Shown here: positions 1-64,000 of the stretch, piece by piece
Layout: every line of letters starts with the position of its first letter
Numbering within the stretch: position 1 is the stretch's first letter
From: Candidatus Eiseniibacteriota bacterium
GTDB lineage: Bacteria; Eisenbacteria; RBG-16-71-46; JABDJR01
Assembly: GCA_963762255.1 (NCBI GenBank)
Contig: CAVXKA010000001.1
Span: forward strand, 800,001-864,000
DNA length: 64,000 nt
Reading direction: 5' to 3'
Program-made: the position numbers and the translations under genes
The notes under the pieces: generated by a model
What the model was told of the DNA's origin: nothing
Seen by the model: only the letters and a program-made list of their open reading frames with translations
Database searches by the model: none

Positions 1-2
1 GT

Positions 3-1322
3 TCGTCCAATTACCCCCTGACCCGCATCTTCGGTCTGAGCCACGATACGGACCGATCGCAGCGCCTCGACTGGACGGTTCCCTTGAACGGCGAGCCGGA
101 CGGCGTCGCGAAGGCGAAGGTCGGGGTGGCGCACCGGACCAAGGACCGCGGTTCCGACTTTCGGCGATTCGGCTATCGAAAGATCGGGCGCGAGAAGGTG
201 GATCTCGCGCTATCTCCGGAGGAAATTCTCAGCGAGTCGAACCTCGACAAGGGGATCTACCGCTTCGAGGAGCTCACGCAGGCGAACGATGCCTACACTG
301 CCGACCAGAGCATCGACGCCGCGTACTTCATGGTGGATATCCCGCTCGCCTCGCGGATCCGTCTCGTCACCGGCGCGCGGTACGAAAGCGCCGTCCAACA
401 CGTGGATGCCGCCAGCAGGTTCGTCAGCGTCTCGTCGCCCCCCATCGTGGTGGAGCAGCGGGACCATGGCTGGCTTCCGTCGCTGAGCCTGGCGGTAAAG
501 CCGCACATCGACATGAACCTGCGGTTCGCCTATTCGCAGACGCTCAACCGGCCCGAACTGCGCGAGCTGAGTCCATTCTCCATGTATAACTTCGAGAGCG
601 GCTACTCCGAGACGGGGGATACGTCGCTCGTCACCGCGAGACTGAACAACTACGACTTCCGCTGGGAGGTGTTCCCCGCCCCCGGCGAGTTCTTCGCGCT
701 GGCCGGCTTCTACAAGCGATTCGATCACCCGATCCAGCAGTTCGTCTTCCCCACGACCGGCACCTACGAGTTGCGGCCGCTCAACGGCGACCGGGCCGAT
801 CTCTACGGCTGGGAGGCGGAGTGCCGTCTCTCGGCGGTGAACCTTTGGAAGGCGCTCGACTGGGCGGTCGACCTCGGCGAGGTTCCCGCAGCCATGCTCC
901 GCTGGAGCGTCATGGCCAATTACAGCCGCGTGACCTCCGAGGTGCGCCTCGATTCGGTGTCGGGCACGCGGGTGAAGATCCCGTTCACGGGGCAGTCACC
1001 CTACTCGGCCAACCTGGGGCTGTTCTACGCGAGCAAGCGCGGGAAGTTCGAGAGCGGGCTTCTCTACAAGACGTTCGGGAGGCGGCTCGACGCCTACGGC
1101 TCCAACGTGCTCGGCAACATCTACGAGTATCCACCCCGGTCGCTCGACTGCACCCTGAGCTACGGCCTGAGCCGCTCGAGTCGGATCAAGTTCTCGGCGG
1201 AGAACCTGCTGGATAGCCCCACCGAGTTCCGCCAGAGCGGCTTCATCACGCAGAGGTACAACGAGGGCACCACCGTCGGGCTTGCCGTCAGCTATCAACC
1301 CGCCGAGCCCGAAGAGGAGTAA
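3..1322 (+). CDS. TonB-dependent receptor, C-terminal barrel (5' end outside the window)
   Basis: Frame is open from position 3. Barrel motifs LRFAYSQTLNRPELRELSPF, NYDFRWEVFP, FYKRFDHPI and IKFSAENLLD. Confidence 0.85.
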   Translation, partial: SSNYPLTRIFGLSHDTDRSQRLDWTVPLNGEPDGVAKAKVGVAHRTKDRGSDFRRFGYRKIGREKVDLALSPEEILSESNLDKGIYRFEELTQANDAYTADQSIDAAYFMVDIPLASRIRLVTGARYESAVQHVDAASRFVSVSSPPIVVEQRDHGWLPSLSLAVKPHIDMNLRFAYSQTLNRPELRELSPFSMYNFESGYSETGDTSLVTARLNNYDFRWEVFPAPGEFFALAGFYKRFDHPIQQFVFPTTGTYELRPLNGDRADLYGWEAECRLSAVNLWKALDWAVDLGEVPAAMLRWSVMANYSRVTSEVRLDSVSGTRVKIPFTGQSPYSANLGLFYASKRGKFESGLLYKTFGRRLDAYGSNVLGNIYEYPPRSLDCTLSYGLSRSSRIKFSAENLLDSPTEFRQSGFITQRYNEGTTVGLAVSYQPAEPEEE

Positions 1323-1328
1323 TCACCC

Positions 1329-2126
1329 ATGGCAGAGTTCACACGCGAATGCGCCTTCGACCACCGCCCCGACCCGCCGGCCCTACAGGCCTGGAAGGGA
1401 GATTGGATCGGCGGCGTGGCCGCGTTCGTTCTGCTGCTGGCCATGCTGCTGGTTGCCTACTCGGTGCATGTGAGGGATCGGTCGCAGGGCACGACGCCAT
1501 CGCCGGCGGCGGGACCGTCGAACACATCCGAGTTCCGAGTTCCCGCCCCCAGGGATGCCGAGTACGCCGACTACCAGGAGATGCTCAAGCAACCGATGTT
1601 TCGCTCTTCGCTGGAGAACTCGCCCGGCTTCGCGCCCCCGTACGATCCGGAATGGCGCTCGGTATTGACGGGGCGCCGGAACGCCGGGCCCGTCGACCTC
1701 GACTTCGTCAACGGCGCGGGATCGCTCGAAGAGCTGGGCCGGTTCGTGATGCTCGCCGCGCTGGACGGCGACGGGCAGGCACTCGTGGGGCTCGCGGTCA
1801 ACAAGGACGAGTTCGAGTTGATCCTCTGGCCGGAGTTCCCGCAGAGCCGCCCGTATCTCCATATCCCCTCCGGGGAAGGTTGGAGCTTCCATTATTCGGA
1901 TCTGACCAAGGGCATATCGAGGGGCGGTCTCGCCCTCATCGGCAAGCCCTACACCTTCGTCGGCATCCGCTCGGGAAGCGCCCGCGAGTATGCGAATTTC
2001 CGCTTCCTGGAGGACGTGGTCCTCATCTGCCGCGATGAGAGCACGGGCGCCACCGAGGAGTTCGGCTTCGTAGGCACGGTGGCGGAGCGCGATGGCCGCT
2101 TCAAGGTGTACCTGTACGAGGAGTGA
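1329..2126 (+). CDS. Hypothetical single-pass membrane protein
   Basis: One hydrophobic helix (VAAFVLLLAMLLVAY). Follows the receptor gene with an AGGAG RBS. Confidence 0.7.
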   Translation: MAEFTRECAFDHRPDPPALQAWKGDWIGGVAAFVLLLAMLLVAYSVHVRDRSQGTTPSPAAGPSNTSEFRVPAPRDAEYADYQEMLKQPMFRSSLENSPGFAPPYDPEWRSVLTGRRNAGPVDLDFVNGAGSLEELGRFVMLAALDGDGQALVGLAVNKDEFELILWPEFPQSRPYLHIPSGEGWSFHYSDLTKGISRGGLALIGKPYTFVGIRSGSAREYANFRFLEDVVLICRDESTGATEEFGFVGTVAERDGRFKVYLYEE

Positions 2127-3399
2127 TCCCACCCGACGGCAGCGTGTGCCGCGCCAGCCAGAACCCCAGCGCGGCCAGGAGACCGATCGACGCGATCGCG
2201 CTCCAGAGGATCGCCGGCGAGCCGCTCCACCGATCGTAGAGAACCCCGCCGATGAACGGCCCCGCCGACCATCCGAACGACGCGGTGAGGCCGTGCACGC
2301 CCATGTACCGCCCTACCCGATCCGGCGGCGCGAGGAGCGAGACCAGGGCGATCGACGGCGGCGAGACGATCAGCTCCCCCAGCGTCAGCGCGGCCATGAT
2401 CATGAGCAGATGCCAGTAGGTGCCGGTGAACGCCACCATGAAGAAGGCGCCCGCGTACACGAGCGATCCCAGCACGAGCGCCGAGGGAAGGCGCAGGCGG
2501 CGAAGCGATCGCGTCACGACGAGCTGCAAGGTCACCACCATGAACCCGTTCAAGCCGAACATCACGCCGAGCTGCGCGGTGGTGACGTGCAGCCGGTCGG
2601 CCGCGTCCACGGCCAGCGTGGAAAGCCACTGCGACATCGTGACGAAGATCAAGAGCGACAGCCCGCAGAAGAGCAGGAAGCGGCGATCGTGGCGGATCTC
2701 GAAGATGTCCATCCACTGCGGGCGGCGGCGCCTCGGCGGGTCATCCGCCGGGACGGCGCGCGCGAAATCCGTGGGCCGGGACGCAGCCATGGTCTCGGGC
2801 ACGAACCGCCGCACCAGCCAGGCGGAGAAGAGGCTCGTGATCGCTCCCAATAGGAAGAGCCATGCGTAGCCCACTTCGGCCACCACGCCGCCGAGCATCG
2901 GCCCGACCCCCCAGCCGAGGTTATGCGCCATGCGCATGAGCGCGTAGGCCTCGAGACGCTTCTCGGGCGGCGCGAGATCGTTGACGGCGGCGTAGGCGAC
3001 GGGTTGATAGAACGCCCCAGCGACATAGGAGACGACCAGAATCGACGACGCGGCCCAGAAATTGAGATGCCGGTAGACGGCCAGCGCCATGACGGCGAAG
3101 CACAATGCTCTCGCCGCCTGCCCCCACACCATGATGCGCACGCGGCCCACGCGGTCCGAGAGATCCCCCGCGTACCCCTGGAACGCGGCGCGGACCACGG
3201 CGGTGACCAGGAAGAAGGTGCCCACCAGCGACATGGACACGCCGAGTTCCTCGTGAAAGTAGAGGCTCACGAAAGGGACGATCATGGCGAAGCCCATCGC
3301 CGAGGCGATGAACCCGCCGTAGAGCACCCAGAGCCGCCGGTCGTAGCCGCGAAAGACGGCGCGGGTGCCGAGAAGCCAACTCTGGACGCCTTCTCTCAA
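2101..3399 (-). CDS. MFS transporter
   Basis: About 12 TM helices and motif A GDLSDRVGRVRIM. TTG start chosen from a GGGAG RBS; the rest of the 712-aa track ORF is antisense to tdk. Confidence 0.85.
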   Translation of the reverse strand: MREGVQSWLLGTRAVFRGYDRRLWVLYGGFIASAMGFAMIVPFVSLYFHEELGVSMSLVGTFFLVTAVVRAAFQGYAGDLSDRVGRVRIMVWGQAARALCFAVMALAVYRHLNFWAASSILVVSYVAGAFYQPVAYAAVNDLAPPEKRLEAYALMRMAHNLGWGVGPMLGGVVAEVGYAWLFLLGAITSLFSAWLVRRFVPETMAASRPTDFARAVPADDPPRRRRPQWMDIFEIRHDRRFLLFCGLSLLIFVTMSQWLSTLAVDAADRLHVTTAQLGVMFGLNGFMVVTLQLVVTRSLRRLRLPSALVLGSLVYAGAFFMVAFTGTYWHLLMIMAALTLGELIVSPPSIALVSLLAPPDRVGRYMGVHGLTASFGWSAGPFIGGVLYDRWSGSPAILWSAIASIGLLAALGFWLARHTLPSGGITPRTGTP

Positions 3400-3498
3400 G
3401 AGGACATTCTCCCGGGCCGGAGCCTGTCCCCGGCGCGCGTTATAGTTTACCCTCGGTGGCGGTTGAACTGCGATCATCGCCCCCGGAGGTCGACGCCC

Positions 3499-4095
3499 GT
3501 GCACCACGTACCCAAGGACATCGGCTGGATCGAGGTCATCTGCGGCAGTATGTTCTCGGGCAAAACCGAGGAGCTGATCCGCAGAGTGCGCCGCGCTCAG
3601 TACGCGCGCCAGAAGGTCCAGCTCTTCAAGCCGGGGATCGACACCCGCTATGCCAGCGCGAGCATCGCATCCCACGATCAACGCATGCTGGAGTGCGTCC
3701 CGCTGGAGCGAATCGCCGACATCCACCGCCATCTGGAGGCGGACACCGAGGTGGTGGCGCTCGACGAGGCGCAGTTCTTCGACGAGGAACTGGTCGCGGT
3801 GTGCGAAGAGATGGCCAACCGCGGGCTGCGGGTCATCGTGGCCGCGCTCGACCAGGACTACCTGGGCCGGCCCTTCGGCGCGATCCCGCGGCTTCTGTGC
3901 GTGGCCGAGTACGTGACCAAGAGCCTCGCCATCTGCGTGCGCTGCGGGAACCCGGCCAATCGCTCGCAGCGCCTGCGCGGAAGCCACGAGACGATCCAGG
4001 TGGGCGCGGGCGACGCTTACGAGCCCCGCTGTCGGAGCTGCTTCCGGCCCGAGGTGATCGGGCAGGAAGAGCTGGGGATGGACGAGAGCGGCTGA
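3499..4095 (+). CDS. tdk: Thymidine kinase
   Basis: GSMFSGKTEELIRR P-loop, DEAQFF, CxxC zinc motifs, YEPRCR. GTG start after GGAGG. Confidence 0.95.
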   Translation: MHHVPKDIGWIEVICGSMFSGKTEELIRRVRRAQYARQKVQLFKPGIDTRYASASIASHDQRMLECVPLERIADIHRHLEADTEVVALDEAQFFDEELVAVCEEMANRGLRVIVAALDQDYLGRPFGAIPRLLCVAEYVTKSLAICVRCGNPANRSQRLRGSHETIQVGAGDAYEPRCRSCFRPEVIGQEELGMDESG

Positions 4096-4123
4096 GCGAC
4101 GCAAGCGCGCTGAGGAGCAGGGT

Positions 4124-6469
4124 GTGTCCACTGCCGAGGTTCTCACTCCGCGACGATCCGTAGCCGCCGACCTTCGGGCGGTCGCGCGGCGCGTTCCGTT
4201 CACGCTCTTCATGGTCGCCGGCATCCTGCTGGTGACCACCGCCAGTCGCTCCCTGCTCCACCCCCTGCGTCCCGAACTCCTCGACCGTTGGGGATTCGGT
4301 TTGAACGCGCTCCGCAGCCTGGAGCTCTACCGGCTCCTGACCGCGCCGTTCGAGGTCTATCGCCCTTACATGGTGATCACGATCTCGGCCAGCTTGCTCC
4401 TGGCGGTGGGGGCGTGCGAGGTCGTGCTGGGCACGCGCCGCACCGCGCTCGCGGCCTGGGGGAGCATCCTCGCCGGATACGCTGGCACCTACCTCCTCTT
4501 GTGGCCGGCGACTTCCTTCGGGTGGGAGTGGGCCGGCGAGATGACCCGGCACGCAGATGTGGGGGCTTCGGCGATGATCTTCGGCGCGCTCGGCGCGCTC
4601 GTCCCCAACCTCCCCCTCGCCTACCGCCAGCGCGCGTTCTGGGCGGTGTGGATCTATCTCGTGGGGATGCTCGCGTTGGAGTTCAAGGTCTGGGACATCA
4701 ACCACCTGCTCGCGTACCCGATCGGGCTTCTCGCCGGCCGAAGCCGCCTGCGCGGGCGCGGCGAGACCTGGTTGCCGACCATGCCCTCGATCCGGGTGGG
4801 CCGCCGCGAGCGCCCGGCGGTGACGGCCTGGCTGGTCGGGGTTATGGGCTTTCTGACCGTGCTCTCCTCGCTGACCGCGCCTCGTTACCCGCTCTTGCGC
4901 TGGGCGGAAGAGAGCATTCCGATCGAGCTGGAGCATGCAGGCCGCCACGCCAACCTCGTGCTCGGCTTCGCGCTCCTATTGTTGGCGCGAGGCCTGAGTC
5001 GTCGGCGTCGCCAGGCATGGAGTCTCGCGATGGTCGCGGTCGGTTCCGCCATCGTCCTGCACCTGGTGAAGGGGGTCGACTGGCCCGAAGCCACGCTCGG
5101 ACTCGCGCTCCTCGCCCTGCTCGTTCTCTGGCGCGGCGAGTTCACCGCGTCCTCGGATCCTCCCAGCGTGCGCGACGGCTACATCGGGCTGGCGGTTGTC
5201 GTGCTCCTCTTGCCGTTCTACACGTTGCTCGGCCTCCACCTCTTCCGCATTCATCCCGCCGAAGGGATCACGCCGTTCGTCCTATTGCGGGAGACGGGAT
5301 GGCGGATCCTCTTCGCCGACGCCACCGGGGTTGTGGCCGGAAGCCATCATCAGGCGTGGTTCTTGAATTCAGTTTCGGTATTGGGGTGGGCCGGCGTGCT
5401 CTACGCGGTAGTGATGACCGCGCGCGGGGCGGCGGCGCCGCCGCGCACGCTTACCGATCTCGAAACGGAGCGGCGGCTGGTCGCGCTTCACGGACGCACC
5501 GGCACCGACTACATGGCGCTCTGGCCCGGCAACAGCGCCTTCTTCGCTCCCGACCGCGGCGCGTTCATCGCCTACCGCCAGTCCGCCGACGCGGCGCTGG
5601 CCCTCGGCGACCCCATAGGCGCTCCCGCCGGATGCTCGGCCGCGATCGCGGGGTTCCGGGAGTTCACACAGCGGGCGGGAGCGTCCCACGCGTTCTTCGC
5701 CGCCACGGAGGCCATGCTTCCGCGCTATCAGGAACTCGGCTACCAGAGCATCAAGATCGGCGAAGAGGCGGTGGTGCCGCTGGCCGGGTTGGAGTTCAAG
5801 GGCAAGGAATGGCAGACGACGCGCACCGCGATCCATCGCGCCGCGCGCGAGGGGATGACCTTCCAGATGTTCGAGGGGGGCTCGGTGCCGCCCGGCCTGC
5901 GGACGCAGATGGAGGAGATCGCCGACGCCTGGCAGCAGGAGAAGAAGCTCCCGCCGATGGGTTTCACGCTGGGTCGCGTCGAGGATCTCGACGACCCGAA
6001 CGTCTACGTGGCGGCGGTGCTGGACGCGCAGGGAGAAGTGCAGGCTTTCGCCGATTGGCTTCCGGTGCCGGCCACCCGCGGCTGGGTGATCGATCTCATG
6101 CGCCGTCGCGCAGAGAGCATGAACGGGGTGATGGAGTTCCTGATCGCCTCGTCGCTGCTCTTCTTCAAGGCCCGCGGAGACCGGGAGGCGAGCCTCGGAA
6201 CCGCCCCGCTGGCCGATCTCGTGCCGGGCGAACGCGATTCCCTCTTCGAGAAAGTGATGGGGGTCGTCTACGAGCACGGCGGGGCGCTCTACCAGTTCCG
6301 CACGCTCTTCGAGTACAAGGCGAAATTCCGGCCGGAATGGCGGGGAACCTACCTCGTCTACGAGCACGCCGGCGATCTGCCCCGAGTCCTGCTCGCGCTC
6401 TTGCGCGCGTACTTTCCCGATCTCAGTCCCAAGGTGCTGGGCGAGATGATAGGTGCCGCTCTCTTCTAG
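4124..6469 (+). CDS. MprF/LysX-like aminoacyl-phosphatidylglycerol synthase (DUF2156) with rhomboid-like N-terminal membrane domain
   Basis: ALGDPIG, KIGEEAVV, IDLMRR, NGVMEFLI, SLGTAPLA and YKAKFRPEW motifs. N-terminal DVGASA and HLLA helices. Confidence 0.85.
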   Translation: MSTAEVLTPRRSVAADLRAVARRVPFTLFMVAGILLVTTASRSLLHPLRPELLDRWGFGLNALRSLELYRLLTAPFEVYRPYMVITISASLLLAVGACEVVLGTRRTALAAWGSILAGYAGTYLLLWPATSFGWEWAGEMTRHADVGASAMIFGALGALVPNLPLAYRQRAFWAVWIYLVGMLALEFKVWDINHLLAYPIGLLAGRSRLRGRGETWLPTMPSIRVGRRERPAVTAWLVGVMGFLTVLSSLTAPRYPLLRWAEESIPIELEHAGRHANLVLGFALLLLARGLSRRRRQAWSLAMVAVGSAIVLHLVKGVDWPEATLGLALLALLVLWRGEFTASSDPPSVRDGYIGLAVVVLLLPFYTLLGLHLFRIHPAEGITPFVLLRETGWRILFADATGVVAGSHHQAWFLNSVSVLGWAGVLYAVVMTARGAAAPPRTLTDLETERRLVALHGRTGTDYMALWPGNSAFFAPDRGAFIAYRQSADAALALGDPIGAPAGCSAAIAGFREFTQRAGASHAFFAATEAMLPRYQELGYQSIKIGEEAVVPLAGLEFKGKEWQTTRTAIHRAAREGMTFQMFEGGSVPPGLRTQMEEIADAWQQEKKLPPMGFTLGRVEDLDDPNVYVAAVLDAQGEVQAFADWLPVPATRGWVIDLMRRRAESMNGVMEFLIASSLLFFKARGDREASLGTAPLADLVPGERDSLFEKVMGVVYEHGGALYQFRTLFEYKAKFRPEWRGTYLVYEHAGDLPRVLLALLRAYFPDLSPKVLGEMIGAALF

Positions 6470-7368
6470 GGTCGCTCGGGTGCGGCCGGCCCGCCGAGGC
6501 TCGCCAATCGCTCGCGGAACGGAACGCACGCGAAGCGCGCTGCGATGTCCGCAAACGTCGTCTCCAGGAGCGCAAGCTTCTCGTCGAGGTTCCGCGCCAT
6601 ACCGGGATGCCGGGTGAGCCGGGCATCGACGCCGTCCTCGGCGAGCCCGAGGGCGTCCACCGCGTGGAGCGTGTAGGACAGGGGCACATCGTGTCGCGCG
6701 AAATGGTCGAGGTGACGCAGGAAGACGTCGCGGGAGAGCCAGTAGCGCGAAGTGTGATACAGCGGAAACCGGAACGCGCCGGTGACCGCGAGCGGAAACT
6801 CGATCAGGCCTTCACGACGATGCGGCCGGCGATCCAGCGTGAACGGCCACATCCGCAATCGCAGTACGGCGCGGGGATCGCCGCTCTTCATCGCGAGTGC
6901 GAGCCGAGCGGGGATCAGCCAGGGTGTCGGATAGCCGGAAGCGTCGTAGCAGTAGCCGGCCTCGCGCAATGCCCGCAGCACGCGACCATCCACGTCAAAG
7001 TTAGGGGCTCGAAAGCCTAGAACCTCGACGCCGGTCGCGCGCCCGATCTCCTCCCGGCTCCCGGCGATCTCCTCGTGCAGCGCATCCTCATCCAGCCGCG
7101 AGAGGGACATCGCGTGCGAGCGCGAATGACTGGCCACCTCATGACCCGCCTCGATCAGCGCGCGCAATGCCGGCGCCTGTTCGGCGGCGTCGCGGCCCAC
7201 CACGAAGAACGTGGCCCGCACTCCCGTCTTGGCGAGGATGCCCGCAATGCGTGGAAGTGCGCGGGAGTAGACGAGCGGGTCGGGCGCGAGATGCCGGTGG
7301 CCGTAGCCGAGAAGGTGGAGATCGACGGGGTCGACGTCCACGTTGACGGTGGCGGGGGGACGGCGCAT
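6466..7368 (-). CDS. Polysaccharide deacetylase family protein
   Basis: NVDVD, RATFFVVG, GHEVASHSRSH, GFRAPNF and YDAS motifs. Confidence 0.85.
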   Translation of the reverse strand: MRRPPATVNVDVDPVDLHLLGYGHRHLAPDPLVYSRALPRIAGILAKTGVRATFFVVGRDAAEQAPALRALIEAGHEVASHSRSHAMSLSRLDEDALHEEIAGSREEIGRATGVEVLGFRAPNFDVDGRVLRALREAGYCYDASGYPTPWLIPARLALAMKSGDPRAVLRLRMWPFTLDRRPHRREGLIEFPLAVTGAFRFPLYHTSRYWLSRDVFLRHLDHFARHDVPLSYTLHAVDALGLAEDGVDARLTRHPGMARNLDEKLALLETTFADIAARFACVPFRERLASLGGPAAPERP

Positions 7369-7663
7369 CGGGGATTCCCTTCGACCCTCGGCGCTTGCCC
7401 GTCCTTGGGAAGCGCCGCAACGGCCGAGGCGGAGCTTAGGGCAGCGCTTACCGAAGCGGCAACAACCATGCGCCGGGCCTGCGGGCGGCCCCCAACCCGG
7501 CCCCGCCGGCGGTCCGTGACGGATTCCGACCCTGTCCCGCTCCAGAGCGCGAAAAGGCGGCCGATAACGACCGATGAGGTGCCCCATGTCGGGGGACACC
7601 TTCGATTTCGCGCGAGTCCCGGCGCGAAAGCGCAGCGAACGACCATCCGGCATGGAAGCGCCC

Positions 7664-8986
7664 ATGACCCTGGAAGCAGCGGTGATCGGAGGCGGGATCT
7701 CCGGCCTCGCCAGCGCATATCGCGTGGCGGGACTAGGGCATCGCGTCACCCTGTTCGAGAGCGAGGACTCTCTTGGGGGCCTCGGGGCGTCGTTCCCCTA
7801 CCGCGACCGGCATCTCGAACGCTTCTACCACTGCATTCTTCCCGACGACCACGCGTTGCTGAGGCTCATCGGCGAGGTCGGACTCGCCGGCGATCTCGAG
7901 TGGAAACGGGTCGACATGGGCTTCATGTACCGGGGGAAGCTCTACCCACTCAACACCGCGATCGACTTGCTTCGCTTCACGCCGCTTTCGCTGGTGGAGC
8001 GCGTCCGAATGGGGTTGATGGGGCTGCGCATACGATCCCAGGGTCTGCGACCGGAACTCGACGACGTCACCGCCGCCGATTGGGTGCGCAAGCAGGTCGG
8101 CGAGCGCGCCTTCGACGTGTTATGGAAACCGCTTCTCTCCGCGAAGATCGGCGACGAGTACCTCGGGCTGCCCGCGCTGTGGCTCACCACCCGGATGAAC
8201 CGCGAGAAAAACACCAAGCTCGAGGTGAAGGGCTGTCTCAAGAACGGCTACCGGTCGCTCATCGACTCGCTGGGGGATGCCTTGCGAGCGCGCGGCGTGG
8301 ACATTCGTCTTCGCACCCGCGTGGAGGGAATCGCGGATGACGGAGACGGGCTGCGGCTCCGACTCGCCGGCGGCGCATCGCCCCGCTTCGACTTCGTCGT
8401 TTCCACGTCGCCCATCTCCGCGTTTCAGCAGATGTCGAAGGGGCTTCCGCTGCCCGCGAAGGTGTCCGATCTCCAACTCGACTATCAGGGCGTGATCAGC
8501 GGCGTCTTCCTGATGGAGCAGCCGCTGACCCGCTATTACTGGATGCCGTGGGTCGACAGCGGCACCACCGCGCAGGGCGCGGTGGAGATGTCGAACCTGG
8601 TGCCGCTCGACCGCGCGCACGGGCTTCACGTGACTTATCTCGTCAACTACACGCATCGCGACAGCGCGCTGTACCAGAAGGGCGACGCGGAGCTCCTCGA
8701 TCTCTACCGCGCCGACCTGGAGCGTCTCTACCCGAAGGCCGCGGCTACGGTTCGCGATCAGTTCTTGTTCCGGGCGCCGTTCGTGGAACCGATCTGGACC
8801 GTGGGCTACAACGCGCTACGGCCCCCGACATCTCTACTACCGGGGCGCCTCTACCTCGCCAGCACCGCCCAGGTCTACCCCCGCGTCAACTCCTGGAATT
8901 CCTGTTGTCAGGTCGTGGACGAGATGATGCCGGCGCTGGAGGCGGAGACCGCCGCGCGGCCGGCCGATCGGATGTTGCGAGCATGA
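7664..8986 (+). CDS. FAD-dependent oxidoreductase (amine oxidase/HemY-like, glycan-locus type)
   Basis: VIGGGISGL Rossmann motif, LGGL, ERFYH. Confidence 0.85.
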   Translation: MTLEAAVIGGGISGLASAYRVAGLGHRVTLFESEDSLGGLGASFPYRDRHLERFYHCILPDDHALLRLIGEVGLAGDLEWKRVDMGFMYRGKLYPLNTAIDLLRFTPLSLVERVRMGLMGLRIRSQGLRPELDDVTAADWVRKQVGERAFDVLWKPLLSAKIGDEYLGLPALWLTTRMNREKNTKLEVKGCLKNGYRSLIDSLGDALRARGVDIRLRTRVEGIADDGDGLRLRLAGGASPRFDFVVSTSPISAFQQMSKGLPLPAKVSDLQLDYQGVISGVFLMEQPLTRYYWMPWVDSGTTAQGAVEMSNLVPLDRAHGLHVTYLVNYTHRDSALYQKGDAELLDLYRADLERLYPKAAATVRDQFLFRAPFVEPIWTVGYNALRPPTSLLPGRLYLASTAQVYPRVNSWNSCCQVVDEMMPALEAETAARPADRMLRA

Positions 8987-9804
8987 TCTACGTGATCTTT
9001 CCGGCATGGAACGAGGAGCGGACCATTCGTTCGACCCTGCTCGCTCTCTGGCGCGCCATGCCGGGGCGGGAATCGGAGTATCGGGCGGTGCTCGTGAACG
9101 ACGGAAGCACGGACCGCACCGTGGCCGAAGCGGAAGCAGCGGTGCGAGAGAGCGGCGGCGCGTTGCCGCTCACCGTGATCGGGCACGAGACAAACCGAGG
9201 CCTCGGCGCCGGTCTCTGCACGGGCATTACCTGGTGTCTCGATCACGCCGCCGACGGCGACGTGGTGGTTACCCTCGATGCGGACAACACACATCCGCCC
9301 GCGACCATTCCCGCGCTGGTGGAGAAGCTCGACGAGGGCTACGACATCGTCATCGCCTCGCGCTACCGCCCGACCTCCGTGGTGCGCGGTGTGCCCGGTC
9401 ATCGGCTGATGATCTCGGATAGCGCCCGGATCCTGTTTCGCGTCCTCTACCCGATCGCCGGTGTGCGCGACTACACCTGCTGTTTCCGCGCCTTCCGCGT
9501 GGGCCTGCTGCGACGCGCGTGCGACCTCTACAACGATGAGCTCTGCACCGCGCCCGGGTTCGAAGCGGTGATGGATCTGCTGTTGCGCCTCGCCGCGCTC
9601 CATCCCCGAGTGGCCGAGATCGGCTTCACGCTCGACTACGGCGGCCGCGTCGGTTTCAGCAAGATGAAGGTCGCGAAGACCGCCCGCTCCACGGTGGGGT
9701 TGCTCCTGAGACGACGCTGGGAGCGCATGACCCCCCAGCGGCGCCGTCCCGCGAGCGTGCGCCGCGCCGAGGCGTCCGCGCGCCGACGAGCGATCATACC
9801 TTGA
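8983..9804 (+). CDS. GT2 glycosyltransferase (polyprenol-phosphate sugar synthase-like)
   Basis: PAWNEE, VNDGSTDRT, NRGLG, LDADNTH, IASRY, RDYTCCFRAFR. ATGA overlap with the upstream gene. Confidence 0.88.
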   Translation: MIYVIFPAWNEERTIRSTLLALWRAMPGRESEYRAVLVNDGSTDRTVAEAEAAVRESGGALPLTVIGHETNRGLGAGLCTGITWCLDHAADGDVVVTLDADNTHPPATIPALVEKLDEGYDIVIASRYRPTSVVRGVPGHRLMISDSARILFRVLYPIAGVRDYTCCFRAFRVGLLRRACDLYNDELCTAPGFEAVMDLLLRLAALHPRVAEIGFTLDYGGRVGFSKMKVAKTARSTVGLLLRRRWERMTPQRRRPASVRRAEASARRRAIIP

Positions 9805-10874
9805 TGATCGCGGTTGTGGTGGGCACGCGGCCAGAGATCGTCAAGATGGCGCCCGTGATCCGCGCCGCGCGCGATCGGCGTGTGCCCTGCCGCGTGCTTC
9901 ACACCGGACAGCATTACTCGTTCTCAATGGACGGGGTGTTCTTCGAGGAACTGGGGCTGCCGCCGCCCGACATCAACCTTGAGGTCGGCTCGGGAAGCCA
10001 CGTTCGCCAGATCGGAACGATCCTGGAGCGCTTGGAGCCCGTGCTTGCGAGCGAGCGACCGGACTGGGTGCTGGTCGAGGGGGACACGAATTCCGTGTTT
10101 GCCGCGGCGCTAGCCGCGCAGAAAGCGGGCATGCGGGTGGGGCACGTCGAGGCGGGTCTGCGATCCAACGATCGCCGCATGCCCGAGGAGATCAATCGGA
10201 TCCTCACCGACCATCTCTCCGAGCTGCTCTTCGCCCCCACGGAGACCGCGCGTCACACGTTGCTGGGCGAGGGCGTGCCCGAAGCCCGCATCCGCGTCAC
10301 CGGCAACACCGTGGTCGACGAGCTGGAGAGACAGCGCGGGCGCGCCGAGGCCGCCGGCGTCCCCGAACGCTTCGGCGTCGCGCGCGGGCACTACGCGGTG
10401 GCCACGGTGCATCGCGGCCGGAACGTGGACGATCCGACGCGGCTGCGGGGGATCCTCGACGGGTTGTCCGCGGTGTCGCGCGTCCTGGATCTTCCGGTGC
10501 TGGCCGCGCTTCACCCGCGCACGACTGCGCGCATGGAGGCGGAGGGGCTTGTCGCCGGTGCCGGCGTGCGGACGCTGCCGCCGCTCTCCTATCTCGACTT
10601 CCTCGGGCTGCACGCCGCCGCGGCGCTCACGCTCACCGACTCGGGCGGACTGCAGGAGGAGGCGTGCTGCCTGCGGGTCCCCTGCGTCGTCCTCCGCGAC
10701 AACACCGAGCGGCCGGAGGCGATCGAAGTCGGCGCCGGCATGCTGGCCGGGGCCGACCCCGCCGCGATCGTCGACTGCGCGCGCACTATGGTGGCGCGGC
10801 CGCGCGATTGGCCCAACCCGTTCGGCGACGGGCACGCCGCCGAACGCATCCTCGACGCGCTCCTGGCTTCCTAG
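9804..10874 (+). CDS. wecB: UDP-N-acetylglucosamine 2-epimerase (non-hydrolysing)
   Basis: GTRPEIVKMAP, HTGQHY, GDTNS, HVEAGLRS, MPEEINR, TDSGGLQEEA, NPFGDG. Confidence 0.95.
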   Translation: MIAVVVGTRPEIVKMAPVIRAARDRRVPCRVLHTGQHYSFSMDGVFFEELGLPPPDINLEVGSGSHVRQIGTILERLEPVLASERPDWVLVEGDTNSVFAAALAAQKAGMRVGHVEAGLRSNDRRMPEEINRILTDHLSELLFAPTETARHTLLGEGVPEARIRVTGNTVVDELERQRGRAEAAGVPERFGVARGHYAVATVHRGRNVDDPTRLRGILDGLSAVSRVLDLPVLAALHPRTTARMEAEGLVAGAGVRTLPPLSYLDFLGLHAAAALTLTDSGGLQEEACCLRVPCVVLRDNTERPEAIEVGAGMLAGADPAAIVDCARTMVARPRDWPNPFGDGHAAERILDALLAS

Positions 10875-10922
10875 ACGTTTGCCGCGCCGTCCTGGCCGCC
10901 GGCGCGGCAAACGCGAAGCCGC

Positions 10923-11861
10923 CTAATTCCCCGAGGCGTTCTTCAACTGCCGGTAAAACTCGCCCTTCGTGGATAGGATGAGCCACGTGTCGTCGTCGAG
11001 CGTGGTCTGGTACGTCTCCATCGTCTTGAGGAACCCGTAGAACGCGCGCGCGTCCGCGGAACGGTTGTAGGCCTTGGCCGAGATCTCGGTGGCGCGGGCG
11101 TCGGCGCGGCCGATGATCTCGCGCGCCTGCTTGTAGGCCTCGGACTGGATGCGCTTGAGTTCCCGCTCCCGCTCGCCGCTGATGCGCGACGCCTCGCCTT
11201 CGCCCTCGGAGCGGAACCGCGATGCGATGCGCTGGCGCTCGGCGATCATCCGCTCGTAGACCTTCTTGCGCACTTCCTCCACGTAGTTGATGCGCTTGAA
11301 CTCGAAGTCGAGGATTTCGATGCCGAGGTCTGTGATGCGTCCCTGCGACGCAAGGAGGATCTCCTCACGGATCTTCTCGCGCCCGATCACGATCGGCTCG
11401 AGCTGGACCTCGTCCTCGGCGACGGTCTCCCCGCGCTGAGGCTCCCGGTTCGTGCTGCGGATGAGCTCCACGAGGTCGTGCTTGGCGATCGCGTTGCGGG
11501 TCTCGCCGTCCAGGATGTCGTCCAGGCGCGTCTGCGCGCCGCGCTCGTTCTGCAGGCGCTGGAAGAAGAGCAGCGGGTCGCTGATGCGCCAGCGCGCGTA
11601 GGTGTCCACGTAGATGAACCGCTTGTCGCGGGTGGGAAGTTGATTCGAGTCCCCTTCCCACTCCAGGAATCGCCGGTCGAAGCGGTGGACGCGCTGGATG
11701 AACGGGGTTTTCGCCTTGAGTCCGGGCGTGTTGATGAGATCGCGGACGGGCTTCCCGAACTCGGTGAGGATCACCTGCTCGTACTCGCTGACCACGAAGA
11801 GCGTGTTGGCGATGACGAGCAGGACGACGAAGCCCAGAACCATGGCGCCGATGCGGATCAT
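10923..11861 (-). CDS. hflC: FtsH protease modulator HflC
   Basis: SPFH domain, VYERMIAERQRIA, EGEGEA. Paired with hflK. Confidence 0.93.
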   Translation of the reverse strand: MIRIGAMVLGFVVLLVIANTLFVVSEYEQVILTEFGKPVRDLINTPGLKAKTPFIQRVHRFDRRFLEWEGDSNQLPTRDKRFIYVDTYARWRISDPLLFFQRLQNERGAQTRLDDILDGETRNAIAKHDLVELIRSTNREPQRGETVAEDEVQLEPIVIGREKIREEILLASQGRITDLGIEILDFEFKRINYVEEVRKKVYERMIAERQRIASRFRSEGEGEASRISGERERELKRIQSEAYKQAREIIGRADARATEISAKAYNRSADARAFYGFLKTMETYQTTLDDDTWLILSTKGEFYRQLKNASGN

Positions 11862-12853
11862 GGCGCCTCCTTTCGGGGCGTCGTGCTCCCATCCAGGTTG
11901 AGCAAGGGCAGGAGCCCCTTCAGATCCTCGTCCACCACGATCTTGCGGGAGACCTTGGGCAGCACGTCGTTCATGGTCTCGAGGTAGATGCGCTTACGGG
12001 TAACCTCGGGGGCGGTCCGGTAGGCCTCGAAGAGGGCCACGAAACGCGCCGAGTCGCCCTGGGCGCGATTCACGCGGTCGAGCGCGTACCCTTCGGCTTC
12101 CTGAATCGCCTTGAGCGCCTCACCTTCGGCGCGAGGAACGACCCGGTTGTACTCCGATTGCGCCTCGTTGATGAGCTTCTCCCGCTCCTGCTGCGCCTGG
12201 TTCACCTCGTTGAAGGAGGGCTTGACCGGATCGGGCGGGTTCACGTCCTGCAGCACCACCTGCTCCACCTTGAGCCCGGTTTCGTAGCGATCGCAGAGAC
12301 CCTGAAGCTGCTGCTCGGCCAGATCGGCGACTTCCTCGCGGCCCACGGTGAGCACCTCGTTCACCGTTCGGTCGCCGACTACCTTCTGCATCACCGCTTC
12401 GCTCATGTCCCGAAACGTCTCCTGCACGTTCCGCACGCGGAACAGGAACTTGTATGGATCCACCACGCGGTACTGCACGACCCACTCCACCTGGGCCGCG
12501 TTCAGATCGCCGGTGAGCATGTTCGCCTCGGGCTCGAAGCCTTGCGTGGAGAACTCGGAGCGCACCTTCGCGACGGTCGTGCGGAAGCCGAACTCCTGCT
12601 TGAGCTGGCGCTGCACCGGCACCTTGGTCACCGTTTCGATCCCGAGGGGGATTCGGAACTGGAGACCGGGATCGGTCGTGCGCACGTACCTCCCGAAGCG
12701 CTGAACCACGCCGACCTGCTCCGGGCCGACGGTGTAGACGCTGGAGAGGATGAAGACGACGGCGATGACGGGAAGTACGAGGCCGCGCAAGAGCCGGATG
12801 GGAATGCGGGGCGGTCGAATGTCGATCGGCCCGCGGGGTCCGCCAAGATTCAT
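11858..12853 (-). CDS. hflK: FtsH protease modulator HflK
   Basis: GVVQRFG, MLTGDLN, QDVNPPDPV, APEVTRKRIYLETM. GGAGG RBS. Confidence 0.93.
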   Translation of the reverse strand: MNLGGPRGPIDIRPPRIPIRLLRGLVLPVIAVVFILSSVYTVGPEQVGVVQRFGRYVRTTDPGLQFRIPLGIETVTKVPVQRQLKQEFGFRTTVAKVRSEFSTQGFEPEANMLTGDLNAAQVEWVVQYRVVDPYKFLFRVRNVQETFRDMSEAVMQKVVGDRTVNEVLTVGREEVADLAEQQLQGLCDRYETGLKVEQVVLQDVNPPDPVKPSFNEVNQAQQEREKLINEAQSEYNRVVPRAEGEALKAIQEAEGYALDRVNRAQGDSARFVALFEAYRTAPEVTRKRIYLETMNDVLPKVSRKIVVDEDLKGLLPLLNLDGSTTPRKEAP

Positions 12854-13047
12854 CGGTGGGCCCTCCTTTCGGACGGGGTAACAGCGTGTGTCCGGCAATC
12901 ATAGGGGGTGTGGGACAGCCTGAATACCCGCTTCCCCCCAGACGCCTTAAAGTACAAAATCCAAATTACGGATCGCGCGGCACCCGTCGCGGGGCCCTAA
13001 GCTAGACGCTGTCTTGGTGCGTCCCAAAGGATTTGAAGGGAGTTTTC

Positions 13048-15369
13048 ATGAGCGTAACCGACAAGCAGGCCCTCGAGTACCACTCGCAAGGGCGTAAGGG
13101 CAAGATCGAGGTCGTTTCCACCAAGCCGTGCAGCACGCAGCACGAGCTGTCCCTCGCCTACACGCCTGGCGTGGCCGTTCCCTGTCTGGCGATCGAGAAA
13201 GATCCCGACCTCGCCTTCGAGTACACCGCGAGAGGGAACCTGGTAGCGGTCGTCACCGACGGCACCGCGGTCCTGGGGCTGGGCAACATCGGCGCTCTGG
13301 CCGGCAAGCCGGTCATGGAGGGCAAGGCCGTCCTCTTCAAGCGCTTTGCCGACATCGACGTCTTCGACATCGAACTCGCCACCACCGACCCCAAGGAGAT
13401 CATCCGCACGGTGCAGCTTCTCGAGCCCACCTTCGGCGGGATCAACCTGGAAGACATCAAAGCTCCCGAGTGCTTCGTGATCGAGGAAGAGCTGCGCAAG
13501 ACGATGCAGATCCCGGTCTTCCACGACGACCAGCACGGGACCGCCATCATCTCCGGCGCCGCGCTCATGAACGCGATGCTCATCACCAACCGCAAGTGGG
13601 CGGACGCGAAGGTCGTGGTGAGTGGAGCCGGGGCCAGCGGCATGGCCTGCGCCGCGCACTACCTCGCGCTGGGCATCAAGCGAGAGAACGTCATCCTCGT
13701 CGACACCAAGGGCGTCGTCTACAAGGGCCGCAAGGATGGCATGAACGTCTACAAGGAGCGCTGGGCGGTCGACACCGAGGCGCGCACCCTGGCCGACGCC
13801 ATCAAGGGCGCCGACATCTTCCTGGGCTGCTCCGCGAAGGGGCTTCTCACCAAGGAGATGGTGCGGTCGATGGCCGACAAGCCGATCGTCTTCGCGATGG
13901 CCAACCCCGATCCCGAGATCTCCTACGACGACGCCAAGGCGGCGCGCGACGACGTTCTCATCGCGACCGGGCGTTCGGACTATCCGAACCAGGTGAACAA
14001 CGTGCTCGGGTTCCCCTTCATCTTCCGCGGCGCCCTCGACGTGCGTGCCCGCCAGATCACCGAGGGGATGAAGGTCGCGGCCAGCCACGCGCTCGCCAAC
14101 CTGACCCGCGAGGACGTGCCGGACGAAGTGGCGCGGGCCTACGGCCTCAGCCGTCTCCACTTCGGCGCCGACTACATCATCCCCAAGCCGTTCGATCATC
14201 GCGTTCTCATCTGGGAGGCGGCGGCGGTCGCGGAAGCTGCGATGAAGGACGGTGTCGCCCGGCTCAAAATCGACATCGAGGAGTACAAGGAGAAGCTCGA
14301 AGCGCGTCTCGGCCGGACCCGGGCGGTGGTGCGTGTCCTCATCACCAAGGCCAAGAAGGCCAAGGAGCGGATCGTTTACCCGGAGGGCGAGAACCTCACC
14401 ATCATCCGCGCGGCGCGGTCGGTGGCCGATCAGGGGATCGGGCAGCCGATTCTGCTCGGCAAGCCCGCCGAGATCCAGCGGATCACCAAAGAAGAAGGCA
14501 TCTCGCTCGACGGCATCACCGTTCTTAACCCGATCGAGTTCGACCGGCTCGATGCCTACACCAAGGCGTTCTTCGAACTGCGCCAGCGCAAGGGCGAGAC
14601 CATGGCCACCGCGCGGCGCCATGTCCTGCGCCCGCAGTACTTCGGCCCGATGATGGTGCGGATGGGCGACGCCGACGCGCTCATCAACGGCATCGGGCTC
14701 CACTACCCGGAGGCGCTCAAGCCCGCGCTCGAGATCATCGGGACTCGGCCGGGGGTCAAAAAGATCGCCGGGATGACGCTGGTGCTCACGCGCGACGACG
14801 TGTACGTGTTTGCCGATACCACGGTGAACATCGACCCGACGGCGGAGGAGCTGGCTGACATCGCGGCGCTGGTCGCTGAAGAGGCGCGTATCTTCGACAT
14901 CGAGCCCAAGGTGGCGCTGCTGTCGTTCTCGAACTTCGGAAGCGTCCGGCATCCGCTGTCGCAGAAGGTCGCCGAGGCGGCCAGAATCCTGCGCAAGCGT
15001 CATCCGGAGCTGGTGTGCGACGGCGAGGTACAGGCCGACACCGCGGTGGTGCCTGAGATTCTGGCCGAGAACTACGGGTTCTCACCGCTTCAGGGCGGGG
15101 CCAACGTGCTGATCTTCCCCGGCCTGGAGGCGGGCAACATCGCCTACAAGCTCGTCCAGCGTCTCGGCCACGCTGAGATCCTGGGCCCCATTCTGGTGGG
15201 GATGGCCAGCCCGGTCCTGATCGCCCAGCACTCCGGGTTCACCGCGGCCGACGTGGTCAACATGTCGGCGATCGCTGCGGCGGACTCGGCGAGGCGCCGC
15301 GCCAAGGAAGAGGCGGCGAAGCAGCCGGCCAAGAAGGCCGCGGCGCCGGTGGGGGCGTCGCGACGCTAG
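13048..15369 (+). CDS. maeB: NADP-dependent malic enzyme fused to a PTA-like domain
   Basis: [56 protein letters not shown]-terminal LLSFSNFGS and GNIAYKL. Confidence 0.96.
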
Positions 15370-15397
15370 CCACCGCATCGACCTGATCGAACGAGGG

Positions 15398-15428
15398 AGG
15401 GCCGCTCGCAAGGGCGGCCCTTCGATTT
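15398..15428 (+). terminator. Probable intrinsic terminator after maeB
   Basis: Hairpin AGGGCCGCTC-GCAA-GGGCGGCCCT followed by TCGATTT. Confidence 0.55.
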
Positions 15429-15516
15429 CCCCCCCCCCCCCGTTGCGACAGGGGCCGCATGATACAATGTGAGCTACTCTTAAGGGCTGCCTTCCAACTT
15501 TTTGAGGGGGTGGGCG

Positions 15517-18132
15517 ATGGCTCGATTCGCGATTGCGACCCGACCCGGTGGTTCGAAGTCCTTCCGGTGTCTCCCCCGCGTTGTCGTTCCCGTCGTCTTC
15601 ATGGCAATGATGGGGATCCTGTCCTGGACCGCGGGAGAAGTGCTGAGCGCGTCACCGGTGAACGTGGCGCCTTCGGTCGAGTTCGTCACGACCCCGCTGG
15701 GTGGGGCGATCGTGCCGGCGCGCATCTCGATCGCATGGGGCGGCACCGATCCCGACGGCCTCATCGATCACTACGAGTATTCGGTGGACGTACAGGAGTG
15801 GGTCGCGACTCCGGACACGATCGTGAGCTTCGTGTTCTCGACCCCCGAAGCTGAATCCACGATGGCCGGCAGCGTAAAACTGCCGCTCGCGTACTTCCGG
15901 GGCGCTCACACCCTGCGGGTTCGGGCTGTGGACAACGAGGGTGCCACCTCCGTTCCTGCGAGCGCGACCTTCACGACGCGCACGCAAACACCGGAGGCGA
16001 TGATCACGAAGCCGAATATCGAAGCGTCGATTCTCGCCTTGGGTCCCACCATACGGATAGCGTGGGACGGGGTGGATCCAGACGGACCTCCGGAGCACCT
16101 GCGGCCGGTCGGCTATTACTACAAGTTTCTGCGCCTGGACACGCTCACCCCGCCATTCCCCATCCTCCGAGCCTCCGCCCAGATCCTCTACCAGATGGGT
16201 GGCGATTGGCTCTACTCGAGCGCGGACTCCCTGGAGCACGTGTTCTCCCTGGGGGTGCCGGGGCAGTACGTGGTTGGCGTGAGGGCGGTGGATGAATCGG
16301 GGGCGGTCGAACCGTTTCTCCGGTTCGACCGGAACGCCTTCAGGTTCCAAGCCGGGGCAGATTGGGGCAAGCCGAACCTCACCCTTCAGGAGCCGATTCT
16401 GGGCGAGTGGTCGTGTTACCAGCCCGACACGTTCGACGTGAAAGCGCCGATGTTCAGACCCCTGCGTTTCACGGTTTCCTGCGACGCGAGTGCTCAAGGA
16501 GAGACGTGCCCAGACATGCGATGGGGACTCGACCTCGCCGATCCCGCCCAGCCCGCCGGCTGGTCGGAGTGGCTTCCGGTCGGAGCCCTTCCTCCGCTCA
16601 CGTTCTTCGACCCGGCGGTGCATCGCCTATTCGTTCAGGTTCGCGATTCTTACGATGCGGTCACGACCGGGCTCCTGCGCATTGAGGTCATCGAGTTCCC
16701 CTTCGACCGTGAGGTCCTTTGGGTCGACGATTGCCGCGATGCGACCTATCCGAGAGACACCCAGCACGATGCGTTCTGGGCCTCGCTCTTCCGGGACTCC
16801 GGCCGGTTCGGGGGGGATTGGACCACGAGCACTCAGGTCTTCCGATACGAAACCTTCGGCCCCAACGATACCGGCACGACGACACCCAACCCGCCGAGCT
16901 TGGCCGAACTGGCGCACTATCGACTCGTCATCTGGGAGACCAACGGGTCCGGATACAATGGGTACTCCGGGTTGCTTGCTTCGGCTTCGGCCAGCCGCGA
17001 CCTGGCGACGTATCTCGCTGCCGGAGGAAACCTCTGGGTGGGCGGCGCACTCACCCTTGTAGCCCTGCTCCCTCCCACACCGGCCGGGCAGGCCGACTTC
17101 GTCTACCCCAAGGACGTGGCCCAACAGCCCAACAGCTTCGCCTATCGATTCATGAAGCTGGCCTCGTCTCAAATCATGAACGCGAAGGGGACCGTTCCCA
17201 ACAGTAATCTGGTCGGTGCCCTGGTGTTCCCCGGCAAGTCGCCCGTCTATCCTGCCATGCAACAGGACGTCGCCAAGGTGAGTCCTTACAAGATGTCCGT
17301 ATCTCACTGCGATGCCATCTTCGGCCCCATCTTCGCGCACGACGCGGGACTCCTCGGCGTGATCGACTCCCTCTACGCGTATCAGGCCAAAGTCACGACG
17401 AGCACCTATCATAACCGGCTTGTCGCCTTGCGCTGGCACGACCCGTCGCCTGCGCCCTTCCACGGGCGCGTACAGTGGTTCGGCTTCCCGCTCTACTACA
17501 TGAAGCAGGCGCAGGCCCAGGAGACCTTCAACCGCTCGATCGACTGGTTCCGCGATGGGGGCGCGATTCCGGTGACGATGGTCTACTTCACCGCCGACCG
17601 TCAGGATGACCGAGTGGTCCTGGCGTGGGCCGTCGCCGAGGCCTCGGATCACGTCGGGTTCCATGTCTACCGCGAGGTTCCGGGCGGCGAACGCGAACAA
17701 CTCACCGGGGAATTTCTGGCTGGCCGCGATGCCTACACCTTCACGGACCCGAACCCGCCCTCCCGAACGGTGGACTACTGGTTAGCCGAGCACGGCCGGG
17801 CGGGTGGTGTGACCTGGTTCGGTCCGGTTCGTGTAGAGGAGGCAATGCCAATCCCCGCCCTCGTGCTGGGGGCGCCGCTTCCCAACCCCTTCGCCGATGG
17901 GACGCGCATCTCATACTCGCTCCCCGCGGCGAGTCGAGTGCGGCTAAGCGTTTTCGACATCCTCGGGCGTCGCGTGATCGACCTTGTCGATGAACTCCGG
18001 CCCTCGGGGACGCACACGGCGGTCTGGAGCGGATCGGGGGAAGACGGGCGCAAGGTCGCGGCCGGCTTCTACCTCGTGCGCCTGCAGGCGGGAGATGAGA
18101 TTCGGGTGCGGAAGGTGGCTCTGATCCGCTGA
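15517..18132 (+). CDS. Large secreted protein with Ig/FN3-like repeats and C-terminal FlgD-Ig (T9SS-CTD-like) domain
   Basis: Signal-like N-terminus and two WxGxDPDG...(L/G)VRAVD repeats. C-terminal PNPFADGTRISYSLP...VFDILGRRV...AAGFYLVRL. Confidence 0.85.
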   Translation: MARFAIATRPGGSKSFRCLPRVVVPVVFMAMMGILSWTAGEVLSASPVNVAPSVEFVTTPLGGAIVPARISIAWGGTDPDGLIDHYEYSVDVQEWVATPDTIVSFVFSTPEAESTMAGSVKLPLAYFRGAHTLRVRAVDNEGATSVPASATFTTRTQTPEAMITKPNIEASILALGPTIRIAWDGVDPDGPPEHLRPVGYYYKFLRLDTLTPPFPILRASAQILYQMGGDWLYSSADSLEHVFSLGVPGQYVVGVRAVDESGAVEPFLRFDRNAFRFQAGADWGKPNLTLQEPILGEWSCYQPDTFDVKAPMFRPLRFTVSCDASAQGETCPDMRWGLDLADPAQPAGWSEWLPVGALPPLTFFDPAVHRLFVQVRDSYDAVTTGLLRIEVIEFPFDREVLWVDDCRDATYPRDTQHDAFWASLFRDSGRFGGDWTTSTQVFRYETFGPNDTGTTTPNPPSLAELAHYRLVIWETNGSGYNGYSGLLASASASRDLATYLAAGGNLWVGGALTLVALLPPTPAGQADFVYPKDVAQQPNSFAYRFMKLASSQIMNAKGTVPNSNLVGALVFPGKSPVYPAMQQDVAKVSPYKMSVSHCDAIFGPIFAHDAGLLGVIDSLYAYQAKVTTSTYHNRLVALRWHDPSPAPFHGRVQWFGFPLYYMKQAQAQETFNRSIDWFRDGGAIPVTMVYFTADRQDDRVVLAWAVAEASDHVGFHVYREVPGGEREQLTGEFLAGRDAYTFTDPNPPSRTVDYWLAEHGRAGGVTWFGPVRVEEAMPIPALVLGAPLPNPFADGTRISYSLPAASRVRLSVFDILGRRVIDLVDELRPSGTHTAVWSGSGEDGRKVAAGFYLVRLQAGDEIRVRKVALIR

Positions 18133-18163
18133 TGACAAGACGATCACCAGGGTCGGATCGGGA

Positions 18164-18763
18164 CTAGCCCTCCGGCACCCAGCAGTTCTGCGCGAAGTCG
18201 TACCGATATCGTGCGAGGCCTCCGGTCGGTCTGGCGTTGACGTCGTTCGCGCCGTAGACGGGGTGGCTTCGGTGCAGCTCTCCGTTCAGGATGCTGAAGG
18301 TGTCCTGTCCACGGTGACCGCGCGCGCCGGCATCGTCGATGGGCGCTATCTCCCGCTTCACGATCCCCGCTTCTGTGAGCGAGTAGACCGCCACCGACCC
18401 GTACGAGCCGCTCCCCGCGGATGTGGTGGCGACGATCAGGTCGAGCGCTCCATCCCAGCCCAGATCGCGCAGCCAGACGTTGGCGATGGTGCCGTCGCGC
18501 TCTCCCTGGACCTGCAGGGTGCTGCTGTCCGGGAAAGAGATCTCGGCCTGCCAGGTGCCCGCCGAGGCGCTCTCCCCGGCCGGCACCCAGATCCGCGCCG
18601 TCACCTCGCCGTCCCGCGCGGTGGCGGCGTAGCTGTAGGCCTGCTTCGCAGCGGCCCGCTCGGTCTTGTCGAGAGGCTTCAGCTCCTCTGGCTCCTTCGT
18701 GTCCATACAGGCGGAGAGCGCGAGCAGGCAGGCGATGCCGGTCGCAAGGGAGAGCTTTCGCAT
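18164..18763 (-). CDS. PliI-family I-type lysozyme inhibitor lipoprotein
   Basis: Lipobox LSAC. GESASAG, RDGTI, SAGSGSYG and GHRGQDTF match PliI conserved blocks. Confidence 0.75.
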   Translation of the reverse strand: MRKLSLATGIACLLALSACMDTKEPEELKPLDKTERAAAKQAYSYAATARDGEVTARIWVPAGESASAGTWQAEISFPDSSTLQVQGERDGTIANVWLRDLGWDGALDLIVATTSAGSGSYGSVAVYSLTEAGIVKREIAPIDDAGARGHRGQDTFSILNGELHRSHPVYGANDVNARPTGGLARYRYDFAQNCWVPEG

Positions 18764-18935
18764 CAGATTCCTCCTCCCCCGGCGGGGGGCCGAGGCCATT
18801 TTGCCTCTTTCAGCTTGCGCGGCGCTACATGTGTCGTGTTCCCCGCGAGGCTTCAACTCGGCCGCCCACCGGCCGATAACTTCTCCAGGACCGGCGGGCG
18901 GGGCCCGCGTCAACACGACCCGGAGAAAGATCGCC

Positions 18936-19931
18936 ATGACCGACAACGCCGCTTCCCTGCCGCCATTGGCCACCCTTCTGGAGAGCATCTTTCGCGATGC
19001 TCCGGAGCACTTCGTCGTCCTCGATCCCGACCTCAAGGTCTGCATCGCGGGCGAGACATTTCGGCGGTCGGTTGGGCTCGAACGTCGCCGCGACGTGAGC
19101 TTCCTCGAGACCGTCGAGCGATTCTCGCTGGGCAAGACGCGTGAGACCTTCGAGGCGCTGCGCCAAGGCAGCGGCGAACACCGCGCGCTCGAGGTCTACC
19201 ATCGACGGGCCGGCGGCGAGGCATTTCCGGTGGCGTACTCCTGGGTGTCGTGCATGGACGAAAGCGGCGCCTGCCGGGCGTTCATCGGCATCGGCCGCGA
19301 ATCGTCCGCTGAAGCACCCACTTCGACTCAGGAAGTGAAAGGCCTGCGCGCCGAACTCGAGAAGACACGGGTCGACATGGAGCGGCGGTCCAAGGAGATC
19401 GCGCGCCTGCGCGAGGAGCTGCAGAACCATAGCGCGCTCGACGAGGCGACCGGGCTCGCCAACCGGCGCACCGCGCTGGCGCGTCTCGAGATCGAAGTGC
19501 CGCGCGCGATACGCTACGGCGAGCCGCTGACACTCATGCTCGTCGACATCGATCATCTCGATTCCGTCAACGAAACCTACGGACATGAAAAGGGTGACGA
19601 GGTCGTGGTCCAGGTGGCAGCCCTCGTCCGCGAGCAGATCCGTACCACCGATCTCGCCGCACGCTACGACGGCGAGGAGTTCCTGGTCATCTGCCCGCAC
19701 ACCGACCGAGCGAGCGCGCAGTTCCTGGCCGAGCGGCTGCGACGGCGGATCGCCGAAATGTCGTTCCAGGCGGACGGGGAAGAGTTCGGCGTGACGATCT
19801 CGGCCGGACTCGTGAGCGTCAGCGGGGGGAACGAGTTCGACGTCGACGCGGTGCTGCGCGCGGTCGATCAGGCGCTGGAGTCGGCCAAGAACGGCGGGCG
19901 GAACCGCGTGCGGCTCGCCGAGGTCAGCTAG
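18936..19931 (+). CDS. PAS-coiled coil-GGDEF protein with degenerate DGEEF site
   Basis: DEATGLANRR, DIDHLDSVNETYGHEKGD, RYDGEEF, AKNGGRN. Confidence 0.88.
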   Translation: MTDNAASLPPLATLLESIFRDAPEHFVVLDPDLKVCIAGETFRRSVGLERRRDVSFLETVERFSLGKTRETFEALRQGSGEHRALEVYHRRAGGEAFPVAYSWVSCMDESGACRAFIGIGRESSAEAPTSTQEVKGLRAELEKTRVDMERRSKEIARLREELQNHSALDEATGLANRRTALARLEIEVPRAIRYGEPLTLMLVDIDHLDSVNETYGHEKGDEVVVQVAALVREQIRTTDLAARYDGEEFLVICPHTDRASAQFLAERLRRRIAEMSFQADGEEFGVTISAGLVSVSGGNEFDVDAVLRAVDQALESAKNGGRNRVRLAEVS

Positions 19932-19952
19932 GCGCCCGTCTGCGGATGTCCG

Positions 19953-22772
19953 CTAAGGGCCGAGCAGTTCGACTCTAGCGAGGTGGATGGGCTCGAAGAC
20001 CGGAGCAGTCTCCTGCCCCGATGCCCCGGTCGTCTCTCCTTGTAGCACCGCTGCCGCAACCTCATCCGGCCGCGCGTGCGCCGGCGCGTTGAGCAGCGTG
20101 CGCACCATGAGATAGCGTGCGCCGGGGCGCAGGAAGCCGAGGGCCGCAAGTCCCTCCGGCTCTTCGATCCAGCGCACGTCGAGGACCGCGGGTCGGATAT
20201 TCACCCGACGCGGCTCCCCCTTACGCGTCGTATCCCAGAGCACTTCATCGCGAACCAAGAAGCGCTGCGGGGCGGCGTCCAGGTCCGGCACCCCGGGACG
20301 CACGTGCTCCGGCTCCACCCGCACCACGTACTCGGCGGCATGGATCACCCGGGTGAGCTTCTTGGCGCCGGGTTCGAGGCGCGTGACCGCCGTGAACGAG
20401 AGCCCGTCGGGCACCACCGCGTTCAAACGCGCCATGAGATCCTCGGCTTCGAGGCGATCGACCAGTGCGATGTCCACCAGCTCGCCGGCGCTCACAACGC
20501 CCAACGGCAACGGCGGAGGAAACTCCATCACCGGTTTGGGGTGGAAGCCCTCGCTGTAGTAGGAGTTCAAGCCGGCGCGACGCAGAACGCGAGGCAGGGC
20601 CCGCACGAAATCGAGGTGCCCTGTCAGCGCGGTCACGCCGCTCACCGTAAAGCGTAGGCGATAGCGCACCGCATCGCCTTGGGCGAAGGTGCGGGGACGT
20701 GCGCCGTTCTTCTGGGCGTCGAACCGAGGCCGCGGCGCAGGCACGGGCGCGACGGGCGCAACGCCGGCGTCCGGGCCCGCGGGCAGCTCCGCCGCCTCCC
20801 CCGGCACAGCTTCGGCCGACGCGCGCCGCAGCGGCTCCAGCGCCCCCAGGCGCTCCAGGAACTCTCCGCGCTCCTCGCGCATCTGGGTGAGATCGCAGGC
20901 TACTCCGCAGTGATAACAGACGAGCGTGCGCGCGTCGGCCTCGTGCTCGGCCAGGTTCGAGTGGTGAACCTGCGCGCCGGCCGGCTTCCCGCACGGAGGC
21001 GAAAGCTTGAACTTCATCGCCCGCTTGTACTCGGTCTCCAGGAACTTCGGCTCGAGCTTCATGTCGAGGTGGTCCCATGGCGTGCGCCCATCCACCGGCA
21101 ACGTACCCAGGAAGAGCTGCACCGGGATCTCGGGGTGGCGACGCAATGCGTCCGTCCACATCGCCCACCGCAGGTGGTCGTCCCACGAATCGAACCGCGC
21201 GCCGGCGCGCCAGACATCTTCCAGCACATCCGCCATGCGCCGATCGCCGCGGCCGAGCACGCATTCGAGAAACGTCGTGCGCGGATCGTGGCGGCGGAAC
21301 TCCAGCCGCCACCGCCTCGCCATGTCCCGCAGCCCGTCCTGCTTGCGCTCGATCTCGTCGAGCGAGTCCATCGCGCACCACTGGAACGGCGTGTGCGGCT
21401 TGGGCACGTGCGAAGAGACGGCCACCGTCACGCCGACCGCCCCCGCCTTGTGGTACTCCATGCCGATCTGACGCATGCGCCGGCCTGTCTCCATGATGCC
21501 GGCCACATCCTCGTCGGTCTCGGTGGGGAGCCCGATCATGAAATAGAGCTTCATGCGCCGCCAGCCGCGGCTGAACACGCGATGCGCGGTGCGGGCGAGA
21601 TCCTCCTCCGAAATGTTCTTGTTGATCACGTCGCGCATGCGTTGCGTACCGGCTTCGGGAGCGAAGGTGAGGCCGGTGGCGCGAACGGTGTTGATCTCGT
21701 CGAGGAGATCCTCGTCGAGGCCGTACGCTCGCAGGGACGCCACGGAGAGCGAGACCTTCTCCGGGCGTAGCCGCTCCATCACGCGCTTGATGAGGGGTGA
21801 GATACACGAGTAGTCGGCGGTGGAGAGCGTGGTGAGGCCGACCTCGTCGTAGCCCCCCTTCTCCACCGCGGAGACGATGGTGTCGACGATCTCCTGCGGA
21901 TCGCGCTCGCGCACCGGGCGATAGATCATGCCCGCCTGGCAGAAGCGACAACCTTCCGTGCAGCCGCGCGCGATCTCGATGGCCATACGGTCGAAGATGG
22001 CTTCCGCAGCGGCGACGGGGGCGTCGTCGGGGAAGGGATAGCGATTCAAGTCCTCGACGATCTGGCGTACCGGGCGCGCGGGTACCCGTGGATCGACCGG
22101 CGCTCCCACCACCAGATAACCCGTGCGGTCGTCGATCGCGGTGTCGTAGAGCGCGGGGCAGTAGAAGCCGCCGAGCTTGGCGATCTCGATGAGGGTGTCG
22201 CGCCTCGTGGCGCCCGCCGCCTTCAGGTCGGCCACGCGGAGCAACACCTCGGGGAGCTTCTCCTCCGCGTCGCCGATCAAGAAGGCGTCGATGAAGGGGG
22301 CCATCGGCTCGGGCTGCGTGGCGACGGGGCCGCCGGCGATGACGAGCGGGTGCGACGCGTCGCGGTCGGCGGCTCGGAAGGGGATGCCCGAGAGGTCGAG
22401 CATGGTGAGGACGTTGGTGAAGGTGAGTTCGTACTGGAGCGAGAACCCCACCACGTCGAAGTCGCGCAACGGCGAGGCCGTCTCCAGAGTGAGCAGCGGG
22501 AGACCGCGCTCGCGCAGCTCCTTCTCCATGTCCACCCACGGACAGAACACGCGCTCGGCGGCGATGTCGACATGGCGGTTCAAGAGTGTGTAGAGGATCT
22601 TGGTGCCGAGGTGGCTCATCCCGATGTCGTAAACGTCGGGGAAGGCCAGCGCCATGCGCACCCGGGTCGTGCCGGCGGCCTTCACGACCTGGTTGTACTC
22701 CCCCCCGACGTACCGGGCGGGCTTCATAACCCGGTGCAGGAAGGAAGAGTAGGGGTGTTGGGCGAGGTTCAA
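19953..22772 (-). CDS. B12-binding radical SAM protein (TIGR03960) fused to TIGR03936/DUF2344 domain
   Basis: KPARYVGGEYN, AFPDVYDIGMSHLG, RGCTEGCRFC. C-terminal GHLDF...YSEGFHPKP. TTG start with AGGAG RBS. Confidence 0.9.
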   Translation of the reverse strand: MNLAQHPYSSFLHRVMKPARYVGGEYNQVVKAAGTTRVRMALAFPDVYDIGMSHLGTKILYTLLNRHVDIAAERVFCPWVDMEKELRERGLPLLTLETASPLRDFDVVGFSLQYELTFTNVLTMLDLSGIPFRAADRDASHPLVIAGGPVATQPEPMAPFIDAFLIGDAEEKLPEVLLRVADLKAAGATRRDTLIEIAKLGGFYCPALYDTAIDDRTGYLVVGAPVDPRVPARPVRQIVEDLNRYPFPDDAPVAAAEAIFDRMAIEIARGCTEGCRFCQAGMIYRPVRERDPQEIVDTIVSAVEKGGYDEVGLTTLSTADYSCISPLIKRVMERLRPEKVSLSVASLRAYGLDEDLLDEINTVRATGLTFAPEAGTQRMRDVINKNISEEDLARTAHRVFSRGWRRMKLYFMIGLPTETDEDVAGIMETGRRMRQIGMEYHKAGAVGVTVAVSSHVPKPHTPFQWCAMDSLDEIERKQDGLRDMARRWRLEFRRHDPRTTFLECVLGRGDRRMADVLEDVWRAGARFDSWDDHLRWAMWTDALRRHPEIPVQLFLGTLPVDGRTPWDHLDMKLEPKFLETEYKRAMKFKLSPPCGKPAGAQVHHSNLAEHEADARTLVCYHCGVACDLTQMREERGEFLERLGALEPLRRASAEAVPGEAAELPAGPDAGVAPVAPVPAPRPRFDAQKNGARPRTFAQGDAVRYRLRFTVSGVTALTGHLDFVRALPRVLRRAGLNSYYSEGFHPKPVMEFPPPLPLGVVSAGELVDIALVDRLEAEDLMARLNAVVPDGLSFTAVTRLEPGAKKLTRVIHAAEYVVRVEPEHVRPGVPDLDAAPQRFLVRDEVLWDTTRKGEPRRVNIRPAVLDVRWIEEPEGLAALGFLRPGARYLMVRTLLNAPAHARPDEVAAAVLQGETTGASGQETAPVFEPIHLARVELLGP

Positions 22773-22935
22773 GGGATGCTCCTGTGGGCGTGCGTGCGAG
22801 ACCCCGGGGGCGAGGTGGGAGAAGAGGATAGCAGAGACCGGAGGGCGGACCTTGGGTGCACACGCGGAGGCAGAAGAAGTAGGATGACCCGATGCCGCGC
22901 GTTCACAGACCGTTCGCCAGCCGAGAAAGCAGGGT

Positions 22936-24747
22936 TTGCCCGTGAGCGATGCCGCGCCTGGATTCGGAGCCCAGATCAAGAGTTACCCCAAGGCGTTCTG
23001 GGTGGCCAACACCATGGAGATTTTCGAGCGGATGTCCTGGTATGGCTGGTTCACGGTCATGGCCGTCTACGTGACCGGGAGCGTGGCCACCGGCGGTCTC
23101 GGTTTTTCGACCGAGCTTCGTGGCACGCTGCAGGCGATCATCCCCTTCTTCCTCTACCTCCTGCCGGTCCTCACCGGGGCGTTGGCCGATCGGTATGGCT
23201 TCAAGCGGATGTTCGTCATCGCGTTCCTGATCATGATCGTCTCGTATTACCTGCTTGGCCGGTTCCACTCCCTTCCGGGTTTCGTCATGGCGTTCACCTT
23301 CGTGGCCATTGGTGCCGCCATCTTCAAACCGGTGGTGGTGGGCACGGTGGCCCGAGTGACCAACGAGGGGAACTCCGCCACCGCGTTCGGCATCTTCTAC
23401 ATGATGGTCAACATCGGCGGGTTCCTGGGACCGATCGTGGCCGGACTCGTTCGCGGCTGGGGATGGCAGTATGTCTTCGTCGCTTGCAGCGGCTGGGCGC
23501 TCGTCAACCTGGTTCTCGTGCTGGTCTTCTACAAGGAGCCTCCGTCCACGAACGACAAGCGGACCCTCCGGGCCGTCCTCGACGGCCTGGTCGAGGTTCT
23601 GGGAAATATCCGGTTCTTCATCACGGTGGGTGTGGTTCTCGTCGGGTTGGTCCTGGCCAGCGTGTTCGCCAGCCTGGGTTTCCCCTGGTTCTCCTGGGGC
23701 TGGGCGTGGATCGTGCTCCTGATCTGGGTGGTGGCGAACGTCGTGTACGACCGGCTCCTCCCCTCCGGAAGCGGGCGCCCGGACTGGAGCGGTCCCAAGC
23801 GGAATCCGCTGGCGCGGAGGATGCATTGCAGCAACTGGCGTTTCGCGCTCTTCCTCTTGATCATGTCCGGCTTCTGGACGAGCTTCAATCAGATCTTCTA
23901 CACCATGCCCGAGTACATCCGCGACTTCACCGAGACGCGGCCCGCGATCACCTTTGCCGAGAAGCTCTTTGGTGAGAGCGACCCGATCGACCGGAAGGCG
24001 GGAATCGCCAGCAAGATGGCTACCATCAACGACGCCGAGTACGGAGAGGTCGTTCGCGTTGTCGGGGAACTCGCGGCGGGGCCGATGGCGCAGACGGATC
24101 TGGAGACCACCTCCAGAGCGCTTCTCCTGAGCAAGGTGCGCCTGTCCCCCGAGAGGATCCGGGCGATCCTCGATCGGGAGGGAGGAGACCCGGCGAAGGC
24201 GGCCAACCAGATGGTCATCCAGGGCCGGCAAGTGAATCCCGAGTTCATCGTCAACATCGATGCCCTGGGCATCGTTCTGTTCCAGGTCCTCGTGTCATAT
24301 CTGATGGCCAAGTTCCATCGCTTTACCACCATGATCGTGGGGATGCTGGTGGCCGCGGTGGGGATCGGCTTTGCGGCGATGGCGGGAGGGCACGGAATGA
24401 CCGGTCTCGGCGGACTCGTGTGGATCGTGGCCGGAGGGATCTTCATCTTCGCGATCGGTGAGATGATGGCGAGCCCCACTAGCCAGGAGTACGTGGGCCG
24501 GATCGCCCCCTCCAACCGCAAGGCCCTCTACATGGGCTACTACTTCGTGGCCATCGCCCTCGGAAACCTGTTCGGCGGAATCCTGTCGGGACAGCTCTAC
24601 GGCAAGCTGGCTCGCGACATGCAGCGGCCCGATCTGATGTGGCTTGCCTTCGGGGCCATTATGCTGTTCACGGCGGTCGTGTTCATGCTCTACAACCGGT
24701 TCGCTTTGCCGAAGTCGCAATCGGGCACGTTGACGCCGGGGACGTAG
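22936..24747 (+). CDS. POT/PTR-like peptide MFS transporter with central insertion
   Basis: EIFERMSWYG, GALADRYG, IFKP, FGIFYMMVNIGGFLGP, GEMMASP. Confidence 0.85.
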   Translation: MPVSDAAPGFGAQIKSYPKAFWVANTMEIFERMSWYGWFTVMAVYVTGSVATGGLGFSTELRGTLQAIIPFFLYLLPVLTGALADRYGFKRMFVIAFLIMIVSYYLLGRFHSLPGFVMAFTFVAIGAAIFKPVVVGTVARVTNEGNSATAFGIFYMMVNIGGFLGPIVAGLVRGWGWQYVFVACSGWALVNLVLVLVFYKEPPSTNDKRTLRAVLDGLVEVLGNIRFFITVGVVLVGLVLASVFASLGFPWFSWGWAWIVLLIWVVANVVYDRLLPSGSGRPDWSGPKRNPLARRMHCSNWRFALFLLIMSGFWTSFNQIFYTMPEYIRDFTETRPAITFAEKLFGESDPIDRKAGIASKMATINDAEYGEVVRVVGELAAGPMAQTDLETTSRALLLSKVRLSPERIRAILDREGGDPAKAANQMVIQGRQVNPEFIVNIDALGIVLFQVLVSYLMAKFHRFTTMIVGMLVAAVGIGFAAMAGGHGMTGLGGLVWIVAGGIFIFAIGEMMASPTSQEYVGRIAPSNRKALYMGYYFVAIALGNLFGGILSGQLYGKLARDMQRPDLMWLAFGAIMLFTAVVFMLYNRFALPKSQSGTLTPGT

Positions 24748-24749
24748 CA

Positions 24750-26438
24750 TTGCCATTGAGCATCAGGTCGTTGGCTCGAACGCTGGGACCGCTCCTTGTC
24801 GCCTTTGCCCTCATGCTCTGGCTTGGCGGGTGGTTTCTGCAGCAGAGCGTTCTGGCCAACTCCGGACGGCTGGTCTACGCCCTCGACGATGCCTACATCC
24901 ACTTGGCCATGGCCAAGAACATCGCGCTGTACGGTACGTGGGGCATCACTCCCCACGAGTTCTCGTCCAGCACGTCCTCGCCTCTCTTCACGCTGGTGCT
25001 CGGTGTTCTCGCACGGTTCGTCGGTCGGATTGAACTGCTGCCGCTGATCCTGAACGGGTTGTTCGCCTCGGCAATCCTGGTTGTCTTCGCCCGCCGGTGG
25101 GCCCCCGTGGGTGGTGGGGCGGCAACGATCCTAGCCGGTCTTCTGCTGCTTCTGTTCTTGACTCCTCTCGTTCCGCTCGCCTTGACGGGCATGGAGCACA
25201 CGCTTCACATACTGCTCTCCCTCCTGTTCTTGGGCGGCTTGTGGGACGTCCTAGACCACCGCCGGCCCGATCGATCCAGCCTTGTCGTCCTGTTCGGAAG
25301 CGCGGCTCTGCTCCCTCCGACCAGGTATGAGGGACTGTTCCTGGTATTCATGGCCTGCCTGGTCCTGCTCCTGCGCGGGAGGTGGAAGCTTTCGTTGGGT
25401 TTGGGCGCGTGCGCTTGGCTGCTCATCGTCCCGTATGGAATCTGGAGCAGGGTTCATGGGTGGTTCTTCCTTCCCAACTCGCTGCTGATCAAGGGAGAAC
25501 TGCCCTCCTTGAACAGTTGGTGGGGTTGGTTGATGGCATTGGGAGGGCGAAGCCTTCTCGTCGTCTCGGCGCAGCCGCACCTCCTGGCTCTGCTCGCCGC
25601 CTCGCTGCTCCTATTGATTTGGAGGAACCAGGGGTTATCCGCGGGCCGAGAAGGGATCGGGGACAACCCGGCCCGTCAGTCGATGTTGATCGTCTTCGCC
25701 GGCACCGTCCTCCTGCACACGCAATTCGCCAAGGTGGGAGCGTTCTATCGGTATGAAGCCTACCTCGTGGCGATGGGCATTTTCGTGCTCGGTCTGGCCA
25801 TCCTTCCGACGCTCAGGAGATCGACGCGGTCTCGATGGCAATGCGCAGGTCTGGCGCTGCTGATCCTCCTCGGGCTGACCCCGATGATGGTGCGAGGCGC
25901 AGCGGCGATGCGCGACACGGTAACCGCAACGCATAACATCTACGAGCAGCAGTACCAGATGGGCCTGTTCGTAGAACGGTTCTTCGACGGCGAGGCGGTC
26001 ATCGTCAACGACATCGGAGCGGTTGCCTTTCTGTCTGAGCCCCGCGTGCTGGATCTGGTCGGTCTGGGCAGCATCAAGGTTGCCCGGGCTCGGCTGGACA
26101 AGACGTTTACCGTGGAGTTCATCGCCGATATGGCGCGGCAAGAACATGCTCAGGTGGCCATCCTCTACCCCAACTGGTTCCCGGATTTGCCCCGCGATTG
26201 GGTGGAAGTGGCCCGCTGGTGGACTCCCGGATGCATTGCGTGCGGGGGCGAGGTGGTGGCGTTCTACGCATTGGATCGGGAGGGGGCGTACCGTCTCATT
26301 GATGGGTTGGTGCAGTTCGAGTCGGAGCTTCCTTCCGGGGTCCGGCGCTGGTTCTCCGCCAGTCTGCCTCCGGAGTTTACAGAGCGGATTCCCCCCCGCG
26401 CTCTTGAGAGCGAGGGCGGCCCCGACGGGGGCAAGTAG
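24750..26438 (+). CDS. GT-C-type multi-pass membrane glycosyltransferase-like protein
   Basis: DDAYIH after TM1, SSTSSPLF, TGMEH, TRYEG, PNS, DIGAVAF and LDLVGL. Start approximate. Confidence 0.75.
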   Translation: MPLSIRSLARTLGPLLVAFALMLWLGGWFLQQSVLANSGRLVYALDDAYIHLAMAKNIALYGTWGITPHEFSSSTSSPLFTLVLGVLARFVGRIELLPLILNGLFASAILVVFARRWAPVGGGAATILAGLLLLLFLTPLVPLALTGMEHTLHILLSLLFLGGLWDVLDHRRPDRSSLVVLFGSAALLPPTRYEGLFLVFMACLVLLLRGRWKLSLGLGACAWLLIVPYGIWSRVHGWFFLPNSLLIKGELPSLNSWWGWLMALGGRSLLVVSAQPHLLALLAASLLLLIWRNQGLSAGREGIGDNPARQSMLIVFAGTVLLHTQFAKVGAFYRYEAYLVAMGIFVLGLAILPTLRRSTRSRWQCAGLALLILLGLTPMMVRGAAAMRDTVTATHNIYEQQYQMGLFVERFFDGEAVIVNDIGAVAFLSEPRVLDLVGLGSIKVARARLDKTFTVEFIADMARQEHAQVAILYPNWFPDLPRDWVEVARWWTPGCIACGGEVVAFYALDREGAYRLIDGLVQFESELPSGVRRWFSASLPPEFTERIPPRALESEGGPDGGK

Positions 26439-26439
26439 G

Positions 26440-28062
26440 TTGATTACCGTGCGCACGCGTGTCTATACCCTCATGGGGTGGGCGCTGCTGATCCCGATCG
26501 TCTATCTGGGGCCGGTATCCCTCGCTCGCTACGCCCCCGGCGCACCGCTTATCGTGGGGATATTCTCCGTGCTCGCGCTCGGGGCGGTCGGGGTCTACGC
26601 GAGGACGAACCTCATGGACCGGGTAGCGGGAAGACTCGGCGGAGCGGCCCCGATTCTGCTGGGGTTCACCGTAGCGCTCTATACCGCGGTCTCCGTGTAC
26701 TTGGCTCATGGCCGCCTCGTCGAGTTCAGTCCGCACCTGAGTCAGTTGGGCATCTTCGCGCAGTCGGCGTGGACGACGCTTCACGGCCATTTCTTCGCCA
26801 ACACCCACGAGACGGTGGACGGTTCGTTGGGGGGGCACTTCGGCATACACTTCTCTCCTACCTTGCTTCTCTTGGTGCCCCTCTATGCCGTCTGGCCGTC
26901 ACCACTCTCGCTGATGGTTGCACAGGCCCTCGCCCTGGCCCTGGCTGTGTTGCCGCTGTACTTGCTCCTGCGTCCGCACGCAGGGTCCCTGGGGGGATCG
27001 CTGCTGGCCGCCGGACTGTTGGGTCTGCCGGTCATGGCTCGGGCCGGCCACAACGACTTCCACGACGCGACCTTTCTGCCCGTCTTGCTCCTGACCGCGG
27101 TTTGGGCTCTGGAGACCGGAAGGAGGAAGGCCTTTCTCCTGGCCGCCGTCGCTGCCCTCGGGGTGCGGGAGGACACAGGCCTGACCCTGGCGGCACTGGG
27201 CCTGTACGCCGGAGTCCGAAGGCTGGGCTGGGGACACGCCATCCGGATCGCCGCCCTGGGTCTGGTGTGGTTCCTGGTGGTGGTGCGGGTGGTCATGCCG
27301 CGGTTCTGGTCGCCCGGACTCTGGATGGACGCGCAGACATTCCTGGGATACCACTTCGGGAAGTGGGGGGATGCCCCGATCGACGTCACCGTCGCCATGC
27401 TCACGCACCCCGTGGAGCTGATTCGCCAAGCCATGGCTCGTGACCGGCTGCACTATGTCTACGGCCTTCTCCAGCCCATGCTGCTTCTTCCAGTCCTGGG
27501 AAGCCCGGCTTGGATTGTTGGGATTCCGGCGTTGGCAGTGAACGTCCTCTCCAACCACCAGTGGATGCGACAGGGCCTGAAGTACTACTCGATCATCCCC
27601 ATTCTCTTTGCCTACTTGGCGACGGCTAGAACGGCAGCCAAGCTGGCTCGATGCCCGACGGAGCTTCCCAGGCCGGCTAACGGTTTGGTGGTAGGGCTGG
27701 TAGTGATCGCGGGCCTTCTCCCCGCCCTGTTTCTCAATAGCCCCCCGGTGCCTCGACCCTCACCGCCTGCGGCGCCCACGCGGGCCGTATTGGAACGCAT
27801 TCCGCCGGATGTCGGCGTGTACGCTCCCATCGGGATGTATCCGCACTTGGTCAACCGCGAGTACGCCGCCTGTTGGGAGAGTCTGGGAAGACGGATTCAG
27901 GAACCCGGCATCCTCGGGCGCTACGATTGGATCGTGCTCTGGCCGGACGGCGATCCGCCGGATGAGTCGCGGGACGCCTGGGTGGCCGAGTGGATGGCTG
28001 GAGAACCGGAGTTCCAACGGGTGGACGGGTTCTCGCCGTTCTTGGTCTACACGCGGCGGTGA
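26440..28062 (+). CDS. DUF2079 membrane protein (GT-C-like)
   Basis: LGIFAQSAW, HFGIHFSPTL, NDFH and VRED motifs. Start approximate. Confidence 0.78.
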   Translation: MITVRTRVYTLMGWALLIPIVYLGPVSLARYAPGAPLIVGIFSVLALGAVGVYARTNLMDRVAGRLGGAAPILLGFTVALYTAVSVYLAHGRLVEFSPHLSQLGIFAQSAWTTLHGHFFANTHETVDGSLGGHFGIHFSPTLLLLVPLYAVWPSPLSLMVAQALALALAVLPLYLLLRPHAGSLGGSLLAAGLLGLPVMARAGHNDFHDATFLPVLLLTAVWALETGRRKAFLLAAVAALGVREDTGLTLAALGLYAGVRRLGWGHAIRIAALGLVWFLVVVRVVMPRFWSPGLWMDAQTFLGYHFGKWGDAPIDVTVAMLTHPVELIRQAMARDRLHYVYGLLQPMLLLPVLGSPAWIVGIPALAVNVLSNHQWMRQGLKYYSIIPILFAYLATARTAAKLARCPTELPRPANGLVVGLVVIAGLLPALFLNSPPVPRPSPPAAPTRAVLERIPPDVGVYAPIGMYPHLVNREYAACWESLGRRIQEPGILGRYDWIVLWPDGDPPDESRDAWVAEWMAGEPEFQRVDGFSPFLVYTRR

Positions 28063-28164
28063 CCCGACCCCGTGCGCGAACGCTCGGCAAGTCGTCGATC
28101 ACGTTGACGCCGGAGACGCCCGCGTAAGTGGGTCAAAGCCGGGGAGGCCTGCTACGATTCGTGC

Positions 28165-29439
28165 ATGCTGCCACATGTGGTCATCGTCGGGGCCGGTTTC
28201 GGGGGACTGGAGGTGGCGCGCGGGCTCGGCGGCGCCCGCGTGCGCGTCACGGTGCTGGATCGCAGTAACCACCATCTGTTTCAGCCGCTTCTATACCAGG
28301 TGGCAACAGCGGGTCTCTCCCCGGGCGATATCGCATCACCCATCAGGCGCGTGCTTGCCCGGTATGAGAACACGCAGGTGCTGCTGGCAGACGTACAGCG
28401 GGTCGATGTCGCGCATCGCGTGGCGGTGCTGGCCGAGCAGAGAATTCCCTATGACTACCTCGTGCTCGCAACCGGTTCCTCGCATGCGTACTTCGGTCAT
28501 CCGGAGTGGAGTCGCTCGGCACCAGGGCTGAAGACCCTCGATGACGCACTGGACATCCGCCGACGGGTGTTGACTGCTTTCGAGGACGCGGAGCGGCAAC
28601 CGGATGAGGATGAGCGGCAGCGGCTCCTGACGTTCGTGATCGTCGGAGGCGGGCCGACCGGCGTGGAGCTGGCGGGCGCGCTCGCCGAGATCGCGCACCA
28701 CACCCTTGCCCACGAGTTCCGACGGATCGACCCCGCGAGCGCAAAGATCATTCTGGTCGAAGGCGGCCCAACGATCCTATCCGCGTATCCCGAGTCCCTG
28801 CGCACCGCAGCGCGTCGTTCGCTGCGCCGGTTGGGTGTTGAGGTGCGTGAGGGCGCGGTCGTGACCGGCATCGAGTCCGGACTTGTCCGCATGAAGGAGG
28901 AGACGCTGCGGGTCGGCACCGTGCTCTGGGCGGCTGGAGTCGCGGCGTCGTCACTTGGCGCGTCGCTCGGAGTGCCGCTCGATAGGGCGGGCCGCGTTGT
29001 GGTGGAACCGGAGCTCAGCATCCCTGGGTACCCGGAGGTCTTCGTCATCGGCGATCTCGCGTCGTTCACACATGGCGGGGATCAGCCCTTGCCCGGGGTG
29101 GCACCGGTCGCGCAGCAGCAGGGCAGACACGCGGCAGAGAACATCCGGAGCATTGTGCGCGGGGAATCCCCCGAACCGTTCCAATACAAGAACTGGGGAA
29201 ACCTGGCGACGATCGGCCGAGGCTCGGCGATTGCAGACTTCGGGCGCTTACGGCTGTCGGGATATATCGCCTGGCTCGCTTGGCTCTTCATCCACGTCAT
29301 GCGCCTTGTGGGGTTCCGCAACCGCGCGGCCGTGTTCTTCGAGTGGGCCTGGGCGTACGTCACCTACCAGCGGAGCGTTCGGCTCATTACTGCGGCGGGA
29401 GACGAGGCGAGCGGGCAGAATCGCCGAGCGCCCGGGTGA
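28165..29439 (+). CDS. ndh: Type II NADH dehydrogenase
   Basis: VIVGAGFGG, HHLFQPLLYQVATA, VGGGPTGVELAG, WAAGV, IGD, LATIGR. Confidence 0.93.
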   Translation: MLPHVVIVGAGFGGLEVARGLGGARVRVTVLDRSNHHLFQPLLYQVATAGLSPGDIASPIRRVLARYENTQVLLADVQRVDVAHRVAVLAEQRIPYDYLVLATGSSHAYFGHPEWSRSAPGLKTLDDALDIRRRVLTAFEDAERQPDEDERQRLLTFVIVGGGPTGVELAGALAEIAHHTLAHEFRRIDPASAKIILVEGGPTILSAYPESLRTAARRSLRRLGVEVREGAVVTGIESGLVRMKEETLRVGTVLWAAGVAASSLGASLGVPLDRAGRVVVEPELSIPGYPEVFVIGDLASFTHGGDQPLPGVAPVAQQQGRHAAENIRSIVRGESPEPFQYKNWGNLATIGRGSAIADFGRLRLSGYIAWLAWLFIHVMRLVGFRNRAAVFFEWAWAYVTYQRSVRLITAAGDEASGQNRRAPG

Positions 29440-29483
29440 GTCCCCGCGGGCTCGCCCCATGGAACTTCGTCGGCCATCGGGGG

Positions 29484-31073
29484 ATGACAGCCCCAACAGG
29501 GTCTACTAGACTGCCCAGCGAAATGGAACGGTATCCCCGTGACCGCGGTGGCATCTCCAGAACCGATCTCATCCCCGGTGCCGTTCTAGTCGCGGCGATC
29601 TGTTCCTCGCTCGCCTTCGCCGGCATGCGTCTCGCGCACCGAAGTCTCTGGCTCGACGAGGCGTACAGCATCTACATTTCCAGCGCGAGTCTCAGCAGCC
29701 TCGTGACCTACCTGGTGAAAGATAACGGCCCGCCTGCCTATTATGTGATCCTCCATTTCTGGATGAACGTCTTTGGATCCAGCGAGGCGGCCACGAGGTC
29801 CCTGTCCGCTTTGTTCTATCTGGCCGGCGGCGTCTCGATCTTCGCCTTGGGGAAGTATCTATTCGGTCGATATGCCGCGCTCTGGTGCAGCGTCCTCTAT
29901 CTTGCGAGTCCACTTGCCATCGTCCATAGCCAGAATGTACGCATGTATGCCATGTTGGGGCTGGCGGTCATTGGCTCGACCTTCTGCCTCTTCAAGCTGG
30001 CGCGCGGGGAAAGCCGTTCTCTCGGTCGGGCCATTGCCTATTCCGCTGTGAGTGCCCTGGGAACGCTGACGCACTATTGGTTCTTCTTCGTTCTCGCCGC
30101 CCATGCCGTCGCGGCATTCGTGCTGGCTTCCCGATCGGGGCGGGTAGGGATCTGGCTCGCCATCGGGCTCGCCATGGCGCCGTTCGTGACGCTCTGGGGC
30201 CCGGTCTTCCTGGTCCAGTTGAACAATGAGTCTACGTACTGGTTCCCCAGAGTTGGAACGGCACGGGCGCTCTGGGATACGTGTTGCGACTTCTTCGGAA
30301 GCCGCGGCGCGGTGCTCATCGTCCTGGCGGTGGGAGTGTCCGTGATCGCCAGCCGGAGGCGACTCAAGTCCGCCGGCGTCTTTGCGGGCCTTCGTAAAGA
30401 CCGAACGCTTCTTGCGCTCGCGGTGATCCTTGCCGTTTCGATCCTGGTGCCCCTGGGTATCTCGCGGGTCAAGCCGATCTACTGTGCGGGGCGGTACATG
30501 ATCGTGGCGTTACCGGTTGCCTGTCTCTTGATGGGTGGACTCCTGGATCGCGTCGGGAACAGGATGGTAGTCTCAGGTCTCTGCTGCGCACTGCTTGTCC
30601 TGGCTTCGGCGCGGGTCTACCGGGATCGGACGGCGGCGGAGATCTGGTCCGATAGAATCGCGGGGGACTATCTGGGCGTGTCGGCCAAGGACGGAGATGT
30701 GATCATCTTCACGAGCCTCTCCCGGTTGCCGGTGGAGTACTACGTCAAGCGCGCGACGGGGGGAAAGAGAATCGAGGTGATCTCCTTTCCTTCGGATCCG
30801 GGTGAGAGCCCTATGGCGTTGAACGTGCGGCACTCGCCGGCTCGTGAGGCGGCTCTCCACGAGGAGTCGGAGGTCCTGGTGAGTCGGCTGACGGAGGCCC
30901 TGGAGGACGGGGCCACCGTGTGGCTTGTCGAGGAGGACGGAGACTTGGCCAGCGAGATCTTGCGTGGAGCGCTCGACGAGGTCGGAAACCCGGCAAACGT
31001 GATTCGGATGAAGGGTTCTTATCACGATGCGCTGCGGGTCTATGCGGGCCGAGGGCGTGGAGCTGCGCGGTGA
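29484..31073 (+). CDS. GT39/PMT-like GT-C glycosyltransferase
   Basis: SLWLDEAYS, DNGPPAYY, FGSSEAATRSLS, SQNVRMY, THY. Start approximate. Confidence 0.82.
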   Translation: MTAPTGSTRLPSEMERYPRDRGGISRTDLIPGAVLVAAICSSLAFAGMRLAHRSLWLDEAYSIYISSASLSSLVTYLVKDNGPPAYYVILHFWMNVFGSSEAATRSLSALFYLAGGVSIFALGKYLFGRYAALWCSVLYLASPLAIVHSQNVRMYAMLGLAVIGSTFCLFKLARGESRSLGRAIAYSAVSALGTLTHYWFFFVLAAHAVAAFVLASRSGRVGIWLAIGLAMAPFVTLWGPVFLVQLNNESTYWFPRVGTARALWDTCCDFFGSRGAVLIVLAVGVSVIASRRRLKSAGVFAGLRKDRTLLALAVILAVSILVPLGISRVKPIYCAGRYMIVALPVACLLMGGLLDRVGNRMVVSGLCCALLVLASARVYRDRTAAEIWSDRIAGDYLGVSAKDGDVIIFTSLSRLPVEYYVKRATGGKRIEVISFPSDPGESPMALNVRHSPAREAALHEESEVLVSRLTEALEDGATVWLVEEDGDLASEILRGALDEVGNPANVIRMKGSYHDALRVYAGRGRGAAR

Positions 31074-31141
31074 CGGTTCCGGGCCTGGGCCGTGATGCAT
31101 GCGTGGAGGGGTGCGGCGCCGGAGGATCGGGAGGCCAAGAC

Positions 31142-31813
31142 ATGCTGTGGACGGCCATCGAGCGCGGGCTCGGACCGCGGCGGACAAAGCCGCTCGAGTT
31201 CGCCCTAGCCCGTGAGATCTTATCGTCCGACTCGGTGCTCGACGTGGGCTGCGGAACCGAGTCCCCCCTGACCGCCCTCCCGGTCCGCCCGTCGCGGCTG
31301 GAGGGGGTGGACGGTCATAGCCCCGCGATCGAGGCGAGCCGCCGTCGCGGCGGCCACGACGCTTTCCATCAGCTCGACCTGCGCAGGCTGGCCGGGGCCT
31401 TCCCCCCCCGCTCCTTCGACGTGGTGGCAGCGCTGGACGTCCTGGAGCACTTCGAGAAGGAGGACGGTGTCCGTTTCCTGGAGGCCCTGGAGACGATCGC
31501 CGCGCGGAAGGTGATTGTCTTCACGCCGAACGGGTTCCTCTTCCAAGGAGAGGTAGGCGGCAACCCTTTCCAGATGCACCGGTCGGGATGGGACGCGGCG
31601 GAGATGGTCGCCCGCGGATACCGGATCACCGGTATCCACGGATGGAAGCCGTTGCGCGGGAGCGAGGCCGGGATCCGCTTCCGCCCGGGCAAACTCTGGA
31701 CCACGATCAGTTGGCTGAGCCAGGGGCTGGTCGAGGCCCGCCCCGCCCATGCCTTCCAGCTCTTCTGCGTCCTCGACCTCGGCGGGGATGCCGGCGCGGC
31801 GTCCGGTGGCTGA
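31142..31813 (+). CDS. Class I SAM-dependent methyltransferase
   Basis: VLDVGCG, SFDVV, DVLEHF, FTPNG, HRSGW. GGAGG RBS. Confidence 0.88.
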   Translation: MLWTAIERGLGPRRTKPLEFALAREILSSDSVLDVGCGTESPLTALPVRPSRLEGVDGHSPAIEASRRRGGHDAFHQLDLRRLAGAFPPRSFDVVAALDVLEHFEKEDGVRFLEALETIAARKVIVFTPNGFLFQGEVGGNPFQMHRSGWDAAEMVARGYRITGIHGWKPLRGSEAGIRFRPGKLWTTISWLSQGLVEARPAHAFQLFCVLDLGGDAGAASGG

Positions 31814-32648
31814 GCGCGGCGATCTTGCCATCGCCTTTCGCGTCTACCCCGGCGTGTCGAAACGGCCGGTCGTCCATGCCGGGGACAAGGCCGCCCTCGT
31901 GCGCCTGGGCCTGGCCTCCCTGCGCCGCGCGCTCGGCGGTCTCCGCGTCCGGGTCCATGCGATCCTCGACGGCTGTCCGCCGGAGTACGAGGACCTGGTT
32001 CGGGAGTACTTCCCGGGGCCGGACACCGGCGTTGAGTTCTGCGACCAGATCGGCAATCGCGCCACCTTCCTCCGGCAGGGGGAGTGGCTTCTTGCCCAGG
32101 ACTTCGCCGAGGCAATCTTCTTCGCCGAAGACGATTATTTCTACCGGCCCGACACGTTCCTCCCCATGCTGTCCTTCCTGAAGGAGGGACGGGGGATCGA
32201 CTTTGTCACCCCCTACGATCACGTGGACTACCACGTCCATCCCCTCCATCGCCGGACGAAGCTTCGCCGCGAACACGAGGGCCGGACGTGGCGGCGGGAG
32301 GCGACGACCTGCCTCACCTTTCTCACCACCCGGACCGTCCTGGGGGAGACGTGGCCCCTCTTCCGGGCCTTCGCCGACGGCGCGGCCGACAGCACCATCT
32401 GGGCCGCCCTCACCCGGATCCTCTTCTCGCCGGCGACCATCCTTCGCAACGCCCCCGCCGACCGCGAGGTGCCGGTGATCTACGCCGACGCACTGCGCCG
32501 CTTCCCACGACAGATCCTGGCCGGGAAGAGCTACGGGCTCTGGTGCCCGGAACCCGGCTTCGCCACCCACCTCGAGTCGACCGGCCTCGCCCCCGGCTTC
32601 AGCGTGGAGGAGCTTCTCGGCCTGGGCGGGAGTCGTCCGGAGGCCTGA
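31806..32648 (+). CDS. GT-A fold glycosyltransferase-like protein
   Basis: FFAEDDY DxD-like motif, PYDH, TTCLTF, ATH. Overlaps the upstream stop. Confidence 0.7.
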   Translation: MAERGDLAIAFRVYPGVSKRPVVHAGDKAALVRLGLASLRRALGGLRVRVHAILDGCPPEYEDLVREYFPGPDTGVEFCDQIGNRATFLRQGEWLLAQDFAEAIFFAEDDYFYRPDTFLPMLSFLKEGRGIDFVTPYDHVDYHVHPLHRRTKLRREHEGRTWRREATTCLTFLTTRTVLGETWPLFRAFADGAADSTIWAALTRILFSPATILRNAPADREVPVIYADALRRFPRQILAGKSYGLWCPEPGFATHLESTGLAPGFSVEELLGLGGSRPEA

Positions 32649-32851
32649 CCACGGAGCGGCCGATCAAGCGAATCTCGACGCTTCATCCCTGAAATGCCCT
32701 ATGCCGGATGGCGTTCCGGGCAGTACAGGCCCTTTCAACGCCGCAGGCCGGGATTCGCTGGATACATGGGCGGGGGTTGCAGGCTATCCCCCGGAACTCA
32801 CGGGCCTGGAGTTGGGTCTGCTCCAAGGGTACGGCTCCTGGCGGGTGGGAC

Positions 32852-32902
32852 TATACTGAACAGCAGAGCCTACTACTGGGTTCTGTCCAATTCACGTTCG
32901 GC
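32852..32902 (+). promoter_or_regulatory. Candidate cassette promoter -10 (TATACT, 32852-32857) and attI-like core site GTTCGGC (32896-32902)
   Basis: GTTCGGC is the exact reverse complement of the R'' box GCCGAAC of the first attC, as expected at the left junction of the first cassette. Confidence 0.5.
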
Positions 32903-32935
32903 CCTCTCGGCGTAATCGCCATTCCGGAAAGTTGA

Positions 32936-34054
32936 GTGAGGGAGATGGAGCTCTCGGCTGTAGATGTCCGATCGATGCGCAGCACGGACCTCTCATGGCA
33001 GACAATTCGGGACGGCGTCGAGGTTTCGTTCCTCCCGCGGCGAATGGTTCAGGAGAGTGGCTTCACTCGTGGGGCTGTGCTCTCCTGGCGATGGGATCGA
33101 GATCTGTTCGAAGGCCGCTCGCGCAATATTGCGCTCGCGCTCCATCATGCAATGCGTACGGAGATTGAGTGGCTGTTCCTGGATCTGGTCACCGTCGATC
33201 AGTCCCTCAGCTCGGAAGAACTGCTCGAGAAAGTCTCGGCGCTCGCGACGCTCTACAAGAAAGTCCCCGTCTTTGTCGCCGGCGACCGTCCCGACGTTCC
33301 GCAGAGCGAATGGGCAAGAACGTTCAGGCGCCCTTGGCTACTCTATGAGGCTAGATCCTACGCGGTGAATCCCGCAGGAGTTACATATCTCGGCTACCGC
33401 CATCGTCTATCGTCCGAGGTCGCTCCGGTCGCGTTCGCTCCCGAGCTCCAAGCCATCAGGGAGGCCGGGTTCGCCATCTACGTTTTCTATGCCATATGGG
33501 GGTACATCGGGATGCAGGACCCCGGAGATTTCAGATTCATCCTGCGGCCCTTCTATTCGCTATTCACCTACCTCCACGAGAGATTGACCAGGGACGATTT
33601 CCTCTTTTCTGTGTTTCTCGTCTGCGCGATCCACGAGCGAACGCAGACAGTCGAAGGTTGGGACGGACCGTTCGACAATGGCTATCGAATAAACTTCCAC
33701 GACATCCGCTTCGAATCGCGGTCCTTCGACCGGTTTTCGATTGGCAAACACGAATCTGCGCGCTTCTATGAGACGCTCCGAACGATCAGCCTAGACGGCC
33801 ATCCCGTCGCCGAATGGAGGAACAAGATGACGAGCAGCTTGGACCGTAACTGGGTCAAAGTTCTGCCCGATGCAGAGCGTTCACGCTTTGATGCGCTCAA
33901 GGTTCCAGACGACGTTCGGCAGGATTACGAAGAGAGAAAGAAGGAACGACTTGCCAGCCTCTTTCTCGACGCGCAGGCGGCCCGGCCACAAGTGCGCCAA
34001 CTAACAGCCTACCTGGATCGCGAAGTGTGGATTCCTTTCGAGCCAGCGGAATGA
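32936..34054 (+). CDS. Cassette 1: HET-domain (PF06985-like, TIR-related) protein
   Basis: AVLSWRW, WLFLDLVTVDQ, ELLEKVSALATLY and FRRPWLLYE occur in the order of the HET blocks ALSYxW, LWIDxxCIxQ, EKxxQVxxMxxIY and RxWxxQE. Confidence 0.7.
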   Translation: MREMELSAVDVRSMRSTDLSWQTIRDGVEVSFLPRRMVQESGFTRGAVLSWRWDRDLFEGRSRNIALALHHAMRTEIEWLFLDLVTVDQSLSSEELLEKVSALATLYKKVPVFVAGDRPDVPQSEWARTFRRPWLLYEARSYAVNPAGVTYLGYRHRLSSEVAPVAFAPELQAIREAGFAIYVFYAIWGYIGMQDPGDFRFILRPFYSLFTYLHERLTRDDFLFSVFLVCAIHERTQTVEGWDGPFDNGYRINFHDIRFESRSFDRFSIGKHESARFYETLRTISLDGHPVAEWRNKMTSSLDRNWVKVLPDAERSRFDALKVPDDVRQDYEERKKERLASLFLDAQAARPQVRQLTAYLDREVWIPFEPAE

Positions 34055-34111
34055 AATCAACCGGGGACGTGAGGGCCGAGGTGGCCGAGTTGAGTCACTG
34101 GCCAAGAGAAT

Positions 34112-34197
34112 GCCGAACAAAGCGCTGGAGCCGACGGCATGAATTTCGGTGATTATCGCAGCCTGCAGTGGGCCGCGGCTCAGCGCCAACGTTAGAT
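34112..34197 (+). repeat. attC site 1
   Basis: GCCGAAC-AAAGCGCTGGAGCCGACGGC...GCCGCGGCTCAGCGCCAAC-GTTAGAT. Confidence 0.9.
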
Positions 34198-35044
34198 GGA
34201 GAAGACTGGAAGGGTGAATCATTCTGTGCAGTCGGGGCCGTGTATCTACTGTAGAACGATCGATGCCCCATTCACCTCTGAGGAACACGTAGTTCCGGAA
34301 TCCCTCGTCGGGGATGAGCTCATTCTGCCCAGAGGCATGGTGTGCGATGTATGCAACTCGGGCGCGCTATCTGACTTGGACAACTGCCTCCAGAACTCGC
34401 CGCTTCTGGGTCTTCACCGCGTACTCTATGGCCCTGGCTTCACCAAGCAGGGCAAGAGACCGATCGCAAATTTCCAGAACGCCTTCCTCTCTCGTCACGG
34501 CGATACTCACATTCAGCTTCGTCCCAAGGACCGGACGGGGGGGATCCGCGACTTTGAGGAACTTCCAGATGGCACCTCACGATTCTCCGTTTCCCTGAAG
34601 AGGCACTTTGACCATGTCAAGTTCAGCAGGGCCCTTCAAAAGATCGGGCTCGGAGCATTCGCCCTCAAGAAGGGGCGGGATCCAGCACTAGATCAACGAT
34701 TCGATACGGCGCGCAGCTTCATACTGCAGGGAGGCACATTCCCAAGTTCGTGGATCCTGGCACTGTCCGGTCCCCCAGCGCCCGGCGGATCGCTCAGGTT
34801 CTGGGATGTCCATCCGCTCGCGCTGTTCGCGTTGGAGGTATCCGGTGTGCGGATGGGATTCCCTCTGGAGCCCACGCCACGATTGGAGGATCTCCCAGTC
34901 GCTGGACTGTTGACCAATGTCGCCTGGTTCCCGATGGATGGGGAGCACGATGACTTTGTAGTCTCGAGCCCATCGGTCGGAGCCGGGAATCAGGACGGCC
35001 CATCTAACGGGCCGCTGCAGCCGCCGCCCGCTCCTGAGGAGTAA
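34196..35044 (+). CDS. Cassette 2: HNH endonuclease (HNH_5-like)
   Basis: CIYC...SEEHVVPESL...VCDVCN...LD. The C-terminus reads into attC2. Confidence 0.82.
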   Translation: MEKTGRVNHSVQSGPCIYCRTIDAPFTSEEHVVPESLVGDELILPRGMVCDVCNSGALSDLDNCLQNSPLLGLHRVLYGPGFTKQGKRPIANFQNAFLSRHGDTHIQLRPKDRTGGIRDFEELPDGTSRFSVSLKRHFDHVKFSRALQKIGLGAFALKKGRDPALDQRFDTARSFILQGGTFPSSWILALSGPPAPGGSLRFWDVHPLALFALEVSGVRMGFPLEPTPRLEDLPVAGLLTNVAWFPMDGEHDDFVVSSPSVGAGNQDGPSNGPLQPPPAPEE

Positions 35045-35104
35045 GCTGCGGCTTGGAAGGGCGACCGGTTGTCGCGGGCGCGGCTGACCGGCAGCACGTT
35101 AGGC
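35002..35104 (+). repeat. attC site 2 (long family)
   Basis: ATCTAAC-GGGCCGCTGCAGCCGCCGCCCGC...GCGGGCGCGGCTGACCGGCAGCAC-GTTAGGC. Confidence 0.9.
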
Positions 35105-35142
35105 GAACGAAGATGGCGCAGCGAGTCAACGGCGAGAAACCA

Positions 35143-38100
35143 ATGAACCAAGCTGACCGCGTTTTCATCAGCTACAGCCACCGGGGAAGCGGACCGGGTT
35201 GGAAGGCACGGATGGTGCGGCATCTTGGTGTCTTTGAGCGACATCATCTCCTCGATGTGTGGCAGGACGGCAAAATCCGTGTCAGTTCCTACTGGGACGA
35301 CGACATCACACAGGCCATGAGCAGTGCCCGACTAGCAGTTGTGCTGCTTACCCCTGAGGCTCTCGAATCCCAGTACATCCTTGATAAGGAATTCCCATTC
35401 CTCCGTGAGTGCCAGCAGCGCGACAGGCTCTCGGTGTTCCCGGTGATCTGCGAACCGTGCGACTGGAAAGTCCATGATTGGTTACGAGCGACTCAGGCAC
35501 CGAATGAATCGAATCCCCTCTCACCACTCACCGAAGCCGCGCAAGACCGCATCTTCCGCCAACTCGCCACGGACATCGCGACAGAACTAAGCCGCGTTGC
35601 GTTTGCCGAGTTGCCGAAGTTTGACCAGCCGCCTGCACCCGAACACATCTACCTCGAGAAGTTTCCACTCACCCGTGGCCCCGGGCTGCGTGAGGAGAAA
35701 CTCATTGGCCGGGAACAGGAACTCGCCCTCCTCGACCTCGCCTTCGCCCAGCCGCACACCGCAATCGTCTCTCTCGTCGCCTGGGGCGGCGTGGGCAAGA
35801 CCATGCTCGTCCAGCACTGGCTCCAGCACCTCCAACGCGAGGGCTGGTTAGGCGCGCAGCGCGTCTATGCGTGGAGCTTCTACAGCCAGGGCACCAAGGA
35901 AGACCGGCAAGCCTCCGAAGACACCTTCCTCGCCCACGCCCTCGAATGGTTCGGCGTCCAATGCGAGCCGACCCTCTCGCCGTGGGACAAAGGACGCGTG
36001 CTCGCCGACGCCGTCGCCCGGGAACGCACGCTGCTCGTCCTCGACGGCATCGAGCCGCTCCAGTATCCGCCCGGCCCGATGGGCGGCCAACTCCGCGCCC
36101 CCGGCGTGCAGAGCCTGTTGAAACACCTGACGCGCAACGCGAACTCAGCCGATCAACACGGCCTCTGCCTTGTCACGACGCGCGAACCGCTCGCCGACCT
36201 CGCCGATTTCCAGCGGCGCGAGGCTTCGCCGTGGGGCAGCGTGCTCCGCGTGGACCTTGGCAACCTCACCGCTGAAGCCGGCGCCGCGCTGCTCCATCAC
36301 GCAGGAGCCAGCCGGGCTGGCGCGGCGGAGATCAAACCTGACGACAAGGAACTGATTGCCGCCAGCCGCGAAGTGGACGGTCACGCCCTCACGCTCAATC
36401 TGTTGGGCCGCTTCCTCGCCCGCGCGCACGTCGGCGACATCCGCCGCCGCGACTTGGTGAAATTCGAGGAAGCCGACCGCGAGGAACAAGGCGGCACAAC
36501 CTTCAAGATGCTCGCCGCCTTCGAGAACTGGTTTGCCAACGAAGGCGACATTGAAGCACGAGCCTTAACCATCCTTCGGCTTCTCGCCCTGTTCGACCGT
36601 CCAGCGGATGCGGGCTGCATGGGCGCTTTGCGAAAGTCTCCCATCATCTCCGGGTTGACCGAGCCTCTGTTCACGCTGAGACGGGATTCAAATACCGGTC
36701 AGATGAATGAGAAGCCGCTTTCTGACAAAGCGTGGAATGATGCGATTCATTTTCTTGTCGACTTTGACCTCGTAACCGTGATCGCGTTCGAACGACCTCA
36801 GATTCGAGGCTTCAATATGTTCACAGCACAAGTGATGAGATTCTACGGTCCGAACGCCGGCGTAGTGGAAGAGTTTGACACGGCTTCTGCTGTCCCTGCA
36901 AATGGCAGTTACGTTCTGGAGGCTCACCCTCTCATTCGTGAACACTTTGAGCGGCGTTTACGAATTCAAAGTCCGCACTCTTACAGGAACGGACATTCGC
37001 GCGTGTTCGAGTTCCTCAAGCAATCCGTGCCCTATTGGCCGGAAGGAATCCACAACTTGGTACCGCTCTATCAAGCCGTCTTCCACGGCTGCCGGGCTGG
37101 GGAGTATGACGATGCACGCGAACAGGTGTTCCGGGATCGCATCCTTCGCGCTACTTCCGGGCCGTGCGCGAATTACAGCACTTTTTCGCTCGGGGCTTCC
37201 GACGCGGATCTTTCTGCTCTAGCTTGCTTCTTTGAGATAGCTTGGACACGAGCAAGAGAGGCATTCTCCGATCAGGCAGTAGCTTGGATTCTCAACGAGA
37301 CAGCTTTTCGCCTTCGCGCTATTGGTAGGATAACAGAGGCCGTCGAACCGTTGCGTGCGGCTGTCGAAGCGTCCGCAAGGTTGAGCGACTGGAGTAACGC
37401 GGCGCTTGATGCTGGCAATTTGAGTGAAGTTCACCTTGTCTCGGGAGACGTAGCCGCAGCCGTAATGGCAGCGGATCTCTCCGTCCAATACGCCGACCGA
37501 GCAAAGGACAAACCTCCAACAACGAACGAATCACCGTATTGGCCGATCCACATGCGCGCCCGACTCGCCGCCGCGTTCTTTCAATCCGGGAAGAGTGAAG
37601 ATGCACGGATCTTGTTTGAACAAGCGGAGGAAGGACAGCGGCGTGCTCAGCCCGAATTCCCCGTGCTTTACTCCGTGTCCGGCTTCCGATATTGCGAGTT
37701 CTATCTTCACGGGCCTGAACGCGCTGCTTGGAGCACTACACTTCCAGGTCTCGATTTCGTCTGGGAATCTGCGGATATGTCGTTGACGTGGACAGCTCAG
37801 AAGCGGGCACGCCAAGCACTTCATTGGCTGGAGCAATTCGGTAGCCGTGGCCTCTTGGACATAGCGCTTGACACCTTAACACTAGATCGTTCGGTATTGT
37901 ACCGGACGGTGGTTGATCACTATTCAGCGCCAAACCGCGAAATCGCACTACGCATGCTGCAGGCGGCACTACCTCCGATGCATCATCAGTTCACACTGAT
38001 TGTCGATGCTTTCAGACAGTGTCGCTCGCAAGAATTCATCCCTTTAGCCCTGTTGACGCGCGCTTGGGTGCGGTGTTTGAAAGGAGACACTGCTGGTTCC

Positions 38101-38328
38101 AAAGTCGACTTGGACGAAGCGTGGGACATTGCCGAGCGCGGGCCGATGCGGCTGCACATGGCCGACATCCACCTTTACCGCGCCCGGCTCTTCTTCCGCG
38201 AGAAACCTTACCCGTGGAATTCTTCGCAGGACGACCTCGCCGCCGCCGAGAAACTCGTCAACGACTGCGGGTACCACCGCCGTGACGAAGAACTCGCCGA
38301 CGCCAAGCGCGCCATCCTAGGAGCATGA
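35143..38328 (+). CDS. Cassette 3: TIR-STAND NTPase-helical/TPR-like repeat protein (NLR-like)
   Basis: TIR VFISYSH...VWQD...SQYILDKEFP. LIGREQEL, Walker A AWGGVGKT, Walker B LLVLDGIE, VTTR, GHALTL. Helical C-terminus. Alternative start at 35113. Confidence 0.85.
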   Translation: MNQADRVFISYSHRGSGPGWKARMVRHLGVFERHHLLDVWQDGKIRVSSYWDDDITQAMSSARLAVVLLTPEALESQYILDKEFPFLRECQQRDRLSVFPVICEPCDWKVHDWLRATQAPNESNPLSPLTEAAQDRIFRQLATDIATELSRVAFAELPKFDQPPAPEHIYLEKFPLTRGPGLREEKLIGREQELALLDLAFAQPHTAIVSLVAWGGVGKTMLVQHWLQHLQREGWLGAQRVYAWSFYSQGTKEDRQASEDTFLAHALEWFGVQCEPTLSPWDKGRVLADAVARERTLLVLDGIEPLQYPPGPMGGQLRAPGVQSLLKHLTRNANSADQHGLCLVTTREPLADLADFQRREASPWGSVLRVDLGNLTAEAGAALLHHAGASRAGAAEIKPDDKELIAASREVDGHALTLNLLGRFLARAHVGDIRRRDLVKFEEADREEQGGTTFKMLAAFENWFANEGDIEARALTILRLLALFDRPADAGCMGALRKSPIISGLTEPLFTLRRDSNTGQMNEKPLSDKAWNDAIHFLVDFDLVTVIAFERPQIRGFNMFTAQVMRFYGPNAGVVEEFDTASAVPANGSYVLEAHPLIREHFERRLRIQSPHSYRNGHSRVFEFLKQSVPYWPEGIHNLVPLYQAVFHGCRAGEYDDAREQVFRDRILRATSGPCANYSTFSLGASDADLSALACFFEIAWTRAREAFSDQAVAWILNETAFRLRAIGRITEAVEPLRAAVEASARLSDWSNAALDAGNLSEVHLVSGDVAAAVMAADLSVQYADRAKDKPPTTNESPYWPIHMRARLAAAFFQSGKSEDARILFEQAEEGQRRAQPEFPVLYSVSGFRYCEFYLHGPERAAWSTTLPGLDFVWESADMSLTWTAQKRARQALHWLEQFGSRGLLDIALDTLTLDRSVLYRTVVDHYSAPNREIALRMLQAALPPMHHQFTLIVDAFRQCRSQEFIPLALLTRAWVRCLKGDTAGSKVDLDEAWDIAERGPMRLHMADIHLYRARLFFREKPYPWNSSQDDLAAAEKLVNDCGYHRRDEELADAKRAILGA

Positions 38329-38410
38329 ACCGTCATCAGGGACCTACATCTGGGAATAGGGGGCGCCGTAGATCGAAAGGTCGGCAATGGCTGCGTGTTC
38401 GGGAGCGTGC

Positions 38411-38470
38411 GCCGAACAACAGCATGCAGCGGACGGCGCTGCGCGCCGCAGCTGATGCTGGGCGTCAGGC
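38411..38470 (+). repeat. attC site 3 (short; R' mutated to GTCAGGC)
   Basis: GCCGAAC-AACAGCATGCAGCGGACGGCGCTGCGCGCCGCAGCTGATGCTGGGC-GTCAGGC. Confidence 0.85.
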
Positions 38471-38483
38471 GTCACGAATAGGC

Positions 38484-39431
38484 ATGGTGATGGCTCCATA
38501 TCAGGTGTTTGTCTCTTTCAAGAATCTTGATGGCCATGGAAACCCGACGCCGGACAGCGTGTTGGCGGCGACTGTCAGTGGTTTTCTCGCCAGTCATGGC
38601 CTTCGCGTGTTCTTCAGCAATCAGTCTCTCGAGAAGCTTGGAACAGCCGCCTACAAGAAGGCGATAGACGATGCCCTTGACGCTTGTTCGGTGCTAGTCG
38701 CCGTCGGGACCTCGGCCAATAACCTACAATCGCCGTGGGTCCAGTATGAATGGGACAGCTTCTATAACGACCTTTTGAGCGGCTTGTGGCCTCACAAACG
38801 GCTCTTCTCCTATGTCAAGGACATAGTACCGCGCGACCCGCCTCGTTCGCTGCGACAGAATCAGTCGATCGTTCACATCGACGCGACTGATGCGTCATTG
38901 ACGTCTCTGCTCAACTTCGTTCGCAACGCACTGCCAGAAGACGGTTCAGGTCCCCAGGCAGCTGCTCAAGACTTAACGGACGAGACGATCGCGTCACTAT
39001 CGCTGGTAGAGAGGCTGGCTCTGGGCATCTTGTGCTGGGATACCGAGACACCAGACGTCCTGCACGAGTCGATCCTTCCTCTCTGGCATTCTCTCCCGCG
39101 GCTGGCTCGTCGTGCATATTCGGACTACGCCGACCAAGTCATCGATCAATTCGGCGCGCTGGGGTACGACTTGGTGCCTACGGACGACAGATCCTCGGTG
39201 TTTCGCTTGACCCCGGATCAAGTGGAAGCACTCGCGGGGTACGAACACATGGAGTGGCTTGCCAGGAAAGCGGCTTTCGGGTGGCAGTATGGTGGCTGGA
39301 TGGACAAGCCAAACAAACGCAGCCCGTTTCTGGCTCCCTGGTCCGATCTTCCAGACCGGGCAAAGCAACTTGCTTTGACGGACGTTCGGTCACTTCCGGT
39401 TGCTCTTGCGGCGGCCTGGTTGCGGTTATGA
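38484..39431 (+). CDS. Cassette 4: TIR domain fused to RyR (ryanodine receptor repeat) domain
   Basis: QVFVSFKN...IDDALD...SPWVQYEW (TIR). LAGYEHMEW...GWQYG...RSPFLAPWSDLP (RyR), preceded by the half repeat LPLWHSLP...LGYDL. Confidence 0.82.
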   Translation: MVMAPYQVFVSFKNLDGHGNPTPDSVLAATVSGFLASHGLRVFFSNQSLEKLGTAAYKKAIDDALDACSVLVAVGTSANNLQSPWVQYEWDSFYNDLLSGLWPHKRLFSYVKDIVPRDPPRSLRQNQSIVHIDATDASLTSLLNFVRNALPEDGSGPQAAAQDLTDETIASLSLVERLALGILCWDTETPDVLHESILPLWHSLPRLARRAYSDYADQVIDQFGALGYDLVPTDDRSSVFRLTPDQVEALAGYEHMEWLARKAAFGWQYGGWMDKPNKRSPFLAPWSDLPDRAKQLALTDVRSLPVALAAAWLRL

Positions 39432-39468
39432 CGGACGTCGGATGGAACGATGTGATCGCAGCTGTGAC

Positions 39469-39537
39469 GCCTAACACGGCATGCACCAGGCGGCGCGCGG
39501 GGTACAGCGCGCCGCTGGTGATGCCGAGCCGTTAGGC
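39469..39537 (+). repeat. attC site 4
   Basis: GCCTAAC-ACGGCATGCACCAGGCGGCGCGC...GCGCGCCGCTGGTGATGCCGAGCC-GTTAGGC. Confidence 0.9.
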
Positions 39538-39567
39538 AGGCAATGGGGCTTGGTTACGGTGGCTGGA

Positions 39568-40035
39568 ATGCGATTCTTTCTAGTCGTCTTGATTGTGGCC
39601 CTGGGGGGATGTGGGTCCGAGTCATCGCCCCAGCAGACTGTGCCGATCCCTGACGTGACAGATGACATGACAGAGGAGTGCGAGTGTCTTGCCGTGGCTC
39701 CCTACTTCTCGGCTTCCTGTGTCGGGATTGCGGGGGCCATGCCGCACATGGTCCCATGCTGGCGCGCGATCGTGGCGCACGCAGACGGGGACGATCACTT
39801 CAGGGAACTTCTCGATCACGCGACGTTGGCTGGGCAGTTGTATGGGCTCGCGGGGTTGTACTTCACGGACCGTAGCGGTTTTGACATGTACGTTCAGCCG
39901 TACCTGGCAAGCACTGACAGCGTCCGCACGTTCGAAGGTTGCATCATCCGTCGTGTCGAGGTACGGGAACTCATGGGGGGGTTCCTGAATGGAACGACGC
40001 CAGCGGCCCTGCAGTCACTGGAGTGTCCATTCTAG
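39568..40035 (+). CDS. Cassette 5: hypothetical lipoprotein
   Basis: Lipobox MRFFLVVLIVALGGC. GQLYGLAGLY and GCII motifs. Confidence 0.7.
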   Translation: MRFFLVVLIVALGGCGSESSPQQTVPIPDVTDDMTEECECLAVAPYFSASCVGIAGAMPHMVPCWRAIVAHADGDDHFRELLDHATLAGQLYGLAGLYFTDRSGFDMYVQPYLASTDSVRTFEGCIIRRVEVRELMGGFLNGTTPAALQSLECPF

Positions 40036-40045
40036 TCAAAGGGCT

Positions 40046-40151
40046 GCCTAACGGGCCGCTGCAGCCGCCGCCCGCTCCCCCCGGGGAGTAGGATAGGGCC
40101 TTGAAGGGTGGCCGGTGGTCCCGGGCGCGGCTGACCGGCAGCACGTAAGGC
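40046..40151 (+). repeat. attC site 5 (long family; R' mutated to GTAAGGC)
   Basis: GCCTAAC-GGGCCGCTGCAGCCGCCGCCCGC...GGGCGCGGCTGACCGGCAGCAC-GTAAGGC. Confidence 0.87.
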
Positions 40152-40229
40152 AACATCGGGCAGTCGCAGTCGGTCTGTCGGGGCCGGAACCGCTGGAAAT
40201 CGCGGGTCAGACTTCGAAGGGAGGGCCGA

Positions 40230-40655
40230 ATGATCGGAGCACTTGTGGCCAGGAAAGCGCTGGCGGGCGCTTTCGATGCGTTGAACCGGCATGATCTGCC
40301 GAAGTTCATGTCGGCCTGGCGGGACGACGGGGTGTTTGTCTATCCCGGCGAAATACCTGAAAGCGGGACCTTTCAGGGCAAGAGCGCCGTCGCAGGCTGG
40401 TTCGGACATTTCTTCGAGCAGTTTCCAGGGATCAGATTCGAGATTCAAGACCTCTGCGTCCGGAACATCTTCGACCTTTCAGGCACCAACGTCGTCGCTG
40501 TGCACTGGAATATCCAGCTTACCAACCGAGAGGGACGTGTAGGCCAAAACAGCGGCGTGACGGTCGTGAACATCAAATACGGCAAGGTCTTCCTCGTGAA
40601 GGATTTCATCTTTGATCTTGGCGACAACTTCAGGCGCAATTGGAGTGCATCGTAG
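40230..40655 (+). CDS. Cassette 6: SnoaL/NTF2-like protein
   Basis: FDALNRHD, GTFQGKSAVAGWF, VVAVHW. GGAGG RBS. Confidence 0.85.
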   Translation: MIGALVARKALAGAFDALNRHDLPKFMSAWRDDGVFVYPGEIPESGTFQGKSAVAGWFGHFFEQFPGIRFEIQDLCVRNIFDLSGTNVVAVHWNIQLTNREGRVGQNSGVTVVNIKYGKVFLVKDFIFDLGDNFRRNWSAS

Positions 40656-40666
40656 CGAGCGCAGCT

Positions 40667-40763
40667 GCGTGACTGGCGTTTGCAGTCCCCGCCCGCTCAT
40701 TGGGAGTGGAATCGGCCAAAGAGCCGGCCGTCGCGCGCGCGGCCGACCGGCAGCACGTTAGAG
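40667..40763 (+). repeat. attC site 6 (long family, degenerate R'')
   Basis: GCGTGAC-TGGCGTTTGCAGTCCCCGCCCGC...GCGCGGCCGACCGGCAGCAC-GTTAGAG. Confidence 0.75.
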
Positions 40764-40770
40764 AGCAGCA

Positions 40771-41484
40771 ATGCCAAGAAGACCTCGACCGATGCGGACA
40801 CGGCGCAGTGAGCACTGGCTCCGTGCTGCCGTGAATAAGCATTCGGAGCCCCTGAATGCACGGGTGCGTACCGTTCTTGGACTTGCGCCCAATGACGCGA
40901 TCCACTGGCTCTCCCCGCTGGCGGATGACGAGTTTGCGGAATACTACGACGAGGCATTTCTCGAGAGGCTCGAGATCAGAGGACTGTCAGTGCCCCTGAG
41001 CGAGTTTTGGCCAGCAGGCGGTCCCAGGTGGGATGGGTTGGCACGCACGAGTTCTGGTGAGCACATCCTGGTTGAGGCCAAGGCATACGTGGAAGAGGCC
41101 GTGGACTACCGCAGCCGAGCCGGGGAATCCTCTCTGATCAAGATCCGCTACGCCTTGGGATTGGCGAAGGAGGCGTTCCGCGCATCGGCCGAAGGATCGT
41201 GGGAGCGGCCCTTCTACCAGTACGCCAACCGTTTGGCGCATCTCCACTTCTTGCGGGGTCTGAATGGAGTGAAGGCGCGTCTTCTCTTCTTGTATTTCGC
41301 CGATGCACCAGATGTTCCCCGGCCCTGTAGCGAGGACCAGTGGATTGGTGCAATCCGGCTGATCAACAAGGTGCTTGGGCTGGGTGAACACCCATACCAA
41401 CCGCATGTTGGACACCTAATATGGAGCGTCCAGGATCTGCTCTCAGACCAGTCGTTACAGCCGCCGCCCGCGCCTGGGGAGTAG
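40771..41484 (+). CDS. Cassette 7: PD-(D/E)XK nuclease-like protein
   Basis: FWPAGGPRWDGL...ILVEAKA...YQYANRL. Confidence 0.7.
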   Translation: MPRRPRPMRTRRSEHWLRAAVNKHSEPLNARVRTVLGLAPNDAIHWLSPLADDEFAEYYDEAFLERLEIRGLSVPLSEFWPAGGPRWDGLARTSSGEHILVEAKAYVEEAVDYRSRAGESSLIKIRYALGLAKEAFRASAEGSWERPFYQYANRLAHLHFLRGLNGVKARLLFLYFADAPDVPRPCSEDQWIGAIRLINKVLGLGEHPYQPHVGHLIWSVQDLLSDQSLQPPPAPGE

Positions 41485-41500
41485 GATCCGCGCTTGAAGG
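41442..41500 (+). repeat. Left part of a long-family attC (degenerate)
   Basis: CTCAGAC-CAGTCGTTACAGCCGCCGCCCGCGCCTGGGGAGTAGGAT...TTGAAGG aligns to the left arm and loop of attC5. Confidence 0.7.
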
Positions 41501-41519
41501 CATGACATCGGAGAGCGCA

Positions 41520-42188
41520 ATGAGGCACTGTGGACCGTGGATAGCAGCTCCTGTGATCTGGTTAGCCCTTTCCGGCCATGCGCCCCCGGTTCTTGGCGGG
41601 GAGTGCACTGAAGGGGAGGACCACTATCTTACGGACATTGAGATCCACGGATCGCAAGCGCACGACGAGAGCTTCCACTGCCTACAATGGACGGCGGCTG
41701 ACTGGAGCAAGTGGGCCGGCCCGATCGCTGGCTCCATGTTCGAGGAGTGCCGACGATCGCCGATTCGTGAACGATTGACCGCGGCATGCACACCGCTGCT
41801 CGCCGACACCGCGCGGGTGACCCTCGAGTGGCGGATCCCTCGGTACCGAGCAGCCGTGTTGCTCGCTTCGTACGGCATACCTCGCGTTGCCGACCAGGAT
41901 ATCTTTGGGATCATCACCGAGGAGATGCGAGGCCGGGGCTCCTTGGGCACGGCGGACTACATGGCGCTGGCGGCCCTTCGAGACCCAAGGACGGTGCAGT
42001 TCCTGGCCGGAGAATTCGACTCTGTCGCCTCGGTGCGTGCCCCGGATCGGCTGGAGGTGATCCGGGACATTCTGAACTGCCTCTACCATGTTCCGGGAGA
42101 TTCAGCGGTCGCTCTTGCGAAGACGATCAGTGAGAGGGAGCGCGATCCCGCGATCAAGGAGAGGGCGGAGAGGGTCATTCATCGGTAG
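41520..42188 (+). CDS. Hypothetical secreted protein with HEAT-like C-terminal helices
   Basis: Signal-like N-terminus, GGAGAG RBS, ALAALRDPRTVQFL. Confidence 0.65.
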   Translation: MRHCGPWIAAPVIWLALSGHAPPVLGGECTEGEDHYLTDIEIHGSQAHDESFHCLQWTAADWSKWAGPIAGSMFEECRRSPIRERLTAACTPLLADTARVTLEWRIPRYRAAVLLASYGIPRVADQDIFGIITEEMRGRGSLGTADYMALAALRDPRTVQFLAGEFDSVASVRAPDRLEVIRDILNCLYHVPGDSAVALAKTISERERDPAIKERAERVIHR

Positions 42189-42190
42189 AA

Positions 42191-42212
42191 CTGGCCGTCG
42201 CGGGCGCGGCTG
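42191..42212 (+). repeat. Right-arm fragment of a long-family attC
   Basis: CTGGCCGTCGCGGGCGCGGCTG matches the attC2/attC6 right arm. The terminal R' is missing. Confidence 0.55.
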
Positions 42213-42237
42213 GGTGACGGAGCGACAAGTACACCCT

Positions 42238-42855
42238 ATGCGACGTTGGTCAATCCTCGTAGCCGGCGTTTCCCAGATCGCCGTGGGCCTGTCTCAGGTG
42301 GCGGCCTTCCCGGCGATCGATTGCTTCCCGGTTGGGCCGTACGGCTTGTCTCAACAGGACTCCAGCGTTGTGTCCGGCGCGTTGAGCCTGGATGGGTGGA
42401 GCCGGATCTGTCTCCAGGTGCGAGATCCCGGCTGGGACGCGACTGATTGCGAATACGTGTACCCCACGGACGTGTTCCGCCTGGCTGATTGTCGGGAGGA
42501 CACTCTTCGCTTGGCTGGCTGCGCCGGCGACTTCGACGGTGACGGGCAGCGGGATGTTGCGCTGCTTGTCAAGCGGATCGGAGACGGTAGCGTTCGAGCC
42601 TTCGTCCGCTTGGCCAAGGGCGATGGTTTGCACACCGTCCAATTGCCGCCGATCATGGACGAGTACGGTTTCGAAAGTGACCCGACGATCCCTCCGGGGC
42701 CCTTCTGCATTCGCAAGCCAGTCTCTGGTACGGTCCATTTCCAAAGCGAATATGGGGATTACACGTACTCGCCGAAGGGAGATCTCTTGGTTCTGGGCTG
42801 GGAGACGTATGCATGGGGCGACACGGGCTTTGTGGTCGTCCACACGGCGGACTGA
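42238..42855 (+). CDS. Hypothetical secreted protein with FG-GAP-like Ca-binding motif
   Basis: Signal-like N-terminus and GDFDGDGQRDVALL. Confidence 0.65.
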   Translation: MRRWSILVAGVSQIAVGLSQVAAFPAIDCFPVGPYGLSQQDSSVVSGALSLDGWSRICLQVRDPGWDATDCEYVYPTDVFRLADCREDTLRLAGCAGDFDGDGQRDVALLVKRIGDGSVRAFVRLAKGDGLHTVQLPPIMDEYGFESDPTIPPGPFCIRKPVSGTVHFQSEYGDYTYSPKGDLLVLGWETYAWGDTGFVVVHTAD

Positions 42856-42938
42856 GTCGATGGCGTGCCACGCGCCATCGGGCGGCTTGCGCCCGGTGCT
42901 ATAGTCGAATCTACCCCATGCCTCTTCGGAGGTCGCTG

Positions 42939-43691
42939 ATGACATGTCCATGTTGCTCGTACGCGATTCGACTGCTCGTCACTTCGCTGGCTCTGATCGG
43001 GGTATCGAGCGTTTCGGCGTGGGCCGGGACCAATCCCAACGCGGTCTTCGCGCTCCACGCCAAGGCCCACACGACCAAGCCCGTGTCCATATGCACGACG
43101 CGGAGCCCGAATAGCGGCACCCCGATCCCGTGCACCAGCTACGTCACCCAATGGCCTCTCGCCACAAGCGCGGATGTCTACCTCGTGGTAGCGCGCGGCG
43201 ATTCGGTGACCGGTATCGTCGGCGCTTCCTGCGGGGTCCAGTACAACCAGGCAGTCGGCATGGGCGTCGATATGCACGGTTGGACGCTGTGCGCCGACTT
43301 GGAGTCCATCAGCGCCGGCCCCAACGGCGGATGGCCGAACTCCGGCGGCGGCAACCGCATGACCTGGGTGGCGTCGACGAACTGCCAGCGGACGGTGGCT
43401 GGCGACCAGGGCGTGCACGCGGTGGCGGGTGCGTTCTACGTCTATGCCTATGGCACGGATGTCCTCAACCTCACGGAAAACAAGAACGTGGCGTTTCCCG
43501 AACTGGCCGTGGCCAACTGCTCCGGCCATACGGACCATCTCCCTTGGGCTCGGGTCGCGTTCGTGACATTCTCGGCGGGCGGTGTACTCGAGGGCTGCAA
43601 TCCCTGCACAGAGCCCAACGCGTCCTGTGAACGACCTGTGCCTGCGCTGCCCACCACCTGGAGCAATCTGAAGCAGAGGTTCGGGGGGTAG
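42939..43691 (+). CDS. Secreted Cys-containing protein with C-terminal PTTWSNLKQRF tail
   Basis: Signal peptide ...VSAWA and GGAGG RBS. Similar to 57155-58486. Confidence 0.78.
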   Translation: MTCPCCSYAIRLLVTSLALIGVSSVSAWAGTNPNAVFALHAKAHTTKPVSICTTRSPNSGTPIPCTSYVTQWPLATSADVYLVVARGDSVTGIVGASCGVQYNQAVGMGVDMHGWTLCADLESISAGPNGGWPNSGGGNRMTWVASTNCQRTVAGDQGVHAVAGAFYVYAYGTDVLNLTENKNVAFPELAVANCSGHTDHLPWARVAFVTFSAGGVLEGCNPCTEPNASCERPVPALPTTWSNLKQRFGG

Positions 43692-44044
43692 GCCGCGCAA
43701 GGACCGAGATGATCACCGGTGGTGGGGTTCGTGACTCTGGCGAGGATGGTAAGCTCACCGCACAATCCGTCTCGCGGAGCGCCTCAATTCACATAGGGCA
43801 GGGCCAGCGCCCGTCGTAACCGGGGGTCGTCATTACTCGCAACGCGCGATAAGTCTCGGGCAGAATCTCGTCTTCCTCAGGCGTTCCTGATCGCGCTGGC
43901 GACCTTCGGTATCATTGCTCTGAGCTTCTTGAGCTTGCGGTCATCCGGTGGTCGGCAGCGCAGATCAGGGTCTTTGCCTATTTCAACAACCTGGTCCTGA
44001 TCGGGGCATTCTTGGGGATGGCGCAGTTCTGACCCAGACACAAG

Positions 44045-44076
44045 AAGGGCCGCCCCCGCGAACGAGGGCGGCCCCT
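44045..44076 (-). terminator. Probable intrinsic terminator
   Basis: Plus-strand hairpin AAGGGCCGCCCCCG-CGAA-CGAGGGCGGCCCCT just downstream of the minus-strand gene ending at 44095. Confidence 0.55.
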
Positions 44077-44094
44077 GACGGCGGTCAAGCCATG

Positions 44095-44805
44095 TCAGCG
44101 ATAGAGGGCCTTGATTCTGCCGAAGGTCGTGGGCTCGGTGGGCACGATGCACTCCTGAATATCGATCGTCGCGGTGTAGATTACGCCGCTGACGACGAGG
44201 GCGGCGTCGCGGTTGTAGATCTGCAGTTGGTTGCTGCCGCAGTGCAGGAGCGAGGTGACATCGACTCCGCCGACCTGAGTTTCCGCGGCGTAGCTGCCGG
44301 TATTGATGCTCGGAGTGACGGCGACACCATTGATATAGACGCCGTCCAGATTGGGACCGCCGTAGATGCCGTCGCCGAGGGCGTCATCGCCCGACCAGCA
44401 GAAGTTCAGGGTCGCGGACTTGATGCAGCAGGTCTGCACGGTGAAGTTCTGACAGTAGAGCGCGGAGGCGGGCGTGCCGACAGGGTCGGTGCCGATCCAG
44501 CGAGCCAGCGGATCGCAGGCGAGCTGCTGGAGCCATGCCCCGTGGGGAGTCATGACGATGGCGGGGCGGCCGGCACAGGCGGCCGCAAAGTCGGCCGCGG
44601 TGAAGGGAAGGGGGGAAAGCGCGGTGCTCCCCACCCCGACCAGCATGTTGATCTGCGGATCGGGGCTACCGATGGGAGCATTGCCGCTGCGCAGGACGAC
44701 GGTCTCCGCCGCCACCGGTGCGGCGCTGCCGAGTGCGAGCACACACAAGCAGGACACCAGGGCGATGCCAAGAACGCGAATCGCATGATCGTTTCGCCTG
44801 AACAT
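44095..44805 (-). CDS. Secreted beta-sandwich-like protein with C-terminal PTTFGRIKALY tail
   Basis: Signal peptide, WSGDD...YING...GSNQL pattern, AGAGG RBS. Confidence 0.78.
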   Translation of the reverse strand: MFRRNDHAIRVLGIALVSCLCVLALGSAAPVAAETVVLRSGNAPIGSPDPQINMLVGVGSTALSPLPFTAADFAAACAGRPAIVMTPHGAWLQQLACDPLARWIGTDPVGTPASALYCQNFTVQTCCIKSATLNFCWSGDDALGDGIYGGPNLDGVYINGVAVTPSINTGSYAAETQVGGVDVTSLLHCGSNQLQIYNRDAALVVSGVIYTATIDIQECIVPTEPTTFGRIKALYR

Positions 44806-45068
44806 GATGAGACCTCTTTGGGTGGGGTTTGATTGGATCGAACGGGAGCGACGCAAATAGACGACAGGAAGAGCCGACTCAGTTGCAAACAGGACTAGTT
44901 TAGTCGTAATTATGTGCGATGGCAAGCTCAAGCAGATGGGCCCGAAATTCTCCCGCCTGCCGGGGGGGCGATTCCGCCCTGATGGGTGCCGCAAGGCGCC
45001 CCGCGACTTCCTGCAATAGCTTCGATATCAATCACTTTCGCTCCCGTAGCGTTTGACGAGAACTCCTG

Positions 45069-45099
45069 TTGACTCGTTAGATGACAAATATTATCATCT
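45069..45099 (+). promoter_or_regulatory. Sigma70-type promoter with overlapping palindromic operator
   Basis: TTGACT-N17-TATCAT. Inverted repeat AGATGACAA-ATA-TTATCATCT at 45079-45099. Confidence 0.6.
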
Positions 45100-45143
45100 T
45101 TACCTGACAGCAGATACGCTTCCCAAGACGAAAGGGGTCCGAC

Positions 45144-45530
45144 ATGCGGATTTCCAAGAACGACGTTCCGGTCAAGATCGATGCTCCGGGCGCCGTCGCC
45201 CGCCAGTTGAAGGACTTCGGCGATGCGACCGGATACGGCAAGATCGGCGGCGAGTACTTCTCGCTTGCTGCAGGAACGGACATCACCCCCCTCCTGCAAG
45301 GGCTCAAGGACGACCTCTGCCAGGCGCCGCACTGGGGCTATCTGTCGAAGGGCGCGCTCACCGTCACCTACGCCGACCGCACCCATGAATCGGTGACCGG
45401 CGGCGATTTGTTCTACTGGCCGCCCGGGCACACGGTGCGCGCGGATGCCGACGCCGAGATCATCCTCTTCAGCCCTCAGCACGAACACAGCCAGGTCATA
45501 GACCACATTCTCGCCAAGATGCAGGGCTGA
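45144..45530 (+). CDS. Cupin domain protein
   Basis: CQAPHWGY...GDLFYWPPGH. Confidence 0.85.
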   Translation: MRISKNDVPVKIDAPGAVARQLKDFGDATGYGKIGGEYFSLAAGTDITPLLQGLKDDLCQAPHWGYLSKGALTVTYADRTHESVTGGDLFYWPPGHTVRADADAEIILFSPQHEHSQVIDHILAKMQG

Positions 45531-45662
45531 TCGCCTCGCGGTCCGCCCTGGTTGTCGCGCGACGCATGAGCATCAGCAATCGCGCGGCGCGCCACTCTCC
45601 AAGGCGGGTCCGCAAGCCCCGGCATTCAGTGGCTCGCGAGTCTGGAGTGCTAGGATTCCCGC

Positions 45663-46376
45663 ATGCCAAAGATGCTGGACGTGTTCGGAGATGTTCTCTA
45701 TCGCGCCCACGAGTGGAGAACAGAGAAGCGCTTCGATCGGAAGATCCGCCGCGGGTTCCTTCGCGAGGAGCCTCGCTATCGCCCGATCACAGAGATCGGT
45801 GAAAGCCTCTACGCTGGCGCGCCGCCGGGGTCGGTTGAGCACGCTCACATCCAGCGTTACGACTTTGCAGGCCAACGGATTTCGCCGGGTCTCGTGCTCA
45901 ACGCGGCCTGCGGCTCAGGGTATGGGAGTGAAATCCTGGGTCGATCGGGATCCAAGGTGGTCGGCGTCGATCTCTTCAGAGAGCCGCTGAAGCTCGCGCG
46001 CACGCAGTTCGGCAAGCATCTCTACGTGCGCGCCGACATCGTCGATCTGGGGATGTTTGTGTCGGATCGCTTCGACGCGGCGGTCAGCTTCGAGACCATC
46101 GAGCACATCTCCGATCCGCATCACGGGATCGGGGAGATGAAGCGACTGCTGCGACCGGGGGGATCGTTCCTCGGCTCGATCCCCATCCAGATCCTCCACC
46201 ATCCGGGAACGAATTTCACGTTCTCTCAAGCGTGGAACTTGGTGGAGCGCCACTTTCCGGGAAGCGAGCGGTTCCTCCAGGACAATCGGCGCATTCTGCC
46301 CTTCTCGGACGCGTCGTGGCGCACCGTGCGGTTCGAGAAGGACAAATTCCTGATCTTCCACTGGGTCAAGCGCTGA
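45663..46376 (+). CDS. Class I SAM-dependent methyltransferase
   Basis: HIQRY, VLNAACGSGYG, SFETIEH, RLLRPGG. Confidence 0.85.
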   Translation: MPKMLDVFGDVLYRAHEWRTEKRFDRKIRRGFLREEPRYRPITEIGESLYAGAPPGSVEHAHIQRYDFAGQRISPGLVLNAACGSGYGSEILGRSGSKVVGVDLFREPLKLARTQFGKHLYVRADIVDLGMFVSDRFDAAVSFETIEHISDPHHGIGEMKRLLRPGGSFLGSIPIQILHHPGTNFTFSQAWNLVERHFPGSERFLQDNRRILPFSDASWRTVRFEKDKFLIFHWVKR

Positions 46377-46400
46377 CCCGGATCTGTCCCCGCAATGCAC

Positions 46401-47219
46401 TCACTTCTGGGGTGGCGGGCCGCCGAGGGACCCCGTCGACTCCGGCATCGACGCGGTCTTGGGCTTGGGCGCGGGCGGGGACTTGATTTCACCCGCGTAG
46501 TCATCTCCCAACGCGTGTTGCCGGAGCGCGGTGAGGTCATGGTAGCCGACGACGGCATCTTGGATGACACCGTTGCGGTCAATGAAGAACGTGGTCGGTA
46601 TCGACGCGATGCCGGAGTATGGAAGCGGCAGGTCCTTGCCGGAGGCAACGGGGTAGTTCATGCCCTTCTTAGTCACGAAGGGCCGCAACGTGGCTTCGGG
46701 CTCCTGACTGATGCCGACGATCACCAGTTCGTCCGGTGAGATCAGGCTCCGCAACGCGACGAAGTGCGGAATTTCCTTCACGCACGGTCCGCACCATGTG
46801 GCCCAGAAGTCCAGCACGACGCGCTTCCCCTTCAGTTCGCTAAGGGTAAGGCTCTCCCCATCGAGAGTGGTGACGGTAAAGTCGGGTGCGGGCACGCCGA
46901 TCCACTCGTCGACTTTGACGGCGTTCTTCTCTACCTCCTCCATCGTGATCTTGAGTTGTTTGGCGAACTTGATGTAGAACGGGGTCATCGCACCGGCGAT
47001 GAACAGACCGATAAGGGAGAGGACAAGCCCGCTCCACGCCATGCGTCGAGCCGCAACGGATCTGCGCAGATGCAGGATCGCCAGCAGGAGCCCTAGGACG
47101 CCAAGCACTCCACCGACGAGGAAAAGGCCCAGGACAACGGCAAGAATGCCGAGCACGAGGCTCGCAATCGCGAGACCGATCGGCGGCCGGTCGGATTCGG
47201 GTGGTGCGTTCATGGTCAT
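46401..47219 (-). CDS. Membrane-anchored TlpA-like thiol-disulfide oxidoreductase with DUF4190-like N-terminus
   Basis: AIASLVLGIL TM segment, APDF, DFWATWCGPC, IPTTFFID. Confidence 0.88.
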   Translation of the reverse strand: MTMNAPPESDRPPIGLAIASLVLGILAVVLGLFLVGGVLGVLGLLLAILHLRRSVAARRMAWSGLVLSLIGLFIAGAMTPFYIKFAKQLKITMEEVEKNAVKVDEWIGVPAPDFTVTTLDGESLTLSELKGKRVVLDFWATWCGPCVKEIPHFVALRSLISPDELVIVGISQEPEATLRPFVTKKGMNYPVASGKDLPLPYSGIASIPTTFFIDRNGVIQDAVVGYHDLTALRQHALGDDYAGEIKSPPAPKPKTASMPESTGSLGGPPPQK

Positions 47220-47450
47220 GCTCTATCCTCCCGTGGCGGCAGAATATCACGGTATGCGCAAGGGGGTTGCCGGGGCCCGCGCGTCTTGGTGGTCGGCAGC
47301 GGGGAGTGCGTGACCGGCCTGCTCCGCACCCCGGCTCGGTGCTGCATGCCGTGATCCGAGGTTCTTATGTTGCGTTGCACGTACATGACAGATATACGCC
47401 TGCATCATTGTCTTGCACGCGCATTCTCGGGTTGATATTCTGCCTCCACC

Positions 47451-48491
47451 ATGAATGCCAAATCCTCCACGAGAAGAGCTAAACCGATAACCGACAACCT
47501 GATCGAGGTCCAGTCCGGCCTGCACGCCGTCCGGGGCCTGCGAGTCGGCCTCATCGATCTGGCCAGTCGTCTGACTGAAATGCACGCCGACGCGACCGCC
47601 CTCCTTGTCCTGGCCGACCCGCTGATCACCGATCGGCGCCTGGAAGAGGAGTGGGCTGCCGCCGAGCGAATCCTCCGCCCGGAGCTGTTCCAGCGCATCG
47701 CGTTGGTCGTCTCGCGGGGTGGCGGGCTCCGAGGATTTCCGCGAGATCCCGACACGACGACCCATCTCAGGGTGGAGCGCGCCCTCAAGACCGGCCCCGA
47801 CTCGACGGGCCTCCGCCTCCCGCGAGCCGACACCTACCCGGAGATTCTCAAGGTCCTGGTCGCACGCCACCTGACCGGCTCCGGACCGATAACCGCGGAC
47901 GCGCTCGCGCGAATTGTCGGCTGCAACTACCGCACAATCGCCCGCGCTCTGGCGCGCCTTCGCCCGTCTCTCGACCGGCGGTCCGATCGGCGCATCGAGC
48001 TCCGCGAATTCCCCCGCGACGAATGGGCGGGGCTTGTCGCGCTCGGCGACCGAGCCCGCACCTCGATCCGGTTCATCGACACCTCTGGACAACCCCGCTC
48101 GCCGCAGTCGCTGGTCACGCGGCTCGAGAAGCTGGGGCGCCACGATGTCGCGGTCGGCGGCATGGTCGGCGCCGCGCACCACTCTCCGAAGATCGACCCC
48201 GCCGGCAGCCCGCGCCTCGATCTCTCCGTCCACTGCCCGGCAAATTCGCTTGATCTCGCGTTCGTCGGTCGCCTCGACCCCGCGCTCTCGCGGTCGAACG
48301 ACCCGACCGTCCCCGCTGCCCTCGTGCTGCACATCGTGCGCCGCCGCGAGGCCCTCTTCGATGTGGACACGAGCGGCCTTCGCTGGGCGGACCCCGCCGA
48401 ATGCCTCCTCGATCTGCACGAAGCTCGGCTTGAAACGCAGGCGCGTCTCTTGATTGACGGGTTGGCGGCCCGGATGCGAGTCGCGCCGTGA
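47451..48491 (+). CDS. HTH-containing hypothetical protein, possibly an AbiEi-like type IV antitoxin
   Basis: HTH ITADALARIVGCNYRTIARAL, AVGG..GA, C-terminal WADPAECLLDL. Confidence 0.55.
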   Translation: MNAKSSTRRAKPITDNLIEVQSGLHAVRGLRVGLIDLASRLTEMHADATALLVLADPLITDRRLEEEWAAAERILRPELFQRIALVVSRGGGLRGFPRDPDTTTHLRVERALKTGPDSTGLRLPRADTYPEILKVLVARHLTGSGPITADALARIVGCNYRTIARALARLRPSLDRRSDRRIELREFPRDEWAGLVALGDRARTSIRFIDTSGQPRSPQSLVTRLEKLGRHDVAVGGMVGAAHHSPKIDPAGSPRLDLSVHCPANSLDLAFVGRLDPALSRSNDPTVPAALVLHIVRRREALFDVDTSGLRWADPAECLLDLHEARLETQARLLIDGLAARMRVAP

Positions 48492-49030
48492 ACGCAGCGG
48501 AGCTGGCGGAACTGATCGCCGCGGACGCGCCAGCGGATAGCGAGTTCGGCGCCCTACTCGAGTTTCGTCCGCTGATCGTCAACGGCGCGCGTCGCCCGCG
48601 CCCGGAGATGCTGGCGCTTGCGCACCTGCTCGAACACCCGGCGATCGAGCCGGATCTCGTTGGAGGCCCGTTCTACGAGAATCGCGCCATCAAGCGTTCG
48701 AACGAGGATCTCGGTCGCGTGCTCGCCATCGCGCGCCTGAGCACGGAGGAGGAGATCGTCGCGTGGGCGGCCGCCTGGGAGGACGCGCTGGAGAACTGTT
48801 TCCCTTCACGTTGGGAGTCGTTGGGTCGGCGCGTGGGCGCGGGATTGCGAGCGCTCCTCGCGAGCGACCGCGACATGAAAGAGGCCCACACCGCGTGCGC
48901 CAACGGACTCCTCGCGACGCTGCCGGTCACTGCGGAGCAGCTACGCCTCACCGGGTTCCGCCTGCTCCAGGACGCGGTCGAGCCGCTGGAGCATTCCGCC
49001 GGCGGGTGGGACCACAGTCCACCCGGGTGA
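48488..49030 (+). pseudogene. Short partner ORF, possibly an internally deleted AbiEii-like nucleotidyltransferase
   Basis: GTGA overlap with the upstream gene. Only a helical C-terminal-type region (KRSNEDLGRVLAIA) is present; no G[GS]...DxD motif is visible. Confidence 0.4.
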
Positions 49031-49068
49031 ACCGGCGGCCGCCCCGCCCGTCACAGCTCGGACCCTCC

Positions 49069-49407
49069 TCACCCCCCGATGATCTCGTTCAGGCCTTCGA
49101 TCATCCGGGTGATCACCTCGGGTGCGACGCGGCCAAGTTTGCGACCGATGCGGTCCACGGACAGCGTGCGGATCTGACTGATCTTCACCCAGGAGCGTTT
49201 GGGGAGGCCGGCCGAGCCGAGTTCCAGCGTCAGCGGGAATCCCGCCTGCTGCGGCTGACTCGTCAGCGCCACGGCGATCACGGTTCCGGACCGCTCGTTG
49301 AAGATGTCGTGGCTGAGGATGAGGACCGGTCGCATCCCTGCCTGCTCGCGCCCCTGGGCCGGATTGAGGTCGGCCCACCGGATCTCTCCCCTTAGTACTC
49401 TGGCCAT
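49069..49407 (-). CDS. mazF: PemK/MazF-family endoribonuclease toxin
   Basis: RGEIRWADLNP..GREQAGMRPVLILS...SQIRTLS..RI. Confidence 0.92.
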   Translation of the reverse strand: MARVLRGEIRWADLNPAQGREQAGMRPVLILSHDIFNERSGTVIAVALTSQPQQAGFPLTLELGSAGLPKRSWVKISQIRTLSVDRIGRKLGRVAPEVITRMIEGLNEIIGG

Positions 49408-49634
49408 TCGGACACATCCGCTGCCAGGCCCTCGTCGGCGAGGGCTTTCTCGTAGGTGGGATCCAGCTTCGCGCACTCGCGGGCCAGCCGTCCTTTTTCC
49501 AGGCGATCGAGCTTCTCGTCCAGCGCATCTTGGATGGCCCGGCTCCGATTCGGGAACTCCCTGTCGGCCACCAACCCGTCCAGCCTTTCCAAAGTCTTGT
49601 TGTCCAGTGTGATCGCGATCTTCGACTTCTTCAT
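49392..49634 (-). CDS. Ribbon-helix-helix (CopG/NikR-like) antitoxin
   Basis: KIAITLD...FPNRSRAI. Overlaps the toxin start. GGAGG RBS. Confidence 0.9.
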   Translation of the reverse strand: MKKSKIAITLDNKTLERLDGLVADREFPNRSRAIQDALDEKLDRLEKGRLARECAKLDPTYEKALADEGLAADVSEWPEY

Positions 49635-49645
49635 GGCCGCCTCCG

Positions 49646-49666
49646 GGTATGATGATATGTCATACC
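49646..49666. promoter_or_regulatory. Palindromic operator of the RHH-MazF operon
   Basis: Perfect inverted repeat GGTATGA-N7-TCATACC just upstream of the antitoxin RBS. Confidence 0.6.
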
Positions 49667-49692
49667 AGCGCGTGGAGCAAAGGAGCAAAGGG

Positions 49693-49851
49693 GTGGAACA
49701 CTCGGGGGATGAAGAGAGAATCTACGCGTTGGGGCACACCCACGCAGGCCGGCATCTCTTCATCGTATGGACGGTTCGCGAACGGGAGATCCGGGTCAGC
49801 TCGGCCCGCGACATGAGCACGAAAGAGCGCAAGGTTTATCGATCGTCATGA
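49693..49851 (+). pseudogene. 5'-truncated BrnT toxin
   Basis: HS.DEERIYALG.T..GRHLFIVWTVR..EIRVSSARDMS.KERKVY. The N-terminal FEWD...N..KH part is absent. Confidence 0.8.
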
Positions 49852-50126
49852 GTAACAAGAAGCCCCGTAGGTTGCAGAGCGAAGAAGCTGAGCGAAAGTA
49901 CTGGGAAGTGCATGAATCGACCCAGCAGGTGGATTGGTCCAAGGCCGAGCGCATCACCCTGTCCAACCTCAAGCCTTCAGTAAAGACGATCTCCCTGCGC
50001 ATCCCCGAATCGATGCTGGAGAAACTGAAGCTGCTCGCCAACCAGCGGGACGTGCCGTATCAATCACTGATCAAGGTGTTCCTGGCCGAGCGGATTCGCA
50101 AGGAATTGAAAGGCCAGGGCGCCTAG
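49848..50126 (+). CDS. BrnA/CopG-like antitoxin
   Basis: EEAERKYWE.H.S, NLKPS.KTISLR, RDVPYQSLIK. ATGA coupling to the BrnT fragment. Confidence 0.88.
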   Translation: MSNKKPRRLQSEEAERKYWEVHESTQQVDWSKAERITLSNLKPSVKTISLRIPESMLEKLKLLANQRDVPYQSLIKVFLAERIRKELKGQGA

Positions 50127-50176
50127 CGGAGCCGCGTCGTGGGAGAGGCCGTTGCTCACCCGGGTGAGCAATCGCC

Positions 50177-50238
50177 CCCGGACGCCCCGGTTCAGCGACG
50201 GCCGCGGAGCGGACCGTCCGGCCAATCGGCCGTCAGCC
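50177..50238 (-). repeat. Degenerate attC-like site on the minus strand
   Basis: Minus strand GGCTGAC-GGCCGATTGGCCGGACGGTCCGCTCCGCGGCCGTCGCTGAACCGGGGC-GTCCGGG resembles attC3 in length and layout. Confidence 0.45.
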
Positions 50239-50290
50239 GGCCTCTTGTCACATTGCAGCGTCCGCAGATCGGCAGTGATATCAACAACCG

Positions 50291-51382
50291 TTATGGCGTG
50301 ATAGCGACCTTGAGTACGCCGTCACGTTGGTTCACGAACAGGTCGTAGGCTTCTTCAATCTTTGCGAGCGGAAACCGGTGGGTAACCAGGGGCCGCAGGT
50401 CTGCTCGTTCGGCGGCCAGGACGTTCAACAGTCGGCGCATCCGCTCCTTCCCTCCCGGGCAAAGAGTCGTCACGACCGTGTGGTCGCCGAGCCCTGCCGC
50501 GAAGGCGTCCAGCGGTAGCGTGAGCTTGCCAGAGTAGACACCCAAACTCGAGAGCACGCCACCTGGCCGCAGGACGCGCAGACAGTTCTCGAACGTCGCT
50601 TGCGTGCCCAGCGCCTCGATCGCAACGTCCACCCCGCGCTGGCCGGTAGCCTCCAGGATCGCCTGAACCGGATCGCGCTCCTGGTAGTTGATGATGACGT
50701 CGGCACCCAGTTGGCGAGACATGGCGAGCCGCTCCGGCACCGAATCGACGCTGAAGATCCGGGTCGCGCCCATGAGCTTCGCGCCGACCGTTGCACAGAG
50801 CCCGATCGGGCCCTGCGCGAATACCGCGACGGTGTCCCCGATTCGGATCTGACCACTCTCCGCACCGCCGAAGCCTGTGCTCATGATGTCGGGGCACATG
50901 AGCACCTGCTCGTCGGTCAAGTGATCGGGGATCGGCTCCATGTTGGCCGTGGCCTCGGGAATCAGTACATACTCGGCCTGGCAACCATCAATGGAGTTGC
51001 CGAGCCGCCAGCCACCCATCGCCTTGCCGCCGCACTGGGCCTGTTTCCCGTCGAGGCATGCGTGGCACTGCCCGCAAGGAGTAATTGCGCCGGCGATCAC
51101 ACGCTGGCCGATCTCATAGCCCGTGACCGCCTCCCCGAGTTCCTCGATGATACCCACCGGCTCATGACCTACGGTAAGCCCTCGAGCGACTGGATACTCA
51201 CCCTTAAGAATGTGCACGTCGGTACCGCAGATCGTGGTGGTCGTCACCCGCAGCAGTGCGTCGCGCGGCCCCACCTCGGGAACAGCCTTGTCCACCAAGA
51301 CAATGCGGCCGGCCTCAGCAAAAACAGCCGCCTTCATCGTGCGGCTACGCCGCCCTGATTGCATACGATTGAGGTGCGTCAT
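50291..51382 (-). CDS. Zinc-dependent alcohol dehydrogenase (MDR family)
   Basis: ICGTDVH, GHEPVG, CGQCHAC...C, DIMSTG, QGPIGL. Alternative start at 51337. Confidence 0.92.
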   Translation of the reverse strand: MTHLNRMQSGRRSRTMKAAVFAEAGRIVLVDKAVPEVGPRDALLRVTTTTICGTDVHILKGEYPVARGLTVGHEPVGIIEELGEAVTGYEIGQRVIAGAITPCGQCHACLDGKQAQCGGKAMGGWRLGNSIDGCQAEYVLIPEATANMEPIPDHLTDEQVLMCPDIMSTGFGGAESGQIRIGDTVAVFAQGPIGLCATVGAKLMGATRIFSVDSVPERLAMSRQLGADVIINYQERDPVQAILEATGQRGVDVAIEALGTQATFENCLRVLRPGGVLSSLGVYSGKLTLPLDAFAAGLGDHTVVTTLCPGGKERMRRLLNVLAAERADLRPLVTHRFPLAKIEEAYDLFVNQRDGVLKVAITP

Positions 51383-51413
51383 TGTTCGCCTCGTGTCAGA
51401 AATGTCTGTCCGC

Positions 51414-51848
51414 CTAACGGCCCGCGTAACCCGCGGGCGGGACCGGCGCAGTCGCCATGACCGCCTGCATCTGTGCCGTGTCTACGTACTGCTGGAAGCT
51501 CGACAGCTTGCCGTCCCGAAAGCGCAGAACGTGACACGCCTGAGCATCGATGCTCTTGCCGGAAGCTTGGTAGGTGCCGGTGTAGCGGCCTTCCATCACG
51601 ACGTGTTCGCCGGCGTCGTGGAGTTCGCGTACGGTGATCGCGAAGCCGTCCCACTCCGAACCGAGCCGCATGAAGAGATTCTCAAGCACGGCCTGGGGCC
51701 CGATCCACGCCGCACCATCCGGCTTGTACGGATTGCCCTCGGCCTCCCGCCATTGGATTTCAGGATGGAACCCGGCCAGCACAGTCGGGATGTCACCGCG
51801 CGCGAACGCGGCATACAGGTCTTTCGCGAACTGAACATTGCTCATCAT
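51414..51848 (-). CDS. SnoaL/NTF2-like protein
   Basis: LYAAFARGD, IQWREAEG, FQQYVDT. AGGAG RBS. Confidence 0.88.
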   Translation of the reverse strand: MMSNVQFAKDLYAAFARGDIPTVLAGFHPEIQWREAEGNPYKPDGAAWIGPQAVLENLFMRLGSEWDGFAITVRELHDAGEHVVMEGRYTGTYQASGKSIDAQACHVLRFRDGKLSSFQQYVDTAQMQAVMATAPVPPAGYAGR

Positions 51849-51879
51849 GAACTCCTATCCTCCTTGCGTTCCCCGAACG

Positions 51880-53568
51880 CTACTTCACGAACAGCATCCG
51901 CCGCGTCTCGTCGAAATGTCCCGCCCGAACGCGATAGAAATACACACCCGCGGGAGACGGAACGCCCGATGCGTCAACGCCGTCCCAGTTGAGTATCGTG
52001 GTGCCGCTGCCGGAGGATCCCTCGTAGCGGCGCACCAATCTCCCGCGGATGTCGAAGATGGAAACCGAGTAGTCGCCTGCTTCCGGCAGATCGAAGGCGA
52101 TGGCGGTGCGCGCGGAGAACGGGTTCGGCGCATTCTGCCTCACCGCGAACGCGACCGGGCGTCCTGGATCACCGGGGCCGACGCCGGTGGTCGCCAGGTA
52201 CTCGAACCCGGTGGCGAGCGTATCGCGCGCGCCTTCCACGTCCACGATCACGTCCACCGGACCGCTCGCGCCCAGCATGGCCTGGGGAAGCGCGCAGGTC
52301 ATGATCGAGTCGCTGGGGCACTGCACGTCGGCGGCCGATGCGCCGCCGAAGGACACCGCGCGCGCGTACGCGGACGAGATTCCGAAGTTCTCACCCCGAA
52401 TGGTGATCACCGTGCCGCCGCCGATCGGGCCCATGTTGGGGGTGACGTCGAACACCTCGGGGGGCATCCACTTGATTGGGTAGCACACTTCGCTGACGCC
52501 CGGCAGCTCCAGACAGAGTGGCTCGCTGCCGCCGGGCACGCCGGGTAGGCCATCCACCACGAACGAGCTATGCCCTCCGTAGCTGAGCTCGCCGACGGGC
52601 ACGCCGCCCACGCTCGTGGAACGCTGCGCGCCGGAGCTGCCGAAGTTCTGCCCCTGGATGGTGAGGCGCACGCCACCTCGCGCGGGCATGAGCGAGGGCT
52701 CAATGCCGGTGATGACCGGTGAATCGTACGTGAAGAGCTTGGGTTGGGATGACGTCGATCCCGCGAACACCACGAGTTCGCCCGCGCCGGGATCATCCTC
52801 CGGCGTCGTGCACACGAGCATCGTCTTCTCTCGGGTGGAGCATGATGCGGGTTTGTTCTTGATCGTCACCGACGCGTCGGGGCCGAAGTTGTCTCCGACG
52901 ATCGTGATGACGGTGCCGCCCGCGGTTGGTGCATTCGGCGGGATGATCGATGACACCAGCGGCGGGTCGAAGTCGAAGGCGAAGCTGTTGGATAGCTGCC
53001 CGCTCACTGCGACTTGCAACGCCACGCGCGTGTTGGCGGTGCCGGCCGGGGTCACGCAAGTGATCATCGAGTGGCTCAGATGCTGCACGTTGCTTCCCGG
53101 CAGGCCGCCGAGCGTGACCGAGGTGGGGGCCGATGCGCGGCCGAAGTCCTGGCCGGTGATCGTGATGAGCACGCCACCCGCTGCGGGCGACGCGCCCGGA
53201 GTGACTAGACTGATGCTCGGCGAGTCGAACGTGAACGGCTCCGGCGGAGAAGATTCTCCGGTCGAGGAAAGCACGACGACATCTCTCGCGCCGGGATCGC
53301 CCTCCGGGCACGTGCAGATGATGCGCGAGAGACCCCAGTCGGTGACCTCGGCGCTCGTGCCGCCCACCGTCACCGTGCCGGCGTCGGCCGCGAAGTCCGA
53401 TCCGAAGATCGTGATCGGGAAGCCGCCGACGGTCGGGCCGTTGGTCGGAGAGATGCCGACGATCGAAGGCGGTGCGGCGTCGGCGGGCGCCACAACAGAC
53501 GGCGCCAGCGAAGCGATGAGAGCGAACGCGAACAGGAACGCGACGCGAGTCGTGACAAAGCGGCGCAT
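51880..53568 (-). CDS. Secreted protein with five IPT/TIG domains and C-terminal FlgD-Ig domain
   Basis: Signal peptide and five P.I..I.P...P..GG..ITI.G..F units. C-terminal QNAPNPF...IFDIRGRLV...WDG...AGVYF. Confidence 0.9.
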   Translation of the reverse strand: MRRFVTTRVAFLFAFALIASLAPSVVAPADAAPPSIVGISPTNGPTVGGFPITIFGSDFAADAGTVTVGGTSAEVTDWGLSRIICTCPEGDPGARDVVVLSSTGESSPPEPFTFDSPSISLVTPGASPAAGGVLITITGQDFGRASAPTSVTLGGLPGSNVQHLSHSMITCVTPAGTANTRVALQVAVSGQLSNSFAFDFDPPLVSSIIPPNAPTAGGTVITIVGDNFGPDASVTIKNKPASCSTREKTMLVCTTPEDDPGAGELVVFAGSTSSQPKLFTYDSPVITGIEPSLMPARGGVRLTIQGQNFGSSGAQRSTSVGGVPVGELSYGGHSSFVVDGLPGVPGGSEPLCLELPGVSEVCYPIKWMPPEVFDVTPNMGPIGGGTVITIRGENFGISSAYARAVSFGGASAADVQCPSDSIMTCALPQAMLGASGPVDVIVDVEGARDTLATGFEYLATTGVGPGDPGRPVAFAVRQNAPNPFSARTAIAFDLPEAGDYSVSIFDIRGRLVRRYEGSSGSGTTILNWDGVDASGVPSPAGVYFYRVRAGHFDETRRMLFVK

Positions 53569-53622
53569 GATGGTTTTCCTCTCAGGGGGACAATGCGGCG
53601 ACCGGGATAAAATAAGACCAAA

Positions 53623-53651
53623 ATAGTAGCTAATACTGGGGCCGGCGTCAA
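53623..53651 (-). promoter_or_regulatory. Sigma70-type promoter for the IPT/TIG gene
   Basis: Minus strand TTGACG-N17-TACTAT. The -35 overlaps the upstream gene's stop codon. Confidence 0.6.
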
Positions 53652-55708
53652 TCCCCTTGCGAGGCAAGCAGTTCCAGCATCTGCCGGGCCTCAGCGGAAC
53701 GCGGGTCTGCGGGGGCCGTGGCCAGAAAGTTCTCGAGGCTTCGCCGTGCCCGCGCCGGGTCGCGCACCGCGGGATGGAGCGCGAAGAGGAAGCCCTCGGC
53801 GCGCAGCACCTCGGGATCGGGCTGGAACGCGGCGTCGCCGGCCGGCCGGAGATCTGGCTGAAACTCCGAGTCGCTCAGCGGCCGCGCGTCGGGCGGCAGA
53901 CCGCTCGCATCGTGCCGGTCGAAGAACGCAATCAGCCTCGCGAACCCCGGGTGCTCCGCGGGCGTGATGTCGAACGCCTCGGGGCGGCAGAGATGGATCG
54001 CCGTGCGCGCGGCCAACTCGGCGAAGCGCGCGCGCGCGTCGGCCTCGAAGCTCCACGGATCGTAGCGGCGGAAGTAACTCTCGGTCTTCATCGCGGCGAA
54101 GAGATCGAGCGCGAGCATGGCCTGCTCACGCGGGCCGGGGGCCTGGTCCAGCCGGCTGGACCGCGCGCTGCTGTCCGCGGCCCCGCGTGCGTACGTCCGC
54201 AGCACGAACCCGGTCGGCGCGATCTCGTAGCGGGCCGCGTAGCTCGCTTCCTTGAGCCCCAAGAGCGTCACCAGACGCTTCCCCTCGAGGTGCTCGATCC
54301 ACGCGAGGTTGCCGCTCTGCGGCGTGCCGTCGTAACGGTCCTCGCGTCCGAGCGGCGACGGCAGCAGATCCGGATCGCGCCGTCGCAATGTGCGCACGTA
54401 CCACGCGAAGGTGAGCTTCTCCTGGTCCACCACCGCGACGTCGGGGCGCTCACCTTCGACAAGCTGAAGATACGCGAGTCCGTTGTGGAAGAGATCGCCC
54501 TGCGTGAAGAGCACGCCGCGCTCGGGCACGGAAGCAAGCACGCCGCGACACAGGTCCTCGGTGAGCGTGTTTCCACGTTGATCGACTGCGCGGTAGTGCG
54601 CCGCCACCGGCCACGCAAAGGCCGCCACGACCAGGACCGCAGCGGTCGCGCGCCGCCCGCCACCGCGAAGGCGTTCCAGCACGAAGGCCGCACCGAGCCC
54701 CGCTGTCAACGCGAGCACCACGTTCGGCAGGATGTAGAAACGCTCCACGACGCCGCGGAAGATGAGCGGATGCGACGGGAACCCGACCCGGGTGAAGAAG
54801 AACGTCTGCAGCAGCAGGAAGATGAGGATGATCCCGCCGAGCGCTCGGTGCTTGCGCGCCAGCGCGACCGCGCCGACGAGAGCAAGCGCTACCCCAAGCC
54901 ACGTGAACCCCTGAGGGAGTGACTGAAGATAGAGGAGCACGTGACTATGGTCGGCCGCGTGCCCCGCCTGCTCGGGATCCAGACGAAACGTGCCGTAGTC
55001 ACGGCGAAGCAGCACGCGCAGAAACGAATCCAGCGAGCGCGGATCGCCCCAGTTGAGCGCCGGATTGCGGAGCGCGGCCCACGGAAGATAGAGGAGAGGC
55101 GCCAGGCCGATCGCGGCGCCAAGCGCGCCTACGCCCAGAACCCGCCTGCGGCCGGTCAGTGCCGTCGCTACCGCCACCGGCAGCGCCAGCAGCACGAGCG
55201 TGTGGTGATGCGACAGAAGTAGCGTGCACAAGAGCCCGATGCCGAATGCCACCGCCGGCCGCGGCGACTCAGGCCAGCGGACGAACAGCCAGAGCAGCAA
55301 CGCTGCGAGAAGCGCATTCGGGGCGAACACCTCGGCGACCAGCGCGTATTTCCAGAGCGGCGCGGAGAACGCGAGAAGGAACGCGGCCACCAACCCCGCT
55401 GCTGTCGACCGCGTTAGTCGCCGCACAGCATCGGCCAGGAGCACCGCCGCCACCGCCGCGCACGCTGCGGAGAGCAAGTTCATGCGCGTCGCCACCGAAC
55501 CGATCGGCACCAGCGTGATCCAGAGGTGGCCGAGCATCGTGAAGAGGGGATAGCCGGGTGGATGGGCAACGCCCAATGTCTTCGCCACCGTGATCAGTTC
55601 GCCCGAGTCTCCGCCCGGCACCGAGCGCTGCAAGGTGGCCGCGTAAACCGCGAGCGGAATCGCACCCGCAGCCACCAAGAGAGGAAGGACGATGCGTCGT
55701 TCGTTCAC
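53648..55708 (-). CDS. DUF2723/TMEM260-like GT-C protein O-glycosyltransferase
   Basis: GDSGELI...GVAHPPGYPLF, RMNLLSA, AEVF, SHH, LYLP, NWGDP. C-terminal TPR-like helix. Confidence 0.88.
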   Translation of the reverse strand: MNERRIVLPLLVAAGAIPLAVYAATLQRSVPGGDSGELITVAKTLGVAHPPGYPLFTMLGHLWITLVPIGSVATRMNLLSAACAAVAAVLLADAVRRLTRSTAAGLVAAFLLAFSAPLWKYALVAEVFAPNALLAALLLWLFVRWPESPRPAVAFGIGLLCTLLLSHHHTLVLLALPVAVATALTGRRRVLGVGALGAAIGLAPLLYLPWAALRNPALNWGDPRSLDSFLRVLLRRDYGTFRLDPEQAGHAADHSHVLLYLQSLPQGFTWLGVALALVGAVALARKHRALGGIILIFLLLQTFFFTRVGFPSHPLIFRGVVERFYILPNVVLALTAGLGAAFVLERLRGGGRRATAAVLVVAAFAWPVAAHYRAVDQRGNTLTEDLCRGVLASVPERGVLFTQGDLFHNGLAYLQLVEGERPDVAVVDQEKLTFAWYVRTLRRRDPDLLPSPLGREDRYDGTPQSGNLAWIEHLEGKRLVTLLGLKEASYAARYEIAPTGFVLRTYARGAADSSARSSRLDQAPGPREQAMLALDLFAAMKTESYFRRYDPWSFEADARARFAELAARTAIHLCRPEAFDITPAEHPGFARLIAFFDRHDASGLPPDARPLSDSEFQPDLRPAGDAAFQPDPEVLRAEGFLFALHPAVRDPARARRSLENFLATAPADPRSAEARQMLELLASQGD

Positions 55709-55764
55709 GACGCGGGAGTATACCGGCTTGCCCAAACCGGGCCGCAGCGGGATCATCGCCGGCC

Positions 55765-56985
55765 ATGGCATCGCTCCCCCTCGCACCCCTCGTCATCTTC
55801 GCCGCGACCTATTTGGGCCTGGCTCTCGGCCGGATCCCCGGACTCGCGGTGGACCGCACCGGCATCGCGCTCCTGGGTGCGGTGGCCATGCTCGCCGCTC
55901 GCACTGTGACCGTCGAAGAAGCCAAGGCCGCGGTGGACGCGCCCACCATGATCCTCCTCTTCGGGATGATGGTGCTCTCCGCTCAGTACCGGCTCGCCGG
56001 CCTCTACGATGCGATCGCGCGGCGGCTGGCGGGCGCGCCGAGCCCTCGGCGCATGCTCGCCGGCGTGATCGTCGCCGCGGCGATGCTGAGCGCGGTGCTC
56101 ACCAACGACGTCGTTTGCTTCGCGCTCACCCCGGTTCTTGTGGTCGGGCTCAAGGGAGCGGGTCTCAACCCGCTGCCGTACCTGCTGGCGCTCGCATGCG
56201 CCACCAACATCGGAAGCGCGGCCACTCCCATAGGCAACCCGCAGAACATCCTCATTTCGCAGAAGATGGGGCTCGCGTTCGGACCGTTCGTTCTGCACTG
56301 CATCGTCCCGGTTCTGCTCTCGCTGGTGGCGCTCTATTTGATGATCGTGCGGTCGGTGCCGAAGGTCATGCCCGCGCGCACTCTCGCGACCGAATCGTTC
56401 GAAACGCAACCGCTCCAGCGCGGCCAGGCTGCCAAGGCGATCGCCCTCACCGCGGGTGCAATAGCGCTCTTCCTCACCCCGGTTCCTGCGGCGCTCACCG
56501 CGATGGCGGTGGCCGGCGTGATCCTGGCCAGCCGTCGCATGCACACGCGCACCGTGCTGGGTCTGGTGGACTGGCATCTGCTCGCGCTCTTCGTGGGGCT
56601 GTTCGTGGTGGTGCGAGGACTGGAGGCGTCTGGGTGGGTCGGGGCCGCCGCGCGGCTTCTCGCGGTGTGGGGCGCCGACCTTGCCGTGCCGACGGTATCC
56701 ATCCCCGTAGTGGCGGTGCTCGGCAACCTCGTCGGCAACGTCCCCGCGGTAATGCTGCTCTTGCCGCTCACGCCGCCCGAGCCGATCGCCGGCTACGCGC
56801 TCGCGCTGGCGAGTACCCTCGCCGGCAACGCGGTCATCGTCGGCAGCATCGCCAACATCATCGTCGCGGATCACGCGGAGCGTGAAGGAGTCCGGTTCGG
56901 GTTCCGTGAGCACCTGCGCGTCGGGTTACCTATCACGCTGGTCTCGCTCGCGCTGGCGGTGGGGACCATGGTCTGGTGGAAATGA
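55765..56985 (+). CDS. SLC13/ArsB/CitM-superfamily anion permease (YbiR-like)
   Basis: DRTGIALLGA, LTNDVVC, NIGSAATPIGNPQN, VDW.LL.LF, NVPAV, STLAGN...GSIAN. Confidence 0.9.
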   Translation: MASLPLAPLVIFAATYLGLALGRIPGLAVDRTGIALLGAVAMLAARTVTVEEAKAAVDAPTMILLFGMMVLSAQYRLAGLYDAIARRLAGAPSPRRMLAGVIVAAAMLSAVLTNDVVCFALTPVLVVGLKGAGLNPLPYLLALACATNIGSAATPIGNPQNILISQKMGLAFGPFVLHCIVPVLLSLVALYLMIVRSVPKVMPARTLATESFETQPLQRGQAAKAIALTAGAIALFLTPVPAALTAMAVAGVILASRRMHTRTVLGLVDWHLLALFVGLFVVVRGLEASGWVGAAARLLAVWGADLAVPTVSIPVVAVLGNLVGNVPAVMLLLPLTPPEPIAGYALALASTLAGNAVIVGSIANIIVADHAEREGVRFGFREHLRVGLPITLVSLALAVGTMVWWK

Positions 56986-57154
56986 CGACGCGGCAGCGGG
57001 TTGGCGGCGGAGCTTGAACTGACCCCCGTTCGGGACTACGCTGGGGTCACTTCGGATAGAGCGCTCCTGCCTTGAGCGCGAACGGCAAGGAGGCCAGACC
57101 CCTCGGCTTCCCCCGGCAGGTTCCAGACTAATCGGGCTTGGAAGGGGGCGGATC

Positions 57155-58486
57155 ATGGATCGCGCCCGTGCTTCCATTCTGTTGCTCGCAGTGTTCTTCG
57201 TCCTGGGTGTTCTCGGTGCGTCTCCCGCCGTCGCGTCGGACCGCGTCGATCCGTTGGCATTCCTAAGGCGCGCAAGCGCGTCGGGGATGCTCGATAACCA
57301 ACCCAATGCGCGTCTCGTCGCGCACGTCGTCCCCGCCGCCGCCGGTCTCGACAGCGCCGCGGCGTGCGGCCATCTGACCCCGATCGATTGCCGTTGGGGC
57401 GAGAAGACCTTCGTCACCGAAGCGCCGCTCTCCTCCGCGGAGACGCCCAACTTCTGGGTCTATCTGATCGTCACGAACTACGACACCCAATTGGGCATCG
57501 CCGGCGTCCAGTACGGAATCGAGTTCGATGGCCGGAGTCTTCAGGGAGTGGACGTCCTCGACTACACCTCGTGCAGCCATCTCGATTTCCGATCCGACAA
57601 TTTCCCCACCGACGCGGGGAGTTGGAACACCCAGGTCTGGGTGCCGGACTGGGCCAATGATCCGCGCTATCCGTGCGAGCACTCGGGATTCACGGTGGTG
57701 GGGTGCTTCACGGTGTCGGCCGCGAGCCCCGATCTGTTTGAGGTCTTGCCCCGGCAGGTGGATCGCGCGCTCAAGGTCGCCGACTGCGTACACGGCGCGG
57801 AGACGACGCTTTCCGCGGACGCCGCCGGCGCGATCGCGTTCGGCGGTGCGCTCGGCCGCGATCCGTGCTCCGGTCAGCCGGCCGAACCCGGCTCGCCCGT
57901 CCTGGATCCGCTGCCGCTCCTGATGGGTCACGCCGTGCCGATGGAGGACACTCCCGACATGAGCTGTGGCATGCCCCCCGAATTCCCCTGCGTCCAGGGT
58001 GAATCGCATGCCGGGACTCGAATCTCCCTGACAGGGGGAGCGACGACCTACGCATACGTCTACGTGTTCACGTCCTCTCTGCCGGACGACCTGCGCGCGG
58101 GGCGCGTGGGGTTCTACCCCATGACGACCGGAGGAGTGCGCATCGAGAGCTGGCTACCCTGCGCCGATTCCGAGATGACCCTTGCGGGGCCCGTGGTGTC
58201 CTACTGGAACACCGATGTCTGCCATGCAGGCGAGCGACGGCTGGCAGGGATTCTCTCGGTGAGCGCGACCGGCCCGGGAGAGGTGCGACTCGAACGCGTC
58301 TGGATCCAGGTCACGCGCTGCGACGGATCCCGATATGGCGAGTATGGCCCTCCCGCGTTCTCCGTCGGCTTCGGAGACGTCGAAGGCTCCGACCCCTGCG
58401 TCGAGCACGGCGTCGTCGCGCTGACTCCCAGCCGGGCCACGCAGCCCGCGACGTGGGGGCGAATCAAGACCATGTTCGGGAGCTAG
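57155..58486 (+). CDS. Secreted Cys-containing protein with duplicated domain and C-terminal PATWGRIKTMF tail
   Basis: Signal peptide and two H.VP...C...C...VY...FG...G.DPC units. Confidence 0.8.
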   Translation: MDRARASILLLAVFFVLGVLGASPAVASDRVDPLAFLRRASASGMLDNQPNARLVAHVVPAAAGLDSAAACGHLTPIDCRWGEKTFVTEAPLSSAETPNFWVYLIVTNYDTQLGIAGVQYGIEFDGRSLQGVDVLDYTSCSHLDFRSDNFPTDAGSWNTQVWVPDWANDPRYPCEHSGFTVVGCFTVSAASPDLFEVLPRQVDRALKVADCVHGAETTLSADAAGAIAFGGALGRDPCSGQPAEPGSPVLDPLPLLMGHAVPMEDTPDMSCGMPPEFPCVQGESHAGTRISLTGGATTYAYVYVFTSSLPDDLRAGRVGFYPMTTGGVRIESWLPCADSEMTLAGPVVSYWNTDVCHAGERRLAGILSVSATGPGEVRLERVWIQVTRCDGSRYGEYGPPAFSVGFGDVEGSDPCVEHGVVALTPSRATQPATWGRIKTMFGS

Positions 58487-58529
58487 GCTGCGGCCAGCCA
58501 CCGGACCAAGGGCCAAGAAGGAAAAAGAA

Positions 58530-58564
58530 AGCGGGCGGACGTGTCTCGCAACGCCCGCCCGCTC
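58530..58564. terminator. Intrinsic terminator between convergent genes
   Basis: AGCGGGCGGACG-loop-CGCCCGCCCGCT with an A-rich left flank, giving a U-tract on the minus strand. Confidence 0.65.
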
Positions 58565-58668
58565 TCAGGGGATGTTCGATGCCTTGCAGCGTCCGCGCCT
58601 TCGCCAGTGGGGACTCCGGCGCCGACCGGTCGGTCTAGCCAGGCTTTACAGGAACGCCCCCCTTTTCA

Positions 58669-59889
58669 CTAGTTCCCGCCAGTGCCTGTGCCGTCACAGA
58701 TCCCGTCGCGATCGCGGTCCTGAATCGGATTGCGGAGCCGGATCTTGTCCTGGTCCTTATCCTGGTCCGGAACTCCGGTGCTGTCGCAAGTTCCGTCCTG
58801 GAGTTTGATCTGATCCCGGGTCCGGTCACCGGCCATGGAGAAGGTCATGGTGCTGTCGCAGCTTCCGTCGCGGAGCCGAGACTGGTCCCCGGACTGATCA
58901 CCGTTGCCGTCCCCATTGCGGGACTCGATTTGCTTCATGACCTGATCGCCGCCGAGGGTGGTCAGGCAGCTTCCGTCGCGATCGCGGTCCTGGATCGGAT
59001 CGCGGAGCCGGATCTTGTCCTGGTCCTTATCCTGGTCCGGAACTCCGGTGCTGTCGCAGCTTCCGTCGCGAAGCTTGATCTGGTCCCGGGTCCCGTTTGC
59101 GGATGTGGTGCCGGTTTCGACTGCGTTGTCGCCGTGCCCGCGGCCATGTCGCATGTCACCGCTGTAGCCCTGGCCGTGGCCGCGCGCGCCGTGCATCACC
59201 GGCTTCAGGATGAACACCTTGCTGCCGGGAGGCGTCTCAACCACCGACCTCGCCAGATCGAACCGGATCATGATCTCGGTCACCTGACCGTCGGCGACGG
59301 TGAACCGCACACCGACCTTCAGGTACTCGTTGTCTCCGGGGAGTCCAACCGGGTACGTCTCGCCGTCCTCGGTCACCACCCACGCCTCGACGATTCGCAC
59401 CGACAGGTGCGAGTAGTCGCCCGCGGGCAGATCGAGCGTCCCCAGCAGCAACGCCAAGGAGGTGTCGAGGTCGGCCGCGTTCAGCGTCAGCGGGTCCACG
59501 AGGAATTCGATCGGGACGCACGTGCTGTCACCGACTCCTTCGCCATCTCCCTGGTGCATCGAACTGTCTTCAGAGACGGGATACACGCGGATCGAGTCGA
59601 AGGTGACGAAGAGATCGGCGAGCGGGGTGCGCTTCTTGGAACCGGAGTTCCCGTTCCCCGCGGTTGCCGTCACGCCCTCAACGTCGTCGTTGAGCGTGCC
59701 GATGGCCTGTATAGAGACCGCGAGCATGCCCAATCCGGTCCCTGCCGCCGGCGGGTTGAAGTCGTCAATCGAAACCGATCCGGGAGCGGCGGGATTTCCG
59801 TCCGAACCGCACCCCCAAATCGCGAGAACCAACGCCAGGGCCGTGATGACCGGCGCCAAGCGTTTCAGATACACGATACGTTGCTTCAT
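58669..59889 (-). CDS. DUF4382-domain lipoprotein with repetitive D/R/Q-rich C-terminal tail
   Basis: Lipobox AIWGC. LPAGDYSHL, FDLARSV and FILKPV (DUF4382). LRDGSCD repeats. Confidence 0.82.
   Translation of the reverse strand: MKQRIVYLKRLAPVITALALVLAIWGCGSDGNPAAPGSVSIDDFNPPAAGTGLGMLAVSIQAIGTLNDDVEGVTATAGNGNSGSKKRTPLADLFVTFDSIRVYPVSEDSSMHQGDGEGVGDSTCVPIEFLVDPLTLNAADLDTSLALLLGTLDLPAGDYSHLSVRIVEAWVVTEDGETYPVGLPGDNEYLKVGVRFTVADGQVTEIMIRFDLARSVVETPPGSKVFILKPVMHGARGHGQGYSGDMRHGRGHGDNAVETGTTSANGTRDQIKLRDGSCDSTGVPDQDKDQDKIRLRDPIQDRDRDGSCLTTLGGDQVMKQIESRNGDGNGDQSGDQSRLRDGSCDSTMTFSMAGDRTRDQIKLQDGTCDSTGVPDQDKDQDKIRLRNPIQDRDRDGICDGTGTGGN
58703..59093. repeat. Two ~121-bp intragenic direct repeats (58703-58823 and 58973-59093)
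   Basis: Near-identical copies 270 bp apart encoding GTRDQIKLxDGxCDSTGVPDQDKDQDKIRLRxPIQDRDRDG (first residue varies). Confidence 0.9.
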
Positions 59890-59967
59890 CCGAGTAACTC
59901 CTCTTTGCCCAGGGGATTGTTCGACCCGCCCCGCGCCATTGGCGTTTCTTACTTGGGACACCCGTGA

Positions 59968-59993
59968 GACGGCTTGACCTATGATCGGTTACA
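59968..59993 (-). promoter_or_regulatory. ECF-type promoter for the DUF4382 lipoprotein
   Basis: Minus strand TGTAAC-CGATCATAGGTCAAGC-CGTC (N16). Confidence 0.75.
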
Positions 59994-60028
59994 GGGGGGA
60001 AACCTTTCGCTCTTGGTCGGGTTTCTTC

Positions 60029-60054
60029 TGTAACTCGGGGGATCGGGCGTCGTC
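60029..60054 (+). promoter_or_regulatory. ECF-type autoregulatory promoter of the sigma operon
   Basis: TGTAAC-TCGGGGGATCGGGCGT-CGTC (N16). Confidence 0.75.
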
Positions 60055-60130
60055 GAATCGGGTGAAAAGAACCGGCGGCTCGGGAACTCCGTCCCCCCTC
60101 CCGTTCCGAACCGCGCACTGCGCGCATGGG

Positions 60131-60730
60131 GTGGTCTTGAGCGATCGTAGCCGTCTAGACCCCGCTGAGGAGTCCGATCTTCTCCGGCGGTCGCAGCAGG
60201 GCGACACCGAGGCTTTTGGCCGACTGGTTCGGGCTCATCAGGATTCGATTTACGGGCTCGTGGTCCGCATGGTGCGTGACCCGGGTCTTGCCGAGGAGCT
60301 GACACAGGACAGTTTCCTCAAAGCGTACCGGGCGCTGGATTCGTTCCGGGGCGCTTCGCGGTTCTCGACCTGGCTCTACCGCATCGCGGTCAACGCGTGT
60401 CACGACCATCGGGAAAGCTCGGCGGCGCGGCGCCGGAGTCAGGAGACGAGCCTCGATCGCCTCGAACATCACGACATGGATCCGGCGGCACCGACCGCGC
60501 GGCCCGACCAGGCGGTCGAGTTCAACGAGATGGCGGGACATTTCGACGCGGGGCTCGCGACGCTGGAGCCCACTCACCGAGAGGCGTTCGTGCTCCGCCA
60601 CCAGGAAGGTCTTGAGTACAGCGAGATCGCCGAGGCGCTCGGCATCTCCGCCGGAAACGCAAAGGTGCGGGTGCACCGGGCACGCGAGGCGATCCTCGCC
60701 ACGCTGCGCACCCGCGGTTACGAGGTCTGA
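60131..60730 (+). CDS. ECF RNA polymerase sigma factor
   Basis: GDTEAFGRLV, AEELTQDSFLKAY, FSTWLYRIAVN, EGLEYSEIAEAL, KVRVHRAR. Start approximate. Confidence 0.93.
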   Translation: MVLSDRSRLDPAEESDLLRRSQQGDTEAFGRLVRAHQDSIYGLVVRMVRDPGLAEELTQDSFLKAYRALDSFRGASRFSTWLYRIAVNACHDHRESSAARRRSQETSLDRLEHHDMDPAAPTARPDQAVEFNEMAGHFDAGLATLEPTHREAFVLRHQEGLEYSEIAEALGISAGNAKVRVHRAREAILATLRTRGYEV

Positions 60731-60733
60731 ACG

Positions 60734-61427
60734 ATGACGAACGATCGTGAAACCCGAGACATCGACCCTCGGATTCACGCCTATCTGGACGGGGAACTGT
60801 CCCCTTCGGAAGCTGCTGCCTTCGAAGAGGACCTGCGATCTGGGAAGATCTCCGGCAGGCAGTTGGATGCCCTCCAACGGATCGACATCTGGTGCCGGGC
60901 TACCTCCTCGCGGGCCCCGTCCTCTCTTGCTCGGGACGTGGGTCGCGCGCTTCGGGACCAGCGCGCGTCCGCGCCCCGGGCGTCCTCCTCCCGCGTGCCT
61001 TCTTGGCTCAACCCCGCAGGTTGGAACGTTGGGTGGACCGGTGGGTCGCGCCGGTATTGGATTCCTGCTGCGGCGGCGCTGGCGGTGCTGGCCCTGTGGT
61101 TGGTCGTTCCTCGTCACGACTCCACTGAATCTGGCCAATCTCCCCACCGAAGAAGCGATAGCCTCCCCGAATACGGTACGCTATGAGTTCCGGTTCGAGG
61201 CTGGATCCGCAGCCGAGGTGTGCCTTGCCGGCGACTTCAATAGCTGGAAGGTTTGCGATGCGCGGCTGAGCCGCGTCGGGGAGGATGTCTGGTCCGTTTC
61301 GCTGGAGCTCCCACCCGGGCGCTACGAGTATATGTTCGTCGTCGATGGCCGCTGGGTGACCGATCCCCACGCCATGGGCTTCCACGACGACGGATTCGGG
61401 AACCAGAACGCCATCCTCGTCCTCTGA
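60734..61427 (+). pseudogene. Anti-sigma factor with TM helix and C-terminal CBM48/AMPK-type glycogen-binding domain, split by a +1 frameshift near 61142-61145
   Basis: The first frame has IHAYLDGELS and TM AAAALAVLALWLVV and stops at 61186. The +1 frame has VCLAGDFNSW...WSVSLELPPGRYEYMFVVDGRWVTDP...DDGFG. Confidence 0.8.
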
Positions 61428-62710
61428 TCCTTTCGGCTTTCGCCGCAATCCTCCTGCTCGCGCTCGCGCTCTCTTCGTGCCCCGTGTTCGCGGTGTCTCC
61501 CCAATGGACCATGGGCCTCACCCTGGGTCACGACGATCAGGTGCTGGCGAGCCCCGATCTCGGGGTAGTGCGCCCGGTCTCGGAGGGGTTTCTCACCGGA
61601 TCGTCGCGCCTGTTGTTGCGTTGGACCGACGCTGCGTTGAGCCGGCGTCTGGATCTCGACGGCTCCGCCGCCGCGACCGGATACGGCTCGCAGGTGGAAG
61701 GCGGGGACACCGATCTTCGCCTCGGGGGGGCTTACCGCCAGCGACTTTCTGCACGGTGGGCGATGGATATGTCGGGCGGTGTGTGGCGATCCCGCCGAGG
61801 CGCCGCCGGATCCGTGCTCGATCTCGACCTTGCCCGCGCGGGCGCGCGCGTTGCGTGGACACCGGGTGATCGTTGGGTGCTGACCACGGGAATCCTGCCG
61901 GCCTGGTTGGGATTCCCCGAGCGCCTCGTGTTCCCCGATTCGACCGAGAGCGAATGGCAGCGTCAGCTCGATGTCTCGGCAGGCGGGCTCTACCGCTTTG
62001 ACGGCGACCGCTACGTCGGCGCCGAGTTCATTCATCGGCGGACGACTTCGAATCAGGACCGATCCGAGTACACCGGACCGCTCTTCGTACTCCGAGCAGG
62101 GGCCCCGCTCGCCTGGGGTCTCGCATTGACCGCCTACGGCAGCTACGCGCACCGCGCCTACGACGTCGCGCCTGTGCTGGCCGCGACCGACGCCGGCGCT
62201 TACGACACGCTCGGAGTGCGTCGCGACGACGGCTGGCTCGTGAGCGCATCGATCGAGCGGCGAGTCGGCAGTCGCGCGCACGTCTTCCTCGACGGGTCCT
62301 ACCTGCACCAGGCCTCGAACGACGCGTACTACGCGTTCGATCAGGCTCGGATTGCGGTGGGGATCTCGGTGGATCTCGCCGCGCCGTCACGGGCGCGGCA
62401 GGGCGGTCCCGAGCTTCAGCGGGCAGGCCCCATGGCGCCGCTCATCACCGCGCAAGGGGTCCGATTCCGCTACCGCGCGCCTCAAGCCCGAGCGGTCGCC
62501 CTGGTGGGTGGATTCAATGCGTGGGACGCCGAGCGCTCGCCCCTGGCCGGGCCCGACAAGAACGGGGTGTGGGAGACTGTGGTGCCCGTAGTCGCCGGCG
62601 TGTGGCGATATGCATTCCTGGTGGATGGGGAGTGGGTGAGCCCCCCCGATGCCCCCCGCTACGAGGACGATGGATTCGGGGGGCGCAACGGTGTCATCCA
62701 TGTGCGATAG
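61424..62710 (+). CDS. Putative outer-membrane beta-barrel protein with C-terminal CBM48/AMPK-type domain
   Basis: Signal-like N-terminus (start uncertain, CTG) and alternating beta strands ending SNDAYYAFDQARIAVGISV. VALVGGFNAW...GVWRYAFLVDGEWVSPP...DDGFGG. Confidence 0.78.
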   Translation: MILSAFAAILLLALALSSCPVFAVSPQWTMGLTLGHDDQVLASPDLGVVRPVSEGFLTGSSRLLLRWTDAALSRRLDLDGSAAATGYGSQVEGGDTDLRLGGAYRQRLSARWAMDMSGGVWRSRRGAAGSVLDLDLARAGARVAWTPGDRWVLTTGILPAWLGFPERLVFPDSTESEWQRQLDVSAGGLYRFDGDRYVGAEFIHRRTTSNQDRSEYTGPLFVLRAGAPLAWGLALTAYGSYAHRAYDVAPVLAATDAGAYDTLGVRRDDGWLVSASIERRVGSRAHVFLDGSYLHQASNDAYYAFDQARIAVGISVDLAAPSRARQGGPELQRAGPMAPLITAQGVRFRYRAPQARAVALVGGFNAWDAERSPLAGPDKNGVWETVVPVVAGVWRYAFLVDGEWVSPPDAPRYEDDGFGGRNGVIHVR

Positions 62711-62723
62711 AACGGGTTGGCCC

Positions 62724-62749
62724 TGTAACGCGAGGCGGCTCGAGCCGTC
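62724..62749 (+). promoter_or_regulatory. ECF-type promoter for the 62830 gene
   Basis: TGTAAC-GCGAGGCGGCTCGAGC-CGTC (N16). Confidence 0.75.
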
Positions 62750-62829
62750 GAAGTGGTTGAGTCCAAGAGCACGCGGGAGGGGCACCCGGTCTGGGGACTT
62801 TTGCACAAGTCACACAAGGATAGGGTGTT

Positions 62830-63825
62830 ATGAGAGCTAAACCAAATGCGCGCGGAGCGGTGGGGATGGCCTTCCTGCTGTGCGCCTTGACGGCGGGGCT
62901 GCCCGTTTCGGCTGCTGCTGCTGAAGCCGCGCCAGCCCCGGCCCTTTCCGAGGCCCTGACCGCCTATGCGACGTCGCCGCTCTCCGGCGAGCTCGCCCAA
63001 CGCGCGGGGTCGGCGGTGCGCCTCGGTGCGGACCCCGCGGCATTGGCCGAGTTCATCGCCGGCGCAGGCTCTCAGGCCGTGCCGGATCGCGATGTCCTGG
63101 CCGCGCTCACCCGCGCCGAACACCTGGCCGGCGCTCGTCTTCCCGTTGGCCCGGTCTTGAGCCGCTACATGCAGGGGCTGGCCAAGGGGATTCCCTTCAC
63201 GCGCATCGAGACCGTGGTGGACGGACTCCAGGCGTGGCTTGTGGATTCGGCGCGGCGCATCGATGCGGCCCTCCCCGCAGCGGCTGGTCGTGAGGAGGAG
63301 CGCGCCCGGCTCACCGCCATCGATCACGGCGCGTATGCCCTGAGCGTGGGCGTCCCCGAGGCGGCGCTGGATCGCTCGATCCAGCTTGCGGCGAAGGAGT
63401 CTCACCCGGTGGAGGCGGCGCAAGCCCCGGTACTTGCGCTTGGCGTGCTGGTGGCGTCCGGAGCGAATCCCGAGAAATCCTGGGAAATTGTGAACGCGGC
63501 GTGGAGGAGCGGCTACCGGGGCGAGGATCTGGAGCGACTGGGGAAGGCGCTCGGCAGGTTGAGCCGCGACGGGCAGGGCCCGCCCACGGAGGTGATCGAC
63601 CAGGTGCTGACCCAGATCAGCGGCAACGCGGGCCGCGACCGGGTTTTCGAGGGGCTCGACGCCCTTTGCGGTGACGGAGGCGGGCGAAGCACCGGCGCCA
63701 GCCCCGGTGCAGGCAAGGGCCAGGATCCCGCTCGCGACCGGCCGGACAATGACCGGGGACAGGGCGACCAGGGAGGCCACGGCGGCCACGGCGGCGGCCG
63801 TTCATCCCAGTCCCAGACCTTCTAG
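62830..63825 (+). CDS. Secreted helical hypothetical protein with Gly-rich C-terminal tail
   Basis: Signal peptide ...GLPVSA, QGLAKG motif, GGHGGHGGG tail. Confidence 0.75.
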   Translation: MRAKPNARGAVGMAFLLCALTAGLPVSAAAAEAAPAPALSEALTAYATSPLSGELAQRAGSAVRLGADPAALAEFIAGAGSQAVPDRDVLAALTRAEHLAGARLPVGPVLSRYMQGLAKGIPFTRIETVVDGLQAWLVDSARRIDAALPAAAGREEERARLTAIDHGAYALSVGVPEAALDRSIQLAAKESHPVEAAQAPVLALGVLVASGANPEKSWEIVNAAWRSGYRGEDLERLGKALGRLSRDGQGPPTEVIDQVLTQISGNAGRDRVFEGLDALCGDGGGRSTGASPGAGKGQDPARDRPDNDRGQGDQGGHGGHGGGRSSQSQTF

Positions 63826-64000
63826 GGCGCCCACCCTCCGGTGAGGGCGCTTCCCGATCCGGGCGCCGCTTGCCGGTCCGGGCGATCCGCGCAATTTCTG
63901 ACGAAGCGCCCCGAAACCTGGGGCGCTTCCCTTTTCTCCCCGCTCCGACGCTGCTAGAATAGCGGCCCGTTTGCCCCGTACCCATTCCGCATCCCCACAC

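Follow-up and report, generated by a model that had tools for sequence, protein, structure and literature searches.

The stretch of DNA that was analysed (the window, 64,000 nucleotides) originates from a Candidatus Eisenbacteria MAG of 4.14 Mb in a 3-contig assembly and contains a sigma factor gene, an anti-sigma factor gene, genes for an outer-membrane barrel and a secreted helical protein, and a divergent lipoprotein gene, together with the promoter motif TGTAAC-N16-CGTC. The five-gene system proposed in the first-pass annotation is hence present in full, with the qualification that the anti-sigma gene is split at position 61131 and that the barrel gene exhibits no canonical start codon. 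The ECF sigma factor gene (about 60131..60730, plus strand, with GTG 60131 or TTG 60137 as start codon when read from the sequence) matches Sigma70_r2 (9.8e-19), Sigma70_r4_2 (1.2e-14) and Sigma70_ECF (2.1e-7) and reaches 106.7 bits against TIGR02937 (cut-off 42.9); against RpoE, SigW and other equivalog models, all scores lie under the respective cut-offs. In keeping with ECF (group 4) sigma factors, it has sigma-70 regions 2 and 4 only, its cognate anti-sigma gene begins 4 bases past its stop codon, and its predicted autoregulatory promoter shows the elements AAC (-35) and CGT (-10).

The anti-sigma factor is encoded in the window by two ORFs. The N-terminal part (60734..61186, plus strand) lies in frame 2 and comprises a zf-HC2/RsiW-like sigma-binding domain (PF13490, 2.1e-6; profile match to RsiW, 5wuq_C, 1.9e-9) and one TM helix before a premature stop at 61186; the periplasmic linker and the CBM48/AMPK1_CBM-type domain (61131..61427, plus strand, stop included; PF16561 7.1e-12, PF02922 8.9e-7) lie in frame 0 without a start codon of their own. 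Comparison with relatives attributes the split to a 1-base insertion (61131..61131, plus strand) causing a +1 frame change: the ~91%-identical contig of run X2 has one base fewer at 61131, the relative P0024 (91% identical to the CBM-bearing fragment 61131-61424) reads through, and the gene is intact in all 16 relatives with the frame examined. The TM anti-sigma factor ending in CBM48 that had been annotated here thus exists as one gene in these 16 relatives and as two ORFs in the window. An assembly indel is the most likely explanation, given the 16 intact relatives and the finding that, of the small number of genes looked at in the same assembly, another one, coding for four tandem copies of a CBM48-type domain fused to a GH13 enzyme, is also frame-shifted. 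The frameshift could be genuine in this strain, since no sequencing run of the strain was found (in the best run, the shared fraction of sampled words is no higher than 0.33) that would contradict the insertion as it stands in the assembly; the anti-sigma factor would then lack its sensor domain, and the cassette would be constitutively on or decaying. We regard such a broken switch as very unlikely: the remaining cassette genes are intact, the promoters are perfect, another inspected gene of the 3-contig assembly is likewise disrupted, and a relative as close as P0024 maintains the frame.

Directly 3' of the anti-sigma gene, and without a promoter of its own, the sigma operon continues with the gene for an outer-membrane protein (about 61424..62710, plus strand; AF2 model and profiles) in which a signal peptide precedes a 14-strand beta-barrel (residues 23-319), connected by a flexible linker (320-340) to a CBM48-type domain at the C-terminus (341-428). 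The AF2 model (pLDDT 84.3, 14 strands) and the match of the C-terminal domain to PF02922 (40.8 bits, cut-off 22.4) and PF16561 (36.0 bits) bear out the earlier prediction of a beta-barrel carrying a second CBM48. There is no ATG, GTG or TTG 5' of the signal peptide; the open frame begins at the stop codon of the anti-sigma gene (CTGA overlap), which suggests coupled synthesis of the two proteins, and translation may start either at CTG 61424, which overlaps that stop codon, or further upstream in the overlapping frame. Foldseek returned generic 14-strand barrels, with CymA (TMt 0.56), OmpG (0.62-0.63) and FadL amongst the matches. At E values of up to 5, BBP2_2 matches 11 of 18 members of the barrel family (best 1.1e-5) and OMP_b-brl 6 of 18, and neither profile matches the window protein itself.

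The remaining two genes encode exported proteins, both of which agree with their first description. The secreted protein (62830..63825, plus strand; structure model and homologues) consists of helical repeats in an alpha-solenoid and a disordered tail rich in Gly; it is all-helical in its model, with a pLDDT of ~98 over residues 35-283, and matched no Pfam family. The divergent DUF4382 lipoprotein (58669..59889, minus strand; PF14321, E 1.8e-11, 44.8 bits, cut-off 25) likely starts with ATG at 59889 and exhibits a signal peptide with the lipobox-like sequence AIWGC at its end, followed in the C-terminal half by an Asp/Cys-rich module of ~42 aa that is repeated twice; to our knowledge, no function has been assigned to the DUF4382 family.

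Three predicted promoters of one type, TGTAAC-N16-CGTC, drive the sigma operon (60029..60054, plus strand, PWM score 26.1, 5' of the sigma gene and indicating autoregulation), the DUF4382 lipoprotein (59968..59993, minus strand, score 23.8, position kept in relatives) and the periplasmic helical-repeat protein (62724..62749, plus strand, score 25.9), the latter two proteins being predicted sigma-dependent targets. The motif occurs three times in the window against 0.14 expected, a number reached in 0 of 100 shuffles, and is found in 16 of 17 related loci (32 exact sites across these and the window stretch, at the same gene boundaries in a hand comparison of loci L032-L035): the claim that one motif ties the cassette together is upheld. 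Genome-wide, the exact motif occurs four times in 4.14 Mb, with three sites in the cassette and the fourth inside a 615-aa open frame, and the PWM scan ranks the three cassette sites at the top, followed by a site scoring 20.2 in the spacer where two convergent genes end. No further convincing promoter of this type was detected in the genome by the exact and PWM scans, and the regulon appears to be restricted to the cassette. Its content is envelope proteins only, with no catabolic genes, and neither a glycoside hydrolase nor a sugar transporter is encoded in the regulon or in the 17 kb upstream. Terminator-like hairpins lie 3' of the DUF4382 gene (58527..58566, minus strand; 16-bp stem and T tail) and 3' of the helical-protein gene (63903..63929, plus strand), marking the left and right limits, so that the cassette is slightly longer than the 58669..63825 initially assigned.

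Amongst 17 loci collected around barrel homologues, the sigma factor and the anti-sigma CBM are present in all 17, the full-length barrel in 15, the helical protein in 14 and the DUF4382 protein in 10. A set of 80 loci, whose Eisenbacteria members stem from the same genomes as those of the other search and are not independent of them, shows the sigma gene adjoined by an anti-sigma-CBM48 gene in 79 cases over at least seven phylum-level groups (labels taken from record titles). A second CBM48 ORF, either barrel-fused or a small lipoprotein, lies at most 4 kb away in 54 of the 80 and a helical-repeat homologue is found in 32, with many loci cut by contig ends and at least 2.5 kb of downstream sequence in only 53. 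By group, the second CBM ORF was seen in 14/15 Eisenbacteria, 15/16 Nitrospirota, 17/33 Gemmatimonadota, 2/2 Acidobacteriota and 0/6 Atribacterota loci; in Nitrospirota and Acidobacteriota, the partner CBM is part of small proteins whose signal peptides contain a lipobox-like sequence. The synteny across phyla that had been suggested as a check is obtained for a core made up of the regulatory pair, the second CBM48 protein anchored in the outer membrane and the helical protein, albeit not in every locus. The cassette is a real, self-contained ECF sigma/anti-sigma envelope-signalling unit conserved in several phyla, with alpha-glucan as a possible candidate for the signal that it senses. In a tree of the CBM domains, a single group of 81 rows holds the anti-sigma CBMs (80 labelled rows and L063, a truncated anti-sigma labelled as partner) at a support of 90/84, which is not strong and derives from 89 columns only; none of 500 label shuffles gave a result as low. 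The partner CBMs fall outside this group, indicating that the CBM pair is old rather than the product of a recent duplication and that the barrel CBM48 belongs to an old lineage different from that of the anti-sigma factor.

These distributions also bear on the division of labour within the cassette. Atribacterota loci consist of sigma and anti-sigma-CBM alone, and the helical protein and DUF4382 each have a sigma-dependent promoter of their own, as would be anticipated if only the anti-sigma CBM48 were to sense and the barrel-CBM48, helical and DUF4382 proteins were outputs, such as a porin that binds glycan and binding proteins of the periplasm. The model agrees with such a porin in that a 14-strand barrel with short loops only would be an open pore, and the best Foldseek match of the barrel is the cyclodextrin channel CymA. 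Nevertheless, the barrel gene follows the anti-sigma gene immediately within the sigma operon instead of having a separate promoter, and the anti-sigma factor has a second CBM48 protein nearby in 54/80 loci, in varied protein contexts, leaving us to consider sensing by the anti-sigma CBM48 alone improbable.

Both CBM domains belong to CBM48/AMPK1_CBM by sequence, with the anti-sigma domain scoring 45.8 bits against PF16561 (cut-off 26.8). Their best solved relatives are alpha-glucan modules, namely pullulanase (5ot1_A, 4.8e-14 for the anti-sigma domain), with which the DGFG-x-x-N motif is shared, and AMPK beta CBMs (3.1e-8 for AMPK beta1). Published work on these modules lists W100, K126, W133 and N150 as the carbohydrate-contact residues of AMPK beta1 and reports that K126Q abolishes glycogen binding by the CBM, and that AKIN beta2 binds starch in vitro yet lacks the equivalent Lys. 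At the positions equivalent to W100 and W133, Trp is found without exception in 42 anti-sigma and 18 barrel sequences, with the AMPK numbering offset inferred from the 33-residue spacing between the two Trp residues. The invariant Asn of DDGFGNxN may correspond to N150, a position that lies beyond the aligned region. Unlike in AMPK, the residue aligned with K126 is Met in the anti-sigma factor and Ala in the barrel: amongst 132 module CBMs, with the residue read off its strand by means of a regular expression, there is no Lys, the distribution being 86 M, 16 G, 11 A, 8 L, 1 C, 1 V and 9 unclassified. Lys is retained in the paralogues of the same genome that lie next to GH13 or within the C1:260849-266673 cluster. 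The cassette domains also differ from known AMPK beta/CBM48 modules in their location, which is a periplasmic regulator and an outer-membrane barrel rather than an enzyme or kinase. Alpha-glucan sensing by the CBM48 domains is possible, with a maltodextrin-like alpha-glucan as the leading candidate ligand. The replaced Lys, the lack of glycoside hydrolase and sugar transporter genes in the regulon and the 17 kb upstream, and the generic nature of the Foldseek matches count against it, while AKIN beta2 shows that starch can be bound in vitro without this Lys.

We tentatively favour, with slightly less than even confidence, a mechanism in which paired CBM48 domains, one on the inner and one on the outer membrane, serve as a glycan sensor that controls sigma release. 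The barrel CBM48 would be oriented to the periplasm, based on the even strand number and an architecture like that of OmpA. The pair would most likely bind glycan at the canonical Trp/Trp site, site occupancy would alter the accessibility of the anti-sigma factor to regulated proteolysis, as with RsiW, and the freed sigma factor would activate expression of the sigma operon and of both envelope proteins. Alternatively, the CBM48-type domains could be protein-protein modules of an envelope-contact or integrity sensor without a sugar ligand: the copy anchored in the outer membrane would touch or shield the anti-sigma copy, loss of contact through outer-membrane damage, failed barrel assembly or an altered periplasm would lead to proteolysis, and the DUF4382 lipoprotein and helical-repeat protein would constitute a repair or feedback output. 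The restriction of the regulon to envelope proteins is in keeping with this, as are the coupled synthesis suggested by the overlap of the anti-sigma stop with the barrel frame, the predicted outer-membrane anchoring of the partner CBM in both of its forms, and the replacement of the AMPK-site Lys in all classified module copies when compared to its retention by the glucan-enzyme paralogues of the same genome. However, invariance of both surface Trp residues over at least seven phylum-level groups is easier explained by a conserved small ligand, and a contact sensor accords poorly with the absence of the second CBM in Atribacterota and its presence in only 17/33 Gemmatimonadota; we thus consider this alternative rather unlikely, and glycan sensing by the CBM48 pair remains our preferred reading.

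An anti-sigma factor of this type has been described before: those of ECF278 possess a periplasmic AMPK glycogen-recognition domain, for which glycogen sensing was suggested (Casas-Pastor et al. 2021, PMC7826278), whilst the part of that source available to us does not mention a barrel partner, the helical protein or the promoter. The likeness, as far as that description reaches, extends to an ECF sigma factor with a single-pass anti-sigma factor at +1 that places the AMPK-type domain in the periplasm, its gene being intact in 16 relatives and split in the window. The same partial text describes ECF278 from Desulfovibrio, Syntrophobacter and Chloracidobacterium and predicts GTGAC (-35) / GTATA (-10) as the target promoter, which differs from TGTAAC-N16-CGTC; a second CBM protein and DUF4382 do not feature in it either. 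The term "undescribed" that had been applied to the system therefore has to be relinquished for the anti-sigma domain as proposed glycogen sensor and may be retained, as far as that text reaches, for the barrel, the helical protein and the promoter.

In RsgI-SigI of Clostridium thermocellum, an extracytoplasmic CBM on the anti-sigma factor couples sigma release to external polysaccharide, and the cassette resembles this system in placing a carbohydrate-binding-type module on the anti-sigma factor outside the cytoplasm. RsgI-SigI is, however, a Gram-positive system with CBMs from other families and no known outer-membrane partner, combines a SigI-type sigma factor with the RsgI N-domain rather than ECF with zf-HC2/RsiW, and regulates glycoside hydrolases, of which the cassette regulates none. 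FecA-FecR-FecI provides the example of an outer-membrane barrel with a periplasmic extension together with an ECF sigma factor and a single-pass anti-sigma factor bearing a periplasmic sensor domain, an arrangement that is mirrored in the gene content here; the small CBM lipoproteins of Nitrospirota resemble the barrel-less partner known from VreA, where the signalling partner may occur without a barrel. In contrast to FecIRA, the modelled barrel has 14 strands and not 22, its extension is C-terminal and homologous to the anti-sigma factor's own sensor domain, and Pfam revealed no TonB-dependent receptor, plug, STN or FecR domain in the barrel or anti-sigma factor. RsiW/SigW of Bacillus subtilis is akin to the cassette in the N-terminal domain of the anti-sigma factor (the 5wuq_C match), although RsiW has neither a CBM48 domain nor an outer-membrane partner. 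With the SigW model, the cassette sigma factor reaches 104 bits, which lies under the cut-off, and the cassette promoter is similar to the SigW consensus, TGAAAC-N16-CGTA.

The cassette lies at 58.5–64.0 kb of the window in DNA of ~61–72% G+C, and all five of its genes were recovered there through six-frame reading and Pfam searches. The DUF4382 protein is encoded on the reverse strand (58669–59889) and, read from its ATG, starts with a signal peptide exhibiting a lipobox-like AIWGC sequence; no solved relative was found for it at E ≤1. Its C-terminal half (58669–59200, reverse strand) contains in translation two ~42-aa Asp/Cys-rich modules (..RDGSCDSTGVPDQDKDQDKIRLR..DRDRDG.C) and a short His/Gly-rich stretch, and a search for a tandem DNA repeat in the 3' half of the gene returned none. 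The forward strand carries an ECF sigma factor with regions 2 and 4 (~60131–60730), an anti-sigma factor with a zf-HC2 N-terminus (E 2.1e-6; profile match to RsiW, 5wuq_C, 1.9e-9), an adjoining single TM helix and a CBM48/AMPK1_CBM domain that ends at 61427 (E 7.1e-12), a barrel frame of 428 codons (61424–62710) with a second C-terminal CBM48/AMPK1_CBM domain, and a helical secreted protein of 331 aa (62830–63825). Terminator-like hairpins stand at both borders (58527–58566, reverse strand; 63903–63929, forward strand). In case of the sigma factor, NCBIfam gave the general ECF superfamily only, with RpoE, SigW, SigY and the other equivalogs all far under their own cut-offs. The sigma factor, the barrel with its second CBM48, the secreted helical protein and the DUF4382 lipoprotein of the first-pass annotation were thereby all found to be present by six-frame reading, Pfam and structural models. 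Directly upstream of the cassette, a 443-aa secreted protein (57155–58486, forward strand) that has no Pfam or NCBIfam match is absent from all 17 related loci; further upstream lie a 712-aa TMEM260-like glycosyltransferase next to a 595-aa protein that carries FlgD_ig and five TIG domains (51880–55786), and an AhpC/TSA protein (46401–47219).

The single promoter motif that had been proposed to join these genes is borne out: the window contains three copies of TGTAAC-N16-CGTC (0.14 expected) and the whole 4.14-Mb genome four, with the window sites each placed ~70–80 bases upstream of, and facing, the start codons of the DUF4382, sigma and helical protein genes. Using a weight matrix built from 32 exact sites (drawn from the window stretch and from all of the 17 related loci but L043, which has none), the three cassette sites ranked first in a genome-wide scan, with scores of 26.1, 25.9 and 23.8. 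The fourth exact motif (C3:119546), which falls within an open frame of 615 aa, was taken as a chance match, and the next matrix site (C2:573632, score 20.2) was discarded for lack of a target, since the two genes flanking it converge on it with their 3' ends. Judged by this motif, the regulon would be the cassette itself. Comparison by hand of loci L032–L035 revealed sites at the same three gene boundaries, and motifs of the TGTAAC...CGTC/CGTA type were also observed upstream of the sigma gene in Nitrospirota, Atribacterota, Fibrobacteraceae and Chromatiaceae loci, with none in this position in the Gemmatimonadota loci. We regard both the architecture of the cassette and its regulon as well supported.

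The anti-sigma factor had been described as a TM protein ending in a CBM48 domain: its domains are as described, but in the window they do not form a single ORF. The N-terminal and TM part is read in frame 2 up to a stop at 61186, and the CBM48 part, which has no start codon of its own, in frame 0. The gene is continuous in 16/16 related loci with a printed frame; P0024, a close relative 91% identical to the CBM-bearing fragment of the window (61131–61424), holds the linker in one open frame, and a contig from sequencing run X2 (~91% identical) has exactly one base fewer at 61131. No sequencing run searched contained half or more of the window's words (best share 0.33), and these contigs of relatives locate the indel at 61131 while speaking for the relatives and not for the window's own strain; stretches that no contig covers carry no weight. 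The genome is a 3-contig, 4.14-Mb assembly, and since a second gene within it is also frame-shifted (the 4xCBM48-GH13 gene at C2:747287–750795, changing frame mid-domain near 749374–749425), the extra base at 61131 is likelier to be an assembly indel than a real change. A second correction concerns the start of the barrel gene (region 61253–61500): no ATG, GTG or TTG precedes the signal peptide, and the frame begins on the anti-sigma stop (a CTGA overlap in the window). A canonical start is missing in 7/16 loci, all of one family (the window, L031, L032, L033, L035, L036 and L037), where the stop/start overlap is CTGA, CTAG or CTAA; the barrel genes of distant relatives possess an ordinary start after a short gap. 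An overlapping frame ~35–40 codons upstream, within the CBM48 coding sequence, exhibits at the same position ATG (L032, L033, L036), TTG (L037) or CTG (window, L031, L035). Translation may accordingly begin at a coupled, non-canonical start, or the gene may have a long leader in the overlapping frame. Contigs of X3, an RNA library labelled as ice metagenome, cover the sigma 3' end and the anti-sigma N-terminus (60600–61117), with two of three records showing 95–99% likeness and one <90%, and with few differences in the long records 11 and 12; given their origin in a relative and possible DNA carry-over, these contigs are no evidence of transcription.

The barrel-CBM profile was matched by 130/206 Eisenbacteria species genomes (a tally that counts in G072, an unpublished genome used nowhere else), mostly through the CBM part alone, and a near full-length barrel was present in 14 Eisenbacteria genomes, with 2 more cut or partial. 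The barrel family is small, with 19 strongly matching relatives among 5.8 billion clusters. Gene order is conserved around 17 barrel homologues, with the sigma factor and the anti-sigma CBM in 17/17 loci, a full-length barrel in 15/17, the helical protein in 14/17 and DUF4382 in 10/17. A search of the species-genome collection with the anti-sigma-CBM48 alignment yielded 375 encoding stretches, of which the best 80 come from Eisenbacteria (15 loci, from the same genomes as the barrel-homologue set), Nitrospirota, Gemmatimonadota, Atribacterota, Acidobacteriota, Fibrobacteraceae, Anaeromyxobacter, Chromatiaceae and a few other MAGs. Conservation of all five genes across phyla had been suggested as a check, and among these best 80 of 375 it holds for the core: the sigma gene lies directly 5' of the anti-sigma-CBM in 79/80 (the exception being cut by a contig end), a second CBM48 ORF on the same strand within 4 kb is found in 54/80 and a helical-protein homologue in 32/80, with at least 2.5 kb of downstream sequence available in just 53/80. 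It fails for DUF4382, which within this set is confined to Eisenbacteria. The second CBM48 protein takes different forms: that of Gemmatimonadota and Fibrobacteraceae measures ~400 aa and carries the CBM C-terminally, that of Nitrospirota, Acidobacteriota and Chromatiaceae has 110–140 aa and a lipoprotein-like signal, and in Atribacterota it was found in 0/6 loci. Loci with the small CBM lipoprotein encode a separate small barrel 3' of the helical gene; for one of these from Nitrospirota (L101:6568–7368), hhalign did not establish homology to the Eisenbacteria barrel (probability 1.7%, E 0.03).

In a tree of 139 CBM domains over 89 columns, in which many forks are unresolved, the anti-sigma CBMs form one group of 81 rows with a support of 90/84, comprising the 80 labelled anti-sigma domains and L063, a truncated anti-sigma factor that the script had labelled as partner. 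The CBMs of the second proteins fall outside this group, in three groups of their own: Gemmatimonadota (100/100), Eisenbacteria/Fibrobacteraceae/Nitrospirota/Acidobacteriota (86/72) and a Nitrospirota group joined to Lys-bearing paralogues (92/86). Because of this separation the CBM pairing is, as judged from the tree, old, with no recent duplication within each operon. Shuffling of the labels gave 0/500, a figure that speaks for clustering and nothing further, as related sequences share labels.

The model of the barrel protein (mean pLDDT 84.3) exhibits 14 strands between residues 23 and 319 with short turns on both sides, a low-confidence linker (320–340) and a beta-sandwich CBM (341–428), and so agrees with the beta-barrel bearing a second CBM48 that had been predicted from the sequence. 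Foldseek retrieved generic 14-strand barrels (CymA, TMt 0.56; OmpG, 0.62–0.63; FadL), so that the likeness to CymA is no evidence of glucan transport; the Pfam family BBP2_2 was matched by 11/18 members of the barrel family, the window's own protein not being among them. In OmpA, an even number of strands places both termini in the periplasm, and since the strand number is also even here, the barrel CBM should be periplasmic. In two runs, prediction of a CBM48–CBM48 complex (anti-sigma domain against barrel residues 336–428) reached a score of 0.00, the mark being 0.32; this argues neither for nor against binding.

The helical protein is modelled with a pLDDT of ~98 over residues 35–283 as ~13 helices, followed by a disordered Gly-rich tail. 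It has no Pfam family at E ≤10, Atlas matches to unnamed clusters only and no Foldseek match at E ≤0.001, and VIA-align returned designed helical repeats only (Z up to 9.8, within the usual range for helical repeats): the only folds it resembles are designed helical repeats and repeats of the TAL type, to a degree that is usual among folds of this kind. The family is large (1999 representative clusters at E ≤0.001, 142 at ≤1e-30), and its members are "hypothetical" in all sources and without Pfam match. Nitrospirota members carry Met/Gly/His-rich tails, with 15–23% Met over the last 60 residues in 7/10 rows, and in the cassettes of this phylum further genes behind TGTAAC...CGTC motifs (L066:2861–3823; L101:7592–7933 and 8078–9706) code for products with a very high content of Met, Gly and Thr, namely lipoproteins and a small secreted protein. 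A metal-stress reading drawn from these Met/His-rich tails and targets was dropped for the window, as Met-rich tails occur in 0/11 Eisenbacteria rows (highest 8%, L057; window 0%).

Both the anti-sigma and the barrel CBM score above the Pfam cut-offs for AMPK1_CBM and CBM_48, and their nearest solved relatives are alpha-glucan modules (pullulanase 5ot1_A, 4.8e-14; AMPK beta CBMs; SEX4; GlgB). Alignment with AMPK beta1 places two Trp residues opposite the Trp of DFNxW and VDGxW, and these were equated with W100 and W133 from their 33-residue spacing; both are invariant in 42 anti-sigma and 18 barrel sequences. Opposite K126, the anti-sigma factor has Met and the barrel Ala, and a regular expression on that strand identified Lys in 0/132 module CBMs; it is kept in 7/7 non-module paralogues read. 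In published work, W100G and K126Q abolish glycogen binding by the AMPK CBM (PMC6274970) and AKIN beta2, which is without that Lys, still binds starch (PMC4032982): loss of the Lys from the module is thus a warning and not a refutation. No glucan-active gene was identified in the motif-defined regulon by the genome-wide scan, nor nearby by Pfam among 19 ORFs of at least 220 aa in 40771–55786. The main rival to ligand sensing is the sensing of contact or integrity, for which the CBM48 fold would serve purely as a protein–protein module; the systematic loss of the Lys favours it, as do a self-contained regulon of envelope proteins and a partner with predicted anchoring to the outer membrane in two different forms. 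Between the two, we favour a ligand switch with two CBM48 domains, one per membrane, that would read a ligand at the conserved Trp/Trp site, the ligand most likely being a glycan, and alpha-glucan the first candidate; regulated proteolysis would then remove the anti-sigma factor, as in the case of RsiW. Extended across several phyla, this becomes a proposal that we put forward tentatively and consider rather improbable as a whole: an ancient, TonB-free trans-envelope ECF switch, in which two CBM48 lineages on opposite membranes (on the anti-sigma factor at the inner membrane, and on a 14-strand barrel or a lipoprotein at the outer) would read a periplasmic glycan, possibly alpha-glucan or maltodextrin in the first place, and control anti-sigma proteolysis, with the helical family as third conserved component.

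ECF sigma factors are among the main bacterial signalling routes, and we know of no established input for most of their groups. The cassette is compact and testable, with one sigma factor, three sites of a single promoter type, a sensor domain whose family has a well-known class of ligands and a conserved outer-membrane partner with the same type of domain. The phyla in which it occurs (Eisenbacteria, Gemmatimonadota, Nitrospirota, Acidobacteriota, Fibrobacterota and Atribacterota) have hardly any cultured members. Were the domains to read a periplasmic glycan, the cassette would constitute a new carbohydrate-sensing route in diderm bacteria; should they read none, it would clearly exemplify how a carbohydrate-binding fold can be reused to sense envelope contact. 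Under either reading, the sigma factor and its promoter are a candidate orthogonal switch.

The module had been called undescribed, which does not stand for a glycogen-sensing anti-sigma-CBM fusion: the passage on ECF278 in the supplement of the ECF reclassification (PMC7826278) describes anti-sigma factors with a periplasmic AMPK glycogen-recognition domain and proposes, as a proposal only, that they sense glycogen, the same idea for a related architecture in Desulfovibrio, Syntrophobacter and Chloracidobacterium. However, the predicted ECF278 promoter (GTGAC/GTATA) differs from TGTAAC-N16-CGTC, and that passage mentions no partner CBM protein, barrel, helical family or self-contained regulon (PMC7826278), for which the term holds as far as the passage goes. 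Nothing else on a fusion of an anti-sigma factor with CBM48 (AMPK1_CBM, PF16561) was found in the literature searched, with CBM48 papers represented by their titles and abstracts.

Further CBM48 proteins are encoded elsewhere in the same genome, which counts in favour of glucan sensing. The product of C2:747287–750795 is secreted and has a GH13 catalytic domain preceded by four AMPK-type CBM48 copies in tandem, each of them with the Lys. At C1:260849–266673, an 860-aa frame combines an N-terminal CBM48-type domain with a C-terminus typical of outer-membrane proteins, accompanied by two small lipoprotein-like CBM48 proteins and a 929-aa lipoprotein with three divergent copies; this cluster may be a surface alpha-glucan capture locus.
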